Assembly (NCBI GenBank): GCA_964016885.1
Contig: OZ024741.1
Span: forward strand, 231,074,001-231,138,000
Source: Eledone cirrhosa
Taxonomy: Eukaryota
Length of the DNA stretch: 64,000 nucleotides
Direction of reading: 5' to 3'
Below the pieces are notes generated by a model. It was not told where the DNA came from, searched no databases, and saw nothing but the letters and a program-made list of their open reading frames with translations. Position numbers and translations under genes: made by a program. This document shows positions 1 to 64,000 of this stretch, in pieces; the first letter of the stretch is position 1; each line of letters starts with the position of its first letter.

Positions 1-1850
1 TATAAGAACAGTATCCTGAGATGAAATTCGATTTTTGACATGCCGCTGGCCGGAAAAATACGTCCTTCTCCTCGTACGATTGGCACATATATGAGTTCCT
101 AAAAGGGTCTCTCAGCCATCGTGTTTACTGGAGTAAAGTGCAATTCATGTGTCAATAAGTGATATCAGGATTCACGTAACCCCCACGGAATTGGTGTCAT
201 GAATCAACAAAAGAGTAACTCCTCAAGTGTGTTGTGTTGATCTCTACCAAACGATAGTGTATGGTAGCTAGAATCCAGAAGATAGTGGAAGCAATAAACG
301 GAACCCTGAGGAACGGTGAGGTATATATTTTGTTGTCATCCACATTATTGAGATAATCGAGAAGGGAGCAGAGGTTATCAACAAAAGGAGTAACCTGTTC
401 AGCTCCTGCCACCACAAATCACATGGAAGCTTCCTCAGACTGTGCGGATAAACAGCATAGTTGTACTGTTGAGGTCCACTACAAAGCTTGACAATGGAGG
501 CTGGACGTGACCAAACAACGACCACAGCATCGGGTGGATCCTGGATAGCCTGTCTGCATCCGCTCCGAATAACACTACCTCCATTCTGTTATGCACGTAT
601 AGGATATTATTTTCACGACATGAGGGTCCATGTTTTACCTCCCTTTGTTCCTCGTTCCTTGATCTCCGTATGTATACTTGCTTTTGTATTTATGTATAAT
701 CTTTGTTCCGTTTGTTCCTATGTTCTACAGATGTGCACCTGTATTTATAACTATGTTTTTTGTTCTATATTTGCTACCTACAGCTCACTTCCACAGTCTA
801 GTAGTCCTTTTTCGTCGGACGTGGTGTTACCGTTGTTATTATTAATACCAAGGGTAGGGCGGTGGATCGGCAGTATCGGTAGAGCGTCGGACCCATTCTT
901 TGGCGCATAGAGTTACGGCCCTTTCCATTCTGAGTTCAAATCCCGCCGAGGTTAACTTTGCCTTTTATGCTTACGGGGTCGATGAAATAAAGTACCAGTA
1001 ATGTACTGGTTATTTGCTCGCCTTGTGCCTAAAGTAGAAACAATTATTAATACCAACGTAAGGGTGGTGGATTGGCAGTATCGGTAGAAAGTCGGACACC
1101 ATGCTTTGCAGCATAGAGTTACGATGCTTCATGATCTGAGTTCAAATTCCGCCGAGGTTTACTTTGCCTTTCATCCTTACGGGGTCGATAAAATAAAGTA
1201 CCATTCACGCACTGGCGTCGATTTAATTGACTTTCCCCTCTTCCAAAATTGCTGGCCTTGTGCAAAAGGGTGGAAACAATGATTATTATGAGCATTATGT
1301 TAGTACTATTATTAATATAAGTATTTATGTACAGCGACCGGCACTACTAGACCTTTTTTTTGTTGCTTTCGCCGCCGTGACGGGTTTATTACTGGTGTTG
1401 TTGTTGGTAGTGTGGGTGATTGTGGGAGATTGGGCAGTGCTGCTGTTGTTGCCGTTGTTGTTGAAGTTGCTCTTGCCTTGAAGAAAACTGTTATCAAGTG
1501 TGTGTATCGCCCTACATTAAAGTTCCGTTTATTGGTGTTGATGAAGTTGCTGTCATCGTTGTTGTTAGCTGTGCATAACTTCTAAAGATTGGCCACTTTT
1601 AGACACGCCGCTCATTTGAAACAATTGTTAATACTTTAAATAAACCCTATTGTACAGCCAACCATGTTATTTCTCACACTTTTGCTATTGTTACTCCAAG
1701 AACCACCTGTGCAATAACTTCTTAAACCGGCCACCCGACTAAGGAAACCTCTTGTTGAGTTAAACAAAGGCCGAATGTTAAAACTAACCTCGATACAGAG
1801 CACGCATATCCTCTAGACGATATATAGTTATCTTACACACACACACACAC
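1..1850 (+). repeat. Duplicated block A (other copies at ~19980-21060, partial, and ~42260-44200)
   Basis: Colinear shared sequence, e.g. gtagctagaatccagcagatagtggaagcaataaacggaac in all three. Confidence 0.9.
850..1275 (+). mobile_element. Tandem tRNA-derived SINEs (octopus-type)
   Basis: A-box-like tggcagtatcggtag, B-box gagttcaaatcc, body aactttgcctttcatccttacggggtcgataaaataaagtaccag; two head-to-tail copies. Confidence 0.75.
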
Positions 1851-1858
1851 ACACACAA

Positions 1859-1891
<33 letters not shown>

Positions 1892-1902
1892 CATATATAT
1901 AT

Positions 1903-2569
1903 TATTAAAATAACAGATTAAAGTTTAAGCAAAGAATCGCTGCTTTCACCCTTAACGGGATCTTCTGAAACTAACAAAGTCAATCTGTGAACGCAGAAGT
2001 GGATATTTCAAAAAACGTTGCAACCGGAGGAAGACAGGAAGTCGATACTATAATGTCGATATTATAATGCTGACGGCTGTAGGTATGTAACAAACCTTTC
2101 GCCAAACGGCTGCACTAAACAGCAACAACTTTGCATCATAGATGTAACTTTTTCCAAGTAAGGAAGTGATGGTATTTTTCTCTTCTAAATTTCGTTAAAA
2201 GATTAAAGATATTTTATCGTTTATTTAAATATTCACTTCTTTAAAAGTTTCAAATGTCACCACTTCCGGTTATACGATATTCCCCTTTCTTTCTTAGTTT
2301 GTCTTTTTAGATAGATACATAGCTATAACGTCGCGTTCTTATAATATATCTCTGTATGTCTGGCTGTCTGCATTAGATACATATCTATAAGGTCACACGA
2401 TTATAATATCTGTCTGTCTTCACGAACCAATGTATCATCTTCCTGTTTTCCTTCGGTTGCAACGTTTTTCGAAATGTTCACTTCTGCGTTCAGAGATTGA
2501 TATTTTTAGTTTCAGAAGATCCCGTTAAGGATGAAAGCAACGATTATTTGCTTAAACTTTAATCTGTTA

Positions 2570-2575
<6 letters not shown>
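1903..2575. mobile_element. Foldback element with ~135-bp inverted termini (Penelope pLTR-like); related fragment at ~11290-11405
   Basis: tattaaaataacagattaaaagtttaagcaaa... at the left end mirrors ...ttgcttaaactttaatctgttattttaata at the right end. Confidence 0.6.
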
Positions 2576-2631
<56 letters not shown>

Positions 2632-2636
<5 letters not shown>

Positions 2637-4991
2637 AATGAATAATAACAGGTAGACATCATAAAAAGGTAATTTATTCCGTGTGCTTACAAATGTTTCC
2701 ACGGTGGTAATACAGCCTAGTTATGCTATGTTCAAATTTACAACTAGGGGAGAGGGAGAGAGAGAGAAAGATATGCAGGGGTTGGAGAAATAGGAGAGAG
2801 TGGTTTGTAGATATCTTAATCAAAATGTTATGGTAGGGGTTTTATTATACTGGTTACTTTTAGAGAGATGCGGTGATAGTCAAGGTCGGAATTATTTGTT
2901 GCCCCAGAGGGCAGGTTCATAGATGTGGAGAGGGAGGGAGGTAGGCCAAAGGCGAGAGAGAGAGTGGAATGGATGTAGAGAGAGAGAGAGAGAGAGGGGA
3001 CAGACGAAGTCTATGTGGTGGGTGAACTTAGGGTTCGTAGTAGTAATCTGCGAATTGCACTGAGTTACCATTTATAGTGATAAGCAGTGTATTGTCTTGT
3101 AGTGTGGGGGGAGAGAAGGTGGTTAGCTAGAAAGCGATGTTATAGTTACCGGTTCGAATGTTAAGTTATTTTATAGTGAGAGAACTTAGCTTTTAGTTTG
3201 TGGTTGCAGTATAATGATCGTTCGATTCTATCATTAAGTAGTTTGTTTTTGGATTGTAATATGTAAAAGAGTTCAAGGTTACATAACCTACAGTACTTCA
3301 ATCCACTCCGGTATGCACTTGCGCTGGAAAGTATATCCCATTTTAACGTGAACTGTTGGTTGCTTTCACGGAGTTGCCAGGTCTTGTTGGCGAGCGTGGT
3401 CACAAAACGGTGATCAGGATGTTTGATTGAGAATCGATAACGGTACCGACGAGATTTAAACGAGGTGGTGGTAGATCCGATATAATACCATTTCTGGTCG
3501 TTCGATTCAACCGTGCATTGGTAAACAATGTTGGACTTTAGGCATTCATTCTTCAATGGACATCTTTCAGGTAGATGGCAGTTACATTCTTTGTTGTGGG
3601 TAGCGGGTATACCATGGATAGGTTGTGATAGCTGTACAGGTGGGTTGTGTAATACCTGTCTCCCATTTAATGGTTGGGAGGCAGATATTACGTTCTGCCC
3701 ATCTGTTACCAAAATATTTTGTTTTGTAGTGTTGTTTAATTGCTTTATGTTAAGTTTTTTTTATGTATGCTTCAAGGTTTGGTGCCGTGGAATATGATAG
3801 TGTAATAGTTTTAGAGTTCAGAATTTTACTGTATTTATGGGAACTAGGGAAATGTTTGTTGATTAACTTAAAGAATGAAAGAGATAGTTCTGTACTAATC
3901 GAGGCATTAACAATAGGATTATACCAGATATACTTTCTACAACGTGATTTATTTGGTAGTGATTTTCTATTATTAGTATGTCTGGTGGTACTGTGTGTGT
4001 GCGCTTGTATTTTAGTCCCCCGGTTACGTATTCCTTGATTTCGTGTAGAGCTATGTGTGTTATGGAGATTCTTATCAATGTATTCTATTGTATCCCGGTG
4101 GCCGGCATTCCTTAATGCATTATTATAGTATTCAGCGTGATCACTAAAAATATCAGAGTTAGACGATAGGCGAGAGATTCTAAGAGAAATACGCCGGGGA
4201 ACCGATTTGATCATGTACAGTGGGTGGTTTGAGTTAAAGTTGATATACGTAAGGTTCTCATTTATCTTGTGGAAGGGTCGTATCTGTCCGGTATTTAAAT
4301 TAAGAGTTACGTCCAAAAAGTTTACTACTTTAAGATTGTATTCGTGTGTTATTTTTAGACCCAGTTCACTAAAAGATTTTCTAATATTTTTCCGTAGCCT
4401 TTCAAGATTTTGGTTATTCAAGTTATTAACTAATAAGAGCCCGTCATCTATGTATACCCCCCCCCCTGTAGATTACTAAATTTCCTATGTAGTATGTGGG
4501 CTATGTAAATTCCCACAAGATCCGTGACCTTCGCTGAGTCGTTGGAACCCATGGTAATGTCGAAGTTTGTGGGTCTGTCCGTACGTTCCCAGTAGCAGTT
4601 ATCAAACTTAATAATAGTTTTTCTAGCCTCGAGAATAATATTAATTTAGTCCTACGTTAGGTCGGAATTGACTTTAGCAAACGATAGGGCCTTATGTAAA
4701 GTCCTTGTTGAGATTGAAGAGTAGTATTCGTCTATGTCAAATTGTATAAACTTAGATTTATTCTTATACTTAACGTTATTAAACCAGCGAATTGCTTCGC
4801 TACTGTTTTAATTTAATTTCAATTTTCTTTTTCACTTAAGTTATTACTCTGTCAAGTATATGTTTTACTAATGTTTCCTATGTCTGATTTAGAAGGGCAT
4901 AACTAGGCTGTATTACCACCGTGGAAACATTTGTAAGCACACGGAATAAATTACCTTTTTATGATGTCTACTTGTTATTATTCATTCTTTA
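2632..4991 (-). mobile_element. 5'-truncated Penelope-like element (disrupted RT + GIY-YIG) with 95-bp inverted termini
   Basis: ORF 3750-4421 (VVNFLDVTLNL, YINFNSNHP) and ORF 3161-3712 (NIVYQC...YYIGST...CRLCNLE); 2632-2726 is the reverse complement of 4897-4991. Confidence 0.9.
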
Positions 4992-5132
4992 TATACACTC
5001 CGGAATACAGAAGGATCAGGAACTAAGTTTCTTCAACAATTCTTCCATAACTCGTAGAGTAACCTCTCACCGTACGTCAACCATATCGAGTATAGTAATT
5101 AACCATTACTACATCTAGGATAATCCTATACG

Positions 5133-5265
<133 letters not shown>

Positions 5266-5279
5266 TAGATAGATATAAT

Positions 5280-5842
5280 TATATATTCGTGTACAGTTAT
5301 TTTTGCATACACATAAAGAAAATATAAACAAACGTATTTATTTCATGAAAGCTCAGACGGCTTACCGTCATTGTTACTGCCGATATGCCACCCCAAAAGT
5401 CCCAGCCTGGTGACAAGACCTGATTTTCCAGAAGAAGAAATGTTACTAGAGCAATTGTATCTAGGATGCTCTATGGTGAGCTCGCCAAACAAACTATTCA
5501 TCTTTGCTCCCCGAGGGCCGAACAAAAAATATTGTATACTCTAAGACTCTAACAATGTAATTCGTGTATTTAATGTTACTTGGGATTTCCATTATGGTTG
5601 TAAAAATTATTGTAAAGTTTCTTAAAAAAAGTTGTTCTCTGTGCAGCCTTTATTGTTGTAACTATCAATTTTCTTTAACGTACTGGCTGCTGAACTGGGT
5701 AATCCTAAAAAATAATTCAAACCCAACATCAGAGCACGTTAACTCCCCCACCCCAAACCCTCGCCGACACGATAGGGCGTGAATCCCGAGAAGATAAAAT
5801 GGCGGTATACCATACCGGGCGTGAGCCGGACGGGCCAGCTAG
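5280..5842 (+). mobile_element. Possible non-autonomous Helitron (3' end only is recognisable)
   Basis: GC-rich hairpin-like ccgggcgtgagccggacggg followed by CTAG|T; the 5' boundary is a guess. Confidence 0.35.
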
Positions 5843-6227
5843 TATATATATATAGGAAATGTGGTAAGGAACCAGATGGACCATAACGCACCTAAGTACT
5901 CAATACTTAGGGTAGTAGAGTTGGTAATAGGAACAAGTATGACCCCGACGGCTGAGCTCAAGCCGATTCGACGGCTAAATCTAGACTAAATAAGAATTTT
6001 TAGCCTGCTAAATAAATAGCCGAACTTCTCAGGAGGTAATTCCATATATGGTAAAATAGTGATTGTCACAAGTATTAGTCAAACGTTTGTTGTTAAGACA
6101 TATGATCCTATCATGGCATTTTGTGGAAGGTAGGGGTAGGTGAACTTGCCGGTAGAAGAAAGAGGGGGAGGGAGTGGAGGAAACACAATCAAGCGTTGAA
6201 AGTGAAATCTATTGCAGATTCTAAGGA

Positions 6228-9200
6228 TAGTGTATAGAAGGTCGAAAAAAGTGTACTAGAGAAGAGGTGGGGGAGGCTTGTTGAAAGAATAGGTACATCG
6301 AAAGGGAGTAAACAAAAAAGCCATTATAAAAATGAGGAAATATATAAAAAATATAAAAAACAATTTCTGGTTACTACTCTCCTTCCACAAAAACCAAATC
6401 TCTCATTGGTATTGCTAAGCTATAGAAAAGTTTAATAGGTGGAGAGGAATACTAAATACGAAATTGTAGTGAAAGAATGTTATAAAACCATCATCACAGG
6501 GGGGTCTAACACCACTGCTATAGTTAGTAGTAATCAGCCAATGCTATCTTACAATGACAGGTTAATTAGTTGAGGGCAAACATACTAAAAAACTAATAAG
6601 AAATATTAATTCAGAATCCCAAAACATAAATACTAATACAATATATATAATACTAATACAAGACATAAACACTAATACAATATAGATAAATACTAATACA
6701 ATATATATAAAAAAATCTAATACGAAATATGAATTCGGATCCCAAAACATAAATACTAATATACAAGAAACTAATGCAGAAATACCACTAAGTAATTTAG
6801 AAATCACGGAAATTGGGGCAGCAACAAGAAAGAAAGCAATATCCGGGGTCTAACACATCTGTTATAAAAAGCGTAATCGGCCAATTATATCTTAAAATTA
6901 GGGGGCTGCGCGTAGTGAGGCTACAGAGGACCGATGGGCTGCATCCGGGTGGGCGAGAAGGTGGAAAAAAAGAACGACAAGGAAGGAGATCTGGGGTGGA
7001 AGGACTAGGAAGGGTTGGGGGAAGAAGTAAATATAGAGGAAAAGATAAAAAATATAAAAAAGGTTACGTCCACCTTTGTAAGCAGGGGTTAACCCTTACA
7101 AAGTTGGCAAGTGGGGTGTTTCAGCCATTGTCTACCCCCCCGGGTCATTATGGGGTTTGAGGGCGAGGTAAGTGCTACGCAATCTGTGTTTGCATGCAGT
7201 TACCAGTTCGTATTGCTTATTTAGGAGTTGGTCCTTAGAAAACAGCATTTGTAATGTTTCCTCCGAGCATAAGTTACACGGACGGCGTCATCCCGTGTAA
7301 GATTTGGCTCTGGACAGTAAGCTCCAAGTGAGATTGTAGGTTATATTATTATCTTTGAGGTCCAAGATGTGGCCCGAAAGTGTAGTGGCGTGACGCAGGG
7401 CCGGATTTCGGAAAGTATGTCTGTGTAGGTAGAGCCGTGTCTTGAAGTTACAAGCAGTTAATCCTATATAAGCTTTGTCCCTAACCCGAGTAAACTTCCT
7501 GGACGTTACCCTTAACCTCGATAACGATCTGTACTACCCATACAGGAAATCAAACGACAAACTGCATTACATCCACCGCCGGTCGAACCATCCTAGAAAC
7601 ATCACCAACAACCTGGTTAAAAAGATCTCCCTTCGTATATCTCGTGTGTCCGCTAATGAACAGATATTCGATGAACATACGCCTTATTACAACCAGGCCC
7701 CAAGCGGAGTGGCTTCCGGGAGGAAATATCCTATTATCCCGCTTCCATTGGCGGAACCAGCAGGCGACACGGCCGCTAACGCAACGTAACGTGGTTCAAT
7801 CCTCCCTACAATGCCGAGGTGACAACACCTATCGTGAAAATCTTCTTTAGGATCATCTAAAAACACTTCCCACTACAACACCGCTACCACAACATAATCT
7901 ACAAAAACACCATCAAACTCTCCTACAGCAACACACCTAACTTTGCACAAAAATATCGTCTCCTCTAACAACAAAAAACTCAACCCCTATGGAAGAAATA
8001 ACCTAGACAGCAGTGGAGAGCAGGCCAGGAGGTGTAACTGTCCCGATAGATCCCTTTGGCCCCTCAAAAACAGATGCTGAGATCGTAATCTGATCTACCA
8101 ATGCAACGGGAAGACGGACACCTCCAACAAAGCTTATATAGGATTAACCGCATGTGACTTCAAGACCCGGCTCTACCTACATAGACTTACTTTCCGAAAC
8201 AAAGCCCGGCGTCACCCCACTACACTTTCGGGCCATATCTGGGACCTCAAAGATAATAATATAACCTACAATCTCACTTGGAGCTTACTGTCCAGAGCCA
8301 AATCTTACACGGGAGGACACCGTCCGTGTAACTTATGCTCGGAGGAAACATTACAAATGCTGTTTTCGAAGGACCAACTCCTAAACAAGAAAGACGAACT
8401 GGTAACTGCATGCAAACACATATTGCGTAGGACTTACCTCGCCCTAAACCCCATAATGACCCAGGGGGAAGGGTAGACAGGGGTGGAAACACCCCACTTG
8501 CCGACTTTGTAAGGGGTAACTCCTGCTTACGAAGGTAGACGTAACTTTTTTATATTTCTTATCTTTACCTCTATATCCCCCACCCCATCTCTTCCTAGTC
8601 CTTCCACCCTAGATCTCCTTTTTGTCGTTCTTTTTTTTCACCTTCTCGCCCACCCCGATGCATCCCATCCGTCCTCTGTAGCCTCACTACGGACACACCC
8701 CTAATTTTAAGATAGAATTGGCCGATTACGCTTTTTATAGCAGATGTGTTAGACGCCAGATACTTGCTTTCTTTCTGGTTGCTCCCCCATTTCCGTGATT
8801 TCTAAACTTCTTAGTGGTATTTCTGCATTAGTTTCTTGTATATTAGTATTTATATTTTGTGATTCTGAATTAATATTTCGTATTAGTTTTTTATATATAT
8901 TGTATTAGTATTTATGTATATTGTATTAGTATTTATGTCGTGTATTAGTATTATATATATCGTATTAGTATTTATGTTTTGGGATTCTGAATTAGTTTTT
9001 TAGTATGTTTGACCTCAACTTATTAACCTATTATTGTAAGATAGTCTTGGCTGATTACTACTAACTATAGTAGTGGTGTTAGACCCCCTGTGATGATGGT
9101 TTTATAACATTCTTTCACTACAATCTCGTATTTAGTATTCCTCTCCACCTATTAAACTTTTCTATAGCTTAGCAATACCAATAAGAGATTGATGATTGTG

Positions 9201-9890
9201 GAAGGGTAGTAACCAGAAATGTTTTTTTATATTTTTTATATATTTCCTCATTTTTATAATGGCTTTTTTGTTTACTCCCTTTTGATTTACCAATTTTTTC
9301 AACTACGCCCCCCTCTCTTTCCTCCCCTTATCTAGTACACTTTTTTCGACCTTCTATACTGTATATTAGATATACGTATTATTATTATTTTTTTATTCCT
9401 ATTATTCTTATTTATATTTAAACTCTTAATAAGGTTTAATTTGTGCTGTTAAGGATGGAAATGTGTATTGATGTATATGTATATGTACGTACGTGTGCGT
9501 ACATATATGCATATGTATATTGTGCCTTTTAATTTTAATTTTAATTTTAATATTGTTACAAGTATATTATATTATATTATATTGTATTATATATAGTACT
9601 ATAATTCCCGCTCTATATAACCACCTTTGTTTAGCTCTAGTTTTTTTGCTTTGGACTATATTTGTAATATGGTTCAAAATGTTATCCACCTCCTTAGTGA
9701 TTTTTATTATATATTTTTACCCATAATCTTCTAATACTTTAGTGTATGTACACTCCATATTCTTCGGAGTTTTCGGCTTGTATTGGCCGATAGTACTTCC
9801 TGTGGTTTTGATTGCCCTGATGAGTCCTTAATAGGACGAAACATTGTTGGCTAATAAAGACTTTTGATGTATTGAAGGCTTCTTTGTTTT
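6228..9890 (+). mobile_element. Truncated Penelope-like element with a ~1.2-kb inverted duplication
   Basis: 7475-8450 holds RT C-terminus and GIY-YIG remnants (RVNFLDVTLNL, HYIHRRSNHP, YIGLT); 6228-7478 is the reverse complement of ~8127-9362. Confidence 0.88.
9814..9851 (+). ncRNA. Minimal type I hammerhead ribozyme motif (Penelope 3' region)
   Basis: gcc-CTGATGA-gtcc ttaata ggac-GAAAC-att-GTT-ggc. Confidence 0.75.
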
Positions 9891-9944
9891 ATTTTCATAA
9901 TATATATATATATTTTCATAATATATATATATATATATATATAT

Positions 9945-11780
<1,836 letters not shown>

Positions 11781-11849
11781 ATATATTGTTAAACTTGGCG
11801 AGGGTCATATTGGTTGGTCCTATCGGAAGCTTTTGATTGATCAAACTTG

Positions 11850-14340
11850 ATCTCAGCCCCACTGAAGACAGATTCAATCACTACACTCTATATAATGTAC
11901 TCCATGTGGTGGTAGTCGTCGTGTATGGACCTGTTCGGGATTGCGAAGTTTGCACCTCCCCTAACAGACATTTGACAAAAAGCACTATACTCTTTGCTTA
12001 CACCTTGGCCAAAATCTCGACCTGCTTGTTGAGCAAACGTATGGGGAATAAATTAGCTGGTGTTTCCCGCTTGTTCTCGTCTTTCCTCACCATGCCCGAC
12101 TGAAAGAACTGGGAATAAAAATTTCCTGCTGCCAGTTGCAGTATATGGCTGCGGGGAGATGGTAGGACAAGTGTGGCACTTTTACGTTAACTTCTACGGC
12201 AGATCATTCAAACCAGGTGAGTTGCGCCTCGTGCAACCGATCAGGGCATATCGAATTTTGACTGATGTCATCGGGCCTTCGCATCATTCAGCATAAGCTG
12301 TTGTGAGTCGCGTCAGGCCGTCTAGGTAGTAACTGAAGTGCGCTACCGTTTCAGTTAACACGATCCCCACGGAGAGCCGGCCAAAATGCTGGCCAAATGT
12401 CACACACAAATAACAAAATAGATGAGGATTTCACGAAAGAGGAAAGTGTTTGCTTTCATCCCTTTCTATTTTGTCCACTACAGAACGGTTTTAGCCATAG
12501 CCACCAGGCATATACTATTTGCCGGCTGAACCCTATTATAGGGAGGTGTGTTTGGCGATTTCACGTTTGATTCAGTTCATAGGCGGATCCACCCTGAACA
12601 TGGCAGCAGATGTTCGACTGTGTCGGTAAACAACCCTGAACACTCCGACGTAAGTAAAAGTGGACTTGGCGGAATGTCTAAAATAATAACTGAAGTAAAC
12701 TGTTATCAGACAGTGTATACGCGAGACTCGTAGTGATCTCATTGACAGTTCGAAATTATGCCTGGTCAATACATTGGTTTTACCTTCGTTCGTACAGATA
12801 TACTTACATGTGTGACACACCATTATAACATCGACATAGGCCCAAAGTTCAGCAGTGCTCAGGCACAGAATGAATGCACGCAGAACGATTTCTTCAGCCT
12901 GCACATTTGTCTGACAAGCTCGACATACGGAACAAGAGATTCATGGTACACAGCCATCAATTTTGGCCATAATATTTTCCGGATCATAGCTAATTGCTTG
13001 TCTTCAACAGCCAAGTTCTCCTCAAGAATGTCGTCACTTTACCTCACTCCAATCGGCTATATACCAAATTCGATTTTCCACAGTGCCCAAATGGCTAAGT
13101 GCGTTGAGCGGTTGAAGACATTCAAGTTTCAAAGCACTCCCTCTCAGACATTGATTAACCCAGTACCAGAGACCCATCAATAGGACGAGCTACAGCAACA
13201 CGTGAATACATCGGTTTTACCTTCGTTCGTACAGATATACTTAATATATATATACTTATATGAGACGAGCTACATCAGCACGTGTCTGTTGGATTGGAAC
13301 CGCACCTGTTCTCCATAGAGAAAATAAAGATGGGCAAGTACTTGTGCATAAGCCATGATATTGCCAGTCATTCATGCAGCCGATATTGACAGCAGTTGGA
13401 TTGAAACACGTCCTTCGCCAAAAGACCTGATGAGTGGGCGCTCCAGTGCAACCAGACGTGTAGTAGATGACGGACGCGTTGTGAATAGTTTCCTGTCGCT
13501 CAATATCTGAGTGAGCAATGTCACTATACTCGTTACCTCAACCCAGTTTTCTTTATTTGGACGCGTGGGATCAACCCACTGGACATGCGTCACTATGTGC
13601 CAAGCTGCAGGTCCACTTACCTTTCCTTGTTAACTGTGGCTTCTGTTACGAATTTGTATTCCCTCGGAAGAGTGCTGCAAAGCTCTGAATATGCTCTCAT
13701 GGCGTTTTCACATCCGAGTTAGCACGAGTTGAACCTCAACATCTACCGCTTGTGAAGTAGGGCACGAGAGAAATCACGCATAACAGGGACGAAGTCGACA
13801 ACGTTTGGGAACCAAGTGCATATTATTAAGTATTTCGCTCTGATCATGGACACTGATCATGGTCACTGTGCATTTCTGCAAAATATCCCCTGAAATTGGG
13901 CCTCAAGCCGGCTGACCTAAGGAATGATGCCGGGTAGAGATGGACATCTCTATCAAAATACTTCAATTATTCTAAGCTCATCAGTACACCTCACATTCCA
14001 GGTTCCTTAACCATCCTGTTATGATGTATAGGATACGGAGGAGTTTGTCATCGATGGATTTTACGGAATGGCAATCGAGTAAACTGCGCCTGTCCCGGTT
14101 TAACACCGAGTGGATTTGGGCTTTATTGACACGATGCGCCTTAAACAATCCATCCCATTGAAAGGCGTAGCTCTGACAATCCAGCTCTAAAGTAAGCCTT
14201 TGGGGAATTTGATTTCACTGTGAGCATGTCACTCACGAATTACCTTCCTATCTGCCACATCTAGCTTCTTGACAAGCTCGCCGTCTACTCTATTTCTTTC
14301 AATAGGTAGTTCTTCGCTCAAAATTATGACTCAACTCGAA
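11850..14340 (-). mobile_element. Decayed L1/Tx1-like LINE fragment (block C)
   Basis: Minus-strand translation gives SPGLNDLP and ANLFPIRLLNKQVEILAKV*AKSI, resembling the L1/Tx1 RT motifs KSPGxDGLP and N(Y/F)RPIxLLNxDxKILAKVLAxR; many stops. Confidence 0.6.
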
Positions 14341-14526
14341 TCTCTTATTTAAAGAGGACTACCATAATATATATATGCATAAATGTGAACATATACAGAT
14401 ATATTCATACATACGCAGAGGTATACATACATGCATACACACACACATAAATACATACATACATACATACATACATACATACATACATACATACATACAT
14501 ACATACATACATACATACATACATAC

Positions 14527-14985
14527 AAACCTGAAAATAAAAACTGCCACCAAATTAAAGCACAACCGGCCTGATATTGTAGTTTGGGACCACACATTGA
14601 AAACGTGTTCTGTTGTGGAGATCAGCTGCCCACTTGATGTAAACGTTGTCAGAAAAATACAGGAGAAGGAGGACATCTACGGACCATTGATGAGGAGCTT
14701 ACAAATCCAGTATCCAAGATACACCTTTAGCTTCATACCCATCATTATTGGTGCTACGGGTTATATACCAACCCGCTTGGACCAAAGTATGACCGAACTT
14801 GGATTTGCGGACAAAAAGCGCAGCTCCCTAATTCATAGTCTACAAATGGCTGCGATAGCTGGCACCTTCAAAATATGCAAAACATTCTTGCGATTCAAGG
14901 GATGACAATTTCTTTTCTTTTACAACCTTGCCACCAGGAAGGTGGCCGGTCAAAAAAATATACTCGAAATTAAGAGAAAGAGAAA
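14527..14985 (+). mobile_element. 3' fragment of an RLE-type (R4/Dong-like) non-LTR retrotransposon
   Basis: KHNRPDIVVWD...VVEISCP...KEDIY...PIIIGATG restriction-like endonuclease motif; flanked by (TACA)n. Confidence 0.8.
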
Positions 14986-15074
14986 ACATACATACATACA
15001 TTGTCTTACATACATTGTCTTACATACATTGTCTTACATATATTTACATAACCTCTTCGTTTTAATTATACCAG

Positions 15075-15209
15075 AGTGTTCTAGTGGAACGTTTGGACAG
15101 GACTGTAAGAAGCCGTGCCGTTGCCGCCATAATGACATCTGCAACTTTATAAATGGTACATGTCCTCGTGGATGTGTAGATGGATACACAGGAAAAGACT
15201 GTCAGACAG
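15075..15209 (+). CDS. Internal exon encoding one 8-Cys EGF-like module of a multi-EGF (MEGF10/CED-1-like) protein
   Basis: ccag|AG acceptor, G|gtatgt donor, 135 nt, phase 1-1; (E)CSSGTFGQDCKKPCRCRHNDICNFINGTCPRGCVDGYTGKDCQT. Confidence 0.88.
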
Positions 15210-15310
15210 GTATGTATATGATGTATGTTACAGATTAAACTAATTTTGAAAACCGTATTCAATGAATGTGAAACCAGATCTAATTTTACTTCACCGTATG
15301 CACAATACAT

Positions 15311-15374
<64 letters not shown>

Positions 15375-17340
15375 CAATAGTAGTAGTAGTAGAAGAAGAA
15401 GAAGTTCATCTAGTGTCAATAATGCATTCCAGCACTACTGAGCGCAGAATTATGGTAGCTGGGCGCTCCTTAAGTATTATTCGGTCGCGGGGAATCTAGA
15501 GATCCTTACATATATATATATATATTTTTTTTTTGCATTAGATTCAGTAATCGATCTTGGCTTGTTGAGGTGTTTTTTAACAAGATTAACATTAGTTTTA
15601 TGGAAAGGTTTTAAAAGACAGGAATTTTGTCTTAGCTTATGTCGAGGCAATTTAAGGCATAATAATTGTGTTCAAAGCATATGTGTAGTAAAAAGCGTTA
15701 AAGAAGGTTTTAATTGCTTTTATTCTACGTTAGAGCTGTCGGCCATTGAAGTTATTGATTACTAGTAGATGTTAGGTTCTTTAAATTCCACTGGGAATTC
15801 TTAGAGTCGATGCTACTCTATATTTCAGAATAAGACTAAGAGCGAAACGCTATAAAAGACACCCTAATATAGATTTCCTTATTCATATGATATACACACA
15901 TTCTGAAGATTACCAAACACATTGGGAACTTCGATTAAAGTGTGTAAGGGGTTGTAATGTTACGGGTAAATCCCTAATTTCTAGCATAGTTACTTGTCTA
16001 AATATTGGAAATATACAAATTGGACAATCGCAGTTACCCACTCTCAATGTATACAGATATAACTTTATCGTATACTTCGGCTGCTAAGTGAGAAAAAGAG
16101 ACAGGGAGGCAGAGGGGGCGAGAGAAAGAAGAAGAACGGAGACAATAGGATAGATGAAAATAACGACTGATAAAACAATATAGGAATACCTCTGGGAATT
16201 TACGTATGCAAGAATGTACATCGCACGGCATACGATGGGAAAAGTTATTTGCATATATATTTCATTGTGAAAGTATAAAACAAACCAATGAGTGCATCTG
16301 CATTAAACAATTGTTATGTTTGTATATATACGTAGAACGGCTTAATTTCTGTTTTATGCCCCTGATTTGGAACTTTACACCTTTTGTAATATATTGGCAG
16401 TGAGGCATTTTTAAATATCTAGATATCAAATATTTAGATAGAGATGAAAAACAAGAACATTCTCATTTACACTCACTCATAGGTATCATATATATAAATG
16501 AGTGTGTGTGGGTAAGTGTGTGTCTGTGTCTATGTGTGTATATGTTTGTGTGTTCATCTGCCATGGCCTATCAAGCTAGAATGGTGAGTGTGAGGAACTC
16601 GCGTTCTAGGTTTTGCATCAGTCTCAAGATGTTACATCCTCCTCGAAGGCACGGGGGTAGTTGTCCAGTTCGGAGAATGCCTGCTGGATGCTACAATACA
16701 TATTCATAGACACAGGTTCTTGGCAGATAGAACCTCTCAAGCTTTCTCAGACATTAAGTCTGCTTAACCCCTAGATGGGACACTAGCAGTTACTAGCAAA
16801 GCAGACCAAAGCGGTCACGAGAGAAATCGTGACACAAGGTAAATCTACATGTGAATGGAGTTCCACTGAATAAGGTTTAGAAGGTCAATCAACTCAGATT
16901 CGTGCTCATGGGTGGTGGAAGGTATAAGGTTGAATTACGTGAAAAATTTGCAGGAGCAGGGCAGTAATACACCAGTTTCAGCATTTAGTAAACAGAAAAA
17001 CACTCATCTGCCCACTTCCATCAGAGTCAAATGACTAATATACAGAAACCCCTCTCAAAATGAGAAATGGGGTCATCCGCAAAAACCAAACAAACAAAAT
17101 ATCATGCAATGCTAGTCCAAGACACACACCAATAGACGCTCTAGACAACAGAGAAACCACTCCCGCAACAAATAAAAGCATAACATCTATAACATCAAAC
17201 TCAGCGACAACACAACCGCCAACGAAGCCACCGCTACTAACAACAGCTCCACCAGCACCACTAGCAGATAAAAACACACACAACGACAAACTGATGATTT
17301 CCCACATCAATATTTATTTCAGCTTATATGTATTTTAGAC
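15311..17340 (+). repeat. Duplicated block D (copy at ~35590-36940): (TAG)n, an old Penelope RT scrap and unique-like sequence
   Basis: Shared agaagttcatctag...ccagcactactgag, gttcatctgccatggccta, acacaaccgccaac. Confidence 0.88.
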
Positions 17341-17569
17341 GTCTTCGGTGAAATATGCCATTCGAGCCCCAGCAACCAGCCGGCAGCCGAAATATGTATC
17401 GGTATCAATTACCTCTACCATTAACAAGATGAAGGATATGACAGCGGCAGTGACAATAACAACAACATATATGTGCATACACCAATATCTTACCAGCAAT
17501 CACTACCACCACCATTTACAAGAGGAAGCCAACTCCAGCATCAATGACAATAACACCATTTGAGTCATT

Positions 17570-19980
17570 CCGCTGGGAACAACTCCCATTTATTTATTTG
17601 CTAACTTTTTACTTTCGTGTGTGTCCCCCTCCGTGCAACCCCTCTTCTATTTTATCGTGTCTTCTGTCACCTCCATATGTGATGTAGGTGTGCTGAGGCC
17701 TCACTCATACCAACACTTGCCCCTCCACCCACGTGCAGTTGTGAGTAGCACCTTGACTGTTGATAACCAGCCACTCAAGCCTGATGCCGCTTGGTGCCCC
17801 AGCTCCGGCTCCACGCCCCATCCTCCATCCCCACCAGTCGACATCTGCCTCACTTGCAGTACCATGAACAGGCGGAAGAGGGGCCGGAACTGTTTGGGGT
17901 GCAGCTGCTTCCACCACCTCACCTGTGTTAGGCTTGACGCGTCGAGCTTCCAGTGCTCTCACAACGTGGAGAGCAGAAACTCTCTTCCCTTCGTCTGCCC
18001 TGCCACGTCCGTCTGGCACTCAACCAGATGAGACAGCGAGCTTGCCTGATGCCCGAGCCTCGATGGTCAACATCACGCGACTCAGGCGGCCCTGGAGGAT
18101 TCCACTCAGGATCCCAAGAGCTGCGCGGGTGACGGTAGCCGATGACCTCACTTCCTCGATCGAGAGTGTTCTGAACTCCAACCGAGCCCGCGACTGGAAG
18201 CGCCACTTCTATTTAGCCCCACTCACCGTCGGCCTCCCTAACAGAAGGAGGCCACAACCCCTGCTCTTGGCTACCTCCAATCCTGCACGCATGAGGTCAG
18301 CTCCAGGCGTTAGCGTGACCGCGTAATCACTAAATTTATCAGTCGTGATGTCTCGGCCGCAGTCAGAGTGGTTGTCTCAGATGACACTGTCCTCCAACCC
18401 ACCGAGGAGGTCCTAGCTGCCCTGCGACTCAAGCAACCTGAACCACCCGCTGACCTCCGACCTATACCCCCACCCGATCCCCGTCTGCTCCTTGTGGCTT
18501 CCGACGCAGACATCAAGTCCTTCCCAGCTAGCAGCAGCCGAGGTGGTGATGGTCTCTGACGAGGACACCCCAAGGAGTTGCTACCCTCCGCTCCCCGTTG
18601 AGGACATGCGCCGCCTTCTGAGTGCAATTGTGGGACTCACCAATAGGCTTATCCATGGCGCCCTGGATCATCACGCACGAGGCCTCTTTTTTTCGGCTAG
18701 CCTGACTACTCTCAGGGAATATCTTCCGGAGGCTGGCTGCTAAGGTGGTCTGCAGGTCCATAACACCTGAACTGGGTGAGGAGTTCAGTCCAGTTCACCT
18801 GTGTGTCGGCGTGTCCGGTGGCCGTGAGGGGAGCACTCATGCAACCAGACAGTTCTTCAATAGCTGTCCACCGGAACTGGCATCCAGGGACGCCAGACAC
18901 CTCATTCTCAAGCTTGACATGGGGAATGCCTTTAACTGCATACGCCGGGAACATCTGCCGATGCCTGCTTCATTCGAGACCCCTCCTCCTACCCGCTGGC
19001 CTACTTGTCATATGGAGCCCCGAGCATGGTACTTGTTGCTGACACAGTCATAACATTGGCTACTGTGTTCCAACAGAGCGACCCTTTGAGCCCCTACTGT
19101 TTGGCCTTGGTATAGACAAGATTGCCTGGATTATCATGTCCCCTCTCAACGTTTGGTACCTGGAGGAGGCTACGGTGGGTGGGTCCGTGGAGACTGTCTG
19201 CCATGGCTTTCAATCGGTGGTTCCTGCCCTGGCAGGAAACGGCCTCCAGTTCAACTCGTCCAGGTCGGAGGTGGTAAATGTCAGCCATGATGCTGAGAGC
19301 GTTGCAGCCTCCGTCTCGGATGTGCGGTCCAATCTCCATTAGGTACAGGTGACCCCCAAAGAGGATGTCCTATTCCTCGTGTCACCGATCCACCCGCCAG
19401 CTATCCGCTCCACCATCATGTCTAGGATACAACTCCAGACCCTCAGAGCTATTGGGATTGATCGACAGCCACCCAGCTCTATCCCTGAAGAGGAACAGCT
19501 TCGCACTGTCAAAGCTCCTCTACACCCTTCGGAGCGCTCCGTGTTACAGCCACTCATCTCTCCCCGCTGGCCTCGATACTTGTATCCGAACAGCATTTGA
19601 GGAGATATACAACGTCAGGTTTGACGACATTGGATGGCAACAGGCCACCTTGCCTGTGAGATATGGCGATCTTGGCCTCCGGTCCCCGATCTCGCTGGCT
19701 TTGCTGGAGTTAATTTCATCGGTAAACCTCATACCACGGTTCGTCAGCAGGGTTTTCCAAAACACAATGGAACACTCTGTGTTCAGGGAACGTGAGGTCG
19801 TCTGTGAGACGTGCGACAGGCTGGGTCTCAGCCCAGTAGACATGCCTCTTCCTTCTCCCGCTGCTGACGTCAAGTCCCATCAAAGAGTATAGGATGTTAT
19901 CCAAAGCAGCCTGGCCTCAGACAAGCTAACGCGCCAGCTCGACCGGCACCACGTTGCCTGTGTTCGCGTGGTGCTGACCT
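17570..19980 (+). mobile_element. Degenerate CRE-like non-LTR retrotransposon, 3'-truncated
   Basis: VGVSGGREG, LKLDMGNAFN, VQQSDPL, VWYLEE, WQQATLPVRYGDLGLR; frameshifted; GC-rich island. Confidence 0.75.
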
Positions 19981-20584
19981 TAACCAAACGATAGTGTATG
20001 CGTAGCTAGAATCCAGCAGATAGTGGAAGCAATAAACGGAACTCTGAGGGACAGTGAGGTATATATTTTGTTGACATCCACATTATTGAGATAATCGAGA
20101 GAGGGAACAGAGGTTATCAACAAAAAGAGTAACCTGTTCAGCTCTTGACACGACAGATCAACTGGAAGCTTCCTCAGACTGTGCCGATTAACAACACAGT
20201 TGTACTGTTGAGGTCCGCTACAAAGCTTGACCATGGAGGCTATGCGTGGCCACACAACAACTCCAGCAGTGGGGAATCCTTGATAGTTTGTGTGCACCCG
20301 CTCCGAATCATTCTACCACCATTTTGTTATGGACTATGGGAAATTATGATCACGACATGAGGGTCCATGTTTTACCTCTCTTTGTCCCTCGTTCCTTGAT
20401 CTCCGTATGTATACTTGCTTTTGTATTTATGTATAATCTTTGTTCCGTTTCTTCCTATGTTCAACATATGTGCACCTGCATTTATGTCTATGTTTTGTGT
20501 TCCTATATTCGCTCCCGATAACTCACTTCCACAGTCTAGCAGTCATTTTTTTGTCGGACGTAGTTGGTACCGTTGTTATTATTA

Positions 20585-21005
20585 ATTGGCAGTATCGGTA
20601 GAGGGTCGGACGTCATGCTTTGAGGCATAGAGTTACGGCCCTTACCATTCTAAGTTCAAATACCGCTGTGGTCAACTTGTTTTCATCCTTACAGGGTCGA
20701 TAAAATAAAGTATCAGTAATGTACTGGGTAATTGCTGACCTTGTGCCAAAAGTATAAACAATTATTAATATCAACGTAAGGGAGGTGGATTTGCAGTATC
20801 GGTAGAGAGTCGGACACCATATTTTCCGCCATAGAGTTTCGCCCTTTATGATCTAAGTTCAGATACCACCAAGGTTAACTTTGCCTCTCTTCCTTACGGG
20901 ATCGATAAAATAAAGCGCCAGTAACGTACTGAGGTCGATTTAATCGACTTTCTCCTCCCTCCAAATTGCTGGCCTTGTACCTATATAATAAACCATTATT
21001 AATAC
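20585..21005 (+). mobile_element. Tandem tRNA-derived SINEs
   Basis: Same SINE motifs as 850-1275. Confidence 0.7.
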
Positions 21006-21547
21006 CACCGTAGTTAAAACTGACTACTATTGCGGTTTATTGTTATTTTGCACAGAGATTATCGCTGCACTCATCCAATTGACAATTAAAATCACAGAGA
21101 TCGGTATTTGTCGGAGTATTGCTTTTCCATATTTTAGTTTATTAAGTAAATGTTATATGTACATTTCAAATGCGTTATAAAAAGATTACGCATTTCGGAC
21201 AACCATTTCAAGTCCCATATTTGACATATCATATACATTATTATTAAATTATGTTTGACGAAGATGTCTTCGACTTCTGGAAATGTGCTCTCTTGCATCT
21301 GAAATATATATAACAGTTGTTACTTAACACATTAATGAATAACAATTTATAGTCTTCTCATAATATTAAAAAAAAATGATATCCATTGTTTCTCATTGTA
21401 AATATATACCCTAGAATGGTCTGTACATCGAACAATATTCCACGTGGAAAGGATTTTTTTAAAAATGGGCTAATAAAGTAATGCAAATAGTCTTATTGTT
21501 TAATTCTTCAAATATGTTATACATATATATATATATATATCGTTTCT

Positions 21548-24500
21548 GAATTTGTTTAGCAAGATTCTTTATCTGAAATCGTGTGTTGAAACCGATATTG
21601 TTATACTTTGGGAGGGTCATGTTGCCAATAAGAAACACACGCACCAGTTGCTTTCACTTAAATTTATTATAGTAAATTTATAATAAATTTATACATTTAT
21701 AAATTTCTGGTTGGTTGGTTGGTTCCACAACCAGATAGTTGTTTATATATAGTCATAGTTCTTTCGTCACACACTCTGTGACTTCTTCAGTGACTGGGGA
21801 TTCCTTTCTTTGTTTCTGTGCCTCTCCTTTGTTCTGTCCTACGCCATTTTGTTTCTGTGTGTGGCTTGTGTGCTCAGTATGCGCATGCGCCACATCCGGG
21901 TGTCTGTGTGTGTTTATGTTCATTTATTTATTTATTTATTTACATGTTACTGGTTGGTTGTTTGTTCTATGTGTGCGTGTGTTTTCATTTTGTCCTTAAT
22001 TGTAAGTTGTGATGTTGCTGTTCCACTCATATTTTCTATTTAATTTTGGTTGTAATTCTTTTATGTTTATTGCCTCTGTAATTTGTCTAAACATTGCGTC
22101 TTTTCTGGGTGTAGATTCTATTTTTATTTCTATGTTCTCTAATTTACCCTTGTGTTCTATTTTAGCATGTTGGTAGAGTACAGATGATTCGTTATTATCT
22201 TGAAGGTCTCGCCAGTGTTCATTTATCCGTACCCCTACACTCCGGGCTGTCTCACCTATGTACACTATATTTTTGTCTCTACATTGTCCTTCAGTACATC
22301 TTATGCTATACAGTACATTTCTAGTTTTACAGTTAATATGGGGGCTTATTTTACAAGTTATACATTTTTTATCTATACATGAGGGTCTTTGAAAAGGGTA
22401 TGTCTTGCTAATAAGTGTTTTTACGGAGGTACCTGGTCTTTCTACTATCTTAATATTGAGTTTAGGTTTATTTAGGGCCCTTCTAAATTTGTAAGCTAAT
22501 TCACCTCTAGGGGTTGTATCGATGAACATTACACTCTGGTATTTATTGCTATCATACCATGAGTTTATTCTATTAGCCTTGTTCCTAGTTCTTTCTATTC
22601 TATTCCAAAATTTGCTCCTATACAAGGGGCAGGTCCCATTTATGTCATTATTTACCATTTTTTCCCATTTGGTTCTAGCTCCTCTATACACTCTGATTTT
22701 ATCTCTCTGATTGTAGCCAGAGAACTGCATACGGTGGATGAAGTGTTGTATGTGTCTCTCTAGTTCTTCGGGGTTGCACATGCGGGACACATTTTTCATC
22801 ACCCGTACCAAACCCGCAATCAGTATGTTGATTTTGGTATGGTCCGAAACGGCCGAGTTTCGGTGGATCAGATGTTTGGAAGTCATGGGTTTGGCATAAT
22901 GGGAATGGAGGATTTGTTTTTGTTGTTAATGGTATCTAACCAGAGCTCTGTGTCTAGTACAGGTAATCGATGGTTGGGGTGTTTACTTGGGTAGTCTATA
23001 GTAACTCTAATGCTCTGGTGGATGGAGTTTGCTATTTGCTGGATGCTTTCCATTGTGTTTTTCTCTAGTTCCTGACTGTTCTCTAGTGGGGGTGTCTTAA
23101 CTACGATGTTTATATCATCTACGTAGCGGGAGTACATTATCAGGGTTAAGGGGTCTTCTAATTGTTCTTTAAGTTTAAGTTTAAGTCTACTGTCCCACCA
23201 TACCATGAATAAGTTAGCTATGTCGCCTGCAATGCTAACACCAATGGCTGCTCCTTCCTCTTGGGCATATGTTTTTCCATTAAATTTGAACATATGTTCC
23301 TTAAGGGTTAGTTTTATGCTGGCCCCTACCGCATGTGCAATCATTTTCTTCAGTTCTTCGTGGTTTTCGGGTGTCCGTATGGCTCTGGTCCACCCGTTCC
23401 ATCTATCTGTGTGGGTTTTCTTGGCCATTGAGGTAATGGTAGGTGGTATGCCTCTTGCTGGTCTTGTAGGGAACAGGTTGCTAAGGTCATATGTGTCTAG
23501 GTAATTATTACTATAGGTAAGCCTAAGTAGGAGTCCCAGCTCACTGGTATCAATCCCACGGAACTCAACCTTGCTCTCACTGATCATTTCTACACATTTC
23601 TCCACAGCAAAATCCACGTCAATAGATGGATACAGGGACACAACATCCATACTGCCTATTATGCAGTTTGTTAGGTCCCCAGATCGGTTACTCACGCCGA
23701 TTCTGCTGAGGAGGTCCTCCGTGCTGTCACATACATCTGGGGACATTTCAATGATGGGGCGTATGATCAGGGAGAGGAAGTAGGAGAAGTTCGCAGTTAC
23801 TAGCAATGTTAGCTGCACAGACTGGCCGTATTGGTGGTCCCGCGACATGGTCACAGCCCGTTTGATGGTCTTTTCGAAGCCCATACAACGCCGGCACGTC
23901 ATTGTTCCAGGCCTGGAAGTTGTTGGCAGTCCTTTTGTTGGGCTGCATTATATTCGTCCACATCACCATATGGGCATCGAGGGCTTTTTCTCTATCCTCA
24001 TGCTCCTGTGGTGTTACCTCTCTTGTGTGTTAGTGATGTGGGGGTGCATTGCCTGGATGTAGTTTGGCAGGCTGTCAACCGACATTCAGCCAGACTTGTC
24101 TGTTGGAAAGCATGCTATCTCTCCATTACGTGAGCGCTGCATGAACTTACGCAAGCCATTTGCAGATTTTTCTCCCAGTTGCTGGGCCTCCATTCTATTA
24201 TGCTTCTTGCTATACTGTTCTATAATATTTCTAAGTTCGGATCTAGCTATACTAAATTGTGCTTCTGTTTGTTCATCGACCTGCGACGGCAATTGCGTGC
24301 GTTTGTTAAATGGTAAAGTCGTGGCGTGGACTCGTCGCAGGTCGAATGATTTATCGGAGGGATTATAAAACGTAGGGTTCCAGGCTGCTGCTTTATGTGT
24401 ACTAGTGCTATTGTTATTGTTAGTTGTGTTGTTTCTATTTCTATTTCCACCAACAGCCTCATGGTTGTTTCTATGTCTCTCACAATTACTCCTGTCTCTT

Positions 24501-25629
24501 TCCACTGGCTCATTGTTGTTATCTACCCTATTCTGTGTGTCTGTATGTTCGTCTTGGTTATTCTCTTTGTCCTTAGTCTCCCTTTTCTTTTTAATCCTAT
24601 TACTTTCCCTTATTTCTCTGATTTCTGTGCTACTGTCATTACTTGTTTTCTGTGTCTGTGTGTTTGTTAAGATTGTGGTGGTGGTGAGAGGCATTGAATG
24701 TGTGTGTGTTGTTGTTGTTGTTGATGTGTGCTGTTGTTGATGTGTGTTGTTGTTGTCTCCGTGTGTGTTATCGTTGTTGTGTGTGTTGTTATTGTTGTTT
24801 GTGTCTGCGTGTCTGTTGTTGTTGTTTCTGGGTATGTTGTTATTGTTGTTGTTGTTGGGATGTGTGTTGTATATGTGCGTGCGTATATTGTTGCTTTTGT
24901 TTTTGTTTTTTTTTTTGAGGCTCCAGCGTAGTTTTGTAAATGATTTTTCTATTTCTGAAAGACAACTAATCATATTTACCTTCTTGAATGTCGCAAATTT
25001 CGGGGGTAAACATAACACAGACATCTCATCGTCATCTATTCTTGTGTTACCGTATATATTTGTGTTGTTGTTGTTGTTGAACTCTTCTGTTAATGAGGTA
25101 TCGGCCATATTTATACCGTCAATTTTGTCGGGATATCTATTGGTATTCTCTATAGTATCCTGATTTAGCTTTATCTGCTTAAGCCACTTTAGTTTCTTGT
25201 TAAAGTGCTTATCACATTCTTGAATAATGTACTGTTCTTCAGGGCGTATAAGGCTTATAAATATTAGTTTCTCTCTTGGTGTGGTGATCCTAGCTATTTC
25301 TTGTATTACGTTACGCTTATGTTTTTCTTGATGACTTAATTCTCTATAGATCTTCTTTTTATGTTTAGAATTAATGTTCGTTTTAGCCTATCTGCTTGTT
25401 TTTTGGTGAATTGTAATCTTCTAACGTCGGTGTTGATGGTGTTGGTGTAAACTCGGGATGAGGCACATTCTTTTATGAAGTGTAGTTGTCGAGATGTTAT
25501 GGTTTTTCGTAGACAACAGAACATGGTGGTTTTCAGTATCTTGTTAGCCTGGCTAAGGCTTACGATATTTCGTTTATGAATTTGTTTAGCAAGATTCTTT
25601 ATCTGAAATCGTGTGTTGAAACCGATATT
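21548..25629 (-). mobile_element. Near full-length Penelope-like element (RT, Cys linker, GIY-YIG) with a ~52-bp direct terminal repeat
   Basis: SMDVVSLYPSI, EGAAIG, SRYVDD, LPVLD, CIDKKCITC, NVLYSIRC, VYIGET; gaatttgtttagcaagattc...ccgatatt at 21548 and 25578. Confidence 0.92.
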
Positions 25630-25689
25630 TATATATATATATATACATATATATATTTATATATATATGTGTGTGTTATATATGTTACT

Positions 25690-28600
25690 GGTAACATGTA
25701 ACCCAGTACTACCTGTCTCATGGTCGGGTCGTCGGCGACTAAACCGACAACCCCACCAAGTGAGGAGGGTGATATTTGGGCACCCTGCGGGATGAAATAC
25801 AAGACCCCGCAAAGGGCGGAGGGACTGAGCAGAGTCAACGGCCATCCAAATAGTACTTTTTTTAATCTTTTTATTTACCTGGGAGTGAAGGTCCCCTGTT
25901 GTTGTCACAACACCTTTCTAGGAGAGGGAAACTTTGAATAAAAACCTGCGGTTTTGGAAGCATCCGATGATGTTGACCAGTTCTCCTTTTCGGGCAATGT
26001 TTTCGATCCTCAGAGAGTGGCATTGGTCGCGTGCAAGGCCTTCCCCACTTAAATAAACCTTCAAAGCACAGACATCGCTTGTTCCGGATCTGTTACAGGT
26101 TCGTGTGGCTGACCGTAGCCTAAAAGTGCACCAAACTCTATGATGACAGATGGTAACCTTGAAGTCAATGGCAGTAAGGGCTCCGGAACTTATTGTGCAG
26201 GGGCCTGGCCCGCCAGGTGTTCCATGGTACTGCAGCGTGGGCCCGGTCGTCATACTACAACTGCAAGGACGTTCGTATCTCTGAATATTGGATGTTGGAA
26301 TGTAAGAACTTTACTGGATTCCCAGTCCAGTAAAACTCGCCATGAAAGATCTGCTTTGGTATCGAGGGAACTCGATCGCTATGGCATGGACATCGATGCT
26401 CTTTCAGAAACGAGATTGGCAGGAGAGGGTCAATTCACAGAACTGAAGGGAGGATATACCTTCTATTGGAGTGGTGGAGCAGAGGGTTGTAGAAGAGAGG
26501 CAGGGGTCGCATTTGCAATCAGGAATGGAATCGTCTCAAAGCTGAAAAATCTTCCTTGTGGATTCAATGATCGGATATTGTCCATGAGAGTCCCTCTGAT
26601 TCAAAACTGCTTTGTGACTCTGGTCAGTGTGTACGCTCCTACTATGTGTGCTAGTGATGATGGAAAACTAAGTTTCTACATGTATTTGAGAGAGGTCATC
26701 CATAGTATACCTTATGCAGACACGATTGTCATCCTTGGTGATTTTGATGCACATGTTGGTAATGGCTGGGAAGCTCAGAGTGTGATAAGACAACTTGGAT
26801 GCATCCAGGTTCCAAGAAGTGGAACATTATTGACTTCATTTCAACAAGAAAACGTGATATCAGGGATATCACGTTGGTTCGTGTATTGCGAGGCGCGGAA
26901 TGTTGGACTGATCATCGTCTGGTGCACGCCAAGTTTCAATTTGTTGTGAAGCCCAACGCAAGGGGGAAGAAGGTTGCACTTCCAAAACAACAAAGCGTGG
27001 CACGTTTGAAAACAGAGAAAGTCAGAGCTGAGCTGTTGAGGTCCCTTTTAGTCCATGTAATGTGAAAACACTGGGATTCATTGAAGAAAACCGTCTTTGA
27101 TGTTAGTACTGGAGTTTTGGGTCATACCAATAGAAAGCAAAAAGACTGGTTCGATGAACATGATCCAGTGATCCAGACCTTGCTTGAAGAGAAACAAAAA
27201 TTGCTGACATCATTGTTGTGTGAGACACGTTCTGGCGGGAGTGACCGGACCTTCAGGCAAATCAAGGCACGACTGTAACATCGATTGAGAGCCATGCAGG
27301 AAACCTGGTGGAGTCAATAGGCTGATGAGATCCAGAAGGCCTCAGATAAACATGATACAAAGCTCTGATACAGTCTGTTCAGGGAGGTGTATGGTCCTAC
27401 CGGTTCACAAATATCACCACTTCTCTCTGGGGACGGCAAGGAATTGCTCAGAGATCTGAAGGAAATGCTGATCCGGTGGCATGACTACTTTGATGAGCTT
27501 CTCAACAGACCATCAAAAATTGATGATTAGTTCATCCGGTCGATTCCATCGAGACATACAAAGCTGGCAATGGATTATCCTCCGTCATTTGATGAGGTGG
27601 CGAAGGCCATTACCAAATTAAATAGCGGCAAGTCACCTGGAATGGATGGACTGAGTGCCGAGATTTTCAAGCGTGCTGGTGATAAATTCTTAAACCGCCT
27701 CACTGATCTCTTTGTGAATGTTTGAAATGAAGATGTGCCACAGGATTGGAAAGAAGCATTGATGGTGTTACTTTACAAAGGAAAGGGAGTCAAAGATGAC
27801 TGTGGCAACTACAGAGGCATTTCACTCCTATCTGTAGCTGGGAAGATCTTGTGCAGGATATTGTTGGAGAGACTGATACAGCATATTGCTGTTGGGGTAC
27901 TTCCTGAGTCCCAATGTGGCTTTAGGAATGGCAGAGGCACTGTTGACATGATCTTGTCGGCCAAACAACTTCAAGATAATGCATTGAGCAGCGCATCGAC
28001 TTATACCAAGTTTTTGTCGATCTGACCAAGGCATTTGACACCGTTAATCGGAAGGCTTTGTGGGTTATTTTGGAGAGATTGGGCTGTTCTGGAAAGTTTG
28101 TGAACATTCTGAAACCCTTCCACAATGACATGCAGGCAGGGGTGAATGTTGGAGGTAAACTGTCTGAGCCAATCTCGGTTTAAAATGGTGTCAAGCAGGG
28201 TGATATTCATGCACCGACTTTGTTTGCCTTATATTTCGCGATGATGTTCTTCATGGCCTTTAAGGATTGTCAACACAGTATCTATCTAACATATCGCACA
28301 TCCAGCAGGATGTTTAACCTTCGGCGTCTCACTGCCAATACTAAGGTACTGAGTACCTTGATCTGAGAATGTTTATATACAGATGATTGTGATCTTTTTG
28401 CACACTCCCAGCGTGACATGCAACACTTTATGGATTTTTTTTCCAATGCCTGCAGTGCTTTGGGACTGACAATCAGTCTGAAGAAGACTGTCGTCATGTA
28501 CCAACCTGCACTGGATGAAGTTTTCAATGAACCCTCCATACACGTATACGATCAAACGCTGAAGGCTGCTGACACATTTGTGTATTTAGCGAGTATTCTG

Positions 28601-29520
28601 AGTGTGACCTGCTCTCTGGATGCAGAAGTTGGTCTACGTGTTAGTAAGGCAAGTGAGTCATTTGGAAGGATCAAAGACCGTCTTTGGTGCAGGTGAGGAA
28701 TCACAATGAGGGCCAAGGTGAAGTGTATGCTGCATGTGTAGTGTTAGCTTTGATGTATGCATGTGAGACATGGGTTGCCTACAAATGGCATATCCACAGA
28801 CTGGAACGGTTCACGAGAAAGATGCTCGGTATCATGTGGCAGATGCATGTGAGTGATATTGAGAGCCTTGAGAGGAATGAATTTCGGAGCATTGAGAGTA
28901 TCATCCACCAACGGCGTTTACGATGGACCGCACACCTCTGCAGAATGGAGGATGATCGAATCCGAAAACAACTCTTATATGGCGAGTTTTGTGAGGGTAA
29001 GAGACCACCTCACAAGCCAAAGCTCCGATTCAAGGATTGGGTAAAGGACTCATTGAAAAAAACTGGTTTGATGATGGCTGACTGGGAGATAGAAACACTT
29101 GAAAGAGAAACTTGGCGTGGAATGTTGAATGATGAGGTCCATAATTTTGAGGACGCACGCATAGAACACGAGAAGATTAAACGGGATGTGCGTAAGCAAT
29201 GTCCTGGAGTATATCTCGAAACGATCGGTGTCTCCATTGAATTGAAGTGCCCTGAGTGTGGAAAAATTTGCTTGAGCAAATCTGATCTCAGGATGCACAG
29301 TCAAAGCCATGTTAAAAGAGAACGGGTAAACTATTATCTCCACGGTGTTGTGAGAGTTCACGGGCAACCTGATGCAGGACCTCAAGCCAGGGAGATCCAT
29401 AGTTGTCGTCGGTGTGTGAAGGAGTGCAAGTCCCTAGCAGGCTTCAAAAGCCATATCCGAACATCCCACATCTGAATCTGACAAGCGATTGCAGTACTCT
29501 TGGCAGAGTTTGCAGCCATC
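25690..29520 (+). mobile_element. Full-length degenerate RTE-clade LINE (APE + RT + C-terminal C2H2 fingers)
   Basis: CWNVRTL, ALSETRL, SVYAPT, ILGDF, TDHRLV, NYRGISLLS, PESQCGFR, DLTKAFD, YTDD, RRLRWTAH, KQLLYGE; multiple stops and frameshifts. Confidence 0.93.
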
Positions 29521-29749
29521 ATATATATATATATATATAAAGGTTAACATATACATAAAGTTAAAGATATATATACGTTGCAACTGGTGACTTTTAAGCT
29601 CTATGAAGAATTAATAAATTATTCTTATAGCTTGTTCTGATTGATTTTTTATATTGTTAATTATGCTAATTAGAAGAAGAAATAGTATATATTTTATTAT
29701 CTGATGATTCTAAATACATGATTTATGATATATATATATATATATATAT

Positions 29750-31224
29750 ATAAAACTGAGGATGTTTGTCTGTGTGTGTGTGAGTTTGAATCCCTAAAAC
29801 TCGAGAACCACCCAACCGACTGTTTTCAAACTTGACACATGTAATAATTATGTTGCAGGGAGTGTTCAGAGCAAAGATTTCACATTTTCATTGCCCTAGG
29901 GACCGCATTGGGCGATTTAGCGATCTCTCTCTATAATTCTTAGTCTTATCTTTTTAGATAGATACATACATATAACCTCGCGCCCTTATAATATCTGACA
30001 GTATGTCTGGCTGTCTGCATTACGTCACTCACCACAATTCCCTCTGCGTCCAGAACGCGCCCTTATAATATCTGTCTGTATGTCTAGCTGTCTGCTTCCT
30101 CCGGTTATTTTGCCACCCTTGCTCAAAACAAATCTCATACTCATTCCCCAAACAATTGGTAAGTGCACACAACTTCTTCCTCGCGTTTTAAGCCACAGTG
30201 TTGCTTTCTTACATAACACCAGACACTTACTTCTTTGATAGCCGTGGTTGTGGCAATACTAAACTTAGCTAAGGCGGTTATATATTTCACAATACCTTAT
30301 CCACTGCTAGTATATAAATAAAACTGAGGATGTATGTGTGTATGTGAGTTTGAATTCCTAAAACTAGAGAAGAACCCAACCGACTGTTTTTAAACATTAC
30401 ACATGTAATACTTATGTTTCAGGGAGTGTTTTCCGCAAACAAAATTTAAACTTTCCAATGTCCTAGTGACCGCATTAGGTGATTTAGCGATCTATCACTA
30501 TAATTCTTAGTCTTTATTTTTTTTAGATAGATACATACATATAACATCGCGCCCTTAAAATATCTGTCTATATCTGTCTCTCTGCATTACGTCACTTCCC
30601 TGAGGATGTCTGTCTGTGTGTGTGTGTATATGTGTGTGTGTGAGTTTGAATCCTTAAAACTCGAGAAGTACCCAACCGATTCTTTTCAAACTTTACATGT
30701 GTATTACTTATGATTCAGGGAGTGTTATGCACATAAGAAATTCCACTTGTTCGTCTCTTAGCGCCCGCATTAGGTGAAACACTGCGTTTGTAAGCTTTTT
30801 AGGGTTTTTTGAGGCGTTACGTCAGACCGATTTCCTTGAAATTGTAACTATGTATTAGTCCGTCTCTTCTTAATACCCTGAGCAAAGAAAATCCAACTTG
30901 TTCATGGACTAGGGCCAGCATTAGGTGAAAAGCTTCATTTTTTCCGCTTTTCAGGGCTTTTTGGAGGCGTTACGTCTAGCCGATTTTCCCGAAATTTCAA
31001 GGCATATTATGCACATAAATACATTTATTTTCTTGAATCCCTAGGTGAAAACCTGCATTTTTCCTGCATCATCGAGGAAAATCTTAAAGATTATACAGCA
31101 GTCAGAGTATTCGGTATATTTTCTTTACATATTGTCCAGGCATGCAGTTTTTCCACGATTAGGTCTGTTGGCGGCCCGCGTTCCAAAATACCTTATCTCG
31201 TGCAACGCCGGGTACCACTGCTAG
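29750..31224 (+). mobile_element. Head-to-tail non-autonomous Helitron-like elements
   Basis: Three repeats of the head (aaaac)tgaggatgt...gagtttgaat (29752, 30320, 30600); ends ccactgCTAG|t at ~30310 and gcaacgccgggtaccactgCTAG|t at 31224. Confidence 0.6.
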
Positions 31225-31959
31225 TATGTATATATAATAGAAAAGGGAAGTAAGGCTTCTATACAAAACAGTGGATAACGAGAAAAGTTCTGATTTTCTT
31301 TTTTGAGTCATCAAAGTGACATTATGGAAAGATAACATTATTAAAACAGGAGAGCGACAATTCTTTTTAAAATTCATTTTTATTTTTTCATAATGTATAA
31401 AATATATATATATGGAGAGAGAGTGAGGGTGTATATACAACAAAGCACACACGTGTGTGTGTGTGTGTGTGTGTGTTTTCGGTTTGTCTGTCGCAGTCCC
31501 TTTAGCAATACACACGTGTGGGTACAGGTGTGGTGTTGTTGTGTGTGTTTGTGTGTGTCTTTTTCAGCCTGTCTGTCACAGATACCTTTGTGGAAGGAAA
31601 TTAAGAAAACTTTTTTTCTTCAAAATTCAGAAAATTGTCAAAAATTAAAAACTAAAATCGAAAGGATTGTCAGAATCCAAAAATTTTAAAACCCAAAAAC
31701 TTTTCTTTAAAAATTAAAAAAATTATGAAAAATCTTTAAAAAGATTCTTCCTTCCTTCTCAAAAAAACTTCTTTCACACATATATACTCACACACACACA
31801 CACACATATATATATACACATATATTTATCCACACACACACACATATAAAACAGTGCACATATGTGTGTGGGTGGAAAGGGGGTTGTGGTGTGTGTGTGT
31901 GTGTGGGGGGGGGGGGGGGGTCTAATGAGTGTGATTACATATTTTGTTAATAAATAGTT

Positions 31960-34080
31960 TTTCTTTATTTATTATTTGTTGTTGAGTGAAAGAATTGGAG
32001 CACTTGTAAAGGTGGAAGATTTTAATGTTGGTTAGAGTCATTCCTGCACAATCTGCAGTGTGGCTACTTGCGTCTGCCCTATATAATTATATCGACAACC
32101 ATAAACATGAGATTACGTAGATCAGGTTCTCCGATTTGCAACTGAAGTTGTTTTTCAATGTGAAAGTTTGGTCATCTTTAAACATGAATTTTTGTCCTTC
32201 AATTAAGTATAGGCATGTTCCACCGTTTGTTCTTTCGCATTTTGTTACCGTAAGGTTGGAGATAGGTTTCTGTATCTTTGTTCCAGTGAGAATGTGTTTT
32301 AGTGATTTTGGTTGCATTTTGCTTTTGATGATCTTGTGTGTTACTAGAATTTTTTTCATTTTTTCATCTTTGAATAGAATGGGGAGGTTTTTATGCAGGA
32401 GATCGAATATGTAGGTGTTACTGGGGTTGAACGTGGATACATATGGTAAGGTAATGTTTGTGGTTCTGTGCTTTTGGTTGTTGGGTTGATGAACATTGCG
32501 TGTTTTCCCTTGTCTATTCCGTTATTAATTATATCAAGTGAGAAGGCTCTTAATGTAAGTATGTTTTTGAGTTCATTTAGTCTTTGTTCCCGTTTAGCTG
32601 GGCCTGATACTATGGTGCATATACATGTAGCTAAGTTATAAGGAATGTTAAGTTTTGTATGTTTTGGGTGATTTGATGTGAATAGGAGATACTGTTTGGA
32701 GTCCGTGGGTTTGTAAAATATGTATGTTTTTATTTTCCGATCTGTTTTTAGAATGAGAATATCCAAGAAGGCTAATTCCTTGGAGTTAGATTCCATTGTG
32801 AATTGTATATTATTGTTAATGTTGTTAATCATATTTTTGAAAAGAGTGAGTGTATTTATGTCTTCCTGCCATAGAATGAAGCAATCGTCTAGGTATCTCT
32901 TCCAGTTGTATTTGAGATGTGTAAGGGAAGAGTCTCCGAATAATAGAAGGGATTGGTTACAGATTTGTTATTCGTGAATCCCAAGACTAAGTTGGCGTAT
33001 GTGAGGGCTACATTTGTGCCCATTGCAGCTCCTGAAATTTGTCGGTATGTTGAGTCATTGGAGTAAATAAATTATTCTGTAAGATAAACCAGAATCCATC
33101 AATAATGAAGTTTTTTGTTGATGCGTGTTGGTATTTCTGATTGGTGAGTGTCTAGCCAAAACTGGATTGCTGTTATTCCATAGTTATGGGGTATGTTAGT
33201 GTAGAGATTTACTACGTCAAAGGAGACTAGAATAGTGTTTTCACTTACTGTTTTGGGTAGGTGGTTCAGCATATCCAGGTCATCCCGTATGTAACTCTGT
33301 ATATGTTTTAGTAGGGCTTTAGCAAGATGTCCAGGAAGTTGCTATGTCTGTGGGTTTCACATGCAGGGCCTGCTATAATTGGTCTGAGTTTTAAGTCTTT
33401 TATGGTGTTAATTGTATGTATTTGTTAGTTGAAGTGTCGCATGCATTGCTTATGAGTTTACATTTATGTATCTTCGGTAAGCCGTAGAAAGCACTTGTAT
33501 TAAATTTGAAATGGCTTATATATTCAAATTATTTTGTGGTTAGGCTACCGCGGTATTTTTTCAGTAATGCTAGGAGGTTCCCCATTGTTTTAGTTTGTTT
33601 CTAATTTGCTATGTTTTCGTAGTGTATGTTGTCGTCTAAGATGTTGAGTGCTAGGTGTCTATAGTAGACCATAATGACCACAGTTCTCCCTTTATCAGCT
33701 GCTTTGATGGTTATTTCAGTGTTGTTTTCGCAGTGTGAATAATTCTTTCCATTCGTGTTTGGAGAGGTTCGATTTCGTGTGTTTATTTGTGATTTTTTTC
33801 ATAGGGAAAGTTGATGGTGCGTTCGCAGTAGGTGTCCAGTGCTGTAATCCTCCCTTTCTGTGGGCAGAAATCACTTTTGTTTCGGACTATTGATTCATCT
33901 TCAGTGTTGGTGTCATTGGAGAAGTATTCTATTAGTCTGAGTTTTCGGCAGAAAACCATGATGTCATCTTTCATTTCGGGGAAGTTAGATTTTTGTGGTG
34001 TGGGAGTAAATTTCAGTCCCTTACTTAATATGTTAATGTGTGTGTTAGTTAGTGATATCTTTGAAAGGTTAATCATCTTC
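31960..34080 (-). mobile_element. Degenerate Penelope-like element
   Basis: MINLS...LSKGLKFTPTP, ADKG, FYGLPKIHK, SFDVVNLYTNIP, RYLDDCF, IQFTME...AFLDI, YKPTD, NLIYVISC. Confidence 0.9.
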
Positions 34081-34149
34081 AGCTTCTCACCCCCCCCCTC
34101 TCTCTCGCTTTCTCTCTCTCTCTCTTATTATAGTTGCATTTATCTTGCT

Positions 34150-35490
34150 TTATGTTCATACGAGTTATCACCAAGTCACAACCAGTGACCTCAAGAGACA
34201 ACAAGGTCCACCATGTTCAATAAAGAACATACATGCTCACACATGCATCTTTAGGTGTTTAGACTTGTGATGTACTTATATTGACAGAATCTTCTTTAGT
34301 ATATGGGCAGTTCCTATTAGTACTATCTTTTGTATATCTCCTATACGCGGGTTTCCTGGGATTTGCGATAAGTAATTATTAGACCCCTTAGGTATCATTC
34401 CTAGAGCGCCTACAACCACTGGTCTTGTTTTAGTTCTCAATTTTCACATTTGTCCAATTTCTAACTCCAAGTCCTTATATTTGCTCAATTTTTCAAATGT
34501 TTTTATAGATACATTCTTGTCTATTGGAACGGACATATCAATTAGCAGGCATACCCTCTTTTTAAAGTCCTTCAGTATTATATCAGGTCTTCTTGCATCT
34601 ATTTTTCGGTCTGTTTGGATGCTAAAGATTGAGATGTGATCTTTTTCAAGTACGTTAGTTGGTTCATGCTCCCACCAATTCTTTTGATGGGGCAGGTCAA
34701 AATGCTTACGCATTACCTCACTGTATGTATTGTGCAGCTCTGTCATGCCTGTTTAGGTATTCGGTTGGAGCTATAGGACTGCACATTGAAATTATATGAT
34801 CAATGGTTTCTGGTTGTTTTTAACACCACGGCATAATGGATTGCATCCATTTTTTATTATGTTGGCTCGGTAATTTTTTGTTGGCAGACACTGATCTTTT
34901 GCTGATATAATCAGTCCTTAAGTCTCCGATTTCAGTCCAGAGGATGCCAACCACTGATGGATTAAAGTTTTGTCAACATCAAGATTGTTAGCTCTTTCTG
35001 GGTATTTTCCAGACAGATTTTTGTTATGCCATTTCTTAGCTAGTTTCTGTAGCAGTTCTTTCTTTGCAGTTACTTTTACCTGCTTTGCTTTTTCTGTGTT
35101 TTCCATTTCAGCAGTAAATGGGACTTCTGAAATTTATAGTCCATTACTGTATGTTTGTGCATCTTTTGTAATGGTGTATGATATTTTGGTGCTTTCGTGT
35201 TTCAAAACGAGTTTGATCATCCAATCATGTGATTCCCTTAGATATGTAGATAATCCAATTGTTGCAGTTTTCAACGCAATATCTAACTGGATTAACCCAC
35301 GCCCTCCTTCTTTGCTAGGGAGATATATTCTATCTGTATCTGTCTTAGGGTGATGGATTCTGTGCATGGTTAAGAATTTTCTAATTTTTGTATCGAGCCT
35401 ACGGATCTCTGTGCTTGACCAGTTGATGACATTATAACTGTAGGTTACTACTGGTATGGCAAGCGTGTTTATGGCATCGACCCTATTACT
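34150..35490 (-). mobile_element. 5'-truncated R4/Dong-like non-LTR retrotransposon (RLE)
   Basis: RIYLPSKEGGRGL, zinc-knuckle remnant, RRPDIILKD...LIDMSVP...KLSKYKDL. Confidence 0.85.
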
Positions 35491-35631
35491 TACATGCGAT
35501 GCCTTTCATCCTTACGGCGTAGATAAAATAAAGTACCAATAATGCACTGGTTAATTGCTGGCCTTGTGCCTAAAGTAGAAACAATTATTATTATTAGTAG
35601 TAGTATTAGTAGTAGTAGCAGCATCAGCAGC

Positions 35632-35672
<41 letters not shown>

Positions 35673-35681
35673 CAGTAGCAT

Positions 35682-35732
<51 letters not shown>

Positions 35733-38406
35733 AAGTTCATCTAGAGACAATGATGTTCCAGCACTACTGAGGGAAGAATTATAGTAGCAGCGTGTTCATT
35801 AAGTGTGATTTCGGTCGCAGGGAATATGGAGATTCTTAGATATATACTTTTTTTACATTAGATTTAGTAATCGATCTTCGGTTGTTAGAGTGTTTCTTAA
35901 AATAGTTAAGGTTAACATTTGTTGTATGGAAGGGTTTTAAAAGAACGGAATTTTGTCCTAAACTTATGTCAAGGAAATTTAAGACATTATAATTGTGTTC
36001 AAAATATATGTGTAGTAACATGCGTTAAAGAATGATTTAATTGCTATTATTCTACGTTAGAGCTGTTGCCCGTTGAAGTTATTTATTACTAGTAGATGCT
36101 CGAGTCTTTAAATTCCACAGTGAATTCACAGAGTCGATGCTACCCTATAATTCAGAATAAGACTAAGATTGAAACTGTGCATGTGGGTGTGTTCATCTGC
36201 CATGGCCTAGCAAGCTAGCATGGCGAGAGTGAGTAACTCGCGTCCTAGCTTTTGCATCAGGGTCTTTCCTCAAGTCTTAAACTGCTGAATTCTCCTCGAA
36301 GGTACGGGGGTAGTTGTCCAGTTAGGAGAATGTCTGATGGATGCTACAATACATATTCCTAGATACAGGTTCTTGGCACATCGAACCTCTCCATATTTCC
36401 CAGGCACTAAGGCAGCTTAACCCATAGATGGGACACTAGCAGTTACTTTCAAAGCAGACCAAAGCGGACATGAGGGAAATCGTGTCTCAAGGTAATTCTA
36501 CATGTGAATGGGGTTTCACTGAATCAGTTTGAGAAAACCAATAATCTCAGGCAAAATTTGCAGGAGCCGGGCAGTAATAAGCCAGCTTCAGCATTTAATA
36601 ATCAGAACAGCACTCATCTGCCCACTTCCATCTGAGTCAAATGACTCATATACAAAAGCCTCTTATCAAAATGAGAAATGAGGTCATCCGCAATAACCAA
36701 AGAATCAAAATATCATCCAATGCTAATCCAAGACACACACAAATACACGCTCCAAGAATCAGAGAAACCACTCCCACAACAAATACAAGCATAAAATCTA
36801 TAACACCAAACTCACCGATAACACAACCGCCAACAAAGCCACCGCAATTACCAACAGCCTCCTCAGCACCACTAGCAAAATAAAAACACACAACAAACAA
36901 CCACACTGACGATTTCCCACATTAATATGTATTTATTATATGTATTATATGCGAAACAGGGCAACATTTCTTAGCATAAAGCCCCTATCTAAATACAGAT
37001 TTGTAATTCTTATTTAATAAAACAATCATGAGAAATATCTTTGCGATTTTTTGGGGATATGTTTAATCATGGAAGATGTTTGAGATTAAAACCTATAGTT
37101 GTCCATACGATAAACTCTCTATAGAATGTTAACATTGAATAATATTGATTGAGGAAAATACTTTACATGTAGAAGTTCACTTCCTGTTCAGATATAATCA
37201 ACAACCAAATGCAGAATATTAATATGTTTTAGTACGCCAAGCGATATGTTGTTAAACACACTATAAGGCTACAGAAAGGAAGTAAATATGTTTGTATAAC
37301 GTAAACCCACCAACCCATTAATTATTTCAATATTACTTAATATATCCATATCTGAAACATAAAAACACATTTCACTACTGAAAGAGACTTCTGACAGATC
37401 AACATAATTTCCTCGGACTCTTCCAGATTACCCAAATATATTGATGGTTATATTCAGACAAGAATAACATAAGAAGTATGAAGTAAACTTAATATGTATT
37501 AAGGTAATAGGTTGTAATGACGCAGCAAGCAAGAACCTTTATAGAAATAGCAGTATTTCTTTCTTCAATTGGCAGCCCCATTGTATAAAGGGTGGAGGCG
37601 TATATTGCATAATCTTTTCTTATATAAACTTTATTTGATCAGTCTTAACTGGCTACTAAATAACATCAATCGTCAACTACAACACCATCCTTAAAAATAC
37701 AAGCACCTAACAAGAAGAGATGAACAGATAGATATAACAACCAAATCAATCGAATGTTCACCGATGGAATGATTTCTTCATTTGCCTTCCCTGTATGGGT
37801 TGATCTGTGACTAAACATCAAAAATCACAGGCCAAAATGATGCATGATTTCAAATGAACAATGATATATGCAGCGGAAAGAAAATTTATTTCATCCAAAA
37901 TCTCACGATGCACTCCTTTGCTATTGCCCGCGTTAAAACAGACTTGACAACGGTAAATATACCACATGACACGATTACTACACTGTTATTCATACACAAC
38001 ATATACCTGCGGAGAGGTACCCACTAAGTGCATATATATAATATCAGAAGCAATATAAGGTAAAGGTTTATAGTATTTAGTCTTATGTTCCCCGACTGAT
38101 GAAAGTTCATTTTCATACAAATTAAGAGCTTTCGGGCTCTAATTAGTTTTTTTTTTTTGGGGGGGGGGTGATGCTTCGATGCAGCATGATTGATACGTTA
38201 ATGCTATTTTATATTGAATCATATACGAAATGGTTTTGTAAGGAAACATGGATTTCAGAAATGGTACTCTCACCGACTTTCTACCGATGAACATTCTATA
38301 TATGATTCAACATACAGTACTACTCATGCAATAATGAAAATGTTTGGTATTTTTACAGTTAACATCTTTTTAGAGCGTGAATTATGAACATTATTATTCC
38401 TTTCAG

Positions 38407-38541
38407 AATGCAGCGTGGGAACCTATGGCAACGAATGTAAAACGAAATGTAATTGTCTAAATAATGACGTCTGCAACGGAGCCACTGGTGTATGCCCAAA
38501 TGGATGCCCAAATGGCTACACATCACCCACCTGTCAAGAAA
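38407..38541 (+). CDS. EGF-like exon (divergent first member of cluster)
   Basis: tttcag|AA acceptor, weak A|gtttta donor, 135 nt; (E)CSVGTYGNECKTKCNCLNNDVCNGATGVCPNGCPNGYTSPTCQE. Confidence 0.8.
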
Positions 38542-38689
38542 GTTTTAACATTTAGTATCTATTTGGCATGACAGTGCAATATAAAATATGTCCTTCATAG
38601 TTATAAATACTAAATTGAGAGAAAATAAAATGTAATAATATTTTCGGTAGTAAACATTTGAAAGAAAGTGATTATAAATATGATTTCTA

Positions 38690-38870
38690 GTTCAGGCACA
38701 AGGCCAGTAATTTGGTAGGAGGGGAACGTCGATTAAATCTACCACAGTACGGGTCTGGTGTTTTATTTTATCGTTCCCGTAAGGATGAAAAGCAAAGGTA
38801 ACCTCGGTGGTATTTGAACTCAGACCGTAAACGACTGTAACTTTATGCTGCAAAGCATGGTTTCCGACTT
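38690..38870 (-). mobile_element. tRNA-derived SINE, antisense, between the first two cluster exons
   Basis: Reverse complement of SINE body: tttattttatcg...cgtaaggatgaaaagcaaag...atttgaactcaga. Confidence 0.7.
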
Positions 38871-38965
38871 CTCCTGATGAGCATTTTGTAAATGATTCAA
38901 CTTACAACACTAGTCATGCAATAATTAAAATGTTTGGTATCTGAATTATGACCATTCTTTTTCAG

Positions 38966-39100
38966 AATGCAGCCCGGGAACCTATGGCAACAATTGTACA
39001 ATGAAATGTAATTGTCTAAATAAAGACGTCTGCGACCATGTCACTGGAGTATGCCCAAATGGATGCCCACTTGGCTATATACCAGACACTTGTCAAGAAG
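38966..39100 (+). CDS. EGF-like exon, array unit 1 (NNCTMK type)
   Basis: ttcag|AA...AAG|gttagt; (E)CSPGTYGNNCTMKCNCLNKDVCDHVTGVCPNGCPLGYIPDTCQE. Confidence 0.82.
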
Positions 39101-39223
39101 GTTAGTAACATTTAGTGTGTATTTGGCATGACTGTGCGTTCATAATAAAATGCAATAATTAAAATGTTTGGTATCTTTACATTTGATCTTTTTACATCGT
39201 GAATTATGACCATTCTTTTTCAG

Positions 39224-39358
39224 AATGCATCCCGGGAACCTATGGAAACCAATGTAAAACGAAATGTAATTGTCTAAATAAAGACGTCTGCGACCATGTC
39301 ACTGGAGTATGCCCAAATGGATGCCCACTTGGCTATATACCAGACACTTGTCAAGAAG
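39224..39358 (+). CDS. EGF-like exon, array unit 2 (CIPG...NQCKTK type)
   Basis: cag|AA...AAG|gttggt, 135 nt, open frame, 8 Cys. Confidence 0.8.
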
Positions 39359-39481
39359 GTTGGTAACATTTAGTGTCCATTTGGCATGACAGTGCGTTTA
39401 TAATAAAATGCAATAATTAAAATGTTTGGTATCTTTACATTTAATCTTTTTACATCGTGAATTATGACCTTTGTTTTTCAG

Positions 39482-39616
39482 AATGCAGCCCGGGAACCTA
39501 TGGCAACAATTGTACAATGAAATGTAATTGTCTAAATAAAGACGTCTGCGACCATGTCACTGGAGTATGCCCAAATGGATGCCCACTTGGCTATATACCA
39601 GACACTTGTCAAGAAG
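39482..39616 (+). CDS. EGF-like exon, array unit 3 (NNCTMK type)
   Basis: AG/GT bounded, 135 nt, open frame, 8 Cys. Confidence 0.78.
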
Positions 39617-39739
39617 GTTGGTAACATTTAGTGTCCATTTGGCATGACAGTGCGTTTATAATAAAATGCAATAATTAAAATGTTTGGTATCTTTACATTT
39701 AATCTTTTTACATCGTGAATTATGACCTTTGTTTTTCAG

Positions 39740-39874
39740 AATGCAGCCCGGGAACCTATGGCAACAATTGTACAATGAAATGTAATTGTCTAAATAAAGA
39801 CGTCTGCGACCATGTCACTGGAGTATGCCCAAATGGATGCCCACTTGGCTATATACCAGACACTTGTCAAGAAG
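39740..39874 (+). CDS. EGF-like exon, array unit 4
   Basis: Appears identical to unit 3. Confidence 0.78.
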
Positions 39875-39997
39875 GTTGGTAACATTTAGTGTCCATTTGG
39901 CATGACAGTGCGTTTATAATAAAATGCAATAATTAAAATGTTTGGTATCTTTACATTTAATCTTTTTACATCGTGAATTATGACCTTTGTTTTTCAG

Positions 39998-40132
39998 AAT
40001 GCAGCCCGGGAACCTATGGCAACAATTGTACAATGAAATGTAATTGTCTAAATAAAGACGTCTGCGACCATGTCACTGGAGTATGCCCAAATGGATGCCC
40101 ACTTGGCTATATACCAGACACTTGTCAAGAAG
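39998..40132 (+). CDS. EGF-like exon, array unit 5
   Basis: Appears identical to unit 3. Confidence 0.78.
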
Positions 40133-40255
40133 GTTGGTAACATTTAGTGTCCATTTGGCATGACAGTGCGTTTATAATAAAATGCAATAATTAAAATGTT
40201 TGGTATCTTTACATTTAATCTTTTTACATCGTGAATTATGACCTTTGTTTTTCAG

Positions 40256-40390
40256 AATGCAGCCCGGGAACCTATGGCAACAATTGTACAATGAAATGTA
40301 ATTGTCTAAATAAAGACGTCTGCGACCATGTCACTGGAGTATGCCCAAATGGATGCCCACTTGGCTATATACCAGACACTTGTCAAGAAG
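40256..40390 (+). CDS. EGF-like exon, array unit 6
   Basis: Appears identical to unit 3. Confidence 0.78.
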
Positions 40391-40513
40391 GTTGGTAACA
40401 TTTAGTGTCCATTTGGCATGACAGTGCGTTTATAATAAAATGCAATAATTAAAATGTTTGGTATCTTTACATTTAATCTTTTTACATCGTGAATTATGAC
40501 CTTTGTTTTTCAG

Positions 40514-40648
40514 AATGCAGCCCGGGAACCTATGGCAACAATTGTACAATGAAATGTAATTGTCTAAATAAAGACGTCTGCGACCATGTCACTGGAGTAT
40601 GCCCAAATGGATGCCCACTTGGCTATATACCAGACACTTGTCAAGAAG
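40514..40648 (+). CDS. EGF-like exon, array unit 7
   Basis: Appears identical to unit 3. Confidence 0.78.
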
Positions 40649-40771
40649 GTTGGTAACATTTAGTGTCCATTTGGCATGACAGTGCGTTTATAATAAAATG
40701 CAATAATTAAAATGTTTGGTATCTTTACATTTAATCTTTTTACATCGTGAATTATGACCTTTGTTTTTCAG

Positions 40772-40906
40772 AATGCAGCCCGGGAACCTATGGCAACAAT
40801 TGTACAATGAAATGTAATTGTCTAAATAAAGACGTCTGCGACCATGTCACTGGAGTATGCCCAAATGGATGCCCACTTGGCTATATACCAGACACTTGTC
40901 AAGAAG
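40772..40906 (+). CDS. EGF-like exon, array unit 8
   Basis: Appears identical to unit 3. Confidence 0.78.
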
Positions 40907-41029
40907 GTTGGTAACATTTAGTGTCCATTTGGCATGACAGTGCGTTTATAATAAAATGCAATAATTAAAATGTTTGGTATCTTTACATTTAATCTTTTTA
41001 CATCGTGAATTATGACCTTTGTTTTTCAG

Positions 41030-41164
41030 AATGCAGCCCGGGAACCTATGGAAACCAATGTAAAACGAAATGTAATTGTCTAAATAAAGACGTCTGCGAC
41101 CATGTCACTGGAGTATGCCCAAATGGATGCCCACTTGGCTATATACCAGACACTTGTCAAGAAG
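41030..41164 (+). CDS. EGF-like exon, array unit 9 (NQCKTK type)
   Basis: 135 nt, donor G|gttagt. Confidence 0.78.
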
Positions 41165-41287
41165 GTTAGTAACATTTAGTGTGTATTTGGCATGACTGTG
41201 CGTTCATAATAAAATGCAATAATTAAAATGTTTGGTATCTTTACATTTGATCTTTTTACATCGTGAATTATGACCATTCTTTTTCAG

Positions 41288-41422
41288 AATGCAGCCCGGG
41301 AACCTATGGCAACAATTGTACAATGAAATGTAATTGTCTAAATAAAGACGTCTGCGACCATGTCACTGGAGTATGCCCAAATGGATGCCCACTTGGCTAT
41401 ATACCAGACACTTGTCAAGAAG
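41288..41422 (+). CDS. EGF-like exon, array unit 10 (NNCTMK type)
   Basis: 135 nt, donor G|gttggt. Confidence 0.78.
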
Positions 41423-41545
41423 GTTGGTAACATTTAGTGTCCATTTGGCATGACAGTGCGTTTATAATAAAATGCAATAATTAAAATGTTTGGTATCTTT
41501 ACATTTAATCTTTTTACATCGCGAATTATGACCTTTGTTTTTCAG

Positions 41546-41680
41546 AATGCAGCCCGGGAACCTATGGAAACCAATGTAAAACGAAATGTAATTGTCTAAA
41601 TAAAGACGTCTGCGACCATGTCACTGGAGTATGCCCAAATGGATGCCCACTTGGCTATATACCAGACACTTGTCAAGAAG
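41546..41680 (+). CDS. EGF-like exon, array unit 11 (NQCKTK type)
   Basis: 135 nt, donor G|gttagt. Confidence 0.78.
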
Positions 41681-41803
41681 GTTAGTAACATTTAGTGTGT
41701 ATTTGGCATGACTGTGCGTTCATAATAAAATGCAATAATTAAAATGTTTGGTATCTTTACATTTGATCTTTTTACATCGTGAATTATGACCATTCTTTTT
41801 CAG

Positions 41804-41938
41804 AATGCAGCCCGGGAACCTATGGCAACAATTGTACAATGAAATGTAATTGTCTAAATGAAGACGTCTGCGACCGAGTCACTGGAGTATGCCCAAATGG
41901 ATGCCCAATTGGCTATATATCAGACACTTGTCAAGAAA
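41804..41938 (+). CDS. EGF-like exon, array unit 12 (terminal, divergent)
   Basis: (E)CSPGTYGNNCTMKCNCLNEDVCDRVTGVCPNGCPIGYISDTCQE, donor A|gttagt. Confidence 0.8.
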
Positions 41939-42259
41939 GTTAGTAACATTTAGTGTCTCTTTAGCATGACTGTACGTTGTAAGATCTATTCTTCATAGGT
42001 AGATATACTAAATCGAGAGAAAATAAAATGTACTAACATTTTTGGTATTAAACATTTAAGACAAAGTGATTATAAATATGATTTCCAGTATAGCACAAGG
42101 CCCGTAATTTTTTATTTTTTGTATTTTTTGGGGGGGAGTCGACTGAGATTCAGTATAATAATAACATTAATAAAGGTGCTGATGTTACATAAATAGTTTA
42201 TGGATTATAATTATTTCAATTTTATTCCCTCGTAATCAAGATGCAATTGATGCATTTAT

Positions 42260-44200
42260 TGTTATGAAAACGGTATCCTCAGGTGAAATTATATTTTGTG
42301 ACATGCGCCCCGGCAGTAAAATCACGTCCCTCTGTTCGTACACCCTGCAGACATATGAGTTCCTAAAAGGGTCTCTGAGCCGTTGTGTTTACTGGAGTAA
42401 TGTGCTATCCACGTGTCAATTAGCAAAATCAGGATTCACGTAACATCGACGGAATTAGGGTTGTAAATCAACAAAACGTTAACTCCCCAAGTGTGTTGAT
42501 CTATACCAAACGATACTGTATGCGTAGCTAGAATCCAGCAGATTGTGGAAGCAATAAACGGAACTCTGTGGGTGGGTGAGGTATATTTTTTTTTGACTGC
42601 CACATTATTGAGATAATCGAGAGGGGAGCAGAGGTTATCAACAAAAGGAGTAACCTGTTCAGCAGCTGTCACCACAGATCAACTGGAAGATTCGTCAGAC
42701 ACTGCGGATTAACAGCAGGGTTGACCATAGCTTGACAATGGAGGCTGGACGTGGCCACACAACTACTCCAGCATCAGGTGAATCCTGGATAGTTTATGTG
42801 CACCCGTCCCGAATCAATCTACCCCCATTCTGTTATGCAGGATTGGGATATTATGATTGAGACATGAGGGTCCGTGTTTTACATCCGTTTGTTCCTCGTT
42901 CCTTGTTCTCCGTATGTATAAATACTTTTGTATTTACGTTTAATCTTTCTTCCGTTTGGCCCCATGTTCTACAGATGTGCACCTGTATTTATAACTATGT
43001 TTTTTTTTCTATATTCGCTTCCTACAGCTCACTTCCACAGTCTAGTAGTCCTTTTTCGCCGGACGTAGTTGTTACCGTTGTTATTATTAATACCAACGTA
43101 GGGCGGTGGATTGGCAGTATCAGTAGAGGGCCGGACTTGACGCATGGAGTTATGGTCCTTTATGATCTGAGTTCAGATCCCGCCGAGGTTAACTTTGCCT
43201 TTTATCCTTACGGAGTCGATAAAATAAAGTACCAGTTACGCACTGCGATCGATTTAATCGACTTTTCCCCTTCTCCCAAAATTGCTGGCCTTGGGCCTAT
43301 ATAACAAACAATTATTAATACCAACGTATGTGCGGTGGATTGGCAGTATCGATACAGCGTCGGACGCCATGCTTTGCAGCATAGAGTTATGGCCCTTTAT
43401 GACCTATGTTCAAATCCCACCAAGTTTAATTTTGCCTTTCATTCTTATGGAATCGATAAAATATAGCAGATGTAACCTATTGGCATAGATTTAATCTACT
43501 TCCCCCTCACCCAAAATTGTTGGCCGTGTGCCTATATTAGAAACAATTATTAATACCAACGAAGGAAAAACTGACTACTATTGCGGTTTATTGTTATTTT
43601 CTACAGAGATTATTGCTGGCCTTGTGCAAAAGGGTGGAAACAATGATTATTATGAGTATTATGTTAGTACTATTATTAATGTAAGTATTTATGGACAGCG
43701 ACCGGAACCACTAGGCCTTTTTTTGTTGCTGTCGTCGCCGTGACGGGTTTATTACTGGTGTTGTTGTTGATAGTGTGGGCGATGAGGCAGTGTTGCTGTT
43801 GATGCCGTTGTTGTTGTCGCTGCTGTTATCTTGAAGATGGCTGTCATCAAGTGTGTATATCGCCCTACATCAAAGTTCATTGCCGTTGATGTTGTTGCTG
43901 TTATCGTTGTTGTCAGCTGTGCATAACTTCTAAAGATTAGCAACTTTTAGACACGATGGATATTTAAAACAACTGCTAATATTTTAAATAATCCCTATTG
44001 TAGAGCCGACCATGTTACTACTCACACTTTTGCTATTATTACTCCAAGAACCACCTGCCCAGGAACATACTTAAACCAGCCACCCTACTAGGGAGATCTT
44101 TTCTTCAGTCAAAAACGCCGAACCTTAAAACTAACCTCGATACAGTCTACGCATAACCTCTAGCTAGATTACTTTAAACGATATCTGGCTATCTTACACA
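42260..44200 (+). repeat. Duplicated block A copy
   Basis: Colinear with 1-1850 including the tandem SINEs. Confidence 0.9.
43095..43555 (+). mobile_element. Tandem tRNA-derived SINEs
   Basis: Same SINE motifs as 850-1275. Confidence 0.7.
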
Positions 44201-44684
44201 CACATACATATATATGTATGTATGTATATATATATATATAAATATATATGATTTCACCAAGCTTAAGTTTATAGATATCATGTACTTGTCTCTTCCTATC
44301 TTTCCGTTGCAATACCATCTTTGTTTGTTTACATGTCTCGCTCGCTTCCCGCTATTTTACTTTATTTAGTTATTGCTCGCACCAACCAGAGGTATATAAT
44401 TTTTAAAGCGATGAAATACCAATGAAGGTTGGAAGATCACTTATGAAGGACTAATTTTATTTATATGTAACCCATGTGCAACCACGCAGCACTTCATTTT
44501 TCTTATATATATATATATATAAGCAAATTATAAATGTAGACATGTAAGTATGTTTTTGAAATGGTGCGCGAGGTTGAAAATTAGAAATTAGAAATTATAA
44601 GCTTTCACCGTATTTTAGACTAAAGACATTTCTAGCCTGATAGTGGGGTTTATAACCCTCAGAGAAATGGAAAAAGATGAGTGT

Positions 44685-44755
44685 TGCCGTACATGGGAGT
44701 CGAACCCACATCTTTGGTTATCCAGACCAATGTGCTACCATTACACCAATACACA
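44685..44755 (-). pseudogene. tRNA-like sequence (anticodon position GGA, short variable loop, imperfect acceptor stem)
   Basis: TGGTGTAATGGTAGCAC D-arm, TTGGT-CTGGATA-ACCAA anticodon arm, GTGGG-TTCGACT-CCCAT T-arm; sits between ~100-bp direct repeats at 44521 and 44812. Confidence 0.65.
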
Positions 44756-45089
44756 TCCCGTCTCCTTCCATTCGAATTAGAAGCTATGAACTTAGTAAGT
44801 GAATGATAAACAAGCAAATTATAAATGTAAACATGTAAGTATGTTTTTGAAACGGTGCGCGAGTTTGAAAATTAGAAATTAGAAATTATAAGCTTTCACC
44901 GTATTTTAGACGAAAGAACTTTAGTCTAAATTTAGACTTTATATATATGTTATTGGGTTATGCAAGAAATGCTTAGGATTATGCTGAATGCAGTAATGGT
45001 TAATTACTACACTAGATAGAGTCGACGTACGGTGAGGGGTTAGTCAACGAGTTACAAAAGAACCGATTCTTCTATATTCGGGAGTGTAG

Positions 45090-45515
<426 letters not shown>

Positions 45516-45681
45516 CGAAGGAGGTGTGGTGAGGAAGCAGGTGGACCATAACGCACCAGAGTACTCAATACTTAGGGTAGTAGAGTAGGTAATAGGAATA
45601 TGTTTGTCCACGACGGCAGAGCTCAAGTCCAGAAATAGCCGTCGAAACGACTTGAGCTCTGACGTCACGGTCAAACATTTT

Positions 45682-45738
<57 letters not shown>

Positions 45739-45984
45739 ATATTTATATAGTGAAAGAGAGAAGAATATCATGGTCGGCTGTACAAATAGTCTTTTATTGT
45801 TTTACCAATGCCTCTAGTAGCTTATATTCTTCTCACGCTGTCGGTTCGAAATTCCTGTAATAAAAAACACACTCTCCTGTGTCTTCCCCCTCAATATATT
45901 GTATTTTAAAGTGCCCAGGAAAACTATTTCCTTTGAGCTCATTTAATTACAGGATTATACGCGAGTCCTTTGCTCCGTTATTTT

Positions 45985-46025
<41 letters not shown>

Positions 46026-47267
46026 AAGAGTGAATAATAACATGGTGAGTCTAAATGCCGCTAATCACTCGATGATTTGATCAGAGACACACTGTATTTA
46101 AGATCGAGTGACGCAACTTCGAGTGATCACCTGATCAATGAAACAATTGTTAATACAGTAAATAAAACCCGTTTTGTACAGCCGACCGTGTCATTCTTCA
46201 CTCTTTCACTATTATTACTCCAAGAATAACCTGCATGAGAATTCTCACGAACTCACTACCTAATTATGGAAACTTCTTGTTGAGTCAAAAAACCCCGTAC
46301 GTTAAAACTGTCCATAGTACAGGGTACTCACAACCTCTAACTGGATTACCTAAAACGATAACTTGTTATCCCATATATATTTATTTATATATCAGAGTTA
46401 TGTAGCATGCTTGAAGCATTGTTTAATAGGAGGCACACATTTAAATTTTGAAGATCCAAAACAATGCGTTATGAATATTGTCAAATTTCCAAGGTAACAA
46501 GAGTATCATACGTTAGGAAAGATAACGATGCCAAATATTTCCGAGTTTGAAAACCGATTATCGAGGGAGTAAACTTATTTGAAACATCAAAGCCGATCGG
46601 ATAGTATTGTTTGTTTAAATCTTATCCATACAAATATTTTGTATGTTACTTGATTGTCAGTGTGGAATTGTATCACAGAAACAAAAAACTGATGGGAGTA
46701 ATTCAGCTAAAGCACTCCAAGTACGCAGTTCTCATCCAATTGGGAACTGAAATCACAGACATCTGTATTCGTCGGAGTATTGCTTTTCCATATTTTAGTT
46801 TATTATGTAAATGTTTAGTTTATTATGTAAAGTAGATTTCAAATGCGTTGGACAAAGATTACGAATTTGGGACAACCATTTTATATTCCATATTTGACAT
46901 TTCATATACATTATTATTAAATTCCGTTTCACGAAGATGCCTTCGACTTCTGGAAACATACTCTCTTGCCTCTGATATATATATAACAGGCGTTATTTAA
47001 CAAATTAATGATTAGAAATGTATACTCTTCTTATAGTATTCAATAAAAATCTTGTTTATATTCTCTGATAATAAACATGTGCCATCGAACTATCTGTACA
47101 TCGAACAATGTTCCATGTGAAACGATTTTAAGTCAATTGACTAATAAACTGACGCAGAATGTCTCTTTATTTACTGCCTCAATATTATGTATATATATAT
47201 ATATATATATTGTGTATATATATGTATATATATGTATATATATGTGTATATATATATGTATATGTAT

Positions 47268-47337
<70 letters not shown>

Positions 47338-47900
47338 AGATAGATAAGTGAAAAGAAGCTATGAATAGGTAGATAACCGTACACTAGTATAACCAAGGTA
47401 ATAAGCTGTAATGGAATTAAGTGTGATAATGTGGGACTCAAAAATTGGGAAAATGAGGCAAATAAAAGTACATGAATGGGTGAATGTTATCTAAAAATGT
47501 TTTCGTCCCAAACAATTTCGGATTTACCATCTATTATCAATGAGTGTCCGTAAGTGCGCGTTTTCGAAAAAAATCACATATTGTCTCTCTGGTCGCTTTC
47601 TATTTATTTGTATATATCTTCTTTAATGCTTTAATTTTTTCAATATTTTTATGAGATTCTTTACTTCTATTCAATGAATGGTAATTCCGAAACATTTCGG
47701 GACTAATAAATTACAAAAGCAATAAAGAGTCACACTAGTCCTTTTATAATGCTCCCTCTCCTATTTCTTTCCTATTTCATATCTCCCAATTAACTTCGGA
47801 CTTGTTGCTTCGGTAGAACTGACACCCATTAATTGCACGACTTCCTCAACGTACCCACTTTTCACTTTCATATTTTAAAGCTTGATGCAATGTCCGAAAC

Positions 47901-47950
<50 letters not shown>

Positions 47951-47989
47951 ATTAGTAAATGGAAACTATATTTACAAAACCATATTTAT

Positions 47990-48052
47990 TTCATTATACA
48001 TTTTTCAGGGATACCAAATTAAATTATGGTATGCCTTCATCAGACAAAAAAT
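47990..48052 (-). ncRNA. Hammerhead ribozyme-like motif
   Basis: Reverse strand: CTGATGA-aggcatacca...tggtatccct-GAAA-aatgt-ATA. Confidence 0.55.
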
Positions 48053-48312
48053 ACAATATATAACAGTTTTACAAATACGCTTTGACGTACCCTTTTAAAA
48101 TGCAACCATTATTTTTGGAAGCCATCCGGATAGTGAGTTGTTTATATTATTTTAAAAAGTCATAGTGTTAAGGACAAATAGAAAAAGACGGAGAGATAAA
48201 TATAGTTTCCATTTATTAATATCGTATATCTACTCCAAATACTTGTCGCGTGCTTTATATCAGTTATAAAAATATTTACTTGTTGTATCCCATCAATTTT
48301 AAATAGAACTTT

Positions 48313-48365
<53 letters not shown>

Positions 48366-48771
48366 TTGTATATATATCTAAACTTTGTATATACATATAT
48401 ATCATATATATACATATTTGTATATATATATCTATATATCTAAACTTTGTATATACATATATATTTATCATATATATATGTATATACGTGAAATAGTCTT
48501 TAAGACTATACAGAGCATTTCAAGTTTTTCCAAATTGAAGGATGAGTATTTTAAACTTTATTTTATCATGAGTTAAGGCTATTTATTTTTCCCTGGATTT
48601 CACTAAATTCTGTGGATGAATCTATATCCTGATTCTCTTTGAGATGAGTTTGATTTATTTTTCCCATATCTTACGTTAACTAATCTTCCGATTTGGACGC
48701 TATAGTCACTTATATATTATGGAATATTGTTGGCTTTTTGCTACAATGTTTTCTATACCTTTCATTTATAT

Positions 48772-48885
<114 letters not shown>

Positions 48886-48949
48886 GGAATAATTTGTAAA
48901 AGTATGTTTACACACTTTTACAAATTATTCCCTGATTGTTTCATCTGTT

Positions 48950-49016
<67 letters not shown>

Positions 49017-49142
49017 AATTAATTTCTAGTTGATATAATACGCTCGGATCTATCCATTTAGAATCTGGGAGCATATTCTACAGTGGATATGGCGCATGTC
49101 TCTCTGACATGACACTCTTAAATTAATTTATTTTAATTTTGA

Positions 49143-49180
<38 letters not shown>

Positions 49181-49366
49181 ATATGAAATATAAGAATCAA
49201 AGAACTGTTCAAAACATTATTGTGCTTACAGCTGTTTCCTCCAAACCGAGGTTTGGATTCTTCGGAGCAATTTATTAATGCATGGACAGTTATATGACCT
49301 CCGTTATATTACTTACAACTGCTTAAGGTCTTGTGTTTACATAACCATAAATAGTATAACTAATAC

Positions 49367-49397
<31 letters not shown>

Positions 49398-49456
49398 AGA
49401 TGTGTATATATATATGTATGTATATATGTGTATATATATATATATATATATGTGTA

Positions 49457-49564
<108 letters not shown>

Positions 49565-49808
49565 AAGAATGATTAATAAGACAGGTAGTCATCATAAAAA
49601 CGGAAATTTATTCCGAAATTTTACAAGTGTTTCATTAGTAATTACAAAGCCTAGTCATGCTATATACAAATTGGTAGTTATTTATTTTAAGATACTCAAT
49701 TTTCAAATACTGTTCGTACCACCAATTTTTCAGAACGAATGGCTGTATTATGAGTTGTTTTGTATATCTTAAAGGGAGCAATTGGGGAAGAATTCATATA
49801 TATGTATA

Positions 49809-49849
<41 letters not shown>

Positions 49850-49851
49850 TC

Positions 49852-49888
<37 letters not shown>

Positions 49889-49896
49889 TATATTTA

Positions 49897-49935
<39 letters not shown>

Positions 49936-50071
49936 TTTATTCATATATATATATATATATATATATGTATATGTATATATATTTATTCATATATATATAT
50001 ATATTTATTCCTATATATATATATATATATTCATATATATATATATATATATTCATATATATATATATATA

Positions 50072-50120
<49 letters not shown>

Positions 50121-50159
50121 TCATATATATATATATATATATATATATACTTATTCATA

Positions 50160-50335
50160 TGGAACCAAGTAAGACCCCGACGGCTGAGCTCAGAATTAGT
50201 CCAGAATTAGCCGTCGAAACGGCTTCAGTTCAACCGTCGGGGACTTACTTGTTCCTATTACCCACTCTACTACGCTAAGTATTGAGTACTTTGGTGCGTT
50301 ATGGTCCATTTGGTTCCTTACCACTTTTCCTTCGT
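50160..50335. repeat. Short dispersed element with internal inverted repeat (copies 55640-55815, 5855-5985, 45520-45685)
   Basis: ccccgacggctgagct...agttcaaccgtcgggg plus gagtactttggtgcgttatggtcc; always embedded in (TA)n. Confidence 0.6.
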
Positions 50336-50460
50336 TATTTATTCATATATATATATATATATTTTTTTTTTTTAATATATATATATATATATATATTTAT
50401 TCATATATATATATATATATATATATTTATTCATATATATATATATATATATATACAATA

Positions 50461-51545
50461 TTAAATAAATGGAAACTATATTTATAAAACCATATTTATT
50501 TCATTATATATATTTCGGGGATATCATATTAACAATATGCTATGCCTTCCTCAGACAAAATACAATATAAACAGTTTTATAGATAAATAGATTCGACATA
50601 CCGTAACAACACCGACTTGCATTTGGGGAGGTTGAGCTGGCAGTGAAAAAATTTTACACAGAGAGAAAGAAAGAGAGAAAAAAGAAAGAAAGACAGAAAA
50701 CGAAGAAAAGGAAGAAAAAGAAGAAATGCATGGAACAAAGTAGAGAGATGGAGAGATAGATAAGGTGAAGAACTTCATGTAAAGAAACAGAAAGATATAT
50801 ATATATATAGAGAGAGAGAGAGGAAATAGAGATAGATACATATATATATAGAAAATTAGGTAGTGGAGGTCAGTTGAGGAAATGTATCAATGGTACATTT
50901 ATTTATTTATTTATTTATTTATTTAGCTCTATTATTAATGTAAGGGAGATATATAGAGAGAGAAAGAATATAGAGAGAGAAAAAATAGCGAGAGAAAAAA
51001 TTTTAAATTTTTTCTCTCGCTATTTTTTCTCTCTCTATATTCTTTCTCTCTCTATATATCTCCCTTACATTAATACTAGAGCTAAATAAATAAATAAATA
51101 AATAAATGTACCATTGATACATTTACTCAACTGACCTCCCACTACCTAATTTTCTATATATATATATGTATCTATCTCTATTTCCTCTCTCTCTCTCTAT
51201 ATATATATATCTCTTTCTGTTTCTTTACATGAAGTTCTTCTCCTTATCTATCTCTCCATCTCTCTACTTTGTTCCATGCATTTCTTCTTTTTCTTCCTTT
51301 TCTTCGTTTTCTGTCTTTCTTTCTTTTTTCTCTCTTTCTTTCTCTCTGTGTAAAATTTTTTCACTGCCAGCTCAACCTCCCCAAATGCAAGTCGGTGTTG
51401 TTACGGTATGTCGAATCTATTTATCTATAAAACTGTTTATATTGTATTTTGTCTGAGGAAGGCATAGCATATTGTTAATATGATATCCCCGAAATATATA
51501 TAATGAAATAAATATGGTTTTATAAATATAGTTTCCATTTATTTA
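50461..51545. repeat. Near-perfect, almost spacerless palindrome (~540-bp arms) of Penelope-type UTR with terminal hammerhead motifs
   Basis: Centre at ~51005 (agagaaaaaattttaaattttttctct); mirror ORFs 50551-50841(-) and 51166-51456(+) are nearly identical. Confidence 0.9.
51445..51510 (+). ncRNA. Hammerhead ribozyme-like motif (mirror copy ~50497-50562 on -)
   Basis: tattttgt-CTGAGGA-aggcatagcata...tatgatatcccc-GAAAT-atat-ATA-atgaaata. Confidence 0.55.
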
Positions 51546-51762
51546 TTATTGTAAATATACTCCAAATATTTGTCGAGTGCTTTTATATCAGTTATAAATA
51601 TTTACTAGTTGTAACCCAACAATTTTAAATATAACTTTCCATATATATATATATATATATTATTCATATATATATATATGTATATATATATATATTTATT
51701 CATATATATATATATATATATATATTTATTCATATATATATGTATATATATATATATATTTA

Positions 51763-51794
<32 letters not shown>

Positions 51795-51799
<5 letters not shown>

Positions 51800-52229
51800 A
51801 TTATGTAATAAACAACATAAGGCAATTATTCCATTTACCAGTGGTTTCTTAAAAGCAAAAGGTTTTGCTTTCAATCCTCAGAATGAAAAATCCTGGTTTG
51901 TTTATTGAATATGGATTCTAAAAACGAAAATGCAATCTATATGAAAGTGAGGCTGGAAAAGGGAGAAGGAAAGGAAAAATAAAATAAAATAAAACTACAC
52001 ATGCAAACACACACAAAAAAACCCAAAAGCATACTTACACACACACACATATATACACATATAATTTGCACGCATACACATATACACATACACATACATA
52101 TACATATATATATATATACATACACATACATACACATATATATATATATATAAAAAGAGCGTACACCTACACACACATACACATATATATACACACATAT
52201 ACACATACATATATTCATACATACGCACG

Positions 52230-52263
<34 letters not shown>

Positions 52264-52289
52264 TACATATATATACACATGTACATATC

Positions 52290-52339
<50 letters not shown>

Positions 52340-52362
52340 CATATAGACACATATACACATAT

Positions 52363-52400
<38 letters not shown>

Positions 52401-52797
52401 GTGTGTACAAGCCTACACATACACACACACATATATATACACACACATATACATACATTCACACAAACATACAACGTACATACATACACATACATGAATG
52501 CACTCCACTACATATTAACACACGCAAATAAATATAAGAAAAAAAAAATATAAATAATATTAACAAATATTTGACAGCGATACATGCCCCAGCTAACAGG
52601 ACAGACACGCGTGGTAAGTAATACACACATAAGCGCATATACATACGTTCGAAATAGTAAACACATACACACACTCTCACACATAAATATACATATACAA
52701 ATACATAAACACGTACATACACATACATACGCAAACACGTACACGTATACAATATAAACACACACATGTATATGTAATTATATACACACACACACAC

Positions 52798-52836
<39 letters not shown>

Positions 52837-53422
52837 CAAAAATATAAAAATATAAACGCACACACACATATAAATACGTAAACACACATATACATACATA
52901 GCTAAACAATTATACACATGCAAATACGTATATATCAAAACAACGCACAACCAAATACAAACACACACACATATATACACACACACACACCCACACACAA
53001 ACCCACACATACATAAAAATAAATAAAAACACACGCAACATATACATACATACACGTACATATACATATATACATATATACACATACATATATATATATA
53101 CACACATATATATACACAAATATATACACATATATATATATATACACACGCACACGTACACATACACACATGCATACACATACACACACACATATACATG
53201 TGTGTATGTGTAAAGCTCAGTATTAGATAAGACAAATGAACCTTACATAAACGTATATATAGTAGTAAAGTAATAAAGCCATACAAGGCAATTAATCCAT
53301 TCACCAGAGGTTTCTTAAAAGCAAAAAAAGTTTCCTTCAATCTTCAGAATGAAATATACAAATATATACACACATACAGACACGCACACACACATATATA
53401 TATATACATATATATATATATA

Positions 53423-53460
<38 letters not shown>

Positions 53461-54695
53461 CATATATACACATATACACACACATACATATACACACATA
53501 CATACACATATATATATACATACACAAACATATACGTACACATATACATATATACACACAAAAATACATACACATACACATAGGTATGTGAAGGGCAAAA
53601 CAAAAAGAATATATGGGGTGGGGGGCCTAGAGGAGGTAAAAATATAAAGGGAGGTAAGGGAGAAAAAAATATATTTTTTAAATACAAGAGTACAGAAGGT
53701 AGAAGCAGCAAAATAAAAGCCGTAGCAAAAGTAAAGAGCAGAGAAGGAGTTCAAGGCGGTTGATTTATCGTAGGAGTGTCAATCCAGTTACAGATCAGAT
53801 GCGATTTCAGATGAGGACAGCATCTGAAGATCTCAGTCTTAGAGTTAAGGCAAGCGGAAGTGTCTCTCAAGTTTAGCAAAATCCTATACTTTTCTGTGGT
53901 ACACAAAGAACAATTCTTTGTGCCCCTTTGGTACTCCCTCGAATGGTCTAATATAGACCAATCAATAGAGTACGGGATATTACTATCCTTGAGATCCCAT
54001 ACCTTACTTGCGAGGGCCGTTGATGTTCGTTTATCTGAGTGTTTAAAAGAAGCGACATGTGAGTAAAATCTGGTTTTAAACCTGTCCTGGGTCATACCGA
54101 CATATCGCTCGCTTCTGGCTGGCTGGTTGTTGATAACTGGCGTTATGACCCAGGACAGGTTTAAAACCAGATTTTACTCACATGTCGCTTCTTTTAAACA
54201 CTCAGATAAACGAACATCAACGGCCCTCGCAAGTAAGGTATGGGATCTCAAGGATAGTAATATCCCGTACTCTATTGATTGGTCTATATTAGACCATTCG
54301 AGGGAGTACCAAAGGGGCACAAAGAATTGTTCTTTGTGTACCACAGAAAAGTATAGGATTTTGCTAAACTTGAGAGACACTTCCGCTTGCCTTAACTCTA
54401 AGACTGAGATCTTCAGATGCTGTCCTCATCTGAAATCGAATCTGATCTGTAACTGGATTGACACTCCTACGATAAATCAACCGCCTTGAACTCCTTCTCT
54501 GCTCTTTACTTTTGCTACGGCTTTTATTTTGCTGCTTCTACCTTCTGTACTCTTGTATTTAAAAAATATTGCGTGTGTTAATATGTAGTGGAGTGCATTC
54601 ATGTATGTGTATGTATGTACGTTGTATGTTTGTGTGAATGTATGTATATGTGTGTGTATATATATGTGTGTGTGTATGTGTAGGCTTGTACACAC

Positions 54696-54731
<36 letters not shown>

Positions 54732-54754
54732 ATATGTGTATATGTGTGTATATG

Positions 54755-54800
<46 letters not shown>

Positions 54801-54826
54801 GATATGTACATGTGTATATATATGTA

Positions 54827-54860
<34 letters not shown>

Positions 54861-54965
54861 CGTGTGTATGTATGAATATATGTATGTGTATATGTGTGTA
54901 TATATATGTGTATGTGTGTGTAGGTGTACGCTCTTTTTATATATATATATATGTGTATGTATGTG

Positions 54966-55014
<49 letters not shown>

Positions 55015-55320
55015 GTATGTGTATGTGTATATGTGTATGCGTGCAAATTATATGTGTATATATGTGTGTGTGTGTAAGTATGCTTTTGGGTTTTTTTGTG
55101 TGTGTTTGCATGTGTAGTTTTATTTTATTTTATTTTTCCTTTCCTTCTCCCTTTTCCAGCCTCACTTTCATATAGATTGCATTTTCGTTTTTAGAATCCA
55201 TATTCAATAAACAAACCAGGATTTTTCATTCTGAGGATTGAAAGCAAAACCTTTTGCTTTTAAGAAACCACTGGTAAATGGAATAATTGCCTTATGTTGT
55301 TTATTACATAATAATAATAA
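51795..55320. mobile_element. Inverted pair of Penelope 3' fragments (GIY-YIG + microsatellite-rich UTR)
   Basis: Mirror ORFs 53751-54095(-) and 54127-54489(+): MTQDRFKTRFYSH...CSLCTTEK...CPH; termini 51795 and 55320 are inverted. Confidence 0.9.
55227..55280 (+). ncRNA. Hammerhead ribozyme (canonical core); mirror copy 51832-51885(-), variant 53298-53351(-)
   Basis: catt-CTGAGGA-ttgaaagcaaaa cc ttttgcttttaa-GAAAC-cactg-GTA-aatg; all three stems pair. Confidence 0.8.
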
Positions 55321-55386
55321 TTAAGCTCTGTTGCTTACATAGAGCACTCTTATTTCCTGGACTTTTCCGATGGAATTACTTCATTT

Positions 55387-55465
<79 letters not shown>

Positions 55466-55505
55466 TATATATATATATATATATTTATTCATATATATAT
55501 ATATA

Positions 55506-55560
<55 letters not shown>

Positions 55561-55589
55561 TTATTTATATATATATATATGTATATATA

Positions 55590-55634
<45 letters not shown>

Positions 55635-55825
55635 TCATATGGAACCAAGTAAGACCCCGACGGCTGAGCTCATAATTAGTCCAGAATTAGCCGTCGAAAC
55701 GGCTTCAGTTCAACCGTCGGGGTCTTACTTGTTCCTATTACCCACTCTACTACGCTAAGTATTGAGTACTTTGGTGCGTTATGGTCCACTTGGTTCCTTA
55801 CCACTTTTCCCTCGTTATTTATTCA

Positions 55826-55856
<31 letters not shown>

Positions 55857-56042
55857 TATATATATATATATATATGTATATATTTATTCATATATATATA
55901 TATATATTTATTCATATATATATATATATATATATATATTTATTCATATATATATATGTATATATATATATATTTATTCATATATATATATATATATATA
56001 TATTTATTCATATATATATGTATATATATATATATATATTTA

Positions 56043-56131
<89 letters not shown>

Positions 56132-56190
56132 TCATATATATATATATATATTTATTTATATATATATATTTATTCATATATATATATATA

Positions 56191-56235
<45 letters not shown>

Positions 56236-56266
56236 TTATATATATATATATGTATATATATATTTA

Positions 56267-56315
<49 letters not shown>

Positions 56316-56339
56316 TCATATATATATATATATATATAT

Positions 56340-59300
56340 AGTATTAATTATACTATTTATGGTTATGTAAATACAAAAACACTTTTGCAGTTATATGTAT
56401 TTTTTTATACAAACCCTAAATAGTGGTAGGCAGTAATATATTACTACCTTATTACCAGTAAGTTAAGTAGCTCAATGTAAAAACATCAGATGATTTACAG
56501 AGCAGTTATATGAAATATAAGAATCAAAGAACTGTTCAAAACATGTTTGTGCTTACAGCTGTTTCCTCCAAACCGAGGTTTGGATTCTTCGGAGCAATTT
56601 ATTAATGAATGGACAGTTATATGACCTCCTTTTCAGCCAAGAGACATACAGATACATATGCAAATATTGTGGGTCAACATTCATTACAGCATTTAGAGTG
56701 GCAGTACACACTTCGAGATTAAATTCATATTAAAATGTACAATCAAAAATCAAAAATACAGGTTAAAGTACAACATGAAAATAAGCGGTTATATAGTGCA
56801 AATGTTATATGTGTGGCAAGCACGTGCGTCTTGTTTATATAGTGTGGCAGATCGTTACGTGTAGTAGGATCACTTAGGTAGGTAAACAAGAGTGTTGGGT
56901 TGGTTGATCTGGTGGCAAATTCTTTATATGATTGTTATAGTCTGTGTGTGGAGAAATGATATGAGCATTAAAAATAGTGCAAGCATTAAAAGTATTAGAT
57001 GTATTGGAAATGCACAGTGAAGGGATTATATGGATTTCATGTACTTCGACATTTTCATGGTCAGGGGAGTGTATTTTTCAGATTATATGCCCCTCACATA
57101 ATCCACGACAATTCGATATTGAGCGTTTGACAATCCAGTTAGAGAATCGTAGTCTGATGTTCTTTAGTTCAATACAGGAGACTGTTACGTTTCGATAATC
57201 GACATTGAATACTACCCGGAAGTGTGTGTGTGGCTAAGGGGAGTTAATGCATGAGGGGAGGTAACTCAGGGGTTTCTATTCCTAGCTATTGAAATGTGTC
57301 TCAATATAGACCCTAATTTCTATGGTTATGTGCAACTTCCAAAAAATTTATAAAGCATAAAGTGTTTTAACTATAGAGTAGTTCATTAAGTTGTGCTGAA
57401 GGTGTTCGTATTATTATGGTGAATTAACCCCCATCGTAGGGTGTCACAAATGAATATTATAGACGATGAGCGAGGATTCTAAATTAATGATCTCTGTGGT
57501 TGTAGTCTACTCATAGGACCAGATTGCAGAATCACTTCAACACACAATGATCTCTGGTAAGTTCTGTGTCATCGCTTGCTACATTGGATGTCGAAAGATA
57601 ATCATCACCAGGGCCGGCCAGAGGTCAATCCGCAGTCCTCATGACCCCACTCTGACCGTCAAATCATCCATATATGTACAACCCGCACGCCAGTTGCAAT
57701 ACATTCATTCTCTGCACTCAGCGTCCTGGTCCTACTGCTCAACAGCGTTACCAGATTAAATCGTTTTTCATCCGTCCAAAGAAGGCACCTCCCCCGCACA
57801 ACACTACCAAGCCAATCAATTCATGCTTAAATTACCTATAGAGCGGTGTAGTGCAGTTCAAGTGGGTGGATGTTGTCACACATAACGTAGAGGTATAAAA
57901 GGGTATTCTCCCTGCGAAAGGTTCCAGAGGGATGTCGTTGTTTGTGTTATATTAGATCAGTTAGTGTTGGGTATGTGGTATAAGGTGTGCCCCTGGTGTT
58001 TGATGCTAGATGTGGTGTTTGGTTCAAGTCCGACATTGCTATATATTGGGCTTAAAGTTTTGGAAGGAATGTCTGAAGCGGTGCTGGCAAGTTGCAAACA
58101 CCTCAGATTTTTTGTTAAGTAGGTTACGGTTGGAGAAGATAATATTGTGGGTCTCTAGTATACAGAGGTTACAACATTTATTAGGTGGTTTGTACGAAGT
58201 CGCGCTGCCTATCACTTCCCATTTTAGTGTGTATGGTTTATTTTTAGTTTTTAGATCGTGTATGTAGCTAGATAGTGAGGTGGAGTTGGCTAGGCTGTGC
58301 TTTTTGAACGAGTGGATGTGCGAATTATATCTGATTTTGAAGCAGTTAGATGTGGAGCCTACATATGTTTCTGAGGAGTTGCTAGTTGTGAGGGTGCATG
58401 AGTATATGATATCCTTGGTTAGGCATTTTTTATCTAAAGGGCAGGTTCTATTAGCTCTACAGTTACAATTATTCTGTGAGTTAGTCTGCTGGTTATAATG
58501 CAGTGCAGAAGTCTGGGTGGTAGCTATAGGATTTTGGACATTCGGGTTATCAACCCCGGTGTTATTTCTTATACTAGTGTTATTTCTATAGTTACTGCCG
58601 TTACTATGGTTGCTTGCTACAGAGGTATTTAGAAGGTTTGCATCCTGTTGTGATTTCGTTTGTTGGAAGTAAGAATTAATTTTACTTTTATTGCTGCTAG
58701 CTATGTGGTATGCTAAGTTAGGCGTCGTAGAGTATGCGATTTTAATAGTGTTTTTGTTTAAAAGGTTGTGGTACTTGTGTCCTAGAGGGAAGTTTTTATC
58801 TAGTAGTGAGAAGAAAGCCCTAGGTATGTTGGTGGAGACATTTAGGTTGAAAGGAGGGTTGAAAAATGTATTATTTCTTCTTCTATTTTTGTTTTTAGTG
58901 TTTGGTGTGTTGTTTCTTCCTAAGGCACCACAGTAGTTTCCGTGGTAATGGTTACTTCCGGTGGCACCCTCCGCTTTGGTGCATTTGTGGTTGCTATTCC
59001 TATTATTAGGTTTCCTCATGGACATGTTGTGCGAGATGATGTTGTAGCTATGTGTTTTCTTAGGTAGGAACTCAATTTCTATATTATGGCCGGATCTAGC
59101 TAATGCTTGATTGTAATATTGTGAGTTTTTGCTAAATATGTTAGCGTCATAGGATAGACTAGAAATTCTATTGGATACCCCCTTAGAGATAGAGTTTCAT
59201 ATTGATCTAGGGTGGTTAGACTTGGTATCTACGTAAATGAGTTTTTCGTTAGGCTTATGGAAAGGTGTATATATTTTTGAGTGTAGGTATAGTGTGGCGT

Positions 59301-61979
59301 CTAGGAAGTTAACGTTTTTAGTGTTTTTGTCCATGGTGATACTAAGGTTAAAGTTTTTGAATGTCTTGTGCAATTGTTTTCTAGTTCCTTCTATATTAAA
59401 TGTTTTATATTCTATGTGTAGAAGTGCATCATCAGGTACAAACCACCGTTGAGGTAAGGGAGGTCCTTATGGATTTCATTGAAAAGGTATAGGCCGACCA
59501 AATCAGTGACCTGCGCCGAGTCACTAGATCCCATGGTTATGTCGAAGTTGTTGTGCGTATCCTAGCGTGTCCATAGTTGGTCCTCGAAGGTGATTATGGT
59601 TTTACGGGCCGCAAGGATGACATCAATCTGGGCTCTAGTCAGGTTGCTATTGTTCATGGCCATGATAAGTGCCTTATTTAATAGGATAGGGGAAATAGAG
59701 GTGTAGTATGAATTGATATCAAATTGAATAAATTTTTTGTCCTTATTATTCTTGATATCTTTGAACCATTCAATCACTTCACCCGTATTTCCCCATTGTT
59801 TAAGGTGTATCTGGTGTTTAATTTGTGGGATGATTTTATCCAAAATTATCTTGCTGATAATACCAATTTCGGACTTGGAAGGGCAGATAAGTCTTATCGA
59901 GGGGTTGCTGTTGAATTCCTCCTTATGGTCCTTCAGAGAGAATCTAGGGGGGTTGGGGTGAATGGTTGTGTATGCCTCTGAAGTCCTAGTTTAGACACTA
60001 TATTATATACCTCTATATTAATATCTTCCAAGTTTTTCGAGGTGGTCTTTTTGTAGCTTTTATGTAGTTCATTATATATAAACTTTCTATAAGTATTATA
60101 ATCTAGGCTGTATATGTTATTAGTTTTATCTGCGTGTACAATAATTTTATTACTAGTTTTGAATCCATTAATAGAGGTGTTAAGTTTGTTTAAGAAGGTG
60201 TTGCTTCTAATATGGTGCTTATTGTATTTAATGTTCTTAACTAGTTTAACTAGGTCATTTTCAAAGGAGTTAAGTAGTGTGTTATGAGGGGGGCTTTTAA
60301 AGGTTTTAAAGCCGAAGGAGTCAAATTTGTTAGTATTATTCACATTGTTAGATCTGTTTCAATCATAATGGAATGTCTTCCATCTCACTCTATTGATAAA
60401 TGAATTTACACTGTTGATCAGCAATTTCTAATATGTATTCCTGGATGGTATTGGTATGTTCTTGGTTGACATTGGGGAGTTGGTCTTTGATTAGCATATT
60501 GGTAATATTATATGTCAGCTCAACAGTATGGAGCAGTTAATAGTATTAATTATACTATTTATGGTTATGTAAATACAAAAACCCTTTTGCAGTTATATGT
60601 ATTTTTTTATACAAACCCTAAATAGTGGTAGGCAGTAATATATTAATACCTTATTACCAGTAAGTTAAGTAGCTCAATGTAAAAACATCAGATGATTTAC
60701 AGAGCAGTTATATGAAATATAAGAATCAAAGAACTGTTCAAAACATTTTTGTGCTTACAGCTGTTTCCTCCAAACCGAGGTTTGGTTTCTTCGGAGCAAT
60801 TTATTAATGAATGGACAGTTATATGACCTCCTTTTCAGCCAAGAGACATACAGTTACACCTGCAAATATTGTGGGTCAACATTCATTACAGCATTTAGAG
60901 TGGCAGTACACACTTCGAGATTAGATTCATATTCTATAGTTAAAACTACTCTATAGTTAAAACACTTTATGCTTTAGACATTTTTTGGAAGTTGCGCATA
61001 ACCATAGAAATTAGGGTCTATATTGAGACACATTTCAATAGCTATGAATAGAAACCCCTGAGTTACCTCCCCTCATGCATTAACTCGCCTTAGCCACACA
61101 CACACTTCCGGGTAGTATTCAATGTCGATTATCGAAACGTAACAGTCTCCTAAAGAACATCAGACTACGATTCTCTAACTGGATTGTCAAACGCTCAATA
61201 TCGAATTGTCGTGGATTATGTGAGGGGCATATAATCTGAAAAATACACTCCCCTGACCATGAAGATGTCGAAGTACATGAAGTCCATATCATCCCTTCAC
61301 TGTGCATTTCCAATACTTCTAATACTCTTAATACTTGCACTATTTTTAATGCTCATATCATTTCTCCACACACAGACTATAACAATCATATAAATAATTT
61401 GCCACCAGATCAACCAACCTAATACTCTTGTTTACCTACCTAAGTGATCCTACTACACATAACGATCTGCCACACTATATAAACAAGACGCACGTGCTTG
61501 CCACACATATAACATTTGCACTATATATCCGCTTATTTTCATGTTGTACTTTAACCTGTATTTTTTATTTTTTATTGTACATTTTAATATGAATCTAATC
61601 TCGAAGTGTCTACTGCCACTCTAAATGCTGTAATGAATGTTGACCCACAATATTTGCATATGTATCTGTATGTCTCTTGGCTGAAAAGGAGGTCATATAA
61701 CTGTCCATTCATTAATAAATTGCTCCGAAGAATCCAAACCTCGGTTTGGAGGAAACAGCTGTAAGCATAAAAATGTTTTGAACAATTCTTTGATTCTTAT
61801 ATTTCATATAACTGCTCTGTAAATCATTTGATGTTTTTACATTGAGCTACTTAACTTACTGGTAATAAGGTAGTAATATATTACTGCCTACCGCTATTTA
61901 GGGTTTGTATTAAAAAATACATATAACTGCAAAAGGGTTTTTGTATTTAAATAACCATAAATAGTATAATTAATACTAT

Positions 61980-61980
<1 letters not shown>
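56340..61980 (-). mobile_element. Near full-length Penelope-like element with direct pLTR and a ~1-kb inverted pLTR
   Basis: ORF pieces 60490-58039 (HADKT, FIQFDINSYY, FNPPF, DIIYSC...TYVGST...CNLCILE); 56340-56730 repeated at 60543-60930; 60950-61980 inverted relative to 56340-57380. Confidence 0.92.
61721..61767 (+). ncRNA. Hammerhead-like motif with variant core; copies on - at 49223-49269, 56550-56596, 60752-60798
   Basis: tgct-CCGAAGA-a tccaaacc tc ggtttgga g-GAAAC-agct-GTA-agca. Confidence 0.65.
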
Positions 61981-62820
<840 letters not shown>

Positions 62821-62889
62821 TATTGTTATATTTGGGGAGAGGCATATTGTTATAAAATTGACAAAAATATTAAAAGAACACAGTCACAG

Positions 62890-64000
62890 TTTGGTTGGCC
62901 CTATAGAAATCTTTTGATTGATCAAAGTTGATCAGAGCCCCACCCCACCGAAAACAGGTTTAATCGCTACACTCTATATGATGTCTTCTACGAGGTGGAT
63001 ATTATCCAAACTAGCTGAGTTGCGTCTCGTGAAACCGATCAGGGCATGTCGAATCTTGGCTAATGTCATCGGCCCTTCGCATTACTCCGCATAAGCTGTT
63101 GTGAGTCGCGTCATGCCATCATGGTAGTAACTGAAGTGCGCTACCGCCTTAGTTAACCCGATCCCCACTGACTGCTGTGCAAAATGCTGGCCAAATGTCA
63201 CGCACAAATATCACGCACAAATATCAAAACTAGATAAGGGTTTCACGAAAGAGGAAATTGTTTGCTTTCATCCCTTTTCATTTTGTCCACCATAGAACGG
63301 TTGTAGCCATGGCCACCAGGTATATAAAATATGCCTGCTCAACCCAATTACGGGAAGGTTGGTTTGGCGATTTCACGGTTGATTCAGTTCAAAGCCGGAA
63401 CCATCCTAAACATGGCAGCAGATGTTCTACCGTGTCGGGGAAAAACCCTGAACACTCCTACGTAAATATAATTGGATTTGGTGCAATGTCTAAAATAATA
63501 ACTGAAGTGAACTGTTCGTAGACAGTGTATACGGAGTCTGGTAGTGATCTCATTGGTAGATCAAAATTAAGCCTGGTCAATACATTGGTTTTACCTTCGT
63601 TGATACATATATACTTACATGTGTGACACATCATTATAATATCGACATAAGCCCCACGTTCAACAATGCTGAGGTACAGAATGAGTGCACGCAGAACGAT
63701 TTCTTCAGGCTGCACGCATGTCTGACAAACTCAACTTACGGAACAACTATGCCAGGATTTCATGTTACAAAGCCATCTACTTTGGCCATAATATTTTCCG
63801 GATCATAGCTTCAACAGCCAAGTTCTCTCCAATAATGTCCCTTTTCCTTACTACAATCGGCTATCGATACCAAAGAGGATTTTCCACATTGACCATATGT
63901 CTAAGGACGGCGAGTGCTTGAACACATTCAAGTTTCAAAGCGCTCCTTCTCAGACTTTGATTGACCCTGTACAACACAGCCATCAAAAGGACGAGTCACA
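62890..64000 (-). mobile_element. Second copy of block C (decayed L1/Tx1-like LINE)
   Basis: Colinear with ~11810-13190, with an internal deletion. Confidence 0.75.

Follow-up and report, generated by a model that had tools for sequence, protein, structure and literature searches.

Within the 64,000-nucleotide stretch of the Eledone cirrhosa genome analysed here (the window), 12 head-to-tail copies of an exon plus intron lie in a predicted single-pass galactose-binding-domain/MEGF receptor gene, where they probably form a length-adjusting insert in the EGF-type stalk. The predicted gene spans more than 600 kb and comprises a lectin-fold (F5/8) head, a run of EGF-type exons and one transmembrane exon. 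An earlier sequence-only reading had proposed that a symmetric EGF-like exon was amplified within the ectodomain of a receptor, and this was supported by the lectin-fold head found upstream of the array and the predicted transmembrane exon downstream (Table 1).

Anatomy, origin and copy number of the array

TRF returned the 258-bp period that had been read from the letters, with 97% matches and 0% indels. The 12 exons start at 38966 + 258n, the last ending at 41938, and each of them (12/12) has a pyrimidine tract with a CAG acceptor, 135 stop-free nucleotides with 8 Cys and a GT donor (GTTGGT or GTTAGT), all in phase 1-1. The exons had been called spliceable, which holds at the level of signals, and their number stood at 12, whereas the 123-nt introns count 11 rather than 12; the introns ahead of unit 1 and behind unit 12 are 424 nt and 23,304 nt (up to the next exon found), respectively. 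When a unit was doublet-shuffled, a frame-symmetric, stop-free AG..GT exon of at least 120 nt with at least 8 Cys appeared in 1 of 2000 shuffles. The open-reading-frame track indeed misses the array, as no stop-to-stop frame of at least 100 aa overlaps it. Two weak Cys-bearing matches near the left end of the window were judged to be chance and left out of the exon count.

Units 3-8 exhibited 0 differences over 258 nt, introns included, just as first noticed, and unit 10 exhibited 1 difference. Considering that full units differ at up to 14 of 258 sites, the amplification is "very recent" for units 3-8 but not for the array as a whole. The 123-nt introns fall into two types (A and B) that differ at 8 of 123 sites, and the 12 exons encode four peptides (8, 2, 1 and 1 copies). 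Because all four exon-intron combinations occur among the 11 units, in both registers, sequence has been exchanged between units, in line with the earlier idea of unequal crossover. Alignment with the flanks of paralogous exons showed that the 123-nt intron is chimeric, with ~40 nt of ancestral donor-side flank, ~9 nt of filler and ~74 nt of ancestral acceptor-side flank. Judging from these alignments, the array may have started when one tandem duplication copied the exon together with flanks of ~74 nt (upstream) and ~40 nt (downstream), and a new intron of 123 nt would have arisen in this way. The units would then have been expanded and mixed, in a minisatellite-like manner, by unequal crossover and gene conversion.

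Table 1. Features of the array and of the predicted gene around it (positions in the window unless prefixed C2)
Feature	Position	Strand	Remark
258-bp tandem array, 11.8 copies	38942..41978	+	12 exons + 11 introns of 123 nt
Unit 1 exon, variant E1, N-x-T sequon at residue 9; then type-A intron	38966..39100	+	
Example 123-nt intron, in-frame stops if retained	39101..39223	+	paralogous exon flank alignment; read-through translation
Unit 2 exon, variant E2', without sequon; then type-B intron	39224..39358	+	
Units 3-8, each an E1 exon + type-B intron, all six identical	39482..41029	+	0 differences in 258 nt
Units 9-11: E2 + intron A, E1 + intron B (one change), E2 + intron A	41030..41803	+	
Unit 12 exon, variant E3; then ancestral long intron	41804..41938	+	
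Older diverged copy of the array exon type	38407..38541	+	73% amino-acid identity to E1
EGF-type exon, other subtype (type C), predicted part of the array's gene	15075..15209	+	
Lectin-fold head	C2:230894985		outside window
Last EGF exon	C2:231415937		outside window
Transmembrane exon, predicted, 91 nt	C2:231422269		best of 22 hydrophobic candidates; outside window

Six identical units in a row could point to an assembly artefact in which the true unit number is lower than assembled. Read-derived contigs were available from three runs of one sample, possibly the one from which the assembly was made, with contig depth serving as a rough measure of copy number. The unit-to-unit joint, at which the sequence goes back 258, was present in 3/3 runs at depths of 66.2, 97.4 and 57.4, which are 8.5, 9.4 and 7.3 times those of single-copy flank contigs, compared with 9.65 expected from the assembly. 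The relative depths of the E1-start contig (7.9, 9.2 and 7.2 vs 9.55 expected) and of the E2 variant (2.7, 2.7 and 2.4 vs 2.52) likewise lay within ~25% of the assembled numbers, and the E1:E2 depth ratio was 2.9-3.4 for 9:3 units assembled. At 39104-39141 and 41765, none of the letters of the type-A intron was seen in the read-derived contigs, which favours an artefact but may be due to bubbles dropped in the contigs. Since the joint is present as DNA at elevated depth, the array is not an assembly artefact, and a true count below the assembled one is extremely unlikely. RAD-seq runs of three other samples contained only ~1-4 reads from the unit, insufficient to estimate copy number, and read matches to 38650-38874 and 42121-42692 were swamped by high-copy repeats.

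The receptor gene and its family

The exons of the predicted gene lie on one strand and are arranged as in O. bimaculoides XP_014769031, where the N-terminal exons are followed by EGF, the lectin-fold head, the EGF run, the last EGF exon and the transmembrane exon. The N-terminal exons match residues 31-48, about 52-101 and 102-141 of that protein. In total, 37 intact EGF-type exons were listed, 36 of them after the lectin-fold head, and the 258-bp array alone supplies a third of these 36. The one-gene model spans a 200-N gap, and the transmembrane exon is presumably joined to the array by splicing. The sequence-only reading had suggested looking for signal-peptide, transmembrane or PTP exons outside the window. 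Among these, the transmembrane exon was found, while the locus gave no convincing match to the signal peptide (residues 1-20) of XP_014769031; a cytoplasmic-tail exon was looked for and not identified. No phosphatase match was present within 316 kb past the transmembrane exon, and no PTP match was present in C2:230.67-231.74 Mb. Among the matches listed in a genome search, the next lectin heads (232.02 and 232.19 Mb) come before the nearest PTP exons (232.70 Mb).

The first head exon matched PF22633 at 30.5 bits (cut-off 27.8), and a second head exon was found. Canonical fucose-binding F-type lectins carry a His...Arg-x-Asp...Arg/Lys sugar-binding motif. When the head was aligned to solved F-type lectin domains, both the His and the Asp positions were occupied by Thr; the fold is related, and fucose binding is not supported.

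To characterize the EGF-type module, the fold prediction and searches used single exons and a single-exon alignment. A single exon folds alone in AlphaFold2 (pLDDT 90.5), and the 8 Cys are invariant in 24/24 aligned intact exons, which were partly picked by their Cys pattern; the decayed copies nearby exemplify unconstrained exons. Foldseek with the 44-residue model returned no match at E <= 0.001 and only a weak likeness to the Draper/CED-1/MEGF10 and SCARF1 group (E 0.16, prob 0.89). The profile of EGF-type exons matched SCARF1 and Tie2, with SCARF1 as the closest sequence match among solved structures (E 1e-12). Pfam matches of single EGF-type exons were all under cut-offs: the top match of the array exon was PF24887 (E 0.002), and relative to the laminin-type EGF profile the exon is shifted in register, its residues 14-43 corresponding to positions 1-32 of 49 in PF00053 (E 0.13). 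Word-index protein searches with one exon or with the head exon gave no match, whereas HMMER-wide and profile searches did.

On sequence grounds, the gene belongs to the molluscan galactose-binding-domain/MEGF ("scavenger class F-like") receptors, with which it shares the lectin-fold head, the EGF-type run, one transmembrane segment and clustered paralogues. Its modules are only ~45-60% identical to those of molluscan relatives, which are therefore regarded as homologues and not claimed as orthologues, and it has 36 post-lectin EGF-type exons in contrast to 5 in XP_014769031. Subgroup 1B is alike in its galactose-binding/fucolectin-like head, many EGF/Tie2-like Cys-rich modules and predicted single transmembrane helix, while the MEGF/GBD receptor tyrosine phosphatases (subgroup 1C, SudRes1) have tandem cytoplasmic PTP domains, which were not found in the searched region. 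Members of subgroup 1B also carry a signal peptide and a small cytosolic tail that lacks known domains. A scallop gene model of the family, Mizuhopecten yessoensis XP_021356726, also has F5/8 domains followed by 5 adjacent modules at least 90% alike, 3 of them identical; this run is shorter than the Eledone array, which is longer than any run in the 250 relatives checked.

The Cys spacing had been assigned to the MEGF10/CED-1/Draper type, which did not hold: array exons place three residues between two Cys, compared with one in SCARF1 and in the Draper-like exons on contig C4. Draper/CED-1/MEGF10 receptors carry an N-terminal EMI domain and cytoplasmic NPxY and YxxL motifs. A genome search with PF07546 (EMI), of low sensitivity on split exons, gave one match on contig C1 and none at the array locus, and no EMI match was found in XP_014769031, which the N-terminal region of the array's gene follows. 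Thus, although the module is related in sequence to those of Draper/CED-1/MEGF10 and SCARF1, the gene has a lectin-fold head instead, and membership in the Draper/MEGF10 group is unsupported.

Possible roles of the array

Because the units are in phase 1-1 with full splice signals, each unit gained or lost would change the protein by one 45-residue disulfide-rich module with no frameshift. The array exons are presumably included in transcripts, mostly by constitutive splicing as we predict, and would add ~540 residues with nine N-glycosylation sequons, so that the longer stalk would hold the lectin-fold head at a greater distance from the membrane. A look-up of RNA data sets for the stretch listed none, which does not bear on expression. 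The repeat units of human DMBT1 are kilobase-scale. According to a DMBT1 report (PMC9038570), alleles encode 7-21 SRCR domains, isoform length is set by genetic variation and not by splicing, and 4/5 full-length transcripts equal the genomic repeat number. DMBT1 is alike as a pattern-recognition protein with tandem exon-encoded Cys-rich domains, and differs in its domain, in being secreted and in that its copy-number variation is proven, whereas that of the Eledone array is only predicted. By analogy, variation of the array would be mainly allelic, in copy number between animals. The array likely lengthens the stalk rather than creating new binding specificities.

The usual donor consensus is GTRAGT, and exon skipping is possible since GTTGGT and GTTAGT depart from it. 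All 12 units combine such donors with symmetric phase, so the exons could instead be skipped variably, giving each animal a series of stalk lengths, from 0 to 12 extra modules, with glycan load varying alongside. However, GTT-type donors are also present on older single copies of the exon type and on the last EGF exon and are therefore not special to the array, and introns of 123 nt seem too long to impose mutually exclusive use. Dscam-type clusters contain many sequence-distinct exons that are used variably or exclusively, whereas only four peptides are encoded here; splicing might therefore change stalk length and the glycan load, but hardly specificity. With 8 of 12 exons identical, skipping changes length and not sequence, which weakens the earlier suggestion of recognition diversified by splicing. 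Occasional skipping is described for DMBT1 (1/5 transcripts; PMC9038570), while the Argiope MaSp2 work indicates that splicing of identical units alters length only (PMC9779670). We consider variable skipping unlikely.

The array could also be a neutral by-product of high local tandem duplication, with its exons unused or the whole gene decaying; the gene may be a pseudogene. We found 12 near-identical tandem arrays in 1.064 Mb, one of them a non-coding array of 15 copies of 310 bp in an intron of the same gene, and only 1/12 contains a convincing exon. The 310-bp repeat gave no match in a genome search that skips common words and is therefore uninformative for it. Such arrays being common locally, expansion may be neutral, and the 258-bp array is too young to show decay, of which at least 3 (about 3) exon copies in the gene are examples. 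For 12 distinct type-A exon sequences, overall omega (1.3-1.4) was not different from 1 (p 0.2-0.3), codon models assigned just 22-26% of sites to the conserved class, and the modules show little constraint apart from Cys and Gly. Pooled pairwise dN/dS values (1.3; 1.8 without Cys) were set aside in favour of these models because pairs are not independent. On the other hand, the exon differences among the 12 units include none at Cys, no stop and no broken AG/GT, the 36 intact post-lectin exons far outnumber the decayed ones, and two dispersed repeat families account for most of the other arrays, which may therefore arise differently. A neutral origin of this kind seems improbable.

In the same exon set, the positive-selection model M2a fitted better than M1a (p 1e-5 and 2e-4; omega2 3.9-5.4), and the two highest-ranking residues, 9 and 12 (posterior 0.99 and 1.0), are among the E1/E2 differences. 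The modules might thus be binding surfaces under diversifying selection, amplified for avidity toward one ligand, a form of the earlier recognition idea that does not require splicing; the DMBT1 report describes long alleles that bind a bacterium and short ones that do not (PMC9038570). Nevertheless, gene conversion, which our data show, inflates such tests, only 44 codons were available, tree bootstraps were 30-93, and the head would be the more usual binding site. This reading appears highly unlikely. A doubtful but conceivable extension of the preferred stalk-length reading is a fast, frame-safe molecular ruler, whose copy number would shift between generations and whose two interconverting modules, with and without the glycan site, would differ at the diversifying positions. 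It would tune the reach of the lectin-fold head and the glycan density of the stalk, with microbes or self/non-self contact exerting balancing selection.

Both homogenised exon-intron repeats and copy-number-variable receptor repeats are already known, from Argiope MaSp2 and DMBT1, respectively. The MaSp2 work describes exon+intron units homogenised to about 97%, sometimes with two alternating intron types, and invokes unequal crossover (PMC9779670). The homogenised units and two intron types are alike, but MaSp2 is a structural fibre protein in which the repeat forms most of the gene, whereas the Eledone array is a patch in a receptor stalk. A literature search by title, outside which most subscription journals lay, returned no paper on this octopus locus.

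Should splicing and polymorphism fail to show, the array would be no more than an unremarkable, young tandem repeat of an unstable gene. Repeat masking together with ORF-based annotation could erase a third of the EGF exons of such a gene. At 3.1 kb, the array can be typed across animals by one long PCR, which makes stalk-length variation testable in a cephalopod. In the snail reports, molluscan galactose-binding/MEGF clusters are linked by genetic mapping to schistosome resistance (PMC13712769, PMC12297450), and unequal crossover and gene conversion are speculated to diversify such families (PMC13712769). The Eledone array shows this process in a fresh, readable state.

The tandem exons and their introns

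TRF reported a period of 258 with 11.8 copies at window 38942-41978 (97% matches, indel-free), and reading of the sequence gave 12 exons at this period, each stop-free, in phase 1-1, with a pyrimidine tract and CAG acceptor, a GT donor and eight Cys, as the sequence-only reading had described. That reading also gave each of the 12 units a 123-nt intron; the exon count stands, but only the 11 introns between exons have this length, while those bordering the array measure 424 nt on one side and 23,304 nt on the other. Units 3-8 proved mutually identical, introns included, as first noticed. Among the 11 full units, 16 of 55 pairs are identical and the maximum difference is 14/258. The exons encode four peptides, E1, E2, E2' and E3, and the introns are of two types, A and B. 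In a shuffle control, 1/2000 shuffles produced a comparable exon, and retention of an array intron would end translation after no more than 1-2 codons. The acceptor-side flank of unit 1 (window 38915-38941) lacks ~24 nt relative to internal units and the close paralogue C2:231143727, and a high-copy repeat (window ~38650-38874) lies directly upstream of it.

Features of the array and of the predicted receptor gene (C2, contig OZ024741.1; head, lectin-fold domain; A, B, C, D and K, EGF exon subtypes)
Feature	Location	Strand	Detail
Array exons (12)	First start at window 38966, next each +258 nt		135 nt each; reading of window sequence
E1 peptide	Array units 1, 3-8, 10		
E2 peptide	Array units 9, 11		
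E2' peptide	Array unit 2		
E3 peptide	Array unit 12		
Type-A intron	After array units 1, 9, 11		
Type-B intron	After array units 2-8, 10		Differs from type A at 8/123 sites
N-terminal exons	C2 230.808, 230.814, 230.874 Mb	+	Match to XP_014769031 order
EGF exon before head	C2 230.887 Mb	+	
Head	C2 230.895 Mb	+	Two exons of F5/8 galactose-binding fold
K-type EGF exons, intact (7)	C2 230.980-231.009 Mb	+	
A/B/C/D-type EGF exons, intact (29)	Last one C2:231415937	+	
Transmembrane exon, predicted	C2:231422269	+	91 nt

Origin, exchange between units and presence in reads

Aligned to the flanks of older copies, the 123-nt intron splits into three parts, ~40 nt derived from the ancestral donor side, a short filler, and ~74 nt derived from the ancestral acceptor side, from which we infer that one tandem duplication of exon and flanks founded the array. 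All four combinations of exon and intron type are present, in both registers, a pattern that requires sequence exchange between units because copying one unit cannot yield it. The E2 changes are clustered in 15 nt and partially match older paralogues, suggesting conversion from the latter, so divergence is no guide to how old the array is.

Near-identical tandem arrays are common locally, with 12 in 1.064 Mb (period >=60, >=2.8 copies, >=90% matches); one of the 12 contains a convincing exon and most others represent two dispersed repeat families. A 310-bp x 15 array (C2:231154083-231158720, 99% identical), which holds no exon candidate, lies in an intron of the predicted gene, and such units, 97-99.7% identical, recur in shorter arrays at C2:230788633 and 231581888. 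Pairs or triples of related EGF exons at ~300-bp spacing, with 78-97% similarity in the cases scored by TRF, cluster at C10:25.88-27.17 Mb, on another contig of this genome, and at C2:314.46-314.48 Mb; these are older cases of short-range exon duplication.

Six runs were listed for the array, three contig sets from one sample and three RAD-seq runs from other samples, with no RNA run among them. The joint of unit end to unit start (41957 to 41700, 258 back) was found in contigs of 3/3 sets, at depths of 66.2, 97.4 and 57.4 vs 6.2-10.7 for single-copy flank contigs. For three contig classes, 31-mer counts from the assembly gave expected copy numbers of 9.65, 9.55 and 2.52, and the observed depth ratios were 7.3-9.4, 7.2-9.2 and 2.4-2.7. 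Since these are close, the unit count of the assembly is roughly correct for this sample, contig depth being a rough measure and the sample possibly the assembly's source; inflation of the array during assembly, considered at the outset, is thus very improbable. The E1:E2 depth ratio in contigs was 2.9-3.4. No contig of this sample showed the type-A letters of intron positions 39104-39141 and 41765, possibly as a result of bubble removal. In the RAD-seq runs the unit was covered by ~1-4 reads, among which both intron types were represented; these are too few for copy number and hint that the unit is present in other animals. In run X6, single reads in window 41765-41795, in numbers too low for counting, agree with type A at 41765 and with type B at 41792/41795; should these letters come from one read, they would mark a recombinant intron that the assembly lacks.

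The surrounding gene and its relatives

We read the gene context from 1.064 Mb surrounding the window (C2:231074001-231138000) in this 3.0-Gb genome. The exons of the gene follow one another on the + strand as in O. bimaculoides XP_014769031, and as the closest named proteins are Octopus proteins, we call the gene octopus-type. Since no second head was found between the first head and the transmembrane exon, the simplest model is a single, presumably continuous gene of >600 kb crossing one 200-N gap. Among the exon classes that the sequence-only reading had proposed to seek outside the window, a transmembrane exon was predicted by a scan confined to the region past the last EGF exon and that upstream of the gene, whereas the region of the gene yielded no phosphatase exon and the locus no signal-peptide exon; a search for tail exons at the locus was also negative. 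Past the head, XP_014769031 has 5 modules and the gene here 36, 12 of these being the array exons. Type-A exons, which include those of the array, were further multiplied through 10-25-kb segmental duplications (~77-94% identical), the gene holds at least three decayed exon copies, and paralogous heads and EGF clusters occur on C2, C10, C17, C20 and other contigs. Of the EGF exon next after the head, XP_014769031 has one copy, whereas seven intact and two decayed K-type copies, strongly diverged and two of them just 237 bp apart, occupy C2:230980413-231008860. Retroelement-like broken frames in long introns (window 3161-4472, 21996-25387, 26119-29475 and 58039-60358) are presumably reverse-transcriptase and endonuclease pieces. 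Window ORFs 50551-50886/51118-51456 and 53751-54173/54067-54489 are near-identical on opposite strands, hence inverted duplicates, and ORFs ~51937-52531/54477-55129 are near-identical on the same strand.

The array module is related to EGF units of SCARF1 and Tie2, and a single array exon is predicted to fold confidently (pLDDT 90.5). The Draper/MEGF10 membership first proposed is not supported, given that the Cys spacing is unlike that of Draper-like exons on contig C4 and that EMI was searched and not found at the array locus; the initial interpretation survives in part, the array being no artefact but its family probably a different one. At C4:62.386-62.402 Mb, EGF exons with Draper/MEGF10-type spacing, several modules per exon, likely belong to a true Draper-like gene. 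Two positions of the fucose-binding motif are missing from the head, so binding of fucose is not supported. The gene architecture fits molluscan galactose-binding/MEGF receptors, for which two reports describe a 'potential scavenger class F-like' subgroup 1B in Biomphalaria (PMC13712769) and phosphatase-bearing members in the SudRes1 resistance region (PMC12297450). At C20:3.99-5.28 Mb, C27:14.3-14.8 Mb, C22 and C23, at least 13 head matches were seen; their near-equal scores and the 100-430-kb spacing of many on C20 suggest recent large segmental amplification. Tyrosine-phosphatase domains lie in uninterrupted frames of up to ~1250 aa at C22:17643413, C14:9149860-9164507 and C10:12086702, which are intronless or retrocopied genes, and in split exons elsewhere.

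Selection, comparison with known repeats and possible role

Tests of selection on 12 different exon sequences of type A gave an overall omega of 1.3-1.4, not different from 1 (p 0.2-0.3), and a positive-selection site model was better than a nearly neutral one under two frequency models (p 1e-5 and 2e-4). The conserved class (22-26% of sites) is essentially Cys and Gly, and the top-ranked sites, residues 9 and 12, are among those separating E1 from E2. Given a tree of low support and the inflating effect of gene conversion on tests of this kind, positive selection should be taken as no more than a lead. An N-x-T sequon at residue 9 is present in E1 and E3 and absent from E2, and 9/12 units bear it.

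We retrieved 263 related proteins, 250 with >=3 modules, as cluster representatives and gene models that under-count repeats. The 250 have up to 27 modules, with a median of 7; adjacent modules >=90% alike occur in 20, a run of >=4 alike modules in one (scallop XP_021356726, run of 5) and a run of >=6 in none. With 11 adjacent modules >=90% alike, 6 of them identical, the array is therefore the most extreme case in this sample, of a known family and a known process. Homogenised exon-intron units, alternating intron types included, appear in a report on Argiope MaSp2 genes (PMC9779670), and among the papers listed by our literature search none is on the array locus.

The best functional precedent for a length-varying array is DMBT1, for which one report gives alleles with 7-21 domains, transcripts mostly agreeing with the gene and length-dependent binding (PMC9038570). 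With 8/12 exons identical, skipping could change the length of the product and its glycan load, hardly its specificity. That the array acts as a molecular ruler, polymorphic, under selection and with a glycan switch, seems improbable. Most likely, the array exons are spliced in, which would add 12 x 45 = 540 residues to a receptor stalk, and further unequal crossover would make unit number differ between alleles.
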